Virus record (IMG/VR): IMGVR_UViG_2703719347_000005
Coordinates: 1-26,614 of that record
Reading direction: 5' to 3' (one strand)
DNA length: 26,614 nt
Source: a virus
Taxonomy: Duplodnaviria > Heunggongvirae > Uroviricota > Caudoviricetes
The notes below the pieces were generated by a model. The model was not told the origin of the DNA and did not search any database. It saw nothing but the letters and a program-made list of their open reading frames with translations. Positions within the stretch are counted from its first letter, which is position 1; the number at the start of each line of letters is the position of its first letter. The translations under genes were made by a program, and so were the position numbers. This document shows, piece by piece, positions 1 through 26,614 of this stretch.

Positions 1-405
1 ATGGATCAGGTCGTTGTTTTTCAAAAGATGTTTGAGCAAGTGAGAAAAGAGCAAAACTTCTCCTGGTTTTATTCAGAATTAAAACATCACCGTATTGCAC
101 ATTACATTTATTATCTGGCTACGGATAACATCAGAATTATTACTCACGATGATACGGTTTTGTTATTAAGAGGAACCAGGAACCTGTTAAAAGTTAGTAC
201 GACCAAGAACCCTGCTAAAATAAAAGAGGCCGCATTGCTTCATATTTGCGGAAAATCTACATTTCGGGAATACTGTTCAACACTGGCAGGCGCGGGCGTT
301 TTCCGGTGGGTTACTGATGTTAATCATAACAAACGCAGTTACTACGCCATTGATAATACGCTTTTATATATTGAAGATGTAGAAAATAATAAACCATTAA
401 TCTAG
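1..405 (+). CDS. ycgX: Hypothetical 134-aa protein, YcgX-like (DUF1398-type) chromosomal flank gene
   Basis: Complete 405-nt ORF starting at window position 1 in AT-rich DNA. Its length, and its ~700-bp spacing from a 107-aa ORF and an icd 3' fragment, match the ycgX-iraM-icdC arrangement I recall for E. coli K-12. Identification is from memory, not a search. Confidence 0.45.
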   Translation: MDQVVVFQKMFEQVRKEQNFSWFYSELKHHRIAHYIYYLATDNIRIITHDDTVLLLRGTRNLLKVSTTKNPAKIKEAALLHICGKSTFREYCSTLAGAGVFRWVTDVNHNKRSYYAIDNTLLYIEDVENNKPLI

Positions 406-611
406 CTAAAGTTGGATACTTAAGAAATGCTTCATAATTCAGTAAGGCATTAGCATAATGGAAATAAAAGTGCAGAGACTATCTCTATGGATGATTAATA
501 CTGTCTTTTTATTGTCACCCATAAATAATCACCAGACTAATACTATCAACTTGATATTTGAAATGTGATCACTTGACTTTTGATACGTTATTTTATAACG
601 GTTAACATATT

Positions 612-662
612 TATAAAAACAACGGCCGTGCCACACGTCCGTTTCAATACTTAACGCACATG
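612..662 (-). repeat. Copy 1 of a ~50-bp hairpin-containing element; near-duplicate of the icd terminator region at 1478-1527
   Basis: Direct repeat of 1478-1527 at roughly 45 of 52 positions. Contains imperfect hairpin AACGGCCGTG/CACGTCCGTT followed on the minus strand by a T-rich run (revcomp of ttataaaaac). Confidence 0.5.
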
Positions 663-1019
663 TATTTTGGTTTAGTCATCATCCGGTTATATGTATTTTA
701 GCCAGGAACAGGTTAAATCATTCCTATATAACTCAAAAATTGAAACCTTATTCTCATGTCATGCTTATATTCATTATTATCGTTATATAAAAAGGCAACC
801 ATAATGTTTAGCAAATTGGCACAAAGTAGCATAAAGGCTATGTTTTAATTACAGGATGTTCAGTCATTTGAATGTATAACATTATAGCTAAACAAATCTA
901 AAACGAAGTCAATAATTTATTGCTTTCACAAAATCTCATTTTGTTTAACATCCATTGAGATTCCTTGCTTTAAATTTTATTTTATATAAGCCATCATTTT
1001 AATTAATTTATTTTTTTGA

Positions 1020-1029
1020 GGGGGGGGGG
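1020..1029. repeat. G10 homopolymeric tract upstream of the iraM-like ORF
   Basis: Ten consecutive G, preceded by T7 and followed immediately by TAATAT (1030-1035); ~80 bp upstream of the ATG at 1107. Confidence 0.9.
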
Positions 1030-1106
1030 TAATATACTCATATGCAAAATCAAGAAATAAACATCCTAATGAACCATATTAAATACCGTGGGATAAGACA
1101 TAACAA

Positions 1107-1430
1107 ATGAAGTGGATAGTAATTGACACGGTAATTCAACCTACATGTGGTATATCTTTTTCAGCCATATGGGGTAATATGAAAATGATCATCTGGTATC
1201 AATCTACTATATTTCTCCCTCCTGGCAGTATATTTACACCGGTTAAGTCTGGTATTATCCTTAAGGATAAAGAATATCCTATTACTATTTATCACATCGC
1301 ACCATTCAACAAGGATTTATGGAGTTTACTCAAAAGCAGTCAAGAGTGTCCTCCAGGAGAAAGCAAAATAACAAATAAATGTTTACATAATAGTTGCATT
1401 ATAAAAATATGCCCATATGGGCTCAAGTAA
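1107..1430 (+). CDS. iraM: Anti-adaptor protein IraM-like (107 aa)
   Basis: 107-aa ORF in AT-rich DNA ~100 bp from the icd fragment. Size and position match iraM (ycgW) next to icdC in E. coli K-12, and the N-terminus ([12 protein letters not shown]...) agrees with my recollection of IraM. Unverified by search. Confidence 0.55.
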
Positions 1431-1475
1431 TGGGCTTCATATAAATATGCTCGATATGCTATTAATAATATCCAC

Positions 1476-1527
1476 ATAAATAAAACAACGGGCGTGTTAT
1501 ACGCCCGTTTCAATATTTAACACATGG
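1476..1527 (-). terminator. Intrinsic terminator downstream of the icd 3' end (copy 2 of the repeated element)
   Basis: Perfect hairpin AACGGGCGT-gttat-ACGCCCGTT (1487-1509) followed on the minus strand by a GTTTTATTT run; lies just 3' of the icd stop codon (1533-1535). Confidence 0.6.
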
Positions 1528-1532
1528 AGAGA

Positions 1533-1692
1533 TTACATGTTTTCGATGATCGCTTCACCAAACTCTGAACATTTCAGCAGCTTAGCGCCTTCCATCAGAC
1601 GTTCGAAGTCATAAGTTACGGTCTTGGCATTGATTGCGCCTTCCATACCTTTAACAATCAGGTCAGCCGCTTCAGTCCAACCCATATGGCGC
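1533..1692 (-). pseudogene. icd: 3'-terminal fragment of the isocitrate dehydrogenase gene (icdC-like), prophage attachment-site duplication
   Basis: Minus-strand translation reads ...[53 protein letters not shown], matching the Icd C-terminus. Homology to icd stops abruptly near 1692, with an in-frame stop just upstream. Confidence 0.85.
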
Positions 1693-1995
1693 AGCAATAT
1701 CTACGCCATAAATTCTTAAGAGACTGATTTTATTATTTATTTAACCAATGCATCGAATTTTTATTGCCTTAAACTACATTGTTTAACTTGTTGATTTAGA
1801 TAATTTTAAGCTTCGTTTTGGGGAATAAATTATCGCCTTTGACCCAAAACCTATCGGCCATTACAACGTGGCGCCAGGGACTAAAGCTTTGCTCCTGAGC
1901 TAACGCGACGAGCAGTTGTACCTCGACCCGGTTCACTGGGTTACGCGCCAGGGTGGTGGGACAAACCGCCATTGATTAATGCGAAGTACTGATAA

Positions 1996-2029
1996 TATAA
2001 AAAATAAAAACCGGGATAGAGTATCCCGG
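1996..2029 (-). terminator. Rho-independent terminator of the 147-aa cargo ORF
   Basis: Hairpin CCGGGATA-gag-TATCCCGG (2011-2029), followed on the minus strand by T-tract TTTTTATTTTTT, 8 bp after the stop at 2037-2039. Confidence 0.6.
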
Positions 2030-2036
2030 CTCAAAG

Positions 2037-2480
2037 TTAGTGCACCGTAAGCTTTGATGGATTATCAGAGATGTCGAATGAAAACTCATCCCCATCTTTA
2101 TTGAAGCTGAAAGAATCAACATTATTTGTCTTAACGGACACTAAATCACCTAAAGGCCCATATACGCAAGTTGCCGTTCCACCGTTAGTAAACAACACTT
2201 CCTTGGTCACACCGGATACATTGGTAATTGTATTTACAGAAACCACGTTTGCTAAATTTTTTGGATAAGCATATTTGATTGACGAATAGTTGATGGTGAG
2301 CACGGTTCCACTATTGCTAATGGCAGCTCGATGGCCCCCATTCATCTCAGCCACCATACTCCCGTCTGGATAATAAGTCACTTTATGCCCATTTTGTTCA
2401 ATAACTTTTTTCCCGTCGGAATACTCAGTTACTGTATTAATACCCAACTGAAAAACTTTCGGTTGTTCATTATCTGCCAT
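2037..2480 (-). CDS. Hypothetical protein (147 aa), prophage cargo near the attachment site
   Basis: Uninterrupted ORF with its own terminator. No signal peptide or recognisable motif; Gly/Asn/Thr/Val-rich, beta-rich appearance. Confidence 0.5.
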   Translation of the reverse strand: MADNEQPKVFQLGINTVTEYSDGKKVIEQNGHKVTYYPDGSMVAEMNGGHRAAISNSGTVLTINYSSIKYAYPKNLANVVSVNTITNVSGVTKEVLFTNGGTATCVYGPLGDLVSVKTNNVDSFSFNKDGDEFSFDISDNPSKLTVH

Positions 2481-2666
2481 TTAATTCCCCTTTTTTTCTC
2501 CTGAAGAAACCCCATCAACCTTTACTTACTTTGTTAATATACACAAATATTTTTATAAATCCGCAGCCTAGATCAAATAAATGCTCATTGTTTTCAGCTG
2601 AGCCCTATCGAACTAATACAGAAATGAACTAAACGAATAAAATTTTTCTATTCTAGAAAATTGATA

Positions 2667-3932
2667 CTACTTAACCTGTAACAGGTCGGAGTATCTTGTA
2701 GTATAGCAAGGTGAAAGCATTTCCCGCTTCATCTGCCAGGCCGTTTGGATCCCCTGCCCTGCAAAATACAGCGTTCCCCTTCCGTCTTTCGCATTGAGAT
2801 GGTCGAGTACTTCCATCAGTTTCTCGCTATTCCGCCGTGGCACGTTATCATCAAACAAGTTTAGCTGGGCCACCCCCTGACTGTAGAAATCCCCCAGCAT
2901 CACTCCGGCTTTCTGGTAGCGATACCCGTCTCGCCAGATTGCATCGAGACATTCCGTCGCCGCTGTGATTATGTCCCGACTGTCCTGGGTCGGGGTCAAT
3001 AGTTTCACTGATGCACTATTGCCGTAGTACGGCTCATTCAGAGCAAATGGGCTGGTTTTGACGAATGCAGAGATAAAGCGGCAGTACTGATGCTCACCAC
3101 GGAGTTTCTCCGCGGCACGGGATGCGTATAAGCATATCGCCTGGCGCATCTCTTCGTAGGTGGAAATCCGCTGCCCAAAGCTGCGACTACAGACAATCTC
3201 CTGCTTTACCGGCGCGAACTCCTCAAGACCGAGACATGGCTCTCCGCGTAGCTCCCGCACGGTTCGCTCCAGTACCACATTAAAATGCTTCCGGATAAAA
3301 CGGATATCGGTATCCGCCAGTTGCAGTACAGTTTTAATCCCCATGGCCTCCAGTTTTTTACTGATGCGGCGCCCGACGCCCCAGACCTCATCCACCGGAA
3401 GCAAAGCCATCAACTTCCTCTGTCTTTCCAGGTTCGACAGATCCACCACGCCTCCGGTCTGCCGCTGCCACTGTTTCGCGGCGTGATTGGCCAGCTTCGC
3501 CAGGGTTTTAGTCTGGGCTATGCCGACGCCGACCGTTAGGTGTGTCCTGCGCAGAACCGTCTCGCGAATTTCCCTGCCAAAGTCGGTAAGGTCGCGACAA
3601 TTCCGAACTCCTGTCAGGTCGCAAAATGCCTCATCAATACTGTAAATTTCGCAGCGTGGAGAGAGTTCCTCCAGCGTTGTCATCACTCGGTTGGACATAT
3701 CGGCATAAAGCTCATAGTTGCTGCTAAACGCGATAATACCGTGCCGGCGAAACACGTCCTTTTGCTTGAAATAAGGCTCACCCATTTTGACGAAGGGCTT
3801 CGCTTCTGGCGAGCGGGCGATCACACAGCCGTCGTTGTTTGACAGAACGACCACCGGACGCCCTTTCAGGTCAGGACGAAATACGGTCTCGCACGATGCA
3901 TAAAATGAATTCACATCACAAAGCGCAAACAT
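2667..3932 (-). CDS. umuC: Translesion DNA polymerase V catalytic subunit UmuC (Y-family polymerase)
   Basis: Starts MFALCDVNSFYASCE with the SIDEAFCDLTG catalytic motif, ~421 aa. ATG is at 3930-3932, one nt after the umuD stop. The ORF-track 5' extension to 3992 is rejected. Confidence 0.9.
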   Translation of the reverse strand: MFALCDVNSFYASCETVFRPDLKGRPVVVLSNNDGCVIARSPEAKPFVKMGEPYFKQKDVFRRHGIIAFSSNYELYADMSNRVMTTLEELSPRCEIYSIDEAFCDLTGVRNCRDLTDFGREIRETVLRRTHLTVGVGIAQTKTLAKLANHAAKQWQRQTGGVVDLSNLERQRKLMALLPVDEVWGVGRRISKKLEAMGIKTVLQLADTDIRFIRKHFNVVLERTVRELRGEPCLGLEEFAPVKQEIVCSRSFGQRISTYEEMRQAICLYASRAAEKLRGEHQYCRFISAFVKTSPFALNEPYYGNSASVKLLTPTQDSRDIITAATECLDAIWRDGYRYQKAGVMLGDFYSQGVAQLNLFDDNVPRRNSEKLMEVLDHLNAKDGRGTLYFAGQGIQTAWQMKREMLSPCYTTRYSDLLQVK

Positions 3933-3933
3933 C

Positions 3934-4353
3934 TTAGCCAGCTGATTTAATGATGTACGTAACCACCCCGAACACGTCGAGAGTGTCCTCACTACCGACG
4001 ACTATTGGCGAATATGCAGGGTTCATTGGGTTAAGCTGAACCCGCGGATGCAGTTGCAGCTTCTTAACGGTGAATTCCCCATCCACAGCAGCAATAACGA
4101 TATCGCCATGAACTGCTGTTCTTGAGCTATCCACGACCAGAAGATCACCTTCCCCTATGCCTGCGTCTTTCATGCTGTCGCCGGCGGCTTTGACAAAATA
4201 CGTCGCACTTGGGTGGTTAACGAGCAACTCGTTCAGATCAATACGTTGCTCAACATAATCCTGCGCTGGACTAGGAAAGCCGCACTGCACAAGGTCACTG
4301 TACAACGGGAGCAGCATGATCTGGCGTAACTCAACGGGCGTGTAGAACTGCAT
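3934..4353 (-). CDS. umuD: UmuD, LexA-like self-cleaving accessory subunit of polymerase V
   Basis: 139 aa from ATG 4351-4353 ([13 protein letters not shown]...). Conserved Cys-Gly cleavage site (LVQCGFPSP), Ser (GDSMKD) and Lys (TVKKLQL) present. Confidence 0.9.
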
Positions 4354-4372
4354 AATAAACTCGCTCACAAAA

Positions 4373-4392
4373 TACTGTTTTTATATACAGTA
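4373..4392. promoter_or_regulatory. LexA (SOS) box upstream of umuD
   Basis: TACTGTTTTTATATACAGTA: canonical CTGT-N8-ACAG palindrome, 20 bp upstream of the umuD start codon. Confidence 0.8.
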
Positions 4393-4567
4393 GTTTTATT
4401 CGCTAATCTAATCAATAGAGGTTTTAACTATCAATCAGGAACACAGAGGGGGGGGAAACCAGTCACCTTTGAGCCCCTGATATTGGTTTCACTTAGTGAT
4501 TATGTTGTCTATATGCCAGCTTTGAACTATCTTTTCTCAAAACCTGCTACTGCAAAATGGATATAAG

Positions 4568-4693
4568 ATGTCACAGACGGACTTGCTGATTGTTGTTTTT
4601 ACGCTGGGCATTTTAGCCTTTGGCTATTCCATATGGTTCATTTCGAACAGAATACTCTGCTCAATATTTCATAGACTTACAAAGAATATATGA
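4568..4693 (+). CDS. Small hydrophobic ORF (41 aa; MSQTDLLIVVFTLGILAFGYSIWFISNRILCSIFHRLTKNI), putative small membrane protein
   Basis: ATG-initiated ORF below the ORF-track cutoff with one predicted transmembrane helix. Divergent from umuD and on the same strand as the terminator at 4900-4934. Weak RBS. Confidence 0.25.
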   Translation: MSQTDLLIVVFTLGILAFGYSIWFISNRILCSIFHRLTKNI

Positions 4694-4816
4694 ATTGGGA
4701 TGGTATAGACCAAAATTCATGGTCCTTGCTCCTCGACGTCGGAAGGTACTTACAGATCATCTTCGCTCTTAACCTATCACATCGGCACCTACTCCATGAT
4801 GTAACAGCTCAGACCA

Positions 4817-4934
4817 GAAATATCTGGAAGCTTTAGGCATCTTCTTGGAAGATAGACGAGCGCAAAGACGCACACAGCAATGATGTTATGTAGTATTTTC
4901 CCCTTGAGTGTGCCTGCTCAAGGGGATTTTTTAT
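4817..4934 (+). repeat. Direct repeat copy 1 (~118 bp), homologous to 7965-8079, ending in an intrinsic terminator
   Basis: Shared GAAATATCTGGAA, a 22-bp identical core GCGCAAAGACGCACACAGCAAT (4860-4881 and 8008-8029), and a terminator hairpin with conserved loop. Confidence 0.6.
4900..4934 (+). terminator. Rho-independent terminator (plus strand) overlapping the 3' end of the invertase gene
   Basis: CCCCTTGAG-tgtgcctg-CTCAAGGGG followed by ATTTTTTAT. The minus-strand version has no U-tract, so it is not the invertase terminator. Confidence 0.6.
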
Positions 4935-5487
4935 CGCCGCATTGTACCGGCAAATTTTTGTAAATAGTCTTCACATCTACGCCTATCACATCTGCGATCT
5001 GTTGCCGAGTAGCGCCGTTCTCCAGCATTCTGCGGCACCGCTCCACCACTTCTTCAGTCATTACCCGGCGGCGGCCGCCGACTCTCCCCTGCTCCCTCGC
5101 TGCGGCTAACCCGGCTCGGGTACGCTCCACTATCAGCTCGCGCTCCATTTCTGCCAGGGCGCTCATGACGTGGAAGAAGAATCGCCCTGCTGGCGTCGAA
5201 GTGTCGATCGAGTCGGTAAGGCTGCGGAAATTCACCCCACGCGCCTGCAACTCTGACACGAGCGTAATCAGATCGCGCACGCTGCGGCCCAGCCGATCCA
5301 GTTTCCAGACCACCAGCACATCACCCGGGCGGAGCCGTCGCAGCGCTCGCTTCAAACCTGGCCGCCGGGCATTCTTCCCGCTGGCCATATCCTCGAAAAC
5401 CAGCTCACATTCTGCGCGGATCAGCGCGTTTTTCTGTAAATCGAGGTTTTGATCCCCGGTTGATACCCTCGCATAGCCAATCAGCAC
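4918..5487 (-). CDS. Serine DNA invertase, Gin/Hin/Pin/Cin family
   Basis: MLIGYARVSTGDQNLDLQ...VVWKLDRLGRS...FRSLTDSIDTSTPAGRFFFHVMSALAEMERELIVERT closely matches Gin/Pin over the catalytic domain. GTG start at 5485-5487 with SD AAGGAG 7 nt upstream. C-terminal ~45 aa diverge from what I recall of Gin/Pin. Confidence 0.9.
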   Translation of the reverse strand: MLIGYARVSTGDQNLDLQKNALIRAECELVFEDMASGKNARRPGLKRALRRLRPGDVLVVWKLDRLGRSVRDLITLVSELQARGVNFRSLTDSIDTSTPAGRFFFHVMSALAEMERELIVERTRAGLAAAREQGRVGGRRRVMTEEVVERCRRMLENGATRQQIADVIGVDVKTIYKNLPVQCGDKKSP

Positions 5488-5510
5488 GATCTAACTCCTT
5501 GAAATAGCTG

Positions 5511-5539
5511 ATTGTAAAAAGCCGCGGCCATTCGCTCAA
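5511..5539 (-). promoter_or_regulatory. Putative sigma70 promoter of the invertase gene, -35 overlapping crossover site L
   Basis: On the minus strand: -35 TTGAGC (5539-5534), 17-bp spacer, -10 TACAAT (5516-5511). The -35 hexamer lies inside the left half of the 26-bp site. Confidence 0.3.
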
Positions 5540-5556
5540 ACCCTCGTTTGGGCGAA
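5531..5556. other. gix/hix-like 26-bp recombination site L
   Basis: TTCGCTCAAACC-CT-CGTTTGGGCGAA: two 12-bp half-sites (TTC....AAACC) around a 2-bp core, as in gix/hix/cix. Exact reverse complement occurs at 11080-11105. Confidence 0.65.
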
Positions 5557-5923
5557 GCCTCTTTTTGGAGCAAAAAACATGGCCGAACTTAACCCGCCAC
5601 TGGGCACGACGACGCCGGAAATATTCATGGACAACGTTAAGCGCGCTGACGAGCTGGTTAACGGTCCGGCCGGAACGGTTGACGACCGCGGCGGTGAACC
5701 ACTCGATACCTGGCGCCAGATGATGGCGAAAAACGATGAGGTCAGGCAGAACCTGATCCCGCTCAGTAAGCAATACCAGACGCTGGCAGCGGCGCAGGCG
5801 GATATCGCGAATATTCCGGTGGGGTCGACCACGTATTACCGTAGCCCGGATGACAACGCGTTAGCTGTAGAAGTGATCAATAACGCCGGTACGCTGCAGC
5901 CTACCGGGCGGAAAATGCCATCT
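5531..5923. repeat. Left arm of ~390-bp inverted repeat (site + RBS + first ~115 codons of fibre A)
   Basis: First 48 bp are 100% identical to revcomp of 11058-11105; the next ~345 nt are roughly 85-90% identical by eye to the fibre B 5' end. Confidence 0.85.
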
Positions 5924-7918
5924 TATTCTTCGCTACGCGGGGCGAACATTCTGTTTGATGCTCTGAATGAATATTCAGCAAATGATCCTAAATTCGGTGC
6001 GTGGGACTGGTATCGCGGAGCAGTGATCACCTTCAGCACTACTGATGCCAATATTTCGTTACCGACTCCAGTGGCACAGTATTCCGGCGTATGGTCTGCA
6101 GATAAATATTATGACCTTGCCCGCCTGCCTGTAAGGGTTGGTGATAAGTTAACCTTTTCCGTGCTGGCGTGGTTCCAGGATGCCGGTGCTATGTTCCATA
6201 TTTTCTGGATGTCCACCGCTGGCGCTGTTATTTCGTCTAAATCACAGCTTGCTCTGGCCGCAGGTATAAATACGCCGGTTATCACAGATGTCATTCCATC
6301 CGGCGCATCCTACGTCAGGATCCGGGTTGAAAATACTACGGCAGGGATATTTAAGGTCGGTGCTTATGCTGCTGCGTTGGGGGCTATTCAGCCTGATTTT
6401 GTTCGCGCCACGCCGGATAAAACTTATCTGTCAGCCGTCATATCATCCGGTATTTCGGGGTTAACATCACGCGTCGATGCGCTCCAGGGAGCTATCTCTG
6501 TTGGTTATGCTTATGCAGCTGCCTGGCAAGTCGGGAAATTTATCAACCCAACTACAGGGGCCATCACTGATAACTCTGCGCTGAACTGCGCAATCATTCC
6601 GCATTCCGACGGGGATGGCTGGCTGGTGACAGCCCTTGTGACAGGATCGGCGACTGCTCTGGCCGTGTACATGAACAGCGCCGGGATGGTATTGGGTGTT
6701 GAAGGGCGGGGAACGGCAACCCCGCAGCAGTATACTAATTATCGTCTTAACGTTCCTGCCGGGACAACACAGATCGGTATAACGGGTCGTAATTCTGCGG
6801 AAATTGCTGTTAAAAAACTTGCTGTCGTTGAGACGGCCAAAGTACTGGCATCGATCGATTCTCTGGATGTCAGGGTACAAACAATAGAGGACTCTCTTGT
6901 TTATGATTTTATTAAACACGACGTCACGATTACCTCAGGAGCATATATAAACCGTGCTGATGGCAGTGTGGTGGCAAATGCTGCATTTGACTGTGCAATT
7001 TTTAATTACACAGCAGGAGACCGCTGGAAAGTCACAGCGAGGGTTAACGGCAGTGGAGTTTCGCTCGCGGTGTATATGAACAGTGCCGGGACGGTTATCG
7101 GCACCGAAGGGAACGGTACTACAGAATCGGTGGACTACACCGATTACGAGCTAACACCTCCTTCCGGCACCGCCAAAATCGGGATCACCACCCGTATAGC
7201 CGTCCCCATTATTGCCAAAAAATATGTAGTCGTTCCCGGTGGTAGCACGGTCAGTCCGTGGTCTGGAAAAGTCATCGATGTGATGGGTGACAGCAACGTT
7301 GCTTATAACAAATGGCAACCTCTTGTCGCGGCAGAACTGGGCTGCACTTTTCTGAATCACGGGGTCGGTGGTTCGAAAATAGCCAAACCGGATAGCTCCT
7401 CAACGCAAATCAGCATGTGCGACGATGTGCGAATCAATGCTCTGGATACATCGGCGGCGGCGTGGATTTGCGGTCCGTGGGCAACAAACGACTGGGCGCA
7501 AAATATTCCGATTGGAAGTATCACCGACTCAGTGAATACAACCGTTTACGGCGCGCTGAACATCATCGCTCAGAAACTGCGGGCGCGGGCCCCAACAAAA
7601 CCTATCCTGTGGGCCACGCCGTTCAATGGGGACTATGATTCTCCACGTTCAGCGGCATGGGTTGACGGTGAAACAAATGGCTATGGGCGGGTTTCTGACT
7701 ATGCAGCGGCCATACGCGCCGTGGCGTTGCGATATGGATTCCCCCTAATAGACCTTAACGCTGACTGTGGCTGGACAAAATTCAATAGCACTAGTTTTTT
7801 ATTAACCGAGGGGGATACAAATCCGTCCCGCATCCACCTCAATGCGGACGCGGGGCCTGTGCGTATTTCCTCACTGATAACCGATCGGCTTACTGCCCTA
7901 CAGAAACTGGTGGGCTAG
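5579..7918 (+). CDS. Alternative tail fibre A (779 aa): shared N-terminal anchor, three repeated ~100-aa modules, C-terminal GDSL/SGNH-like esterase domain
   Basis: N-terminus MAELNPPLGTTTPEIF... shared with fibre B for ~115 aa. C-terminal region carries MGDSNVA, HGVGGSK, WATNDW and a late His (SRIH), reading like SGNH hydrolase blocks. Currently antiparallel to the tail operon. Confidence 0.7.
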   Translation: MAELNPPLGTTTPEIFMDNVKRADELVNGPAGTVDDRGGEPLDTWRQMMAKNDEVRQNLIPLSKQYQTLAAAQADIANIPVGSTTYYRSPDDNALAVEVINNAGTLQPTGRKMPSYSSLRGANILFDALNEYSANDPKFGAWDWYRGAVITFSTTDANISLPTPVAQYSGVWSADKYYDLARLPVRVGDKLTFSVLAWFQDAGAMFHIFWMSTAGAVISSKSQLALAAGINTPVITDVIPSGASYVRIRVENTTAGIFKVGAYAAALGAIQPDFVRATPDKTYLSAVISSGISGLTSRVDALQGAISVGYAYAAAWQVGKFINPTTGAITDNSALNCAIIPHSDGDGWLVTALVTGSATALAVYMNSAGMVLGVEGRGTATPQQYTNYRLNVPAGTTQIGITGRNSAEIAVKKLAVVETAKVLASIDSLDVRVQTIEDSLVYDFIKHDVTITSGAYINRADGSVVANAAFDCAIFNYTAGDRWKVTARVNGSGVSLAVYMNSAGTVIGTEGNGTTESVDYTDYELTPPSGTAKIGITTRIAVPIIAKKYVVVPGGSTVSPWSGKVIDVMGDSNVAYNKWQPLVAAELGCTFLNHGVGGSKIAKPDSSSTQISMCDDVRINALDTSAAAWICGPWATNDWAQNIPIGSITDSVNTTVYGALNIIAQKLRARAPTKPILWATPFNGDYDSPRSAAWVDGETNGYGRVSDYAAAIRAVALRYGFPLIDLNADCGWTKFNSTSFLLTEGDTNPSRIHLNADAGPVRISSLITDRLTALQKLVG

Positions 7919-7964
7919 TTAACAGTGCTTATCGCGTAGTAGTGTTTCTAAAATGCTGTAATAA

Positions 7965-8079
7965 GAAATATCTGGAAATGTTTTGAATTATCCAGGAGTA
8001 TATCAACGCGCAAAGACGCACACAGCAATAATGTCATTCATCGCTTTTCCCCCGGCGTGCCTCCGGGGGGATTTTTTAG
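7965..8079 (+). repeat. Direct repeat copy 2 (homolog of 4817-4934) downstream of fibre A
   Basis: See copy 1. Stem sequence differs from copy 1 with compensatory changes (CCCCTTGAG/CTCAAGGGG versus CCCCCGG/CCGGGGG) while the loop (GTGCCT) is conserved. Confidence 0.6.
8049..8079 (+). terminator. Rho-independent terminator downstream of fibre A
   Basis: CCCCCGG-cgtgcct-CCGGGGGG followed by ATTTTTTAG on the plus strand. Confidence 0.6.
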
Positions 8080-8173
8080 TCCTTTATGACGTCGTCTTGT
8101 CCCGTCCTCAGGGAAGCTATAGTGGTCTTATTTCACGTGGTAACTGAAACTGAATACAGTACGAGTCAGCTTA

Positions 8174-8890
8174 TTACGCGATTGATAAAATCCCTTCATA
8201 GCTCTGAGTGACGAGGTCAACCATATCCATTTTTTCAGCCTGAGAGAGTATTCCGCCCGCCCACACCCCTGTCATTGCAATATCCACAGCGCCTAAAAAA
8301 TCTGACGTGATATAGGAGTAGCCAGCATAAATCGACTTATTCGGAACAGGGATTGCGCGGGCGGTAACAGCGACCTGTTCAGTCGATAACAGCTCACTGT
8401 TCGTCATTTTATGAAGCTGAACCATAGAGTTATTCACATCGAGGAAAACCAGATGGAATTTACTGGTGTCCAGTGGAGTCGCGAGGGTGGCGGTTGCTGT
8501 CCCGCTTGACCGCCCCACAATCCCCCTGATTTGAGGAATGGCCGGTTCAAAAACAAACGTATCCCCCTGCGGTTGTACAGCAGAGCCGAGATAGTTACCC
8601 ATGCCCAGCGCTCTGGTAGTGCTTTTAGGCCGGAGTAACACCATCATGGTTTTAACCGGGTTATCCGTGACTTTCAGATCATAACCCCCCGCACCAACAC
8701 CACCCGTAAACCAGTACGTGTTGATGACAGGTGCCCCCACTATGGTTGGCTCTTCCCCAAAAATAGCCCCAAAGTTCTGGCTGCCAAATGTGGCAATGCT
8801 CGCGATAGACGGCTGCGGATAACTCGAACCAATAATACAGTCATCATCCCAGACGGCATCAACATTAATAGATAATCCCTGATTAGACAT
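8174..8890 (-). CDS. Hypothetical protein (238 aa) co-transcribed downstream of fibre B; possible fibre accessory or assembly protein
   Basis: Start ATG 8888-8890 (MSNQGLSINVD...), 7 nt after the fibre B stop, with GAGG SD overlapping that stop. The ORF-track 5' extension to 8989 overlaps fibre B and is rejected. No family recognised. Confidence 0.5.
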   Translation of the reverse strand: MSNQGLSINVDAVWDDDCIIGSSYPQPSIASIATFGSQNFGAIFGEEPTIVGAPVINTYWFTGGVGAGGYDLKVTDNPVKTMMVLLRPKSTTRALGMGNYLGSAVQPQGDTFVFEPAIPQIRGIVGRSSGTATATLATPLDTSKFHLVFLDVNNSMVQLHKMTNSELLSTEQVAVTARAIPVPNKSIYAGYSYITSDFLGAVDIAMTGVWAGGILSQAEKMDMVDLVTQSYEGILSIA

Positions 8891-8897
8891 AAGTACC

Positions 8898-11057
8898 TCA
8901 CAACGTGATTTCAAACATGACGCAATAGTTATCCATACGGATAACCTCGCTATTAAGGGTAAAACTGATAATGTCGCCCTGGCTGTCACGCAGACAACCG
9001 CGCGGCCCGGTCAGGCGACCCGGTGACTGGCCGGTGGTGCCGCCGTGAAAGGCATACTGAAGAATGGCCCCGGCAGGGATATCCGCTGCCGTTGAGACAG
9101 TCACCGCGTCATAACGGATATTGAGGCTGGTCAGCGGGATAATCGCACGTGTGTCAGGGTGCAGTAGCCGGAAACCATAATTACCCGGATCAGAAACAAT
9201 GCTGGTATCAAAGCTCAGCCGACCCACCGGATTCAGCCACACCGTAGCGGCGCGGCCCTGGCGTTGATGACTAACTGGCATCAGTGGTTTTGCCGCTTTG
9301 CCGTCAACCAGCGCCCGCTTTTCCATCACGGAAATATAAAGCCCCTGAATATAGGAACTTCTGGCGGTGAGGTGTGCGCCATCCGTGTAATCGTGAATGT
9401 ACATCGGGTTCGTGAGATAGACATTTTCGCGTGTCTGCGCCAGCTCCAGCAGCGCCATCGGAATGGTGGGATAGGCTGTGTTCGGCGTCCGGTTTATCCA
9501 GCTGCTGAACTGATAAACAAAAATCGGCACATGGACTTCTTCGCCGCACACAGCTGAGGCGTGGGCATCGATCCGCTGTTGCATGGTGTCGAAAATAGCC
9601 TGATAGTCTGCTTTGGTGGTGCCTTTCGTCTGGTCTGCTTCGCCCTGCATCCAGTACATCGCCACAGGCCGGTAGGTTTTCCCGAGCTCCTGAGCGCGGG
9701 CGTAACCATAACTGATATCATCGAAAACTCGCTGAATGTACTTTCCGGGATACGCCGCCAGCACATCAATGGGTTGACCGCCCTCCGCCGGAACAGAACC
9801 CAGAATGATCAGATCATCCGGGTTAAAGCCATAGTTCTCGGCAATCATCAGTTCGTACCAGCCGCGAATGCTGGCCCCCATTGGGGTTTCCCATGCCTGG
9901 CCGTTATCGGTGTTTTTATACGTCTCGACGTAGGGAACCAGCTGAGCATGGTTTTCTGCCGAAGTGCCGGAGCCATCCTGCGCCCGTGCCCCACCGATAA
10001 AACGCAATGCGGTATACAGCGCGGCTATCGTAATCAGGGCCTGAGTATTCACGCCAGCGGCAAGCGATTGTCCGTAACCGATTTTATGGGCAATATCCGG
10101 CAGGCGTGAGTAAATGGACTGATTAAAATAGCGCAGAAATTCAGGGGAAATAATCGCTTTAACTTCCAGAGTTTCGGCTTTCAGCGATTTTACCTCTCCA
10201 TGATTCGCTTCAATTTTCCCCGCAGCAAATGCCCCGTTTTTTTTGATACCCACAGCCGGACGATTTAACGTATCACGCCACGCCATAACGAAATCGCGGA
10301 ATGTCGCAGTAGAAATGCTGGCGTTGGCTGGTAACCCTAAGATACTGGCAATCGTAAGATTGTTGATCTCAGCCTTCCCTGATTTCAGTACCCCTTTTTT
10401 ATTAATGGCAAAACAAAGCCGTTTAAGGGTGTCATAAACTGAAACAGCGTTACCGTCAGCCACTAATGATAAAGCAGAATTCCCGATATTCAGACGTGAT
10501 GACGAGATGATCGACGAAATAAATTCATCCGCTGAGAGCTTTTTTAATTCTGCTTTATTCGCCTTAATCCACCCGGCAAGCAACCGGCCCGCCTCATCCA
10601 GCCCTACCGAATAATTTTTTCGTTCATCCATAAAGGCAAGAGACATACCCGCTGGCGCATTCTGGCTGAACGTTGCTCTGATCAAATCAGTCATGATATT
10701 GACCAGCTCCTGAGATGGCATTTTCCGCCCGGTAGGTTGCAGCGTCCCGCCGTTATTCATGTACTCGTCCGCCAGCGCCCAGACGTCCTGGCTGCGAACA
10801 TAGGTCGTGGAGCCAACGGGGATATTCGCGATATCTGCCTGCGCTGCCGCCTCATTCATATACTGCTTGCTGAGTGGGATCAGGTTCTGCCTGACCTCAT
10901 CGTTTTTCGCCATCATCTGGCGCCAGGTATCGAGCGGTTCACCTGCGCGGTCGTTAATCGTTCCGGCCGGACCGTTCACCAGTTCGTCAGCGCGCTTGAC
11001 GTTATCCAGGAATATTTCAGGCGTCGTCGTTCCCAAAGGCGGGTTAAGTTCGGCCAT
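8898..11057 (-). CDS. Alternative tail fibre B (719 aa): shared N-terminal anchor, SASA-like acetylesterase domain, extra C-terminal domain
   Basis: N-terminal ~115 aa shared with fibre A. Residues ~325-585 carry YGQSLAAG, WMQGEAD and DGAHL, consistent with SASA/DUF303-type SGNH esterases. Colinear with the tail operon, so this is the presumably expressed fibre. Confidence 0.7.
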   Translation of the reverse strand: MAELNPPLGTTTPEIFLDNVKRADELVNGPAGTINDRAGEPLDTWRQMMAKNDEVRQNLIPLSKQYMNEAAAQADIANIPVGSTTYVRSQDVWALADEYMNNGGTLQPTGRKMPSQELVNIMTDLIRATFSQNAPAGMSLAFMDERKNYSVGLDEAGRLLAGWIKANKAELKKLSADEFISSIISSSRLNIGNSALSLVADGNAVSVYDTLKRLCFAINKKGVLKSGKAEINNLTIASILGLPANASISTATFRDFVMAWRDTLNRPAVGIKKNGAFAAGKIEANHGEVKSLKAETLEVKAIISPEFLRYFNQSIYSRLPDIAHKIGYGQSLAAGVNTQALITIAALYTALRFIGGARAQDGSGTSAENHAQLVPYVETYKNTDNGQAWETPMGASIRGWYELMIAENYGFNPDDLIILGSVPAEGGQPIDVLAAYPGKYIQRVFDDISYGYARAQELGKTYRPVAMYWMQGEADQTKGTTKADYQAIFDTMQQRIDAHASAVCGEEVHVPIFVYQFSSWINRTPNTAYPTIPMALLELAQTRENVYLTNPMYIHDYTDGAHLTARSSYIQGLYISVMEKRALVDGKAAKPLMPVSHQRQGRAATVWLNPVGRLSFDTSIVSDPGNYGFRLLHPDTRAIIPLTSLNIRYDAVTVSTAADIPAGAILQYAFHGGTTGQSPGRLTGPRGCLRDSQGDIISFTLNSEVIRMDNYCVMFEITL

Positions 11058-11105
11058 GTTTTTTGCTCCAAAAAGAGGCTTCGCCCAAACGAGGGTTTGA
11101 GCGAA
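10713..11105. repeat. Right arm of ~390-bp inverted repeat (fibre B 5' end + RBS + site R)
   Basis: Reverse complement matches 5531-5923; outermost 48 bp are identical. Confidence 0.85.
11080..11105. other. gix/hix-like 26-bp recombination site R (inverted relative to site L)
   Basis: TTCGCCCAAACG-AG-GGTTTGAGCGAA on the plus strand, the exact reverse complement of site L. Confidence 0.65.
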
Positions 11106-11133
11106 AGAAAAGTTGAAAGGGATTTTTTTGGTA

Positions 11134-14100
11134 TTAAGCAGCGTCGCCGGGGTATGTGGCGTCGTCGTACTGGTAGAACGATTCGAGGTATTCTTTTGCG
11201 GTGACCTGGCAGGTTCCGTCAGACTGCGGGGCGATCTCCTCTACAATGGCGTCGTAGACGTGGCGCGTTGAGCCGCAGAACACCAGGCGGATCGGCTCGA
11301 TGGTTGCCGACGACAGGTCAACCCGCATGGGATCATCAAACTCGCTCAGGTGCGGGACTGACAGCTGAAAATCACCCACCCGGCTCGCCACCATCAGCCC
11401 GGATGCAGAGCCATCCTGATAGCGGATTAGCGCGCGGGGATTTTCGAAAGACCAGTCCAGCGGCTCCGTAACGGTGAACGTTGTCACGCCACCAGCCGTT
11501 GTCATCGCCTCCACCAGACAGGAAATTGTGTTGTTACCCGGAATATCATCCGTGAGCACAATGCGATCGCCCGTGTTGTAGCACAGCGCGTCCAGCTCGG
11601 TAGTGGTCTGGAACGTCACCCGCTGCTGCAGGTATTTCATCAGGCGACGCATGCCGATCTGGTAGGCGTGATCCTGATTCAGTACCCCATCGAGTTTGTA
11701 GTTCTCGATTTTCACCGGCGTGGGATTATCAGGCGTCCGGCATTTAACGGTCTCCTCCGCCCAGGTAGTCCCGTTGATGTATGTCACGTCGACGCCATCA
11801 AAATCATCGTCGGACGGTACGGTAAATCCGCTCTGCAGCTCCTCCACCATCTCATGCGGAGTGATCACGCCAGTCCAGGGCTTAATCCCCTCACGGTTGA
11901 CCGTCGCCAGGCCATCACTCAGCAGAAAACGTGACTTCCCGGCATTGGCTATCTTCTGCAGCATTTCCAGCGCTGAGATACTGTCGCCCGTGGCGAAATC
12001 AAAATTTTCGCCCCGTGGCGTCCAGTACGCGGATTCCAGCGCGTTGATGGTGTCGACGTCCATCTCCAGCCCCAGCGAGTTCCCGACATGCAGCAGCGCC
12101 CCCGAAATGGTTCTGGCGGTTCCTGAGTCGTAGGCCCGCGTGGCCACAACGTTTACGCGGCGGTCCGACTGCGCCGCCAGCTTCCCACCCGTCTCAACGG
12201 TCACCGCCATCAGCGACACGCCGGGATAGGATGAAGGGCGCGTCAGCAGTCGCCCGCGCAGTGCCTGCCAGTACATCGAATCCCTGGCGTTGTTTGAGCC
12301 CTGCTCATTGCGCCGACGGCAGCGAACCTCTACCAGTCCCGGAGAACTGAGGGTGATCCGCTCAGTGAAACCTAACCCGTTGACGTTTTTCAGCGCATAC
12401 TCGCCCTGGTGACTCACCCACCCCGATCCGGAACCGTAGACGCGATACTGTATCTCCCACTCAACGTGGCGGATCCGTTTTTTGCCCTTACTGTCAAAGC
12501 CGCAAATACCGTTCGGGAAAGAGAAATTCACCTCGAACATATCGACGGTCTCATTTTCAGGGCAAACCAGGAACGGCCCCAGCCAGCTCAGCGTGTCGTT
12601 AAGACCAGTGGCCTCATAGTCGATCATCGTCCGGGCGGTGAATCCCGGCCATGACTCATCAACGGCACCGTTAACCAGGCGCGCCACCGTCGCCGTTGTG
12701 CCGTCGGTCGAGACAATGCGGTACTCATTCCCGCGGTGAGCAAGTGAAAGCCGTTGCACCCCCTCCGGCATGCCGGAAAAGGCCGTTCCCGTGGCGCTGT
12801 TATAGGCAAGCGTCACATTCGCCGTTACCGCCGGGCTGCCGCCGGTTGATGCCGTGCCGGAGGTGTAAACCGGGGCATCACCGAAAACAGCTGCAGGCAG
12901 CGAAGAGGACGTGATCTCCCCACCCGCGAACGGACTGGCCGACTCGGTTATCAGTACGGTGCCGCCGTTGTCCTGCGCAACCAGGCCGGCGCCAGTGAGT
13001 CCCTCGGTGATGGCCGCCAGCAGTCCCGACATCGAGACGTAGTTAGCCACCAGCGACACCGGGTAGGTAACTCCCTGCCAGGTGATCGTGAACGTGCTGG
13101 AGCTGGTCGAAAAATCGTAGGTGGTCGGGGCCGCACTGGCCTGGACTTTTGCCACACTCCCCCCGGTGCCGGGCACTGCAGCCTGACCGGGGGTATATGA
13201 CGCGATAAACAGATCGTAATCGACAGAGTTAAACCCCAGCGTCACCGGCATTCCAACCACCGGCGCGATCTCCGTCAGCAGCGGGCTTGCGATAACGCTG
13301 TATCCGGCCGCCGTGGTGATCTGGTAGTTCGCCTGGGCTTTCAGTTCGACCACGGCGCCAGCGACCCAGCTGGGCGGCAGTGAGTTATCGTTCTCGTCAT
13401 TATCGTCATCATCATCCGTATCCAGCCCGGTAAACGTTACGCTCGAACCGGATACGGTCATGCTGTCTGCGATAATATCGTCGGCATCCGGCGACGTCTG
13501 GGCCATATCCAGCCCGGTACCGGATGATGTCCCTCCGACCTCAGTACTATTGACCCAGTTTTCACTGCGCTCATCGCCGGAAACGTCCGCGCCTGGTGGA
13601 AAATAGGTGATGTTGAAACCCGGCAGCGTTGAAGCTGGCGTACTGCCTACCCTGATATCGCCAGTGGTATAAATCAGTTCACCGACACCGAGACACAGCA
13701 GCATCTGGACGCGCATTTTCGTAGGATCGGCGGCATCGAACCGGGTAACGGGCTGGACCACATAATCCGGGTAGATACGCACCCGGCCAAACACCTCACG
13801 AATGGCATCACCGAGTTTTGCGGTGTTGGCCCGCGCCGGGTTCAGGTCGAGACTCCGCCCTGTGGATGAGGTATAGCCGCCCGTATCGATGCGGCTCATC
13901 AAAACAAGCGAATAGGCTGCAGCGGCAACGGAGATACCGACGCCGATCCACGCGATTGTGGCGGCCTCCAGCCCGAAGGGGACCGGATAAAGCCGTACAT
14001 CACTATCAGGGCGGATCACACAGGTAGCCCACTCGCCTGGCGGAATTGACTGACCCTCAACCTCAACGGTCAGCGGTGGGACATCCCGATCGGTATAGTT

Positions 14101-14202
14101 TTCAACATTTTCCACCAGCCAGGTGCGGATACTGGTTACACCATGCTCATGCGTTTCGAGTGGTTCACCGGGAAGCCGGGACGGGTAGAAACGAATGGTC
14201 AT
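11134..14202 (-). CDS. Tail tip / central fibre host-specificity protein (1022 aa), possibly a fused I/J-like protein
   Basis: Large protein directly downstream of the NlpC/P60 gene with a 4-nt ATGA overlap. N-terminal ~100 aa include a hydrophobic stretch (AATIAWIGVGISVAAAAYSLVLM), reminiscent of lambda gpI. Confidence 0.55.
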   Translation of the reverse strand: MTIRFYPSRLPGEPLETHEHGVTSIRTWLVENVENYTDRDVPPLTVEVEGQSIPPGEWATCVIRPDSDVRLYPVPFGLEAATIAWIGVGISVAAAAYSLVLMSRIDTGGYTSSTGRSLDLNPARANTAKLGDAIREVFGRVRIYPDYVVQPVTRFDAADPTKMRVQMLLCLGVGELIYTTGDIRVGSTPASTLPGFNITYFPPGADVSGDERSENWVNSTEVGGTSSGTGLDMAQTSPDADDIIADSMTVSGSSVTFTGLDTDDDDDNDENDNSLPPSWVAGAVVELKAQANYQITTAAGYSVIASPLLTEIAPVVGMPVTLGFNSVDYDLFIASYTPGQAAVPGTGGSVAKVQASAAPTTYDFSTSSSTFTITWQGVTYPVSLVANYVSMSGLLAAITEGLTGAGLVAQDNGGTVLITESASPFAGGEITSSSLPAAVFGDAPVYTSGTASTGGSPAVTANVTLAYNSATGTAFSGMPEGVQRLSLAHRGNEYRIVSTDGTTATVARLVNGAVDESWPGFTARTMIDYEATGLNDTLSWLGPFLVCPENETVDMFEVNFSFPNGICGFDSKGKKRIRHVEWEIQYRVYGSGSGWVSHQGEYALKNVNGLGFTERITLSSPGLVEVRCRRRNEQGSNNARDSMYWQALRGRLLTRPSSYPGVSLMAVTVETGGKLAAQSDRRVNVVATRAYDSGTARTISGALLHVGNSLGLEMDVDTINALESAYWTPRGENFDFATGDSISALEMLQKIANAGKSRFLLSDGLATVNREGIKPWTGVITPHEMVEELQSGFTVPSDDDFDGVDVTYINGTTWAEETVKCRTPDNPTPVKIENYKLDGVLNQDHAYQIGMRRLMKYLQQRVTFQTTTELDALCYNTGDRIVLTDDIPGNNTISCLVEAMTTAGGVTTFTVTEPLDWSFENPRALIRYQDGSASGLMVASRVGDFQLSVPHLSEFDDPMRVDLSSATIEPIRLVFCGSTRHVYDAIVEEIAPQSDGTCQVTAKEYLESFYQYDDATYPGDAA

Positions 14203-14579
14203 CGCCAGAACTCCACTTTGACAAATCGCCGCTTAAACCGCGGCAACGGCAGAAAGGTGACGTTCGTTCCCGGGTTGCATTCCGCCACATGCAGCAGGCC
14301 ACCGATACTGACGACAATCCCCACATGGGTGACGGTCGACCCGGAATAACAGGCCACCCCGGCCCCTTCGCAGGGTTCGCAGCGCTCAAGGGTAAGCATC
14401 ATCCGGCGCGCTTCCCGGTCGAGTCCGCCGTCGTCTTTGGTGACCCCGGCAAAATCAGGCCAGAGAGGCATGCACAAATCGCGGCGTATCTCGTTCACAA
14501 TGCCGAAGCAGTCGAGCTGCGGATATACGCGCCCGCCCTTCAGCCAGGTGACTGAACGGTATTTATCAGGAATAAACAT
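14199..14579 (-). CDS. NlpC/P60-family tail protein (lambda gpK C-terminal-domain-like)
   Basis: 126 aa with DCFGIV (Cys) and HVGIV (His) motifs typical of NlpC/P60 peptidases; sits in the K position of a lambdoid tail module. Confidence 0.55.
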   Translation of the reverse strand: MFIPDKYRSVTWLKGGRVYPQLDCFGIVNEIRRDLCMPLWPDFAGVTKDDGGLDREARRMMLTLERCEPCEGAGVACYSGSTVTHVGIVVSIGGLLHVAECNPGTNVTFLPLPRFKRRFVKVEFWR

Positions 14580-14589
14580 GATGGATTCC

Positions 14590-15072
14590 TTAGCTGATAT
14601 AACGCAGTCCGGGGAAGACAGGGAGCGTGTAGCGGTAACGTGGCCAGGCGGTATCGAGGATATTCATGTAGCCCGCAGTGATCTGCACCTCTGTCGCCGT
14701 CCAGTAACCAGACTTGATTTTCAGCGTATAAGGCACTGCCGCAGGCACTGCTAAATCCGTGGAGATATAGCTCCGGTATGTCAGCGATGCAGGCAATCTG
14801 TTAGCCAGGGCATTGCGGATCGCCGTTGACACAACACCATCGATATTGCACAGGGCAAATTTCAAATCTTGCGTGCCGTCCGCATTACGCGCCGGCAGCG
14901 CAATGTCTATCGCACAGGCGGTAAACGTTACGGTATCGCCGTTCTCCGTCGTTGCCGTAATATCCTCGTAGCCCTGACACAGGTAGTGAATATCTGAGCC
15001 AACGGTGATCTGCAGCGTTTCAATGATCACCTCCGGGCCGCTGCTGGCGTAGAGGCGTTTAATCTGCGTCAT
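14590..15072 (-). CDS. Minor tail protein (160 aa)
   Basis: Assigned from position between tape measure and NlpC/P60 genes; no motif recognised. Confidence 0.4.
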   Translation of the reverse strand: MTQIKRLYASSGPEVIIETLQITVGSDIHYLCQGYEDITATTENGDTVTFTACAIDIALPARNADGTQDLKFALCNIDGVVSTAIRNALANRLPASLTYRSYISTDLAVPAAVPYTLKIKSGYWTATEVQITAGYMNILDTAWPRYRYTLPVFPGLRYIS

Positions 15073-15538
15073 GATTCGGCCACTCCTTATTCAGGGCGAT
15101 ATCAAGCAACGAACTTCCGACTATCCATTCCGGGTAATGCCCCCATCCAGACGGCGGCAATGGGCGCTCCCAGAGTTCTACTGGCGCGGTATATCTCCAG
15201 TAAAGTCCGCCTTCTGGCGTGGGGCCTTTATAAATATCCGTGAAACGACACACGTAATTTTTCAGCCCTACAGGCGTTAATAACGGTATGTTGAACCACG
15301 CCGCCCCATCTGATAACTCATCCCGAAACCACGCCTCAAAAGCCTGCGCCTGGGCATCAGAAAAAATCCAGGCCAGATCTGTTTGGGTTGGTGTCGAGGT
15401 GTAGGCACGCCGCTGCCGTGCCCGGCCAGTTACCATCTGAGTCCGTTTCAGAGGAGATACAGGAGTTAAACCAAAACTCTCTTTAAGCGGACCAGGCAGG
15501 TAAGCGGAGGGGTAATAAAGCGTTGTGGTGATAGCCAT
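15059..15538 (-). CDS. Minor tail protein (159 aa)
   Basis: Immediately downstream of the tape measure gene (stop/start overlap at 15538); no motif recognised. Confidence 0.4.
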   Translation of the reverse strand: MAITTTLYYPSAYLPGPLKESFGLTPVSPLKRTQMVTGRARQRRAYTSTPTQTDLAWIFSDAQAQAFEAWFRDELSDGAAWFNIPLLTPVGLKNYVCRFTDIYKGPTPEGGLYWRYTAPVELWERPLPPSGWGHYPEWIVGSSLLDIALNKEWPNHDAD

Positions 15539-17973
15539 CAGCTAATTTTCCTCCCCGAGGTAGTTTTCCCCATCAAGGCCTTATGCAAATCACCCTGACC
15601 GCTTGCGACTGAATTAACCGCCTTCCGGTATCCCCTTTCTGCCCCCTCATCTGCAGCTTTACGGACCAGCGCCAACGTTGCATCGGAAGGGTTACCATTG
15701 ATGGGGATATTGATTGTGGGCGAATAAATCGCGCCGCCACCTGTTGACTGGTTTGCAACTCGATCCAGAGTGGCATCCAGTTTTGCGCTGGTTTTAGCTG
15801 TCGTAACGCGCTCACCTTTCTGCAGGAGCCAGGTTCCTGTTTCGGGCACAGAGTCGATACCGTCGTGAGCCTGTCCATGAAGCGCCGATCCGATAGCAGT
15901 CATGAACACGCCAGCAGCAGCTGCCGCAGCTATTGCTTGGGTTGACGCCACCACGGGACCTACATAGGGAACACCAATCCAGGCAGTGAAGGCACTCAAC
16001 GCTGCCATTGCTACCTGAGCAGCCGCATATTGCAGTAATGCAGCCCCAACAGATTGAATGAATGTCGCCGCAAAGTCCTGAGCGTTTAATTTACCGGTTT
16101 CCGCCCAGTTAATTACCATATCAGTTAAACTACTAAACGTTTGTGTACCTACTTGCTGCATATTTGCATATAGGTTTGAATATGCAGCAGCTTGATCTGA
16201 TATTCCAGAAACGAAACCTGCGACACCATCGTTTTGTAACTCTTCTAACTTCTTATAGTGTTCCTCTTGAATTCTTAGCCTTTCATTCAGCGAGTTTTGA
16301 AGCGCTTCTTTCTTTTTATCGTATAGACTTTTTTCAATATCTCCAGACTGAAATTGATTTAAAAGCTCTTCCTGTCGAGAAGCAAAATCTTGCTGAATAT
16401 CATTATTATCCTGCATGCGTGAACGTTCACGACTACCAGAATAACGGCCAACTATTTGGTTTTCAAACCCTTGGCGGACTAATTTATTCTGTCTTTCGAG
16501 ATCTGAAACATATTCAGCTACTTTCGCATTTTCCTGATTAAGCCGTAACTCTTCCTTCTTGGAATCAAGGATTTTAGCCGCAGTTCGAAGTTGTTCCTTC
16601 TGCCCTTCAGATAATTTTTTCAGGTTTCCGCTGGTTATATCAAAATTAATCTTCTCCAGCTCGGTTACTTCTGCAGTTTTTTTACCGGTTGTTTCAATGA
16701 GGGCGGCCTGCTTCTGTAAATCAAGAAGCCTACTTTTGAAAGCGTTGTCAGTCGGATTGCTTTTTGGTTTTATTTTGGGCTGATTCTGGTTAGACTCCCC
16801 TTTTCCCAACGAAAAATCATTATCCTTAGCCGTATCAATGCCAAGATCAGAAAGAAGAGATGTGAGTCCTTTCGCTCCTCTATCTACCTGCTCCGGGGTC
16901 ATTCTTGACTTTATCGCGCGAAGAAATTGAAGACGTTTAGTTAAAAAGTCTAATTCGTCTTTTTGTTCCTTACTTTGATTCCCTCGTTTATTAAGGAATT
17001 CAATGCGCTGTGAAATATCACTTTCATCAGCAGCATTATAATTACCTGATACAGCACCTATACGAGAGCGGGTATAAGTAGCAATGGCCCCCAAGCCACC
17101 AGCAATACGCCCCACAACCCCGGCAAGGCTTATGGCTTCACCAACCAAGTCTGATAGCCCCTGAAGAACAGCAGGATCGGTGAAGACGTCACGAATGTCA
17201 TCAAGCCCATCCTGCAATGGCGTAAGGTCAACCTTAGCCAGCCCCGAAGCCATTTCCATTTTAAGACCGCGGGCGCTAGTCTCTATATCCTGAAAGAACT
17301 GATTAACCTTAACAAGGTTATCAATATCTTCTTGCGGTGGTGCGACACCAAAATCTTTTGATAGCTGGATAAACTGTTTCAGCTTCTCGTTGTTGTTGTC
17401 GAACAACGGCAGCATTTTTGACAGGTCATTACCCAGACTTTCGAGAATATTAGTTTTCCCGGCCTGAGTGGGTATTTTCTGTAATGCTTCACTGATTGCC
17501 ATCAGCTGCTTATCTGGGGATTGCTGAGCCAGCTTCTGAGCTGAAAGCCCCAAAGTATCCAGCGCCTGAGCAGCCTCACCTGATTTATTCAGGACCGCAT
17601 CGCCGACCTTATCATTAATGTCTTTGAAAATATCGGCTATGTTGTCACCGGTTAAACCGGCTTGTTCAGCAGCATATTGCCAGGATAACAAATCCTGGGT
17701 GGACATTTTAAGAGATTTTGCCCAGCGATCAACTTCTGTAACCTGCTGTGCAGTATTTTTAACAATGGCTAGCCCAGCAGCGCCAATACCAACAGCTGCG
17801 GTAGCCGCTGCAGCCCCCACAGCAATGATTGAAGAACTTACCTCTTTAGCGTCTTTTTTTACCTGGTCGCGCCACTTCTGAGAAGATCTTTCGGCTTTAT
17901 CCATGCCCTGAACAAATCCACCTACTTTAGCGATCAGGTCGATTGTTAACGTACCGAGGGACTTGCCAGACAT
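15538..17973 (-). CDS. Tail tape measure protein (811 aa)
   Basis: Gly/Ala-rich hydrophobic N-terminal segment (AVGAAAATAAVGIGAAGLAIV), long coiled-coil centre, Ala-rich C-terminal region; SD GGAG upstream of the ATG at 17971-17973. Confidence 0.85.
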   Translation of the reverse strand: MSGKSLGTLTIDLIAKVGGFVQGMDKAERSSQKWRDQVKKDAKEVSSSIIAVGAAAATAAVGIGAAGLAIVKNTAQQVTEVDRWAKSLKMSTQDLLSWQYAAEQAGLTGDNIADIFKDINDKVGDAVLNKSGEAAQALDTLGLSAQKLAQQSPDKQLMAISEALQKIPTQAGKTNILESLGNDLSKMLPLFDNNNEKLKQFIQLSKDFGVAPPQEDIDNLVKVNQFFQDIETSARGLKMEMASGLAKVDLTPLQDGLDDIRDVFTDPAVLQGLSDLVGEAISLAGVVGRIAGGLGAIATYTRSRIGAVSGNYNAADESDISQRIEFLNKRGNQSKEQKDELDFLTKRLQFLRAIKSRMTPEQVDRGAKGLTSLLSDLGIDTAKDNDFSLGKGESNQNQPKIKPKSNPTDNAFKSRLLDLQKQAALIETTGKKTAEVTELEKINFDITSGNLKKLSEGQKEQLRTAAKILDSKKEELRLNQENAKVAEYVSDLERQNKLVRQGFENQIVGRYSGSRERSRMQDNNDIQQDFASRQEELLNQFQSGDIEKSLYDKKKEALQNSLNERLRIQEEHYKKLEELQNDGVAGFVSGISDQAAAYSNLYANMQQVGTQTFSSLTDMVINWAETGKLNAQDFAATFIQSVGAALLQYAAAQVAMAALSAFTAWIGVPYVGPVVASTQAIAAAAAAGVFMTAIGSALHGQAHDGIDSVPETGTWLLQKGERVTTAKTSAKLDATLDRVANQSTGGGAIYSPTINIPINGNPSDATLALVRKAADEGAERGYRKAVNSVASGQGDLHKALMGKTTSGRKIS

Positions 17974-17991
17974 TTAATTTCTCCAGGCAAC

Positions 17992-18014
17992 AAAAAAACC
18001 CCGCCGAAGCGAGG
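17992..18014 (-). terminator. Putative intrinsic terminator downstream of the lipoprotein gene, just upstream of the tape measure RBS
   Basis: Minus-strand RNA CCUCGC-UUCG-GCGGGG (UUCG tetraloop, one U-G wobble) followed by UUUUUUUG. Confidence 0.5.
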
Positions 18015-18042
18015 TTTTGGTTTGTTTATATATTGGTTAAAA

Positions 18043-18435
18043 TTATTTAACTTTTCCCGTATAGCCCGCATTCACCTGAGCATCAGCGGAGTCTATTTTC
18101 CCATGGGAGTAAAAAATAGTATGTGCTTCAGCACCTGTATATCCACCATAGGAGTTTTTAGCATTAATGGTTATCGGAATAAGCCATCCATATCGCATAG
18201 CCCCACCTGATTCAGCTAAAATGCCATCCTTAAACCATGCTTTCTCTGGTGTACCAAAAGTATAATGAGCAGAATATGGGTCTTTTAACATCCTTCCCCA
18301 CCAATCCTTTATCTGCTGCTGATAGTTATCCGGTAACACCCCATAATCAGCCGAGTGCAACTGAACTTGGCTAGGTGGATTTGCGGCGCACGCAGTTAAC
18401 AATAATGCAAATAACATAATCGCTATTTTCTTCAT
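18043..18435 (-). CDS. Lipoprotein (130 aa) moron, putative outer-membrane lipoprotein
   Basis: MKKIAIMLFALLLTAC: classic signal peptide with lipobox LTAC (Cys16), no Asp at +2. Gene is visibly AT-richer than flanking tail genes (by eye) and has its own terminator. Confidence 0.7.
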   Translation of the reverse strand: MKKIAIMLFALLLTACAANPPSQVQLHSADYGVLPDNYQQQIKDWWGRMLKDPYSAHYTFGTPEKAWFKDGILAESGGAMRYGWLIPITINAKNSYGGYTGAEAHTIFYSHGKIDSADAQVNAGYTGKVK

Positions 18436-18498
18436 ATCCCTATCCCATTGGTTATTGTTGTACTGATGATATTGATACCTACAGCGATTTAAAAGTTA

Positions 18499-19148
18499 TC
18501 AATGCCAACTTTTCATAGCTTCTTCAAGAGATAATGGCGCTTCGTTGATGTGCGGTGCAAAGTCACTAACCTTGAACGGAGGCGTGTTCTTTGCCTTATT
18601 GATGTTAGCCAGGACAGAAGCCACCAGCGAAGCCCCCCACTCGGTACGCATCATAACGTTAAGCTGACCATACTTATTACGGTACTTTACCCACACCTGA
18701 AACTCACGAAGGCTCATTCGCTCCTGAGCCTCCGCTATGGTCCGCCCACCGATGCCGTTCATGACTAACTCACACCAGAACTCGTCTTCTCCTGTGAGTT
18801 CGTAGTCTTTCCCAGATCGTTGACTTCCTGGATGACGGCCAGCAAAGCAATAACGATCGGCCCATCGAGCGCGCCACGATCTGGGGTAGCAGTTCCAAGA
18901 ATGTCAGCCGCGGTAAACACTGGGGCGCCGTCCTGATCGCAAATATGCGCCGCAATGCGCTCAGCAATCGGGTCCGATTTCCCGTTATACGCCAGCAGTT
19001 CAGCTTTAGTGGTGTGGTAGCCCATCGGGCGCACATAGACGGTTGCGATATGCTCTTTCCTGTCACGGCCTTTCCACTTAATTTCTTTTTTCACGGGACG
19101 CCCGGTAAAGGCACCGGTTTCTTTTAACGTATCGAGAGTAAGTTGCAT
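18499..19148 (-). CDS. Tail assembly chaperone GT fusion product (by programmed -1 frameshift)
   Basis: The downstream ORF (18499-18762) is in the -1 frame relative to G and overlaps its end. Slippery GGGAAAG sits in the correct zero-frame phase (G GGA AAG). Confidence 0.6.
18765..19148 (-). CDS. Tail assembly chaperone G-like (127 aa)
   Basis: Position between major tail and tape measure genes; ends ...LGKTTNSQEKTSSGVS with the slippery site near its 3' end. Confidence 0.65.
   Translation of the reverse strand: MQLTLDTLKETGAFTGRPVKKEIKWKGRDRKEHIATVYVRPMGYHTTKAELLAYNGKSDPIAERIAAHICDQDGAPVFTAADILGTATPDRGALDGPIVIALLAVIQEVNDLGKTTNSQEKTSSGVS
18806..18812 (-). other. Programmed -1 ribosomal frameshift slippery heptamer GGGAAAG
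   Basis: Plus strand reads CTTTCCC; on the minus strand the G-frame reads CUG GGA AAG. The -1 frame continues ...DYELTGEDEFWCELV-MNGIGG... into the T ORF. Confidence 0.7.
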
Positions 19149-19191
19149 TTCAGCTCCTGAATTGAAAAGCCCGGATAACCGGGCATATTAA

Positions 19192-19683
19192 TTACGCTGC
19201 GGCCTTCGGCACCCATACGGAAGAGCCAGACCGCTGGATCGTGGCGGAGGTCGTCACAACAGCGTTACCCTGAAAATCAAACGGGAAGTCGGAAACGTAA
19301 CCCTGGAAAATGAACCAGGTGCGATCCGATGGCAGCACCAGGCCATCAACAGCATCCTCAGCGCCAGGAGCGGCGGCTGTCGGGATACTGGTTCCATCTG
19401 ACCAGCCAACCGCAAAAGTTAACGGCGTCTGATCATTCGCTTCAGCGAGACCATGCAACATAATGTGGCTGGCGTTCGTCGGATCAGCGTTAAGCCCGAC
19501 GGTTGCGGCCGCAGGCGTTTTAAGCCCCTTTTTGTAGGTTCTTGAATCCCGCTCACTCAGACAGGTATCTTCAATCTGATCGGCAGGGTTGCCGCCGGGG
19601 TTGAAACTGGTGATGCATTCAACCTCGCTGACCACGCCAGACTTGAGCACAAAAAATTGCGTGCCTTGCGTTAATACAGACAT
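19192..19683 (-). CDS. Major tail protein (164 aa)
   Basis: Start ATG 19681-19683 ([16 protein letters not shown]...) with SD GGAG, in the major-tail position. The ORF-track 5' extension to 19713 is rejected. Confidence 0.6.
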
Positions 19684-19693
19684 GTTTTGTCTC

Positions 19694-19721
19694 CATAAAA
19701 GAAAAACCCGCACAAGGCGGG
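19694..19721 (-). terminator. Intrinsic terminator-like hairpin upstream of the major tail gene
   Basis: Minus strand CCCGC-CTTGT-GCGGG followed by TTTTTCTTTTAT, between the upstream gene stop (19740) and the major tail RBS. Confidence 0.45.
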
Positions 19722-19739
19722 TCAGTTTGGGGTTGTTGG

Positions 19740-20105
19740 TTATCTGGGCGTTATCCAGTCAACATCGAAGGAATAGCGGTATCGCATTGTTTCAGGATCA
19801 CGGCTTTGTTCACCCCATCGGGTGATATAGGCCTTGCCCTCAATCGCGTCGCGTAAAGCACGGGCAACGGCGATCACGTCGGTGTCAGTATCACCATAGA
19901 CATCAACCTGCAGAGAATAGTGATCTGCATCTGGCCGCTGGTTTAGATAATTTTCAGGGTTGCCACCTATGTTTTGCCAGACTGCATAGGGGTAAACGAT
20001 ATTATCGTTCTGCATACCGAACGGATAAAGCCGCACGGGATTAGAGCCTAACAAATCCCTGACTGCCTGGCTGGCTGCGCAAACTGCAAATATTGGAGCA
20101 ATCAT
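19740..20105 (-). CDS. Tail completion / neck protein (DUF3168-like, 121 aa)
   Basis: Pattern ...NPVRLYP...IVYPYAVWQ...LQVDVYG resembles DUF3168-family proteins found upstream of major tail genes. Confidence 0.45.
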
Positions 20106-20641
20106 ACCGGCGTTCCTTTTTTAGCCGCCCGTCGCACAGCGCGATCAATGGACTTTTCCAGCTCCGCTGCGAAAATATTAATTACGTCGGTATCAACACC
20201 ATTGATCGCCGGTCGCAAAACAGGCTTTGCTGCTGCGTGCTCTGTGCCGAACTCCAGGAATCGCCAGTACCAGGTATCCCCGCCGGGATTACCTTTATCT
20301 CCGGCAGTGTTAAAGCTTTTACCCACCCTGCCTTTTCGGACGTTGGCCTTTGTATTGGCGTATTGCCTGGCGCCGCCCATCACCCCGACACGAAACGTTG
20401 GATCGCCGGTTCTGCGAAATGCCTTGCTGCTGAAACTGACCACAATGTTTTTGTAGATAGCCTCTTTGGTGAGAGGGTCATCAACCCGCGCGGCATTATT
20501 GCGCGCTCTGTCCCTGATCACGTTTGCCGCTTTACGCAGCGCTGCACGACCGGATTTATCGCGAGTGACCTGTGAGACGGCATCCAGTTTCCCCAGGACG
20601 GAATCGAGCCCAGTCAGGTTTACTTCTACGCCATCAGCCAT
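20102..20641 (-). CDS. HK97 gp10-family tail-component protein (179 aa)
   Basis: Contains WRFLEFGTEHAAAKP, characteristic of the HK97 gp10 family; 4-nt overlap with the downstream gene. Confidence 0.6.
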   Translation of the reverse strand: MADGVEVNLTGLDSVLGKLDAVSQVTRDKSGRAALRKAANVIRDRARNNAARVDDPLTKEAIYKNIVVSFSSKAFRRTGDPTFRVGVMGGARQYANTKANVRKGRVGKSFNTAGDKGNPGGDTWYWRFLEFGTEHAAAKPVLRPAINGVDTDVINIFAAELEKSIDRAVRRAAKKGTPV

Positions 20642-20966
20642 CGTTAGCCCCCTCTGAACATGGCAGTGTCAGGTATTCCCTGCCGCTCCGGGGGTCAGGT
20701 AAAACGCCCTCAATGTTGTAGATGCGGCCACGAAACAGGATCCGATGTTTGCGGGTAACACCCTCACGGTAACGAATCGTTATCCGGGTGGTAACTTCGC
20801 CCTGAGAGGCCTGGGCGGCGATAAACTCACGTGCGGATAAAGCAGCGACTTCGGCCCAAAGGGTTGCGACATCGCGCCAGGTATTAATCACGGCTCCCGT
20901 TGTCGGGTTCTGTTCTTTTACCGGCTCCTGCAGGGTTATCCTGTGACGCAATTTCCCGGCCTGCAT
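20634..20966 (-). CDS. Head-tail adaptor / head closure protein (110 aa)
   Basis: N-terminus MQAGKLRHRITLQ is typical of phage head-tail joining proteins. Confidence 0.6.
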   Translation of the reverse strand: MQAGKLRHRITLQEPVKEQNPTTGAVINTWRDVATLWAEVAALSAREFIAAQASQGEVTTRITIRYREGVTRKHRILFRGRIYNIEGVLPDPRSGREYLTLPCSEGANDG

Positions 20967-20967
20967 A

Positions 20968-21180
20968 TCACCCCCTCGTTCTTTGACTCAGGTACACAGG
21001 GCGATCATCACCCAGTGAAGTGATATCAATATCGTCATCTGCAGCCAGCGACTGGATAATTACATCGGACAGGGCGACGTTAGATTCAGCCAGGCGGTTT
21101 ATCGCTTCCGTCTGCTCTCTCTGTGCTGCTGTTTGTTCTCTCAGCGCTGCTATCAGCGCGTTTACCAGTTGCTCGTTCAT
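20968..21180 (-). CDS. Hypothetical small protein (70 aa)
   Basis: ORF translationally coupled to the adaptor gene; Ala/Gln-rich helical appearance. Confidence 0.35.
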   Translation of the reverse strand: MNEQLVNALIAALREQTAAQREQTEAINRLAESNVALSDVIIQSLAADDDIDITSLGDDRPVYLSQRTRG

Positions 21181-21240
21181 AGGCTATTTTCGTCCACTTT
21201 TTTAACCATTCACGCCGTTTAGCACATCCAGAGCAGCCCA

Positions 21241-21567
21241 TTAATTCCACCTCCGGTGCCGAATCAGAAGCGCTTCAACACCCAGCGGAACTTCCGAAAG
21301 GTTCTGCGCTACCGCTTCGCGGTTCGCATACCAGTGTCCAATCAGCAAAAGCATTGCCGCCCAGATGCCGGAAGTAAAAATAATCTCACGGGGCTGAGTT
21401 TCCCCTTCCACTGGCGGCGTTAATGTTTCGACCAGCGCCCCGTCGCAGAACCGCTCAACATAATCGACGGAGGCCGACGCATAGGCAGAAATAAGCGTAT
21501 CTTCGTCGTCACCATCAACCTTCAGATGCGCCTTTATCTGCGCCAGCTGTTCCTCGCTTATTTCCAC
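21241..21567 (-). CDS. gp6-like head-tail connector protein (~108 aa)
   Basis: EISEEQLAQIKAHLKVDGDDEDTLISAYASASVDYVERFCDG matches gp6-like connector N-termini. Proposed start is GTG 21565-21567 with AGGGGG SD; the ORF-track start at 21633 would overlap an upstream frame. Start is uncertain. Confidence 0.5.
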   Translation of the reverse strand: MEISEEQLAQIKAHLKVDGDDEDTLISAYASASVDYVERFCDGALVETLTPPVEGETQPREIIFTSGIWAAMLLLIGHWYANREAVAQNLSEVPLGVEALLIRHRRWN

Positions 21568-21794
21568 CTTTACCCCCTGGTTTGGCTTTAGCAGGCTCCG
21601 CAGAACCAGAGTCTGTTGCCTTTTCCGGCTCAACCGCCTCGGCCAGATGCAGTTTCACCAGTACTTCGCCGATTCCTTTATGCACCTCGCGGATTTCCCC
21701 CTGAGATACCGTACCCAGGTGATAATGCGAGAACATACGGAGAGCTTTAATTTTCATCGCATTTACGCGGCCATTGCTGGCCGCGCCCTTTTTG

Positions 21795-22958
21795 TTATGC
21801 ACCAGTGCTGACAGCAATATCACCCGTCACAATCGCTGCCGGGCGATAGTGGGCCAGCGCCAGGCGCTCTTCGCAAAGGATGGTCAGCATGTTTTTAACG
21901 AAGTTATCGCGGTCCTGGTTGCTGATCTCGATGGTGGCATCCATGCGATCCCAAACCTGCGACGCCAGGCCAAACGCGCCAACGGTGAATTTGCCTGCCG
22001 TCTGCGCCGTGGTCGACACCACCGGAAGCCCCCAAAGCACTTTCGAGGCAAACGCCTGCGGGCCACCGAGAATGTAATTGCCGTTAGCGTCCTTCAGCAG
22101 GGCAATACGGTGCCAGTCCGCCGGGTTCAGAATGATGCCGTCTGCTTCGAACTCACTCAGCGATACCTGATAGATGGCGTGTGCCAGAACATCAGCGCCA
22201 GTATCTCCGGTTGCGTTGAGTGTGGTTTCGTAGTCGTTCGCTACTACGTTGAGCCCCTGCAGGTTATCGCCGGTACCGTCCCCGTTCAGCATCTGGTTCT
22301 CTTCCACCAGTGCCAGTCCGTACATCATGCGGGAATTGATGTAAGACTCGAGCGCCGGGGCATCATCCATGATCTGGCGCGATGCCTGGATCCAGTGGGC
22401 GATAGTTTTCACGTTCGCCGTTTCTTTGGTGAAGGTGATATTACTTTCCGGCTTGAGGGTACCTTCTGCCACTGGTGCTGCAGCGTTGGTAAACACGTTT
22501 TCGCGCACGTATTCCAGCGCGTTACTGGTGATACGCCCCTGTGCCAGCAAGTCACGCACAGTCAGACGGCGAAGGCCCGGCATAAGAATACCCGGCAGCT
22601 GCTGCGGCTGGACCAGGGCGCCTGCCGACGCTGCGCCGGAACCAATCGCTTTATCAAAGCTGGTGACTTTCGCTTTGGTACGCGAGCCGTCCCAGCCCTT
22701 CATCAGATCTTCAGATACGCGCTGAGCAAATGACTTCTGCGCAGTCTGATCAGGAGAGTTCCCGGCCAGTTTCTGCTCAAGATCGAACAGGCGGGCACCG
22801 GTGGCTTTCAGTTCTTCCTGTGCTTTCGTCAGATCGGTCTGCATCTGCTTGTTGATTTCACCGGTCTGGTTGATGGATTTACGCTGTTCTTCGATAAGCT
22901 CCTTTACTTCTTTTTGGGAGTTTTCGATAGCTTTTTCCAGTACAGATAATTCAGACAT
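21795..22958 (-). CDS. Major capsid protein, HK97 fold, with N-terminal coiled-coil delta/scaffold domain
   Basis: 387 aa; coiled-coil N-terminal ~100 aa then a capsid body; lies directly after the prohead protease gene. Confidence 0.85.
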   Translation of the reverse strand: MSELSVLEKAIENSQKEVKELIEEQRKSINQTGEINKQMQTDLTKAQEELKATGARLFDLEQKLAGNSPDQTAQKSFAQRVSEDLMKGWDGSRTKAKVTSFDKAIGSGAASAGALVQPQQLPGILMPGLRRLTVRDLLAQGRITSNALEYVRENVFTNAAAPVAEGTLKPESNITFTKETANVKTIAHWIQASRQIMDDAPALESYINSRMMYGLALVEENQMLNGDGTGDNLQGLNVVANDYETTLNATGDTGADVLAHAIYQVSLSEFEADGIILNPADWHRIALLKDANGNYILGGPQAFASKVLWGLPVVSTTAQTAGKFTVGAFGLASQVWDRMDATIEISNQDRDNFVKNMLTILCEERLALAHYRPAAIVTGDIAVSTGA

Positions 22959-22969
22959 GTGTTACTCCG

Positions 22970-23650
22970 TTAAGGTGTCCGCAGGTTAGCGGCAAATGAG
23001 TTAATGCGCTGTGCCAGCGCGTCAATGTCGTCGCTACCGAACTCGCTTCGGCCTGCAGACTTAACACGGGCGATAAATGCCTGTGCTTCAGAACGCGAAA
23101 GCCCGACTGAATCCCTCAGCCAGGCCTCCGCATCGCGAATAGATTTGATACTGTCGATGCTCTTCATAGCCGTTACGCCAGCGAGCTCGTTGGCCGGGAA
23201 AGTACAGACGCTAATTTCCCGCAGGTAAGAGATGTTTTTGAAGATGAGCCCTGACGTGCCAACGGTGTAATCATCAGGCCCAACGGAAAACCCCACTGAC
23301 ATCCCTTCAACCGTGCCATGCTGCATGGCAGCTTTCAGGTCTTCGGCCAGGCTAAGCCCTGGAGTAAGTTGACCACGGACAAATAGCCCCTTGTCATCTT
23401 CATGCATTGCATCCCATTTACCGACCGGGATAGCACGTGTCTGGTGGTTAAAGAACATGGCCACCTTGCGACTCTGGTTAGCAATCACACCAGCGAAAGC
23501 ACCTGGCAAAATAATGTCGCCATCGGCGTCGGTGTTATTAAAAACCGAGGCATACCCTTCAAATGTTCCCTTACTGCCGTCGCCGATGAACTTGATTTCT
23601 GTCTGGTCGAAAGCCAGCGTCTTCTGAATGTCAGGCATCATAGCCCCCAT
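22970..23650 (-). CDS. Prohead protease (HK97 family)
   Basis: 226 aa between portal and capsid genes; GYASVFNNTDADGDIILPGAF-type N-terminal region typical of HK97 prohead proteases. Confidence 0.75.
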   Translation of the reverse strand: MGAMMPDIQKTLAFDQTEIKFIGDGSKGTFEGYASVFNNTDADGDIILPGAFAGVIANQSRKVAMFFNHQTRAIPVGKWDAMHEDDKGLFVRGQLTPGLSLAEDLKAAMQHGTVEGMSVGFSVGPDDYTVGTSGLIFKNISYLREISVCTFPANELAGVTAMKSIDSIKSIRDAEAWLRDSVGLSRSEAQAFIARVKSAGRSEFGSDDIDALAQRINSFAANLRTP

Positions 23651-23655
23651 AAAAA

Positions 23656-24731
23656 TTAAGCCCCGGCATTGCGGGGCTCTTTGTTTGTTCCGAGATCGGT
23701 AATGGGCACGTTCTGCGACTGCCGTGTCGCCACATCACCTCCGGGCAGCGGCGGCAGGTTATCGAGCCTTCGAACCTCGTTAACGGTCCGAATCCCGGTA
23801 TTGACCATGATTTGCATAAATGATGCCCGGCTTGTTGAATCACCGCGCAACAGCCCGTCGAGGTTATGCTCGGCGTGAATGATGCCCTGTTCTGACTCTT
23901 TGACCAGCCAGCGCTCAATGCTGTACTCCCACCGATCAAGGTAGGGTTTGAGGGTATACTGGAGAAAGCCTAGGTTTTGCTGTTCAATCCCCGATCCCCA
24001 GGAGGTGGTTTTGTCCACATCGCCGACCAGATGTGGAGGCACGCCGTAAAATCGCGCCAGTTCGGCGACCTGAAATTTACGCGCAGACAGAATTTCTGAA
24101 TCCTGAGGCGAAACGCCGATAGGTTGCGTGGTGAAGCCGCTCTCAAGGATCCAAAGCCGCTTTTTGACCGGGCCACCAGCAATCTCCTTAAAGTTTTCCT
24201 CCAACTGCCCGCGCTGCTCTTTCGTCAGCACCTTGCCGTCAGTCATCAGGATCTGCGGAGACTTCGCACCATTGGCGAAAAATTCACGCTGGTTATCTTC
24301 CATCGCTATGGCCACACCAGCAGACTTCGCACTGAACGCCAACGGCGAAAGACCAGTCAGCCCATTGAAGCCAAACCCTTTGAGATGAAAAATTTCTTTC
24401 TGTGAAAAGTCGGCGTATTCAGTGTCCCGTCGGTAGCGATAGATAATATTTTTACCGTTATCGCTGAGCCGAACTTCCATATTGGCGCTCATCAGTGGAA
24501 CCATGCTAATCACGTCACCAACACTGTTTCGCTCAACATGTGCATAGGCGTTGCCGTAGGCACATAGTTGCATAGTCATTGCTTCGCGAAACTCAAGAGC
24601 GGTCATGAAGTTGTTGGGACGGAATCTCAGCAGCTTCGCCAGGGGGTGACTGTTGTCCACTTTCGTGCGCTGATCATTTTTGGTCTGATAAACATCGAGT
24701 GGTAAAGATGCTGTTACGGTGGAGATTAACC
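23656..24731 (-). pseudogene. Portal protein gene, 5'-truncated by IS66-family insertion
   Basis: Portal-like sequence begins at ...RLISTVTASLPLDVY. The first ~30 codons of the track ORF (24732-24822) are IS-derived. About 358 codons remain, short of a typical ~400-420 aa portal. Confidence 0.7.
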
Positions 24732-24812
24732 GTAAGCGTCGTCTCAGCACCGTCTGGCAGATCCTGAAATTCCTGAGAGAATAGTGGACACCAAATATGG
24801 TGGACGCAATCC

Positions 24813-25217
24813 ATGAAATCATTAACCGCAGTGCGTAAAAAAAGCCCTAATTATCCCGTTGAGTTCAAAATCAAAATGGTTGAACTCTCGCATCGACCAG
24901 AGATCTCCGTAGCGCAACTCGCTCGTGAGCATGGGATCAACGATAATTTGCTGTTCAAGTGGCGCCAGTACTGGCGCGAAGGAAAACTACGTCCTCCTTC
25001 AACAACAGAAAACAACGTGCCTGAGCTGCTCCCGATAACACTTGATGCCGAAGATGTTGTCCCTACAACCTCCCCCCGGTCACAACCTGTAGCTGCTGCG
25101 ACACCTGAATCACTCAATATCAGCTGTGAAGTGACGTTCCGGCACGGATCACTCCGTCTGAATGGTGCCATCAGCGAAAATATCCTGAACCTGCTGATAC
25201 GGGAGCTCAAACGTTGA
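24813..25217 (+). CDS. tnpA: IS66-family accessory protein TnpA (orf1)
   Basis: 134-aa ORF with a helix-turn-helix-like region (ISVAQLAREHGINDNLLFKWRQ); stop overlaps the next ORF start. True start may be the internal MVELSH. Confidence 0.75.
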   Translation: MKSLTAVRKKSPNYPVEFKIKMVELSHRPEISVAQLAREHGINDNLLFKWRQYWREGKLRPPSTTENNVPELLPITLDAEDVVPTTSPRSQPVAAATPESLNISCEVTFRHGSLRLNGAISENILNLLIRELKR

Positions 25218-25561
25218 TCCCATTACCATCAGGGACAAAGATCTGGCTGGTCGCTGGCATCACCGATATGAGAAACGGCTTCAACGGCCTGGCGGCAAAG
25301 GTGCAGACGACGCTGAAAGACGATCCGATGTCAGGTCACGTTTTTATCTTCCGTGGGCGTAATGGCAGTCAGGTAAAGCTCCTCTGGTCTACCGGCGATG
25401 GACTGTGTCTGCTGACCAAACGGCTGGAGCGCGGCCGCTTCGCCTGGCCGTCAGCCCGGGATGGCAAAGTGTTCCTCACACCGGCACAGCTGGCGATGCT
25501 GCTGGAAGGTATCGACTGGCGGCAGCCTAAAAGACTGCTTACGTCCCTGACTATGTTGTAA
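25214..25561 (+). CDS. tnpB: IS66-family Orf2 (TnpB)
   Basis: MIPLPSGTKIWLVAGITDMRNGFNGLAAKV... is the conserved IS66 orf2 signature; TTG start overlapping the tnpA stop. Confidence 0.8.
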   Translation: MIPLPSGTKIWLVAGITDMRNGFNGLAAKVQTTLKDDPMSGHVFIFRGRNGSQVKLLWSTGDGLCLLTKRLERGRFAWPSARDGKVFLTPAQLAMLLEGIDWRQPKRLLTSLTML

Positions 25562-25609
25562 GCCTCTTTATCCTAGTCGACGCTGAATGAGCCTGGTAAT
25601 ATACCCGGT

Positions 25610-26614
25610 ATGAGCAGCTCACTTCCTGACGATATCAATGCACTGAAACGTCTCCTTGCCGAACAGGAGGCGCTGAACCGTGCCCTGCAGGAAAAGCTGA
25701 ACGAGCGTGAACGCGAAATAGACCATCTGCAGGCACAGCTGGATAAGCTGCGCCGGATGAACTTCGGCAGCCGCTCGGAAAAAGTCTCCCGTCGTATCGC
25801 ACAGATGGAAGCTGACCTGAAGGCACTTCAGAAAGAAAGTGATACCCTTACCGGTCGGGTTGACGACCCGGCCGTGCAGCGCCCGCTGCGTCAAACCCGC
25901 ACCCGCAAACCGTTCCCCGAATCACTCCCCCGCGATGAAAAACGGCTGCTGCCGGCAGCGTCATGCTGCCCGGAATGTGGAGGCTCGCTGAGCTATCTGG
26001 GTGAGGATGCCGCTGAACAGCTGGAGCTGATGCGCAGCGCCTTCCGGGTTATCCGGACTGTACGTGAAAAGCATGCCTGTACTCAGTGCGATGCCATCGT
26101 GCAGGCCCCCGCGCCTTCACGGCCCATCGAGCGGGGTATCGCAGGACCGGGGCTGCTGGCCCGCGTGCTGATCTCAAAGTATGCAGAGCACACCCCGCTG
26201 TACCGCCAGTCTGAAATGTACGGCCGCCAGGGCGTGGAGCTGAGTCGTTCACTGCTGTCGGGCTGGGTGGATGCATGCTGCCGGCTACTGTCACCGCTGG
26301 AAGAAGCGCTTCAGGACTATGTGCTGACTGACGGTAAGCTCCATGCTGATGACACGCCTGTCCCGGTGCTGTTGCCAGGCAATAAGAAAACGAAGACCGG
26401 GCGGTTATGGACCTACGTTCGTGACGACCGTAACGCCGGGTCAACGCTGGCGCCGGCGGTGTGGTTCGCTTACAGCCCGGACAGAAAAGGCATCCATCCG
26501 CAGACCCATCTTGCGGGGTTCAGTGGTGTACTGCAGGCGGATGCATACGCCGGGTTCAACGAGCTGTACCGGGATGGCCGGATAACGGAAGCCGCCTGTT
26601 GGGCTCACGCCCGC
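25610..26614 (+). CDS. tnpC: IS66-family transposase TnpC (partial, continues beyond window end)
   Basis: Starts ATG 25610 (MSSSLPDDINALKRLL...); leucine-zipper-like N-terminus, CPECGG...CTQC zinc-finger pairs, LHADDT. Open to the window end, so absent from the ORF track. Confidence 0.9.
   Translation, partial: MSSSLPDDINALKRLLAEQEALNRALQEKLNEREREIDHLQAQLDKLRRMNFGSRSEKVSRRIAQMEADLKALQKESDTLTGRVDDPAVQRPLRQTRTRKPFPESLPRDEKRLLPAASCCPECGGSLSYLGEDAAEQLELMRSAFRVIRTVREKHACTQCDAIVQAPAPSRPIERGIAGPGLLARVLISKYAEHTPLYRQSEMYGRQGVELSRSLLSGWVDACCRLLSPLEEALQDYVLTDGKLHADDTPVPVLLPGNKKTKTGRLWTYVRDDRNAGSTLAPAVWFAYSPDRKGIHPQTHLAGFSGVLQADAYAGFNELYRDGRITEAACWAHAR

Follow-up and report, generated by a model that had tools for sequence, protein, structure and literature searches.

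A predicted lectin-type protein encoded directly behind an esterase tail fibre in the invertible cassette of an Escherichia coli prophage

Among the closest described genetic systems are the invertible G segment of phage Mu and C segment of phage P1. There, the segment excludes the constant N-terminal part of S, and every variable part comes with a U-type assembly gene of its own (S-U versus S'-U'). The stretch of DNA analysed here, referred to as the window, comprises the 26,614 nucleotides of IMG/VR record IMGVR_UViG_2703719347_000005. It carries a cassette that resembles the Gin and Cin systems in that a serine invertase gene lies by an invertible segment, two convergent host-range gene sets are present, both orientations occur in nature, and the segment is bounded by 26-bp sites, the likely crossover sites, which appear hix/gix-like. 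Unlike those of Mu and P1, the segment in the window holds whole fibre genes, ribosome-binding site and ATG included, the N-terminal anchor occurs twice and makes up the inverted repeat, and a second gene, encoding a protein of 238 aa (the partner), is present in one arm only and is not U-like. A preliminary description of this locus had drawn the contrast with Mu and P1, in which every fibre variant has an assembly partner; the contrast is fair, yet by sequence the partner is no assembly protein of the Mu U type.

Small genes directly 3' of a fibre gene are known from the Caudo_TAP family (PF02413), which includes Mu U, P2 G and lambda Tfa and whose members, like the partner, are specific to the distal part of the fibre and are exchanged with it. 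Unlike them, the 238-aa protein has no sequence match and is predicted to form a concanavalin A-like jelly roll, not a Tfa fold. The gp38 adhesins of T2, T6 and S16-type phages are also separate proteins encoded by the gene after the fibre, and the partner could similarly sit on a fibre and bind a receptor, which is the mechanism preferred below; its sequence, however, is unrelated to that of gp38 and lacks the glycine-rich motifs, and its predicted fold does not agree with gp38 either.

The same two-gene module is present in the Acinetobacter phages fLi-Aba02/03 and fEg-Aba01, where Gp21/Gp19 were described as 'acetylxylan esterase-like' and Gp22/Gp20 as 'lectin-like' (PMC7354433, PMC11058221); the depositors of fEg-Aba01 annotated the pair as 'acetylxylan esterase-like' and 'Concanavalin A-like lectin'. 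The fibre of these phages is 28% identical to the body of fibre B of the window, and the downstream protein falls in the same BLAST-linked superfamily as the partner. Unlike in the window, the Acinetobacter module represents a distant sub-family, the phages are not invertible, and the module was described in silico and in passing. In a survey of Acinetobacter fibres the esterase-like and lectin-like proteins were entered as two putative fibres, and Gene3D and SUPERFAMILY matches of fLi-Aba02 gp22 to the concanavalin A-like superfamily were recorded (PMC11058221). The isolated Klebsiella phage KPP5665-2 (GP19-GP23) shares with the window the tail genes of 811, 159, 160, 126 and 1022 aa as well as the plan of the cassette, in the order J-like gene, a 1220-aa 'O-glycosyl hydrolase' fibre alone, a convergent esterase fibre of 650 aa with a partner of 252 aa, and an invertase. 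In this case the fibre bodies differ from those of the window, the partner belongs to a second sub-family, and the deposited names 'flagellar biosynthesis protein' and 'kinase' are uninformative.

Both fibres of the window, A and B, end in SGNH-superfamily esterase domains, as do other SGNH/esterase receptor-binding proteins such as gp63.1 of E. coli phage G7C and the SGNH fibres of Klebsiella prophages. For the Klebsiella prophage fibres, acetyl esterase activity was demonstrated on fibres expressed alone (PMC13123978), in a paper that mentions neither a lectin-fold partner nor an invertase (the words 'lectin', 'LamG', 'invertase' and 'inversion' are absent). On invertible fibre cassettes of Klebsiella or E. 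coli, and on a lectin partner, the literature found consisted of passing in-silico remarks, and no paper was found that treats or tests an esterase fibre plus a lectin-like protein as a conserved module. A paper on Webervirus receptor-binding proteins deals with other fibre types.

Positions of the features discussed are collected in Table 1. The region from 4.9 to 14.2 kb is the distal end of the minus-strand tail operon of a siphovirus-type prophage of E. coli, with genes for a tape-measure protein of 811 aa, proteins of 159, 160 and 126 aa, and the gpJ/TipJ-like protein of 1022 aa, in that order. The gpJ-like gene is the final gene of the fixed late tail operon and reads into whichever fibre gene faces it. 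Fibre A matches Pfam Lipase_GDSL_2 over the cut-off (E 2.4e-9) and GDSL proteins of the PDB; a search of phage records for relatives of its body returned partial, uninformative matches only. Fibre B matches phrog_4201 'tail fiber protein' (E 2e-114), and its match to Pfam SASA is weak (E 0.0055) and lies under the curated cut-off, while the same family scores better for the relatives of fibre B in TSK1 and fEg-Aba01. Residues 52-719 of fibre B are homologous to the partner-linked fibres of other phages, and GPRGCLRDSQGD is an invariant motif of the fibre. In RefSeq the three cassette genes are named 'SGNH/GDSL hydrolase family protein', 'hypothetical protein' and 'hypothetical protein'. Cargo of the umuDC-like kind lies close to the partner gene, near the prophage end.

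Table 1. Positions of the tail-tip, fibre, partner and inversion features in the window
Feature	Position	Strand	Description
Serine DNA invertase, 189 aa	4918..5487	-	Pfam Resolvase (E 1.6e-49) and HTH_7; phrog_125 'DNA invertase' (E 1.8e-85); just outside the segment
Left arm of inverted repeat	5531..5923		48 nt upstream and first 115 codons of fibre A
26-bp palindromic site TTCGCTCAAACC CT CGTTTGGGCGAA	5531..5556		Outer edge of left arm; likely crossover site
Fibre A, 779 aa	5579..7918	+	N-terminal anchor in common with fibre B; C-terminal GDSL-type SGNH hydrolase
Terminator-like hairpin and T-run	8047..8071	+	Ends the fibre A transcription unit
Partner gene, 238 aa	8174..8890	-	ORF; predicted concanavalin-A/LamG-like jelly roll; RefSeq 'hypothetical protein' WP_042346226.1
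Shine-Dalgarno GAGG	8896..8899	-	Overlaps the fibre B TGA; 5 nt ahead of the partner ATG
Fibre B, 719 aa	8898..11057	-	Anchor of about 115 aa, shaft, and C-terminal sialate-acetylesterase-like (SASA/SGNH) body
Right arm of inverted repeat	10713..11105		First 115 codons of fibre B and 48 nt upstream
Second copy of 26-bp site	11080..11105		Outer edge of right arm
gpJ/TipJ-like tail tip protein, 1022 aa	11134..14202	-	phrog_469; Pfam FNIII-A_GpJ and Phage-tail_3; RefSeq 'host specificity factor TipJ family'

The invertible segment is 5.6 kb long (5531-11105) and consists of two complete, convergent fibre genes with the serine invertase gene alongside; its ends are formed by an inverted repeat of 393 nt whose arms are 85% complementary. 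Four junctions, representing both orientations, were compared, and the crossover was mapped to a stretch of 68 nt that is identical in both arms, starts with the 26-bp site and ends at codon 8. In inverted genomes the megablast matches start and stop exactly at 5531 and 11105, and together with the position of the crossover this means that whole fibre genes are moved behind or away from the late operon: depending on the orientation, the gpJ-like gene is followed by one complete fibre gene or by its counterpart, each of which brings its ribosome-binding site and ATG along. Many E. coli assemblies encode a fibre A protein identical to that of the window, and among genomes with 100%-identical fibre A both orientations were found. 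In the matches listed, gpJ is followed by fibre A in L018, L021, L023, L025, L026 and L028 and by fibre B, as in the window, in L019, L020, L022, L024 and L027 (L numbers are our labels for the records compared). The window is in the B-on state. A search for a promoter-like site upstream of the silent fibre gene on the plus strand, which is a weak test, found none. Being translationally coupled to fibre B, the 238-aa gene would be expressed only while the segment is B-on.

Read along the minus strand, the junction between fibre B and the partner is ...ACG TTG TGA GGTACTT ATG TCT. The TGA that ends fibre B (8900-8898) is separated by a gap of 7 nt (8897-8891) from the ATG of the partner (8890-8888), and the GAGG lies over the TGA, which bears out the preliminary description of the 238-aa ORF as coupled to fibre B. 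The same stop-inside-SD arrangement was seen in most relatives examined, as TAAGAGG (TSK1, L015, L017), TAAGGGG (KpS11) or TGAGG (L012); the P2-like prophage L010 has a gap of 14 nt without overlap of stop and SD. A longer, GTG-started version of the gene (8989, 271 aa) has no support, since every homologue begins at the ATG position. The statement that fibre A is followed by a terminator only also held: the 255 nt 3' of fibre A (7919-8173) contain the hairpin with its T-run and no ORF of at least 60 aa, short ORFs of 29-54 aa being present. An Rfam scan of the repeated 3' element matched no family. The sequence at 4700-4755 was considered as a relic of another fibre end or partner start because 17 nt of it match, in inverted orientation, the junction of fibre B and partner, but this was rejected as the tblastn result was not significant.

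Against three relatives of 80-87% identity, the dN/dS of the partner gene is 0.07-0.11, and full-length homologues were recovered down to about 22% identity in two independent searches. Because of these two results the 238-aa ORF is, to judge from its pattern of substitution and conservation, under strong purifying selection and a real gene, not a chance ORF.

Homology and structure were both followed up for the partner. The 238-aa protein has no match in Pfam, PHROG, NCBIfam or PADLOC, and thus none to a protein of unrelated function, and PDB sequences searched with a profile of the family alignment returned no match at E values up to 10. The family is small, with 22 representatives at E 0.001 or better among 1.84 billion proteins. 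Of 22 aligned members, 14 match phrog_4390 (function unknown; best E 1.7e-29), to which the window protein has no match at E 0.1 or better, and one weakly matches Laminin_G_3 (E 0.009), which the window protein does not. Among the 1.84 billion representatives none was found in which the partner is fused to a fibre or larger protein, and since no fusion was seen there is no 'Rosetta stone' support for contact between fibre and partner. Neither a transmembrane or hydrophobic segment nor a signal peptide is present in the protein.

An AlphaFold2 model of the partner was built from the alignment of 22 sequences and reached a pLDDT of 85.9 and a pTM of 0.83; an earlier run with 14 close homologues had a pLDDT of 58 and gave the same Foldseek picture. 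It shows a beta-sandwich of two sheets with a helix at the C-terminal end, forming a single globular domain of about 240 aa without an anchor or coiled-coil region. The best 50 Foldseek matches in the PDB were all lectin-type jelly rolls (TM 0.5-0.6), including the receptor-binding domains of botulinum and tetanus toxins, VIP36, CBM40, thrombospondin (TSPN)/LamG, galectins and pentraxins, and matches in BFVD were to phage 'Concanavalin A-like lectin/glucanase' proteins and a phage CBB protein named 'Structural protein' in UniProt. The partner is thus confidently predicted to be a lectin-type jelly roll of the concanavalin-A/LamG-like kind. Polar residues conserved throughout the family (D76, K80, Y100, D110, R178, W210) are compatible with a putative binding site. 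Conservation of the first 28 residues matches that of the core (0.62 versus 0.58), yet their pLDDT is low, a pattern compatible with a segment that would become ordered only on a binding partner.

At every family locus examined the partner was seen solely directly 3' of a fibre with a fibre B-like C-terminal body. In all 12 closer loci a homologous fibre body is followed 7-14 nt downstream by a homologous partner, whatever the N-terminal anchor, and the part of the fibre homologous to fibre B is the C-terminal 590-670 residues. Such loci are found in Webervirus TSK1, in Mydovirus KpS11, in P2-like Klebsiella prophages (between a gpI-like gene and a tail-collar fibre), in the myovirus contig L012, in a Mu-like contig, and in 47-kb siphovirus contigs, where the fibre has a lambda-Stf-type N-terminus. 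In L012 the next fibre, a conventional one, has its own Caudo_TAP gene, and the 238-aa gene would therefore be the counterpart for the esterase fibre. Percent identities of fibre and partner to the pair in the window are 99/99.6, 97/99.6, 97/99, 87/87, 85/82 and 80/82 at six loci, and 67/57, 41/37, 40/36, 40/35, 43/25 and 42/32 at the remainder, so that by pairwise identity the partner has diverged in step with the fibre. The partner of the P2-like prophage is 57% identical, compared with 83-95% for the esterase domain, and the shaft is about as diverged as the partner.

A more distant set was obtained by searching phage genomes with the esterase body of fibre B, and 13 distant matches, which are 23-29% identical, were inspected. 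An ORF of 190-258 aa lies directly 3' of the fibre in all 13, and 11 of these ORFs group with the window protein by BLAST single linkage, via bridging members (hosts Acinetobacter, Vibrio, Burkholderia, Serratia and Klebsiella). One bridging member, gp26 of ST147-VIM1phi7.1, scores 49 bits against the family-1 profile and 15 bits against the family-2 profile, and an hhalign comparison of the two partner sub-families gave E 9e-5 with a probability of 59%. The exceptions are Ruegeria phage 45A6, in which a DUF847 gene follows the fibre, and Serratia ChuuTotoro, which is ambiguous. Taken across these genomes, the gene arrangements demonstrate a two-gene module, composed of a putative SASA-type esterase fibre body and a partner of about 240 aa with a predicted ConA/LamG-like fold, which phages evidently exchange as a unit onto differing N-terminal anchors. 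By its distribution the partner belongs with the body of fibre B, not with the invertible cassette.

Sister cassettes retain the arm with fibre B and the partner at 97-99% identity and differ in the opposite arm, which holds the 779-aa GDSL fibre alone in the window, a lone fibre of 1113 aa in E. coli Ec-U1, and a fibre of 629 aa with an overlapping 269-aa gene in L003. The 269-aa gene was considered as a relative of the partner and rejected, as BLAST and two hhalign runs showed no similarity between the proteins. Arms without a partner are common, the fibre of 1220 aa in KPP5665-2 being a further example beside those of 779 and 1113 aa. Because other versions of the cassette pair the B arm with partnerless fibres or with a fibre that has an unrelated partner, the asymmetry is, as far as gene content tells, a matter of which modules recombined into the two arms, and is ordinary rather than peculiar to this locus. 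Fibre A, of the GDSL type, would be a different module without such a gene, hence the asymmetry. The suggestion in the preliminary description that fibre A may need no chaperone is compatible with these data.

On siphovirus, P2-like, Mu-like and Vequintavirinae tails alike, the esterase body is the one gene product whose gene always adjoins that of the partner, and from this we infer that the partner must have its site of action on or with this fibre body and not on the baseplate. The preliminary description proposed an accessory or adhesin for fibre B in particular, and this is well supported by the exclusive linkage of the 238-aa protein, its co-divergence with the fibre, its predicted lectin-like fold and the lack of any match to a protein of unrelated function, which would have counted as refutation. 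The reading preferred here, tentatively and at close to an even chance, is a virion-borne, trans-encoded glycan-binding subunit of the lectin type. The partner would dock on fibre B, perhaps through the conserved N-terminal 28 residues that are unstructured in the monomer model, and would stay in the virion, where it may bind the acetylated surface polysaccharide processed by the esterase domain; it possibly also helps the fibre to fold. Rather less probable is a dedicated assembly chaperone that would act transiently in folding or trimerising the esterase body and be missing from the virion; it would do what Mu U, P2 G and lambda Tfa do, though its fold is unrelated to theirs. The gene does occupy the classic slot for such a protein, directly 3' of the fibre and translationally coupled to it, and in P2-like prophages it takes the position of gpG; esterase fibres were never seen with a Caudo_TAP gene of their own, while the adjoining conventional fibre in L012 has one, and the partner is always a separate polypeptide, never fused to the fibre. 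The predicted fold, on the other hand, is a lectin-type jelly roll, for which we know of no precedent among fibre chaperones, and the partner has no Caudo_TAP match. Its faster divergence compared with the esterase domain in the P2-like prophage would weakly favour a specificity element. In the distant relative fEg-Aba01 the lectin-like gene has a natural in-frame deletion of 69 aa, and adsorption rate and host range equal those of intact siblings (PMC7354433). Because the deletion phage adsorbs and plates like its intact siblings, the intact lectin-like fold is not essential in fEg-Aba01 under laboratory conditions; that this variant is fully infectious also speaks weakly against a chaperone.

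Two further readings are unlikely. The partner might be an independent second receptor-binding protein or short fibre with its own attachment to the baseplate, as is implied where the SGNH and concanavalin-A-like proteins of fLi-Aba02 are counted as two putative tail fibres (PMC11058221), and a lectin fold, as predicted, would suit receptor binding. The model, however, shows a single globular domain with no anchor or coiled coil, and the siphovirus, P2-like, Mu-like and Vequintavirinae tails in which the gene occurs have no common baseplate docking site, which makes this reading quite improbable. Most improbable of all is lysogen cargo (a moron), serving for example surface modification or superinfection exclusion and riding behind the fibre gene. 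A position near the prophage end, by the umuDC-like genes, and the RefSeq name 'hypothetical protein' would agree with cargo, but the gene is also found, coupled to the fibre in the same way, in Webervirus TSK1 and Mydovirus KpS11, and both genera are generally regarded as strictly lytic. The lack of a signal peptide, membrane segment or PADLOC match is also against it, and in the A-on orientation such a gene would be silent.

The main interest of the locus lies less in the asymmetry of the cassette than in a widespread, experimentally uncharacterised two-gene module. It is possible, though with somewhat less assurance than for the lectin-type subunit proposed for the window, that stand-alone proteins of the ConA/LamG fold form an unrecognised class of obligate fibre partners, either lectin subunits supplied in trans or chaperones with a lectin fold, within an ancient mobile module with SASA-type O-acetyl-esterase fibres that is common to siphoviruses and P2-like, Mu-like and Vequintavirinae phages of Escherichia, Klebsiella, Acinetobacter, Vibrio, Burkholderia and Serratia. 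Recent work put forward acetyl-esterase fibres as a main route of capsule recognition by temperate Klebsiella phages (PMC13123978), and they are now expressed and engineered as single proteins. If the partner is obligate, esterase fibres expressed alone would be incomplete receptor-binding proteins, and if a large class of such fibres is constantly accompanied by a lectin-fold partner, both genes would have to be taken into account in predicting host range, in swapping fibres and in making recombinant 'esterase' reagents. In annotation, a gene now called 'hypothetical' could be named as part of a receptor-binding module.

Upstream of its GDSL domain, fibre A, which is followed by no partner gene, carries a tandem pair of domains, each roughly 100 aa long, that share a repeated motif (ALAVYMNSAGMVLGVEGRGT and SLAVYMNSAGTVIGTEGNGT). 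As judged from sequence, the domains could serve as built-in carbohydrate-binding modules, which would make a partner supplied in trans unnecessary. Sister cassettes such as that of locus L003 keep the arm of fibre B and its 238-aa partner, and their opposite arm encodes a 629-aa fibre with an overlapping 269-aa gene. Comparisons of the L003 product of this gene with the 238-aa family detected no similarity, and none of the libraries scanned gave a match; it may be a further type of fibre partner, unrelated to the first.

Features of the invertible cassette and its surroundings (window coordinates unless a locus is named)
Feature	Position	Strand or orientation	Remark
umuD-like (S24 peptidase) and umuC-like (Y-family polymerase) genes	2667-4368	minus	just past the invertase
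41-codon ORF	4568-4693	plus	hydrophobic peptide MSQTDLLIVVFTLGILAFGYSIWFISNRILCSIFHRLTKNI
Non-coding element, about 110 nt, two copies	4816-4926 and 7964-8071	direct	
Promoter-like site for the invertase	5539-5511	minus	-35 hexamer within the 26-bp crossover site
Palindromic 26-bp crossover site with GCCTCTTTTT	5531-5566 and 11069-11106		terminator-like hairpin score
Two tandem domains of fibre A	6560-7230		residues ~330-550
269-aa gene overlapping the 629-aa fibre gene	L003 8804-9613; also L004-L008		arm opposite fibre B

The 26-bp crossover site, taken together with the adjoining GCCTCTTTTT, also scored as a hairpin resembling an intrinsic terminator, and it separates the gpJ-like gene from the start of the fibre gene that faces it in either orientation. 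A hairpin at this position might lower the level of read-through that reaches the fibre gene. One copy of the repeated non-coding element follows fibre A and the other overlaps the invertase gene at its 3' end; in each, AGAAATATCTGGAA...GCGCAAAGACGCACACAGCAAT precedes a GC-rich hairpin, which is in turn followed by a T-run. Core identity between the two copies is 74%, with 22 nt exact, and an Rfam scan of the element returned no match. The short hydrophobic ORF lies between this element and the umuD-like gene. The umuD-like and umuC-like genes are cargo at the end of the prophage, and some sister genomes have an ISL3 transposase inserted in the interval that separates these genes from the invertase.

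A sequenced isolate, Klebsiella phage KPP5665-2 (MF695815.1, 12660-22866), has the same two-fibre cassette under invertase control. In the deposited annotation the fibre is named 'flagellar biosynthesis protein', 'kinase' is the name given to the gpJ-like protein, and the minor tail proteins are entered as transporter or regulator; the invertible host-range switch of this phage appears to have gone unremarked. Several short-read assemblies yielded contigs of about 5.7 kb that span only the invertible segment (L006, L007, and L008), which would be the expected product of the 393-nt inverted repeat or of an orientation-mixed population.

The module of fibre B and its partner (window 8174-11057) is near-identical to those of L004/L005 and P0001 (97-99.6% identity), and the prophages that carry it occupy different positions in the chromosome. 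The cluster to which the protein is assigned bears the name of Klebsiella variicola, and the window itself is from E. coli. Taken together, near-identity at different sites and the cluster name suggest that the module has recently been exchanged between the genera Escherichia and Klebsiella.

Follow-up and report, generated by a model that had tools for sequence, protein, structure and literature searches.

Can one phage genome switch between two tail fibres of different enzymatic specificity by inverting the DNA that encodes them? The question is raised by a window of 26,614 nt, the whole stretch of tailed-phage DNA analyzed here (Caudoviricetes; IMG/VR record IMGVR_UViG_2703719347_000005, positions 1 to 26,614), in which two convergent fibre genes lie in a segment bounded by inverted repeats. 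A preliminary description had suggested that inversion would change which esterase the virion presents. In Klebsiella and E. coli, phage therapy and the spread of prophages are both limited by capsule and O-antigen specificity, and SGNH-esterase fibres have recently been identified as major capsular-specificity determinants of temperate Klebsiella phages. We favor, with a probability of roughly 80%, the reading that the locus is a flip-switch of two esterase fibres, in which fibre B, a SASA/CE20-type esterase fibre, alternates with fibre A.

Two fibre genes in an invertible segment

Fibre B is a complete ORF of 719 aa (8898..11057, minus strand) and lies in the window directly downstream of tipJ (11134..14202, minus strand). 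The latter, the last gene of the tail operon, encodes a TipJ/gpJ-like tail tip protein (domains FNIII-A_GpJ and Phage-tail_3; RefSeq "host specificity factor TipJ family") and stands upstream of whichever fibre faces it. A PHROG search matched fibre B over its full length to phrog_4201, "tail fiber protein" (E 2e-114), and the RefSeq coding sequence WP_042346228.1 in locus L001, where the surrounding segment is 100% identical at the DNA level, has the same length and position. Fibre A (5579..7918, plus strand; 779 aa) instead adjoins the gene for a Gin-like serine DNA invertase in the window (4918..5487, minus strand; 189 aa). The invertase assignment is supported by Pfam (Resolvase, 1.6e-49; HTH_7, 1.3e-5), by phrog_125 DNA invertase (1.8e-85), and by matches to the Mu Gin structures 3uj3 and 4m6f (E ∼1e-71 over aa 1-182). 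In pairwise comparison, the N-terminal anchors of the two fibres (aa 1-118; 10704..11057, minus strand, in fibre B) share 77% amino acid identity, and no similarity between the fibres was detectable beyond this region. The same anchor is common to 28 fibre clusters of related phages and has 270 relatives in viral contigs. In fibre B it is followed by a shaft (aa 119-320; 10098..10703, minus strand), of which the AF2 model covers the last helix only.

The invertible segment spans 5531..11105 (5575 bp) and is bounded by inverted repeats of 393 nt. The left arm (5531..5923), which contains the leader and the anchor-coding sequence of fibre A, is 85% complementary to the right arm (10713..11105). 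A putative crossover site, the 26-bp dyad TTCGCTCAAACC-CT-CGTTTGGGCGAA, lies at 5531..5556, with 22 nt between it and the start codon of fibre A; a second copy, in inverted orientation, occupies 11080..11105 in the gap that separates the end of tipJ from the start of fibre B. In all two-fibre loci, homology between the TipJ-side and invertase-side flanks stops exactly at this dyad, whose half-sites resemble the e14 P-segment repeats given in PMC12529663. A consensus scan also flagged the dyads as a hairpin plus T-run, one preceding each fibre gene, and the dyad was found upstream of fibres in loci without invertase as well; these two features suggest that it may have a second role. A further terminator-like GC hairpin and T-run, detected by consensus scan only, lies downstream of fibre A between the convergent gene sets (8047..8071, plus strand).

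According to the mechanism that we propose, the Gin-like invertase would recombine the two inverted dyads in the fibre leaders. Because these sites lie upstream of both start codons, each event would set a whole fibre gene, and not merely a C-terminal exon, behind tipJ and the late tail operon. The window would then represent the fibre-B-on state: the tipJ-adjacent slot held by fibre B is presumably the expressed position and the invertase-adjacent slot held by fibre A the silent one, from which we infer that only the TipJ-proximal fibre is expressed.

In both genes, nevertheless, the leaders and ribosome-binding sites are identical and the ORFs intact, and the hairpin and T-run ahead of each could mean that each needs its own transcription start. 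These features would suit a virion that carries both fibres together, as phages with dual tailspikes do, with inversion shifting at most their ratio or constituting a rare neutral rearrangement between long inverted repeats. Consistent with such an arrangement, one Klebsiella prophage encodes two different SGNH tailspikes, a pairing that has been read as broadening host range (PMC12115436, Viruses 2025). We consider joint production unlikely on the following evidence. The invertase-proximal fibre is divergent from the invertase, which lies only 91 nt upstream, and promoter-like matches in the region did not exceed those in shuffled sequence (6 versus 7.5 expected), although the scan was in itself uninformative as to whether this fibre is expressed independently. 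Two inverted anchors were found at 24 loci, the window included, and 22 of these keep a dedicated Gin-like invertase beside the cassette, as matched in the DNA fetched around the locus. Moreover, four fibre pairs (that of the window and three others among related viral contigs) occur in both orientations. Finally, the 26-bp dyad marks the exact position of the breakpoints, which are not scattered at random through the 393-nt repeat; this argues for site-specific rather than homologous recombination.

Predicted esterase domains of fibres B and A

The region highlighted in the preliminary description (9303-10085, minus strand) corresponds, as claimed, to aa 325-585 of the 719-aa ORF, and its motifs lie where they had been placed: YGQSLAAG at 328-335, YWMQGEAD at 468-475 (MQGEAD at 470-475), and YTDGAHL at 557-563. 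By Pfam, family profile, AF2, Foldseek, and conservation, we delimit a SASA/CE20-type SGNH acetylesterase domain at aa ∼321-590 (9288..10097, minus strand). The putative nucleophile S331 is encoded at 10065-10067, and the block V residues D559 and H562 are encoded at 9381-9383 and 9372-9374, respectively. We aligned 43 relatives of fibre B, with identity down to 25%. In block I, G329-Q330-S331 and G335 were present in 42/42 of the aligned relatives having a residue there. Block III was conserved at Q471 (38/43), G472 (42/43), E473 (41/43), and D475 (39/43), and block V at D559 (37/43) and H562 (43/43). Block II, which had previously gone unlisted, contributes G426 (37/43) and G427 (28/43, with Ser in 12). 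Since these residues are near-invariant across relatives as distant as 25% identity, the motif set stands above chance.

Domain searches placed the region in a catalytic family. SASA (PF03629) was the sole relevant Pfam match of fibre B, at 16.8 to 17.8 bits against a gathering score of 24.8, and it was matched by 34 of the 43 relatives (best, 7.6e-11). A single-sequence phmmer search of aa 301-719 against the PDB returned one result, an NHL-repeat (TRIM2/3) match in the last 50 aa that we rejected as spurious; a family profile was therefore needed for matching to the PDB. This profile reached 9vyh (1.1e-23), 2apj (3.6e-7), and 1zmb (1.3e-3); GQS, QGE.D, and D..H were aligned in the matches to 9vyh and 2apj. 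Against the DUF303/SASA structures 2apj and 1zmb, blocks III and V fell inside the scoring stretch, while block I was aligned apart from them in a weak stretch scoring 0.2 bits. Block III aligned with WYQGESD of 2apj and WHQGESD of 1zmb, and block V aligned with sDnlHLT of 2apj. No NCBIfam model matched fibre A, fibre B, or the small neighboring ORF238.

The AF2 model of the C-terminal part of fibre B (pLDDT 93.8, pTM 0.92) predicts an SGNH alpha/beta/alpha fold. The Ser sits at the end of beta1 and the start of a helix (strand 22-29 and helix 31-34 in model numbering), QGExD follows beta3, and DxxH occupies the loop before the last long helix, all canonical SGNH places. With Foldseek, the closest PDB entries were the Pan3 tailspike (1.7e-23), XAC1771 (5e-14), and SIAE (7e-12), with 1zmb, CE20 enzymes, and 2apj also matched; the nearest solved structures are SASA/CE20 acetylesterases, well apart from GDSL-type enzymes. 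The esterase reading had been staked on family, fold, and the alignment of Ser, His, and Asp. All three were checked, the last through the relatives alignment and the AF2 secondary structure, which place the conserved residues at the canonical motif positions, and none of the outcomes refuted it. Alignments and model together support assignment of the domain to the SASA/CE20-type SGNH acetylesterase family.

Beyond the esterase region as first described lie 134 aa, close to the ∼130 aa originally estimated. They are predicted to form an all-beta domain, mostly at pLDDT >90, which we delimit as a C-terminal beta-sandwich at aa ∼591-719 (8901..9287, minus strand) from AF2, relatives, and HMM evidence. 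It is kept in relatives and aligns with the Pan3 tailspike through aa ∼718, and an HMM built from it matches all seven SASA-type fibre clusters. By these sequence comparisons, the esterase and the beta-sandwich are one conserved two-domain module.

Fibre B would accordingly be built as a modular receptor-binding tail fibre, with an anchor docked on the tail tip followed by shaft, esterase, and beta-sandwich. S331 would act as the nucleophile, H562 as the base, and D559 as the acid, and the oxyanion hole would be made up by the GQS, GG, and QGExD blocks. For D559 this role is less than certain, since in some CE20 members catalysis runs through a Ser-His dyad or through a triad mediated by water (PMC12313940). 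The beta-sandwich probably aids polysaccharide binding, and fibre B most likely removes O-acetyl groups from capsule or O-antigen at adsorption; both catalysis and substrate are deduced here by analogy with other SGNH fibres, for which such deacetylation has been demonstrated. The preliminary term "sialate O-acetylesterase-type" holds for the SASA family, but "sialate" is only part of the Pfam name, and nothing points to sialic acid. We rejected sialic acid (K1 capsule) as the substrate because the idea came from that name, Klebsiella is by far the main source of the relatives, and the structural neighbors act on varied acetylated glycans.

The subthreshold Pfam score of fibre B, along with a block I Leu where the SASA family has Asn, could also indicate a catalytically dead SGNH-like module that merely binds polysaccharide, such that inversion would switch binding and not enzymatic specificity. 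We regard such a module as quite improbable: Ser, His, Asp, and the oxyanion-hole blocks are near-invariant in relatives at 25 to 50% identity, the pattern expected under selection for catalysis, and related SGNH fibres are active esterases, two from Klebsiella prophages having hydrolyzed pNP-acetate (PMC13123978).

The C terminus of fibre A, by comparison, is of the GDSL type. Lipase_GDSL_2 (PF13472) matched aa 571-757 (nt 7289-7849) with an E value of 2.4e-9 and 38.4 bits against a gathering score of 32.9, and RefSeq names the protein "SGNH/GDSL hydrolase family protein." Its motifs are GDSN (570-573), GVGGS, ATND, and a block V of S750-R-I-H753 (SRIH, with S for D). The earlier proposal of two different esterase subfamilies behind a common anchor is thus borne out, and the fibre A and fibre B enzymes may act on different acetylated polysaccharides.

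ORF238 (8174..8890, minus strand; 238 aa) is the gene directly following fibre B, on the same strand and within the invertible segment, and it travels with fibre-B-type fibres. It lacks a Pfam, PHROG, or NCBIfam match, and its relatives number only 17, confined to Klebsiella; with this shallow alignment, the AF2 model (pLDDT 34) was unusable. In Klebsiella phage KPP5665-2, the gene that comes after the SASA-type fibre (GP21) shows no homology to ORF238, and the idea that all SASA fibres have a conserved "chaperone" partner is therefore not supported.

Both orientations in natural genomes

Inversion had previously been deduced from the window; comparison of genomes now demonstrates it. Ten complete E. 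coli genomes contain the segment 5531-11105 with 100% identity and with identical flanks, but flipped: the fibre facing TipJ is fibre A in these genomes and fibre B in the window. Short-read assemblies can mis-join inverted repeats of ∼400 nt, but it is hardly credible that the two orientations arose artificially from assembly across the repeat. All ten flipped records are complete chromosomes, and they come from independent projects. Mis-joins between arms of only 85% identity would leave chimeric arms, whereas the segment shows 100% identity over its entire length. Three other fibre pairs behave alike, and a ∼5-kb inversion adjoining an invertase has been seen experimentally in a Klebsiella prophage (bioRxiv 10.64898/2025.12.17.694638). 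The inversion is real.

Comparison with known switches and esterases

A small serine invertase beside a segment of two convergent alternative fibre gene sets is also found in Mu G, P1 C, and e14 P, and the present segment resembles those of Gin, Cin, Pin, and Hin in its 26-bp dyad sites at the ends and in the occurrence of both orientations in nature. In Mu and P1, the crossover lies inside S, with the constant N-terminal part outside the segment. In e14, it falls within the stfP/stfE coding regions (PMC12529663). No constant N-terminal part outside the segment, with crossover inside a fibre ORF, was found here. The sites instead lie in the 5' leaders, 22 nt upstream of both ATGs; inversion therefore exchanges entire genes, and the segment contains two copies of the "constant" anchor, with 77% amino acid identity between them. 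In its working the segment corresponds to a G or P segment, of which it is a structural variant. The alternatives are also predicted enzymes of two esterase subfamilies, not binding tips with chaperones.

Among solved structures, the Pan3 tailspike (PDB 9vyh) shares 16 to 17% identity with fibre B but comes from a cyanobacterial podovirus and has a different N-terminal part. In the profile alignment, its block III reads HGETSS and its block V DFVH. We know of no invertible context for it, and a literature search found no paper describing 9vyh or the Pan3 tailspike. The SASA/DUF303/CE20 enzymes compared (At4g34215, 2apj; C. acetobutylicum, 1zmb; Xanthomonas XAC1771, 7kmm; E. coli NanS, 3pt5; and mammalian SIAE, 8f9o-r) share 11 to 19% identity with fibre B and are soluble monomeric or secreted proteins, not virion fibres; block I in this family is usually GQSN(M), in contrast to GQSL in fibre B. 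A further comparison is with the SGNH-esterase fibres of Klebsiella prophages and G7C gp63.1, with which the locus shares temperate Klebsiella-type siphophage fibres ending in SGNH domains. Sialate-O-acetylesterase-like tailspikes also occur in Acinetobacter prophages (PMC12115436). Taken separately, both SGNH fibres of Klebsiella prophages and fibre segments that invert are known, and the present locus combines them; all of its parts are of known kinds, and their combination as a flip-switch is apparently undescribed.

If about a quarter to a third of anchor-bearing phages carry two switchable enzymatic fibres, the virions released by a lysogen would be a mixture covering two host ranges. Genome-based host prediction, and association studies too, would then be confounded wherever all encoded fibres are taken to be expressed, and orientation-locked variants would offer a natural experiment for assigning SASA-type versus GDSL-type substrates. 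The dyad itself admits a more speculative reading, which we think doubtful. Because a near-invariant site stands in every fibre leader of the anchor family, even in single-fibre phages without an invertase, it might serve as a portable docking point by which entire receptor-binding genes become cassettes open to exchange. Such cassettes could be flipped by an invertase in cis or from another prophage, which might also capture them or trade them among prophages of the same host, giving an integron- or shufflon-like system for enzymatic SASA, GDSL, and beta-helix fibres in phages of Klebsiella and E. coli. As a further possibility, the site could be an RNA hairpin gating fibre expression. The same prophage with its Klebsiella-type fibres resides in E. 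coli chromosomes, a hint that such switches may help phages cross between genera.

The C-terminal SASA-type module of fibre B

Fibre B (719 aa; positions 8898 to 11057, minus strand) had been described as carrying a domain resembling sialate O-acetylesterases (SASA; Pfam PF03629) at residues 325 to 585 (window 9303 to 10085). This reading was borne out by the SASA matches of its relatives, a profile search, the AlphaFold2 fold, and the Foldseek neighbors. The motifs lie where they had been placed: YGQSLAAG at residues 328 to 335, YWMQGEAD at 468 to 475, and YTDGAHL at 557 to 563. The block II glycine, absent from the preliminary description, is a Gly-Gly pair (426-427). A search with residues 301 to 719 recovered 106 relatives, many with a precomputed PF03629 match and one named "sialate O-acetylesterase family protein." Conservation was counted over an alignment of 43 relatives, mostly 25 to 50% identical. 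G329, Q330, S331, and G335 were present in all 42 sequences with a residue there, followed by Q471 (38/43), G472 (42/43), E473 (41/43), and D475 (39/43) in block III, and by D559 (37/43) and H562 (43/43) in block V. Conserved in this way across the aligned relatives, the motifs reflect selection and not chance.

Judged by its own Pfam score alone (16.8 to 17.8 bits, under the gathering score of 24.8), the SASA assignment of fibre B would be unproven. Pfam SASA was matched individually by 34 of the 43 aligned relatives (best, 7.6e-11). The alignment profile matched the phage "tail spike protein" 9vyh nearly end to end (E, 1.1e-23), the Arabidopsis DUF303 esterase 2apj (3.6e-7), and the Clostridium acetylxylan-esterase-related protein 1zmb (1.3e-3). 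Against 2apj, the QGE.D and D..H blocks fall within the scoring stretch, while GQS is aligned only by a weak second stretch that scores 0.2 bits. Through these 34 relatives and the profile matches to 2apj and 1zmb, domain searching places the region in a catalytic family.

The AlphaFold2 model of residues 301 to 719, made with the 43-relative alignment (pLDDT, 93.8; pTM, 0.92), comprises a five-stranded parallel alpha/beta/alpha domain and, from about residue 591, an all-beta domain. The predicted fold is SGNH, and its motifs are in their canonical positions: Ser331 where beta1 ends and a helix starts, QGExD following the third core strand, and DxxH within the loop that leads to the last long helix. 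Foldseek against the PDB ranked the cyanopodophage Pan3 tailspike, XAC1771 (a Xanthomonas CE20 acetylesterase), and mammalian sialic acid esterases as the top three, followed by 1zmb, two further CE20 enzymes, and 2apj. Generic GDSL enzymes ranked below all of these SASA/CE20 neighbors, and on this ranking the modeled domain is SASA/CE20-like, not GDSL-like. In CE20 enzymes, block I is GQSNM and block V is DxH, beta-sandwich domains flank the catalytic core, and catalysis in certain members depends on a Ser-His dyad or on a water-mediated triad (PMC12313940). Since some members use these alternatives, a catalytic role for D559 is likely but not certain. We infer catalysis by fibre B, and likewise the identity of the substrates of both fibres, which the preliminary description had taken to be acetylated surface polysaccharide.

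The "extra" C-terminal domain of about 130 aa proved to be a conserved beta-sandwich partner of the SASA-type module. It aligns with the Pan3 tailspike up to its end, and a separate HMM of this domain recovers all seven SASA-type fibre clusters. At E<=1e-3, 2630 cluster representatives contain the two-domain module, and at E<=1e-10, 1624 do. In nearly all of the 150 best matches listed, it forms the extreme C-terminus of proteins of 400 to 1500 aa.

Immediately behind fibre B, the invertible segment holds a 238-aa open reading frame, ORF238 (8174 to 8890, minus strand), which had no match in Pfam, PHROG, or NCBIfam and gave an unusable AF2 model (pLDDT, 34). It accompanies fibre-B-type fibres in compared loci L002, L004 to L006, and L009, with 35% identity in L018, and its family comprises 17 clusters of Klebsiella-type sequences only. 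Fibre A lacks such a partner.

Fibre A and the common anchor

Fibre A (779 aa; 5579 to 7918, plus strand) matched Lipase_GDSL_2 with 38.4 bits, over the gathering score, and carries the blocks GDSN, GVGGS, and ATND. Its block V reads S-R-I-H (residues 750 to 753; window 7826 to 7837) in place of D-x-x-H; fibre A may therefore rely on a Ser-His dyad or on another acid. By BLASTP, the two fibres are 77% identical across the first ~118 residues, with no significant similarity past them. The earlier proposal that one anchor carries esterases of two subfamilies was correct, although both subfamilies are part of the SGNH superfamily. The middle of fibre A contains two tandem repeats of ~115 aa (residues ~310 to 420 and ~445 to 555) that look like duplicated beta-rich domains, perhaps carbohydrate binding. 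A terminator-like hairpin lies at 8047 to 8071.

Inversion of the fibre segment

Both fibre genes are bracketed by a 393-nt inverted repeat (5531 to 5923 and 10713 to 11105; 85% complementary). In a megablast search of complete E. coli genomes, ten chromosomes matched 5531 to 11105 as a single piece with 100% identity, the flanks matching separately. Fibre B follows the TipJ/gpJ-like tail tip gene (11134 to 14202, minus strand) in the window; in NZ_CP018109, TipJ is followed by fibre A, and fibre B faces the recombinase. Direct blastn gave reversed flanks around a forward 5575-bp center with zero mismatches. A single clean inversion thus separates the window from the ten genomes, as had been proposed. 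Complete fibre genes are exchanged by inversion, and the invertase-proximal gene is presumably silent.

Over their outer ~75 nt the two arms are identical. This stretch starts with a 26-bp dyad, TTCGCTCAAACC-CT-CGTTTGGGCGAA, the putative crossover site (5531 to 5556 and 11080 to 11105), which lies 22 nt ahead of the ATG of each fibre gene. The serine invertase (189 aa; 4918 to 5487, minus strand) is very near Mu Gin (E, ~1e-71 versus 3uj3/4m6f across 182 residues). Unlike the sites of e14, Mu, and P1, those of the window precede start codons, and the segment carries two copies of the shared anchor. The e14 crossover is located within stfP/stfE (PMC12529663), and half-sites of the dyad resemble the repeats CCTTCTCCCAAACCAA that this study gives for the e14 P segment. 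A promoter-like site for the invertase (5511 to 5539, minus strand; TTGAGC-17-TACAAT) was a match to consensus alone in a region where such matches are at chance level, not enriched. Its -35 hexamer falls within the putative crossover site, where invertase binding would permit autoregulation if the match is real.

Beyond the tipJ gene, the window holds the remainder of a siphovirus tail and head operon. Within its tape-measure-like gene (15538 to 17973), positions 16001 to 17000 have a GC content of 0.40 and a strongly negative AT skew (-0.19); the surrounding prophage has a GC content of 0.50 to 0.60. The left side carries umuDC-like genes and then E. coli chromosomal genes (ycgX and iraM), in agreement with the annotated NZ_CP018109, in which a truncated icd copy borders the prophage. 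The umuDC-like operon (2667 to 4368) lies between the prophage end and the invertase. Across window 1 to 4368 and 12753 to 17575 of the flipped E. coli locus L001, the truncated icd copy at the prophage border is followed by iraM and ycgX, a neighborhood that is also the site of the e14 prophage in E. coli K-12. Relatives of the fibres, invertase, and ORF238 are overwhelmingly from Klebsiella, which suggests that a phage of Klebsiella type has settled in E. coli.

The anchor family and published prophages

An anchor scan of viral contigs gave 270 relatives, and 79 loci were analyzed. Behind one anchor stand 28 clusters of C-terminal parts: seven with the SASA-type module (46/101 complete fibres), about ten GDSL-type, one beta-helix, and nine without an assigned type. 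Two inverted anchor copies occur at 24 loci, including the window and two E. coli records, 22 of them with an invertase match in the fetched DNA. The most frequent combination, at 8 loci, is a SASA-type fibre with a GDSL-type one. Four pairs show both orientations in different genomes (window/L001, L004 and L005/L006, L015/L026, and L046/L048).

Upstream of every anchor-family fibre gene (L004 to L082 and the window), ~22 to 50 nt before the ATG, the 26-bp dyad recurs almost unchanged, and homology between the TipJ-side and invertase-side flanks ends precisely at its outer edge. Of the 52 single-fibre loci, in which neither invertase nor second fibre was seen in the fetched DNA, 49 carry the dyad as well, and the scan flagged it as a terminator-like hairpin plus T-run. 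These two features leave room for another role: either the dyad is a docking site for the exchange of cassettes, be it a relic or one ready for use, or it has a second function, in RNA.

SGNH is among the most frequent domains in Klebsiella prophage receptor-binding proteins, and two such fibres hydrolyze pNP-acetate, in a 2026 PLoS Biology study that mentions no inversion, invertase, recombinase, or SASA (PMC13123978). A 2025 Viruses study, also without mention of inversion, reports Acinetobacter prophage tailspike esterases resembling sialate O-acetylesterases (8F9O and 7KMM) and one Klebsiella prophage with two SGNH tailspikes, interpreted as broader host range (PMC12115436). A 2025 preprint describes, without domain analysis, a ~5-kb inversion beside an invertase, spanning fibre genes of a Klebsiella ST14 prophage (bioRxiv 10.64898/2025.12.17.694638). 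With SGNH fibres, a two-SGNH prophage, and a fibre inversion separately published, each ingredient is already known; in the literature searched, no account was found that reads the locus as a Gin-type switch from one complete esterase fibre to another. The analysis confirms the preliminary observation and supports its interpretation as a switch between two esterase fibres.

Klebsiella phage KPP5665-2 has the same invertase-plus-two-fibre layout (7613 to 9565 and 10371 to 14033). One fibre is SASA-type, annotated "flagellar biosynthesis protein"; the other, a 1220-aa "O-glycosyl hydrolase," adjoins a TipJ gene annotated "kinase." These annotations mislead, and they hide the switch.

Follow-up and report, generated by a model that had tools for sequence, protein, structure and literature searches.

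A small lipoprotein gene as a probable moron cassette in a polymorphic envelope-protein slot ahead of the tape measure gene of a lambdoid siphovirus prophage

The window, that is, the whole 26,614-nt stretch of IMG/VR virus record IMGVR_UViG_2703719347_000005 analysed here, very probably carries a self-contained moron cassette (approximately 18018-18504) in a recombination-prone slot between the tail assembly chaperone genes G/T and the tape measure (TMP) gene of a lambdoid siphovirus prophage. The original prediction had read the locus as a moron, and this reading held, as the cassette is discrete and exchangeable, has its own predicted terminator and deviates in GC content from the genes on its upstream side. 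The cassette itself is a typical moron in a classic location; the novelty lies in the encoded protein family, which is large, unnamed and unlike known exclusion proteins, and in the slot, which was always occupied in the contigs surveyed and is six-way polymorphic for envelope proteins. A lysogenic-conversion or exclusion role would be the most reasonable one to assign to the lipoprotein. The features of the locus are as follows.

15538..17973, minus strand: tape measure (TMP) gene, 811 aa (Tape_meas_lam_C, E 7.5e-14; phrog_2854, E 5e-290)
17984-17981, minus strand: TMP SD GGAG, with the TMP ATG at 17973
17988..18018, minus strand: intrinsic-terminator-like hairpin and T-run (stem AAAACCTCGC / GCGGGGTTTT, 18018-17995; loop TTCG; T-run to about 17989)
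18018..18504, minus strand: exchangeable cassette (spacer and ORF), delimited by the points where similarity to related phages ends
18043..18435, minus strand: lipoprotein ORF, 130 aa, ATG start
18133-18165, minus strand: motif NAKNSYGGYTG, aa 91-101 of the ORF, invariant in the family
18268-18288, minus strand: motif LKDPYSA, aa 50-56 of the ORF, invariant in the family
18388-18390, minus strand: predicted lipid-modified Cys16
18391-18435, minus strand: signal peptide, aa 1-15 of the ORF
18436..18498, minus strand: 63-bp 5' spacer of the cassette, with a weak sigma-70-like site and a GGGATAGGGAT stretch right before the ATG
18499-18762, minus strand: tail assembly chaperone T, in the -1 frame of G (Phage_tail_T, E 2e-07)
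18765-19148, minus strand: tail assembly chaperone G (Phage_TAC_13, E 1.7e-30)
18807-18813, minus strand: canonical slippery heptamer GGGAAAG ahead of T

Judging from its gene order, the minus strand of the window is a typical lambdoid siphovirus late operon, running from the tube protein (Phage_TTP_11) through G, T, the lipoprotein ORF and TMP to the distal tail genes and a TipJ-type host-specificity protein. The label of GT chaperone given earlier to the upstream genes was right, as T is read in the -1 frame relative to G, downstream of the heptamer. The 130-aa ORF with signal peptide and lipobox was likewise present as described. Its N-terminus, MKKIAIMLFALLLTAC, combines a basic n-region, a hydrophobic core and the lipobox L-T-A-C, and MKKIAIMLFALLL-TAC fits the lipobox pattern [LVI][ASTVI][GAS]C, which marks the product as a predicted SPase II substrate. 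In an alignment of 47 homologous sequences, Cys16, L50, D52, P53, S55 and the block N91-A-K-N-S-x-G-x-Y-T-G101 were invariant, and AlphaFold2 (AF2) run on this alignment returned a mean pLDDT of 90.6 for the protein, which consists of the lipobox signal and a folded 114-aa domain. Comparison with allelic variants gave dN/dS values of 0.07 (92% aa identity), 0.11 (76%) and 0.27 (98%). The ORF is a real gene under purifying selection, and the reading of 18043-18435 as a spurious ORF was discarded on the grounds of conservation, dN/dS and AF2 confidence. The mature part contains no other Cys, and hence no Cys pair or conserved disulfide. Under the Lol-avoidance rule, Asp at position +2 after the lipid-modified Cys matters for sorting, and a residue other than Asp predicts the outer membrane; as the +2 residue is Ala in this lipoprotein and is never Asp among 45 family members, sorting to the outer membrane is predicted.

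The bounds of the cassette were apparent from the comparison with related phages. Escherichia phage vB_EcoS-733R5 aligned by BLASTN with 16460-18017 (81.6%) and 18505-20200 (97.2%), and Klebsiella phage KpF5 with 14000-18017 (89%) and 18490-20200 (93.7%), similarity picking up again at the terminator. Discrete alternative DNA therefore lies between conserved neighbours, with 18018-18504 exchanged between flanks of 82-97% identity. The block of 733R5 encodes an unrelated secreted protein of 125 aa, while that of KpF5 encodes a lipoprotein of the same family that is 43% identical. Ten complete E. coli genomes carry 17900-18800 at 100% identity in prophages, and at least 14 further genomes match only from 18505 onward, at 97%, the same point at which the deposited phages break off. 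We then surveyed the slot in 79 IMG/VR contigs whose T protein was at least 89% identical. The gap between T and TMP measured 484-578 bp and was occupied in 79 of 79 contigs, by the following cargos.

This lipoprotein, allele 1: 23 contigs
KpF5-type allele 2 of the same family, 43% aa identity: 25 contigs
155-aa protein with two TM segments: 16 contigs
BamE-like lipoprotein: 8 contigs
125-aa secreted protein: 7 contigs
118-aa lipoprotein: 1 contig

An envelope destination is predicted for all six cargo types. Three of the other cargos have PHROG matches, all to families of unknown function, and the 125-aa secreted protein has none. A distinct 5' spacer and an own hairpin with T-run before the TMP SD were found in all five cargo types whose ends were read. 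Since no empty site occurs among the 79 contigs, the survey documents replacement and not de novo insertion. Cargo class follows the TMP variant, with nucleotide identities of 0.89-0.93 within and 0.61-0.77 between classes over most of the TMP gene, compared to 0.92 within and 0.89 between for G and T together. This co-segregation may simply reflect a slower evolution of G/T than of TMP. In addition, the two lipoprotein alleles are only 43% identical and yet adjoin TMP N-terminal halves that are 90% identical, so cargo and TMP are not strictly coupled.

The composition of the ORF was expected to be AT-richer than that of its neighbours, and the computed values agreed with this on one side only. 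The lipoprotein ORF (GC 0.417, GC3 0.359) lies below T (0.504/0.568), G (0.531/0.562) and the tube gene (0.553/0.585), so that a deviant composition in GC and GC3, as anticipated for a moron, holds towards the upstream genes; the TMP gene is similarly low (0.458/0.403), with GC 0.40 across 16001-17000. The AT-rich tract spans approximately 16000-18500 and is wider than the lipoprotein ORF alone. Within the 63-bp spacer, a 9/12 sigma-70 match was found (-35 TTTAAA at 18493-18488, a 16-nt gap, -10 TATCAT at 18471-18466), and both hexamers are retained in a diverged allele-1 copy. Sigma-70-like matches numbered 11 in the 6 kb around the locus against 6.8 +/- 2.1 expected, an enrichment that was not significant, and strict sigma-70 consensus sites upstream of 82 family representatives showed no enrichment either (7 observed compared to 7.0 expected from shuffles). 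The spacer promoter is therefore only putative. The end of the spacer, GGGATAGGGAT-ATG, is also present in ES18-like cassettes.

We confirmed the terminator-like hairpin, previously placed at 17992-18014, with coordinates that differ by 3-4 nt: a terminator scan scored it as a 10-pair terminator, and the folded 71-nt RNA of the lipoprotein-TMP intergenic region reached -20.6 kcal/mol (z = -3.5 compared to shuffles). The cassette thus has a predicted terminator of its own (17995-18018 and T-run), and the TMP SD and ATG follow directly 3' of it, within 15 nt. A search of the whole window against Rfam gave no match. The arrangement AACCTCGC-N4-GCGGGGTTTTTT, mostly followed by ATTGCCYGGAGAAA and ATG, recurs 3' of family members before two different TMP families, and was found in at least 120 IMG/VR contigs, behind many unrelated cargo ORFs and before at least five TMP N-terminal types. 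Among the IMG/VR matches listed, it also stands 3' of Cor genes, ahead of fibre genes, and 3' of ORFs that resemble Q-type antiterminators in their N-terminal sequence. By a rough heuristic, 29 of 34 non-redundant ORFs between the junction element and TMP, again among the matches listed, have lipobox, signal or TM features. Because the element is shared by so many unrelated cargos and is also found behind Cor and Q-like genes, we rejected the view of the hairpin as a part of the lipoprotein cargo and regard it as a generic enterobacterial phage late-operon junction. The idea that the terminator must be leaky, raised earlier as a peculiarity of the locus, needs no special explanation. Q-modified RNA polymerase passes intrinsic terminators in lambdoid late operons, and the near-identical prophage of E. 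coli 5CRE51 encodes, ahead of its lysis and late genes, a Q-like antiterminator (phrog_753, E 4e-70), so read-through of the hairpin is to be expected. The late operon of HK97 is similarly annotated with many putative terminators.

The position within the tail operon had been called unusual, which it is not: HK97 gene 15, the founding moron for which the word was coined, occupies this very slot, and the slot was filled throughout the same-T contigs surveyed above. HK97 gene 15 shares both slot and layout, with G/GT, a short spacer, a small ORF for an envelope protein, a hairpin terminator and the TMP start some 12-15 nt further on; the HK97 record itself lists G/GT, Gp15 as "moron product", a putative terminator and TMP 12 nt later. 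Like the present gene, gene 15 is an independent add-on that is absent or different in relatives, and its product acts at the envelope, as is predicted for the present lipoprotein. HK97 gp15 blocks genome entry in a tail-dependent manner, and its superinfection exclusion was shown experimentally. The two differ in that gp15 is a 62-aa single-pass inner-membrane protein of YebO type, whereas the present product is a lipoprotein, and in that the terminator sequence of HK97 is unlike that of the present cassette. No alignment between the lipoprotein and gp15 was returned by BLASTP at E <= 100, which places it outside the gp15/YebO group. A further precedent is Ltp of the Streptococcus thermophilus phage TP-J34, a lipoprotein expressed from the prophage whose reported target (Bebeacua 2013) is the TMP of the incoming phage. 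TP-J34 Ltp is a Gram-positive surface lipoprotein from the lysogeny module, and searches of PDB gave no sequence or fold match between it and the present protein.

The lipoprotein matched phrog_35631 (E 3e-59) and phrog_2320 (E 2e-22), both of unknown function, and its membership in this family was confirmed by profile and by the motifs LKDPxSA and NAKNSYGGYTG / NAKNSYGGYxG. Scans of Pfam, NCBIfam and PADLOC yielded no family model that matches it. A word-indexed search found 152 homologues, all without a name, and a full profile search found 8,577 representatives at 50% identity with E <= 1e-3 (2,647 with E <= 1e-10). Nearly all members are single-domain proteins of 120-140 aa; a few consist of tandem repeats, and fusions to PDZ domains of periplasmic type occur in two. 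Relatives occur in Gamma-, Beta-, Alpha- and Epsilonproteobacteria, Planctomycetota, Bacteroidota and other phyla, and 263 IMG/VR stretches encode one. The predicted fold is a generic cystatin/NTF2-like one, a compact combination of helix and beta-sheet. Foldseek against PDB returned nothing below E 0.2, the sole match of a sequence-profile search of PDB was TrwH and covered the signal peptide only, and a search of BFVD gave one uncharacterised homologue. True homologues, likewise uncharacterised, are gp20 of Salmonella phage ES18 (30% aa identity) and the ORFs of Klebsiella phages KpF5 and KPP5665-2 (42-43%), in phrog_2320; they share the motifs, lie directly before TMP as here and have the same terminator behind them. 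ES18 gp20 is annotated as "possible moron; function unknown" with an annotated terminator, and the TMP family and chaperone type of ES18 differ from those of the present prophage. Our literature search on ES18 gp20 and on lipoprotein morons beside TMP genes found no study of the family; papers on Tai and Tab, which are unrelated cytoplasmic proteins, were set aside as not relevant.

Genomic contexts were compared for 84 clusters at 80% identity with 6-kb flanks, the TMPs being grouped by BLASTP clustering. A TMP lay within five called ORFs or the 6-kb flank in 26 of the 84 clusters; the family gene was directly upstream of TMP in 15 (including ES18 gp20 and members from Serratia and Pantoea), one gene further upstream in two, and one or two genes downstream in five. 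An Edwardsiella member is located between TMP and M, and that of Pseudomonas phage Medea1 between K and I. Prophages of Brenneria and Pseudomonas putida have members directly 3' of cI-like S24/HTH repressors and co-directional with them. For the 53 clusters without a nearby tail gene of TMP or J type, a sample of 150 neighbours included HTH_3 (9), Peptidase_S24 (4) and integrases (3), along with many housekeeping enzymes; IMPDH, G6PD and chorismate-binding enzymes were among the non-phage contexts. The family has chromosomal, non-phage members and, to judge from these sequences, was captured repeatedly by phages, resembling gp15/YebO in this respect.

The explanation that we favour, if tentatively, is that the lipoprotein excludes superinfecting phages at an envelope step after adsorption. 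After the lipoprotein has been exported by Sec/Lsp, Lol would deliver it to the inner face of the outer membrane, where its helix-plus-beta-sheet (cystatin/NTF2-like) domain would face the periplasm. Transcription in the lysogen would start at the weak promoter of the cassette and stop at the hairpin, leaving TMP and the distal tail genes silent, while during lytic growth the Q-modified polymerase would pass the hairpin, so that the lipoprotein gene would also be expressed late. The lysogen would be protected because a superinfecting phage would be blocked at the envelope, at the stage of TMP-dependent DNA entry in the periplasm; this model follows the logic of HK97 gp15 and TP-J34 Ltp. We favour it because gp15, the founding occupant of the slot, acts in this way, because the family clusters by TMP and repressor genes and not by receptor-binding genes, because all alternative cargos are envelope proteins, and because cargo class tracks the TMP variant far more than G/T. 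Against it, motifs that are invariant across phyla and in non-phage contexts suggest a conserved bacterial ligand rather than the hypervariable TMP. A broader and rather speculative extension is that the LKDPxSA/NAKNSYGGYxG lipoproteins form a new and very widespread class of envelope defence that temperate phages have repeatedly captured from bacterial chromosomes. The chaperone/TMP junction of enterobacterial siphoviruses would then be a dedicated exclusion locus, occupied at all times, with the terminator/SD junction as its recombination joint, and the cargo, here at least six unrelated envelope proteins, would co-evolve with the TMP variant, each prophage excluding phages with a matching route of DNA entry.

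If the lipoprotein does exclude phages, a function would be available for several thousand small lipoproteins that lack annotation, and a new and structurally unrelated type would join Cor/Llp, Ltp, gp15 and SieA among the exclusion proteins that act at the level of the envelope. The six-way polymorphic slot before TMP represents a ready set of candidate exclusion genes and a natural system in which to ask whether exclusion specificity matches TMP. Prophages of clinical E. coli and Klebsiella commonly carry the cassette, so the response of such strains to therapeutic phages could be affected. Should the phenotype be absent, the locus would be a textbook moron without known benefit.

An alternative that we consider rather unlikely is that a captured periplasmic lipoprotein of bacterial origin benefits the host by altering envelope physiology (stress, serum, bacteriocin or protein quality control), in the manner of the lysogenic-conversion envelope factors Bor and Lom of lambda. 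The very large size of the family at E <= 1e-3, its spread over Proteobacteria, Planctomycetota, Bacteroidota and other phyla, and the housekeeping neighbours of many members would suit such a role, as would the two fusions to periplasmic-type PDZ domains and the invariant motifs, which suggest one conserved ligand. However, the other cargos of the same slot are envelope proteins of unrelated families, the pattern that exclusion loci typically show; gp15, the founding occupant, is itself an exclusion protein, and the family recurs beside repressor genes, which is the place of rex/sie-type genes.

Exclusion after adsorption also has to be weighed against jamming of the receptor, in which the lipoprotein would bind the periplasmic face of a receptor, close it allosterically and also guard progeny from debris; we regard this as unlikely. 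Cor (phi80/N15/T1 type, phrog_1119) and Llp of T5 are likewise small, moron-like phage lipoproteins that face the periplasm from the outer membrane (predicted or shown), Llp acts on the plug of FhuA from the periplasm, and coliphages are said to encode lipoproteins of this sort commonly. Behind Cor genes stands the same AACCTCGC...GCGGGGTTTTTT junction element as in the present cassette, and the co-orientation with the late operon points to late expression, as protection from debris requires. ES18, which encodes a homologue of the lipoprotein, is described as FhuA-dependent, which would fit a receptor target. The kinship with Cor/Llp that the original prediction implied did not stand, however. 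The PHROG match to Cor (phrog_1119, E 0.002) covers residues 1-60 only, hhalign against the Cor alignment gave 20 columns consisting of signal peptide and lipobox, which leaves the protein outside the Cor family, and the mature domain, roughly double the length of that in Cor/Llp, lacks a Cys pair. Neither T5 Llp nor TP-J34 Ltp appeared in the fold searches, so no structural likeness to them emerged, and overall no relation in sequence or fold was found between the lipoprotein and known exclusion proteins. In addition, Cor and Llp genes adjoin a receptor-binding or fibre gene, whereas members of the present family adjoin TMP or repressor genes, and the conservation of the family reaches across phyla and contexts that are tied to no single receptor.

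It is very unlikely that the gene is an accessory late gene expressed from the tail-operon transcript only, with the hairpin acting mainly on attenuation or mRNA stability and so keeping TMP expression below that of the tube and chaperone genes. The promoter match is weak and within chance, a hairpin with T-run also follows the tail-terminator (19705-19723) and tube (19169-19184) genes, as in HK97, and the same terminator/SD junction stands ahead of several tail genes across many phages. On the other hand, an exported lipoprotein is unable to join cytoplasmic tail assembly, members occur in immunity regions co-directional with repressors, every cargo type has a distinct 5' spacer, and the GC content of the ORF is deviant. 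A role as virion or tail-assembly component was dismissed on the same ground of export, and a spanin or lysis role because the prophage has its lysis cassette at a different location and the protein is not Rz1-like and has no paired Rz gene.

The slot between the tail assembly chaperone gene T and the tape measure protein (TMP) gene, equivalent to window 17974-18498, was compared in phages sharing the same T gene (79 IMG/VR contigs, L301-L379, with T proteins at least 89% identical). None of these contigs had an empty slot, and five further envelope cargos were found besides the window lipoprotein:

a second allele of the window lipoprotein's family
a two-TM protein of 155 aa (phrog_8032)
a BamE-like lipoprotein (phrog_18614)
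a secreted protein of 125 aa (no PHROG match)
a lipoprotein of 118 aa (phrog_7441)

The terminator at window 17988-18018, which has the form AACCTCGC-N4-GCGGGGTTTTTT, is near-invariant in sequence in at least 120 IMG/VR contigs (L181-L300), where it is often trailed by ATTGCCYGGAGAAA and an ATG. Among the matches listed, its stems are fixed and its loops variable; upstream lie Cor genes, many unrelated envelope-protein ORFs and also Q-type-antiterminator-like ORFs (judged by N-terminal sequence alone), and downstream lie genes for TMPs or fibres that belong to several families. This junction element may serve as a recombination joint for cassette exchange.

Rare members (P0156, P0198 and P0121) of the LKDPxSA/NAKNSYGGYxG family, to which the window lipoprotein belongs, carry C-terminal PDZ fusions (231 and 235 aa) or three tandem domain copies (464 aa), and these PDZ-fused and tandem forms hint at a periplasmic protein-binding role.

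Further signals were located in the late operon:

18807-18813, - strand: slippery heptamer GGGAAAG, canonical lambda-type, close to where chaperone gene G ends
19169-19184 and 19705-19723, - strand: terminator-like hairpin and T-run at each, following the tube gene and the tail-terminator gene, respectively

Because the heptamer lies near the end of G and the -1 frame relative to G holds the open T gene (18499-18762), a G-T fusion by programmed frameshift is expected from the sequence. Terminator-like sites similar to the two hairpins are found in the HK97 and ES18 annotations.

Beyond TipJ, inverted repeats of 393 nt (5531-5923 and 10713-11105, 85% complementary) enclose 4.8 kb with two large ORFs in opposed orientation, which a recombinase ORF adjoins:

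4918-5487, - strand: recombinase ORF
5579-7918, + strand: large ORF, 779 aa, SGNH/GDSL hydrolase per the E. coli 5CRE51 record annotation
8898-11057, - strand: large ORF, 719 aa
11134-14202: TipJ

The inverted-repeat segment is 100% identical in E. coli 5CRE51 and lies in reverse orientation compared to the window. Window 4918-11105 is an invertible segment; it looks like an active invertase-driven switch that, downstream of TipJ, selects between two genes for tail spikes or host range.

The 5CRE51 prophage has the IS5-like element ISKpn26 inserted within its head protease/scaffold region (25166-26360 of the 5CRE51 stretch, L001); the window lacks this element at 23060-23064, and elsewhere the two are 99.5-100% identical. 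The final ~1.9 kb of the window (24732-26614, GC ~0.6) had no match within the 5CRE51 stretch compared. At the left end (1-4353), the E. coli chromosomal genes ycgX, ymgL and iraM are followed by an icd gene fragment, which indicates that the prophage is integrated at the icd site, as is e14. Just inside the prophage, umuDC-like translesion polymerase genes (~2667-4353) are set in a low-GC tract.

Follow-up and report, generated by a model that had tools for sequence, protein, structure and literature searches.

Disruption of prophage genes by insertion sequences (IS) is commonplace, and the portal dodecamer, the target in the case described here, is required both for the packaging of DNA and for the joining of tails. 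In phage HK97 the portal is ordered over residues 32-398 (PMC10359639), and in a second study the first 50 residues were not visible (PMC10275583). The inserted element, ISEc22, is an insertion sequence of Enterobacteriaceae, catalogued as a member of the IS66 family with a length of 2454 bp (PMC5001619). An uninterrupted relative of our locus is present in E. coli MRSN346595, where the portal gene measures 1278 nt, encodes 425 aa and starts after a gap of 2 nt from the stop of the large terminase gene. This intact portal matches the HK97 portal structures (8cez/8fql) end to end, over residues 2-425, with an E value of 9.5e-211. Klebsiella phage KpF5, from hospital wastewater, also has a portal of 425 aa, in which 3 of 425 residues differ and the N-terminal 67 aa are identical; with a portal this close, the uninterrupted module is therefore that of a phage isolated from an environmental source.

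We propose a model for the locus that most reasonably fits these relatives and the records described below, namely that a single transposition of ISEc22 split the portal gene of an icd-integrated HK97-like prophage from which no infectious particles are to be expected, and we hold this reading with high confidence. In this model ISEc22 (2454-2455 bp) would have jumped into the portal gene at codon 68, with duplication of the 8-bp target GATTAACC, and left the gene in two pieces lying about 2.46 kb apart. The 5′ stub would consist of codons 1-67 followed by 11 codons that run into the target duplication and the right end of the IS, giving a product of 78 aa, and the 3′ piece would retain 358 codons, deprived of their own start and of the close spacing behind the terminase gene. 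The split locus would no longer provide a full-length portal, leaving the prophage unable to form infectious particles. The features on which the model is built lie at the right-hand end of the window, by which we mean the whole stretch of 26,614 nucleotides that was analysed:

23656 to 24731, minus strand: HK97-type portal gene, 3′ portion, covering nt 203-1278 of 1278 and encoding R68/L69 through A425, with the stop codon
24724 to 24731, no strand assigned: target site GATTAACC, left copy of the 8-bp duplication, formed by the 8 native bases that adjoin the IS
24732 to 24822, minus strand: leader that the chimeric ORF takes from the IS, 30 codons beginning at ATG 24822
24732 to 26614, plus strand: ISEc22 (IS66 family, 2454-2455 bp when complete), its left 1883 nt, ending with the window and contig
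24813 to 25217, plus strand: ISEc22 tnpA, 134 aa, Pfam HTH_Tnp_1; identical copies are annotated as IS66-like accessory protein TnpA
25214 to 25561, plus strand: ISEc22 tnpB, 115 aa, Pfam TnpB_IS66, E 1.6e-38
25610 to 26614, plus strand: ISEc22 tnpC (DDE transposase), codons 1-335 of 512, with LZ_Tnp_IS66, zf-IS66 and DDE_Tnp_IS66

The native part of the portal gene is without a single mismatch over 1076 nt when window positions 23656-24731 are set against the intact 1278-nt gene of MRSN346595 (L001, 8757-10034), the counterpart of the remnant being 8757-9832 at 100% identity. On the minus strand it forms part of an ORF of 388 codons (23656-24822) that bears the Phage_portal domain (PF04860, E 7.9e-92, model positions 4-321 of 321) and belongs to that family with 308.3 bits against a gathering cut-off of 39.1. 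The first-pass annotation had reported that portal sequence directly abuts an IS end beginning GTAAGCG at 24732 and that the apparent N-terminus is read from IS sequence. Both observations hold, as the portal/protease DNA matches to 12 E. coli chromosomes and to Klebsiella phages KpF5, KPP5665-2 and ST16-OXA48phi5.3 all stop at 24731, and the ORF takes its first 30 codons from the antisense strand of the IS. Codon 31 spans the junction and reads CGG here, in place of AGG (codon 68) in the intact gene, both encoding Arg by chance, and the native portal residues of the chimeric ORF begin at R68/L69. The same annotation had put the loss at roughly 40-60 residues together with the native start; the native start is indeed absent, and the gap is larger than estimated, at 202 nt or 67 N-terminal codons, so that the window locus does not hold a complete CDS of about 425 aa. 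No native in-frame start lies in the remnant ahead of GTG 24660 (codon 92) or ATG 24606 (M110). An exact protein look-up with the 388-aa ORF as a whole gave no match, and testing alternative starts identified GTG 24750 as the start used by RefSeq, giving WP_252322534.1, a 364-aa 'phage portal protein'.

Downstream of the portal on the minus strand, the S78 prohead protease gene (22970-23650) and the gene for the HK97-fold major capsid protein (21795-22958) follow, and the remaining structural genes of the window are all intact. Precisely between the portal stop and the protease start, at 23658-23679, a GC-rich hairpin of 8 pairs is followed by a T-run on both strands, suggesting an intergenic structure native to the head operon; overall, terminator-like hairpins did not exceed chance (5 against 2.9 +/- 1.6).

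The 1.9 kb to the right of the junction is 99.5-99.9% identical to annotated ISEc22 ('IS66-like element ISEc22 family transposase') by megablast against complete E. coli genomes, where matches to ISEc22 run to thousands of records, and it differs from one complete copy (L014) at 2 of 1883 nt. The boundary of the element was defined by aligning the window with 11 complete ISEc22 copies at unrelated loci. The left end at 24732 reads GTAAGCGTCGTC, and all 11 of these independent copies open with GTAAGCGTCGTC behind unrelated flanks, starting with GTAAGCG and ending with CGCTTAC as terminal inverted repeats, the first of which is present at the left end in the window. A boundary placed 4-14 bases upstream of 24732, where BLAST extensions reach, was rejected; the matches run 4-14 bases past the IS end because the target sites resemble each other, the extensions being similar GATTAA-like targets and not IS. 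That IS66-type tnpA, tnpB and tnpC follow the junction had been recognised from the sequence, and Pfam identifies all three. These genes are oriented opposite to the phage late operon. Only the left 77% of ISEc22 is found within the window, the right end of this copy lying beyond it, and tnpC is accordingly cut by the window end, its DDE_Tnp_IS66 match covering model positions 1-157 of 284.

Among the 11 complete copies, nine are flanked by perfect 8-bp target duplications, one by a duplication of 7 bp (where grxB is split), and one has unrelated flanks (L020). The duplications are alike, reading AGATTAAC, AGATGAAC, TGTTAACC, AGAACAAC, GATTAAAT, GATTTATT and GATTACG, with GATTAACC in the window (loci L012-L014 and L017-L024), and comparison of the 12 insertions suggests that ISEc22 prefers GATTAA-like 8-mers as targets. 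The portal-IS junction itself is absent by megablast from all complete E. coli RefSeq genomes, exact scans of genome, viral and metagenome contig collections with the 31-nt junction gave no match, and the prophages among the matches listed for the capsid protein were either uninterrupted or interrupted in another way.

The first-pass annotation had also concluded that the IS replaced the 5′ end of the portal gene, and here our reading departs from it. WP_252322534.1 is found on a single contig, LIVG01000009.1 (147,553 bp), of the draft, short-read E. coli assembly GCA_001420055.1. Over the final 12,959 bases of the window the sequence agrees without a difference with the end of this contig, which has 1 further base. 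The portal 5′ end therefore looks 'gone' because the draft assembly breaks inside the IS. A TnpC cut at 335 aa is on record from 26 different contigs (KQJ25020.1 and others), and short-read assemblies evidently often break at this same point of ISEc22, the reason probably being that other copies or remnants share its last ~570 bp. We modelled a simple insertion on the portal strand as portal nt 1-202, followed by GGTTAATC (the duplicated target) and then by the right end of ISEc22 in reverse complement, which yields a 78-aa ORF, MADTDYSIDL...STVWACIRLIVSVQQEPY. This predicted fusion peptide, MADTD...WACIRLIVSVQQEPY, is an exact match to KQJ18733.1 / WP_057077936.1, a 'hypothetical protein [Escherichia coli]' carried by one contig of 31,005 bp, whereas the model without duplication yields a different peptide ending ...WACISKRAARTVL. 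The annotation had itself suggested looking beyond the IS for its right end, an 8-bp duplication and the displaced 5′ part. For the copy in the window the 8-bp target-site duplication is therefore seen indirectly, through the 78-aa product on record, which requires a right copy of GATTAACC, and we infer that this right copy is present. The existence of an exact 78-aa product that includes the duplication argues for plain transposition, with the 5′ piece displaced by about 2.46 kb and not deleted. With the window stopping 1 base before the contig end and the reciprocal junction on record, replacement of the portal 5′ end finds no support.

The accession numbers bear on where the reciprocal junction lies. 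WP_057077936 differs by 3 from WP_057077933 and is not far from WP_057077864/865, which the same prophage encodes. KQJ18733 shares its prefix with KQJ25020, probably the number of the cut TnpC on the contig of the window, and the two are 6287 apart, more than the proteins of one genome. The 78-aa protein may therefore have been annotated in a clonal sister assembly of the same submission batch and not in the window's own. We infer that the reciprocal junction is present in the same genome as the window, and the event would be the same either way, because ISEc22 is very unlikely to have entered at this one base twice, independently and with the same orientation.

The gap between these accessions is also what leaves room for an IS-mediated deletion or rearrangement, in which ISEc22 truly replaced the 5′ end of the portal gene, and perhaps the terminase and early region too, with the left part absent or elsewhere. 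The window displays one junction only, the 78-aa protein could by its number come from a sister isolate, and the unrelated flanks of L020, one of the 11 sampled copies, indicate that rearrangements do occur. We nevertheless regard such a deletion as unlikely, as E. coli has the exact reciprocal product, duplication of 8 bp included, encoded on a single contig, which would otherwise demand a repeat of the insertion at the identical base and orientation, the end of the contig fully accounts for the sequence that is missing, and simple insertions make up 10 of the 11 ISEc22 copies. A chimeric join in the assembly, with the portal intact in the real genome, could be suspected of a short-read draft whose contig terminates inside the IS. 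The join, however, coincides to the base with the start of the IS terminal repeat, and the complementary junction, with its matching duplication, is independently on record; a random mis-join would yield neither, and we consider an artefact hardly credible. A single, simple insertion of ISEc22 is thus the reading that we carry forward.

The consequence for virion production follows from what the truncation removes. Since residues 32-398 of the HK97 portal are ordered, the truncation takes away the flexible tail together with the ordered residues 32-67, so that the conserved helix ISTVWACIRLIST loses its first half. Some of what is lost may not be needed, judging by the disorder of the first 31-50 residues in HK97. 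Across 66 residues that align with HK97, the N-terminal segment removed here shows 56% identity, and it is therefore a conserved segment and not a free linker. The portal ORF is split by the IS, the essentiality of the gene being taken from established phage biology; with no intact portal for packaging and tails, no infectious particles are expected and the prophage is very probably defective for virion production. The relative in MRSN346595 encodes a Q-type antiterminator (PF06530), and read-through by Q antitermination could still allow expression of the head and tail genes that lie downstream.

Such read-through is one of the points that would favour a prophage that is still productive, in which late transcripts cross the IS and a chimeric or truncated portal (IS leader plus residues 68-425) is expressed from the late promoter and assembles, or in which another resident HK97-like prophage complements the defect. 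The truncated ORF retains Phage_portal positions 4-321 of 321, and in HK97 the portal is disordered from residue 1 to 31-50 (PMC10359639, PMC10275583). Against this, the deletion takes residues 32-67, which are ordered, and with them half of the first helix that is conserved (PMC10359639), the N-terminal 66 aligned residues are conserved with HK97, and the truncated ORF is preceded by no convincing ribosome-binding site. ATG 24822 has no recognisable Shine-Dalgarno sequence and GTG 24750 has a distant AGGA only, no sigma-70-like promoter was found on either strand between 23500 and 26614, and no outward-facing promoter able to drive the truncated portal was found in the IS end. Continued production of particles is, in our judgement, very improbable.

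Apart from the IS, the prophage is closely preserved. The window corresponds base for base to the prophage of MRSN346595, with the exception of one inversion. Besides the portal, the window encodes 20 prophage proteins, the protease through to umuC, each with 100% identity to its counterpart in the uninterrupted prophage, and the same holds for the flanking iraM and ycgX. The integration site is icd. In the MRSN346595 relative the prophage spans from the integrase to an icd' remnant, and an icd-like remnant in the window (~1531-1696) shares 84% identity with the icd copy that MRSN346595 has at the other end of the prophage. Genes umuD/umuC (translesion polymerase V) are carried as cargo and adjoin the invertase (window about 2670-4353). 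The inverted segment, 5531-11105 (5.6 kb), is 100% identical to MRSN346595 in the opposite orientation and is bordered by imperfect inverted repeats of ~393 bp, the outer 26 bp of which read TTCGCTCAAACCCTCGTTTGGGCGAA at 5531-5556 and, as the reverse complement, at 11080-11105, and resemble hix/gix crossover sites. A gene for a 189-aa 'recombinase family protein' (4921-5487, minus strand) adjoins the segment. The inversion sets behind the TipJ gene either a 779-aa SGNH/GDSL tail protein (5579-7915, plus strand) or a pair of 719 aa and 238 aa (11057-8177, minus strand). This segment looks like a tail-fibre host-range switch of the Gin/Hin/Pin type that swaps whole genes, including their start codons.

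Knockout of a prophage morphogenesis gene by ISEc22 is an ordinary and already known kind of prophage decay, and the importance of this case is small beyond annotation hygiene. WP_252322534.1 (364 aa) and WP_057077936.1 (78 aa) are the halves of one IS-split gene, each with IS-derived residues, and both are already in RefSeq, unrecognised as one gene. Gene ends that appear to be 'missing' at the ends of draft contigs inside an IS should not be taken as deletions. The prophage of this strain is best scored as probably non-inducible to infectious particles, which is relevant only to work on phage release or transduction in the lineage.

Other copies of the same prophage have been struck by IS as well. 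Strain Ec42 carries IS150 between the portal and protease genes (L007, 7895-9264) and has a portal ORF lengthened to 437 aa, strain 5CRE51 carries ISKpn26 within the protease gene (L010, 8767-9747), and PRO_A-1370 has a further IS150 somewhere in the region. It could be speculated that the independent hits on head genes (here, in Ec42 and in 5CRE51, in related clinical E. coli) reflect selection that locks in a useful, potentially lethal prophage, or that a truncated portal acts as a dominant-negative decoy against incoming HK97-like phages, but we give this idea very little credence. Our locus shares with the prophages of Ec42 and 5CRE51 an IS in the head module of an otherwise complete lambdoid/HK97-like prophage and differs in the IS and in its target, each event being specific to its strain. 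The copy of ISEc22 conforms to the catalogued element in its GTAAGCG end, its tnpA-tnpB-tnpC order and its 8-bp target duplication, and only its location differs. Compared with KpF5, KPP5665-2 and ST16-OXA48phi5.3, where the portals are of 425 aa, the native part of the portal gene is ~98.9% identical in DNA. Finally, the order of terminase, portal, S78 protease and capsid is common to our locus, to the module of the HK97 gp3 portal and to those of the Klebsiella phage portals, whereas here the portal gene is split after codon 67 and an IS leader replaces its native start.
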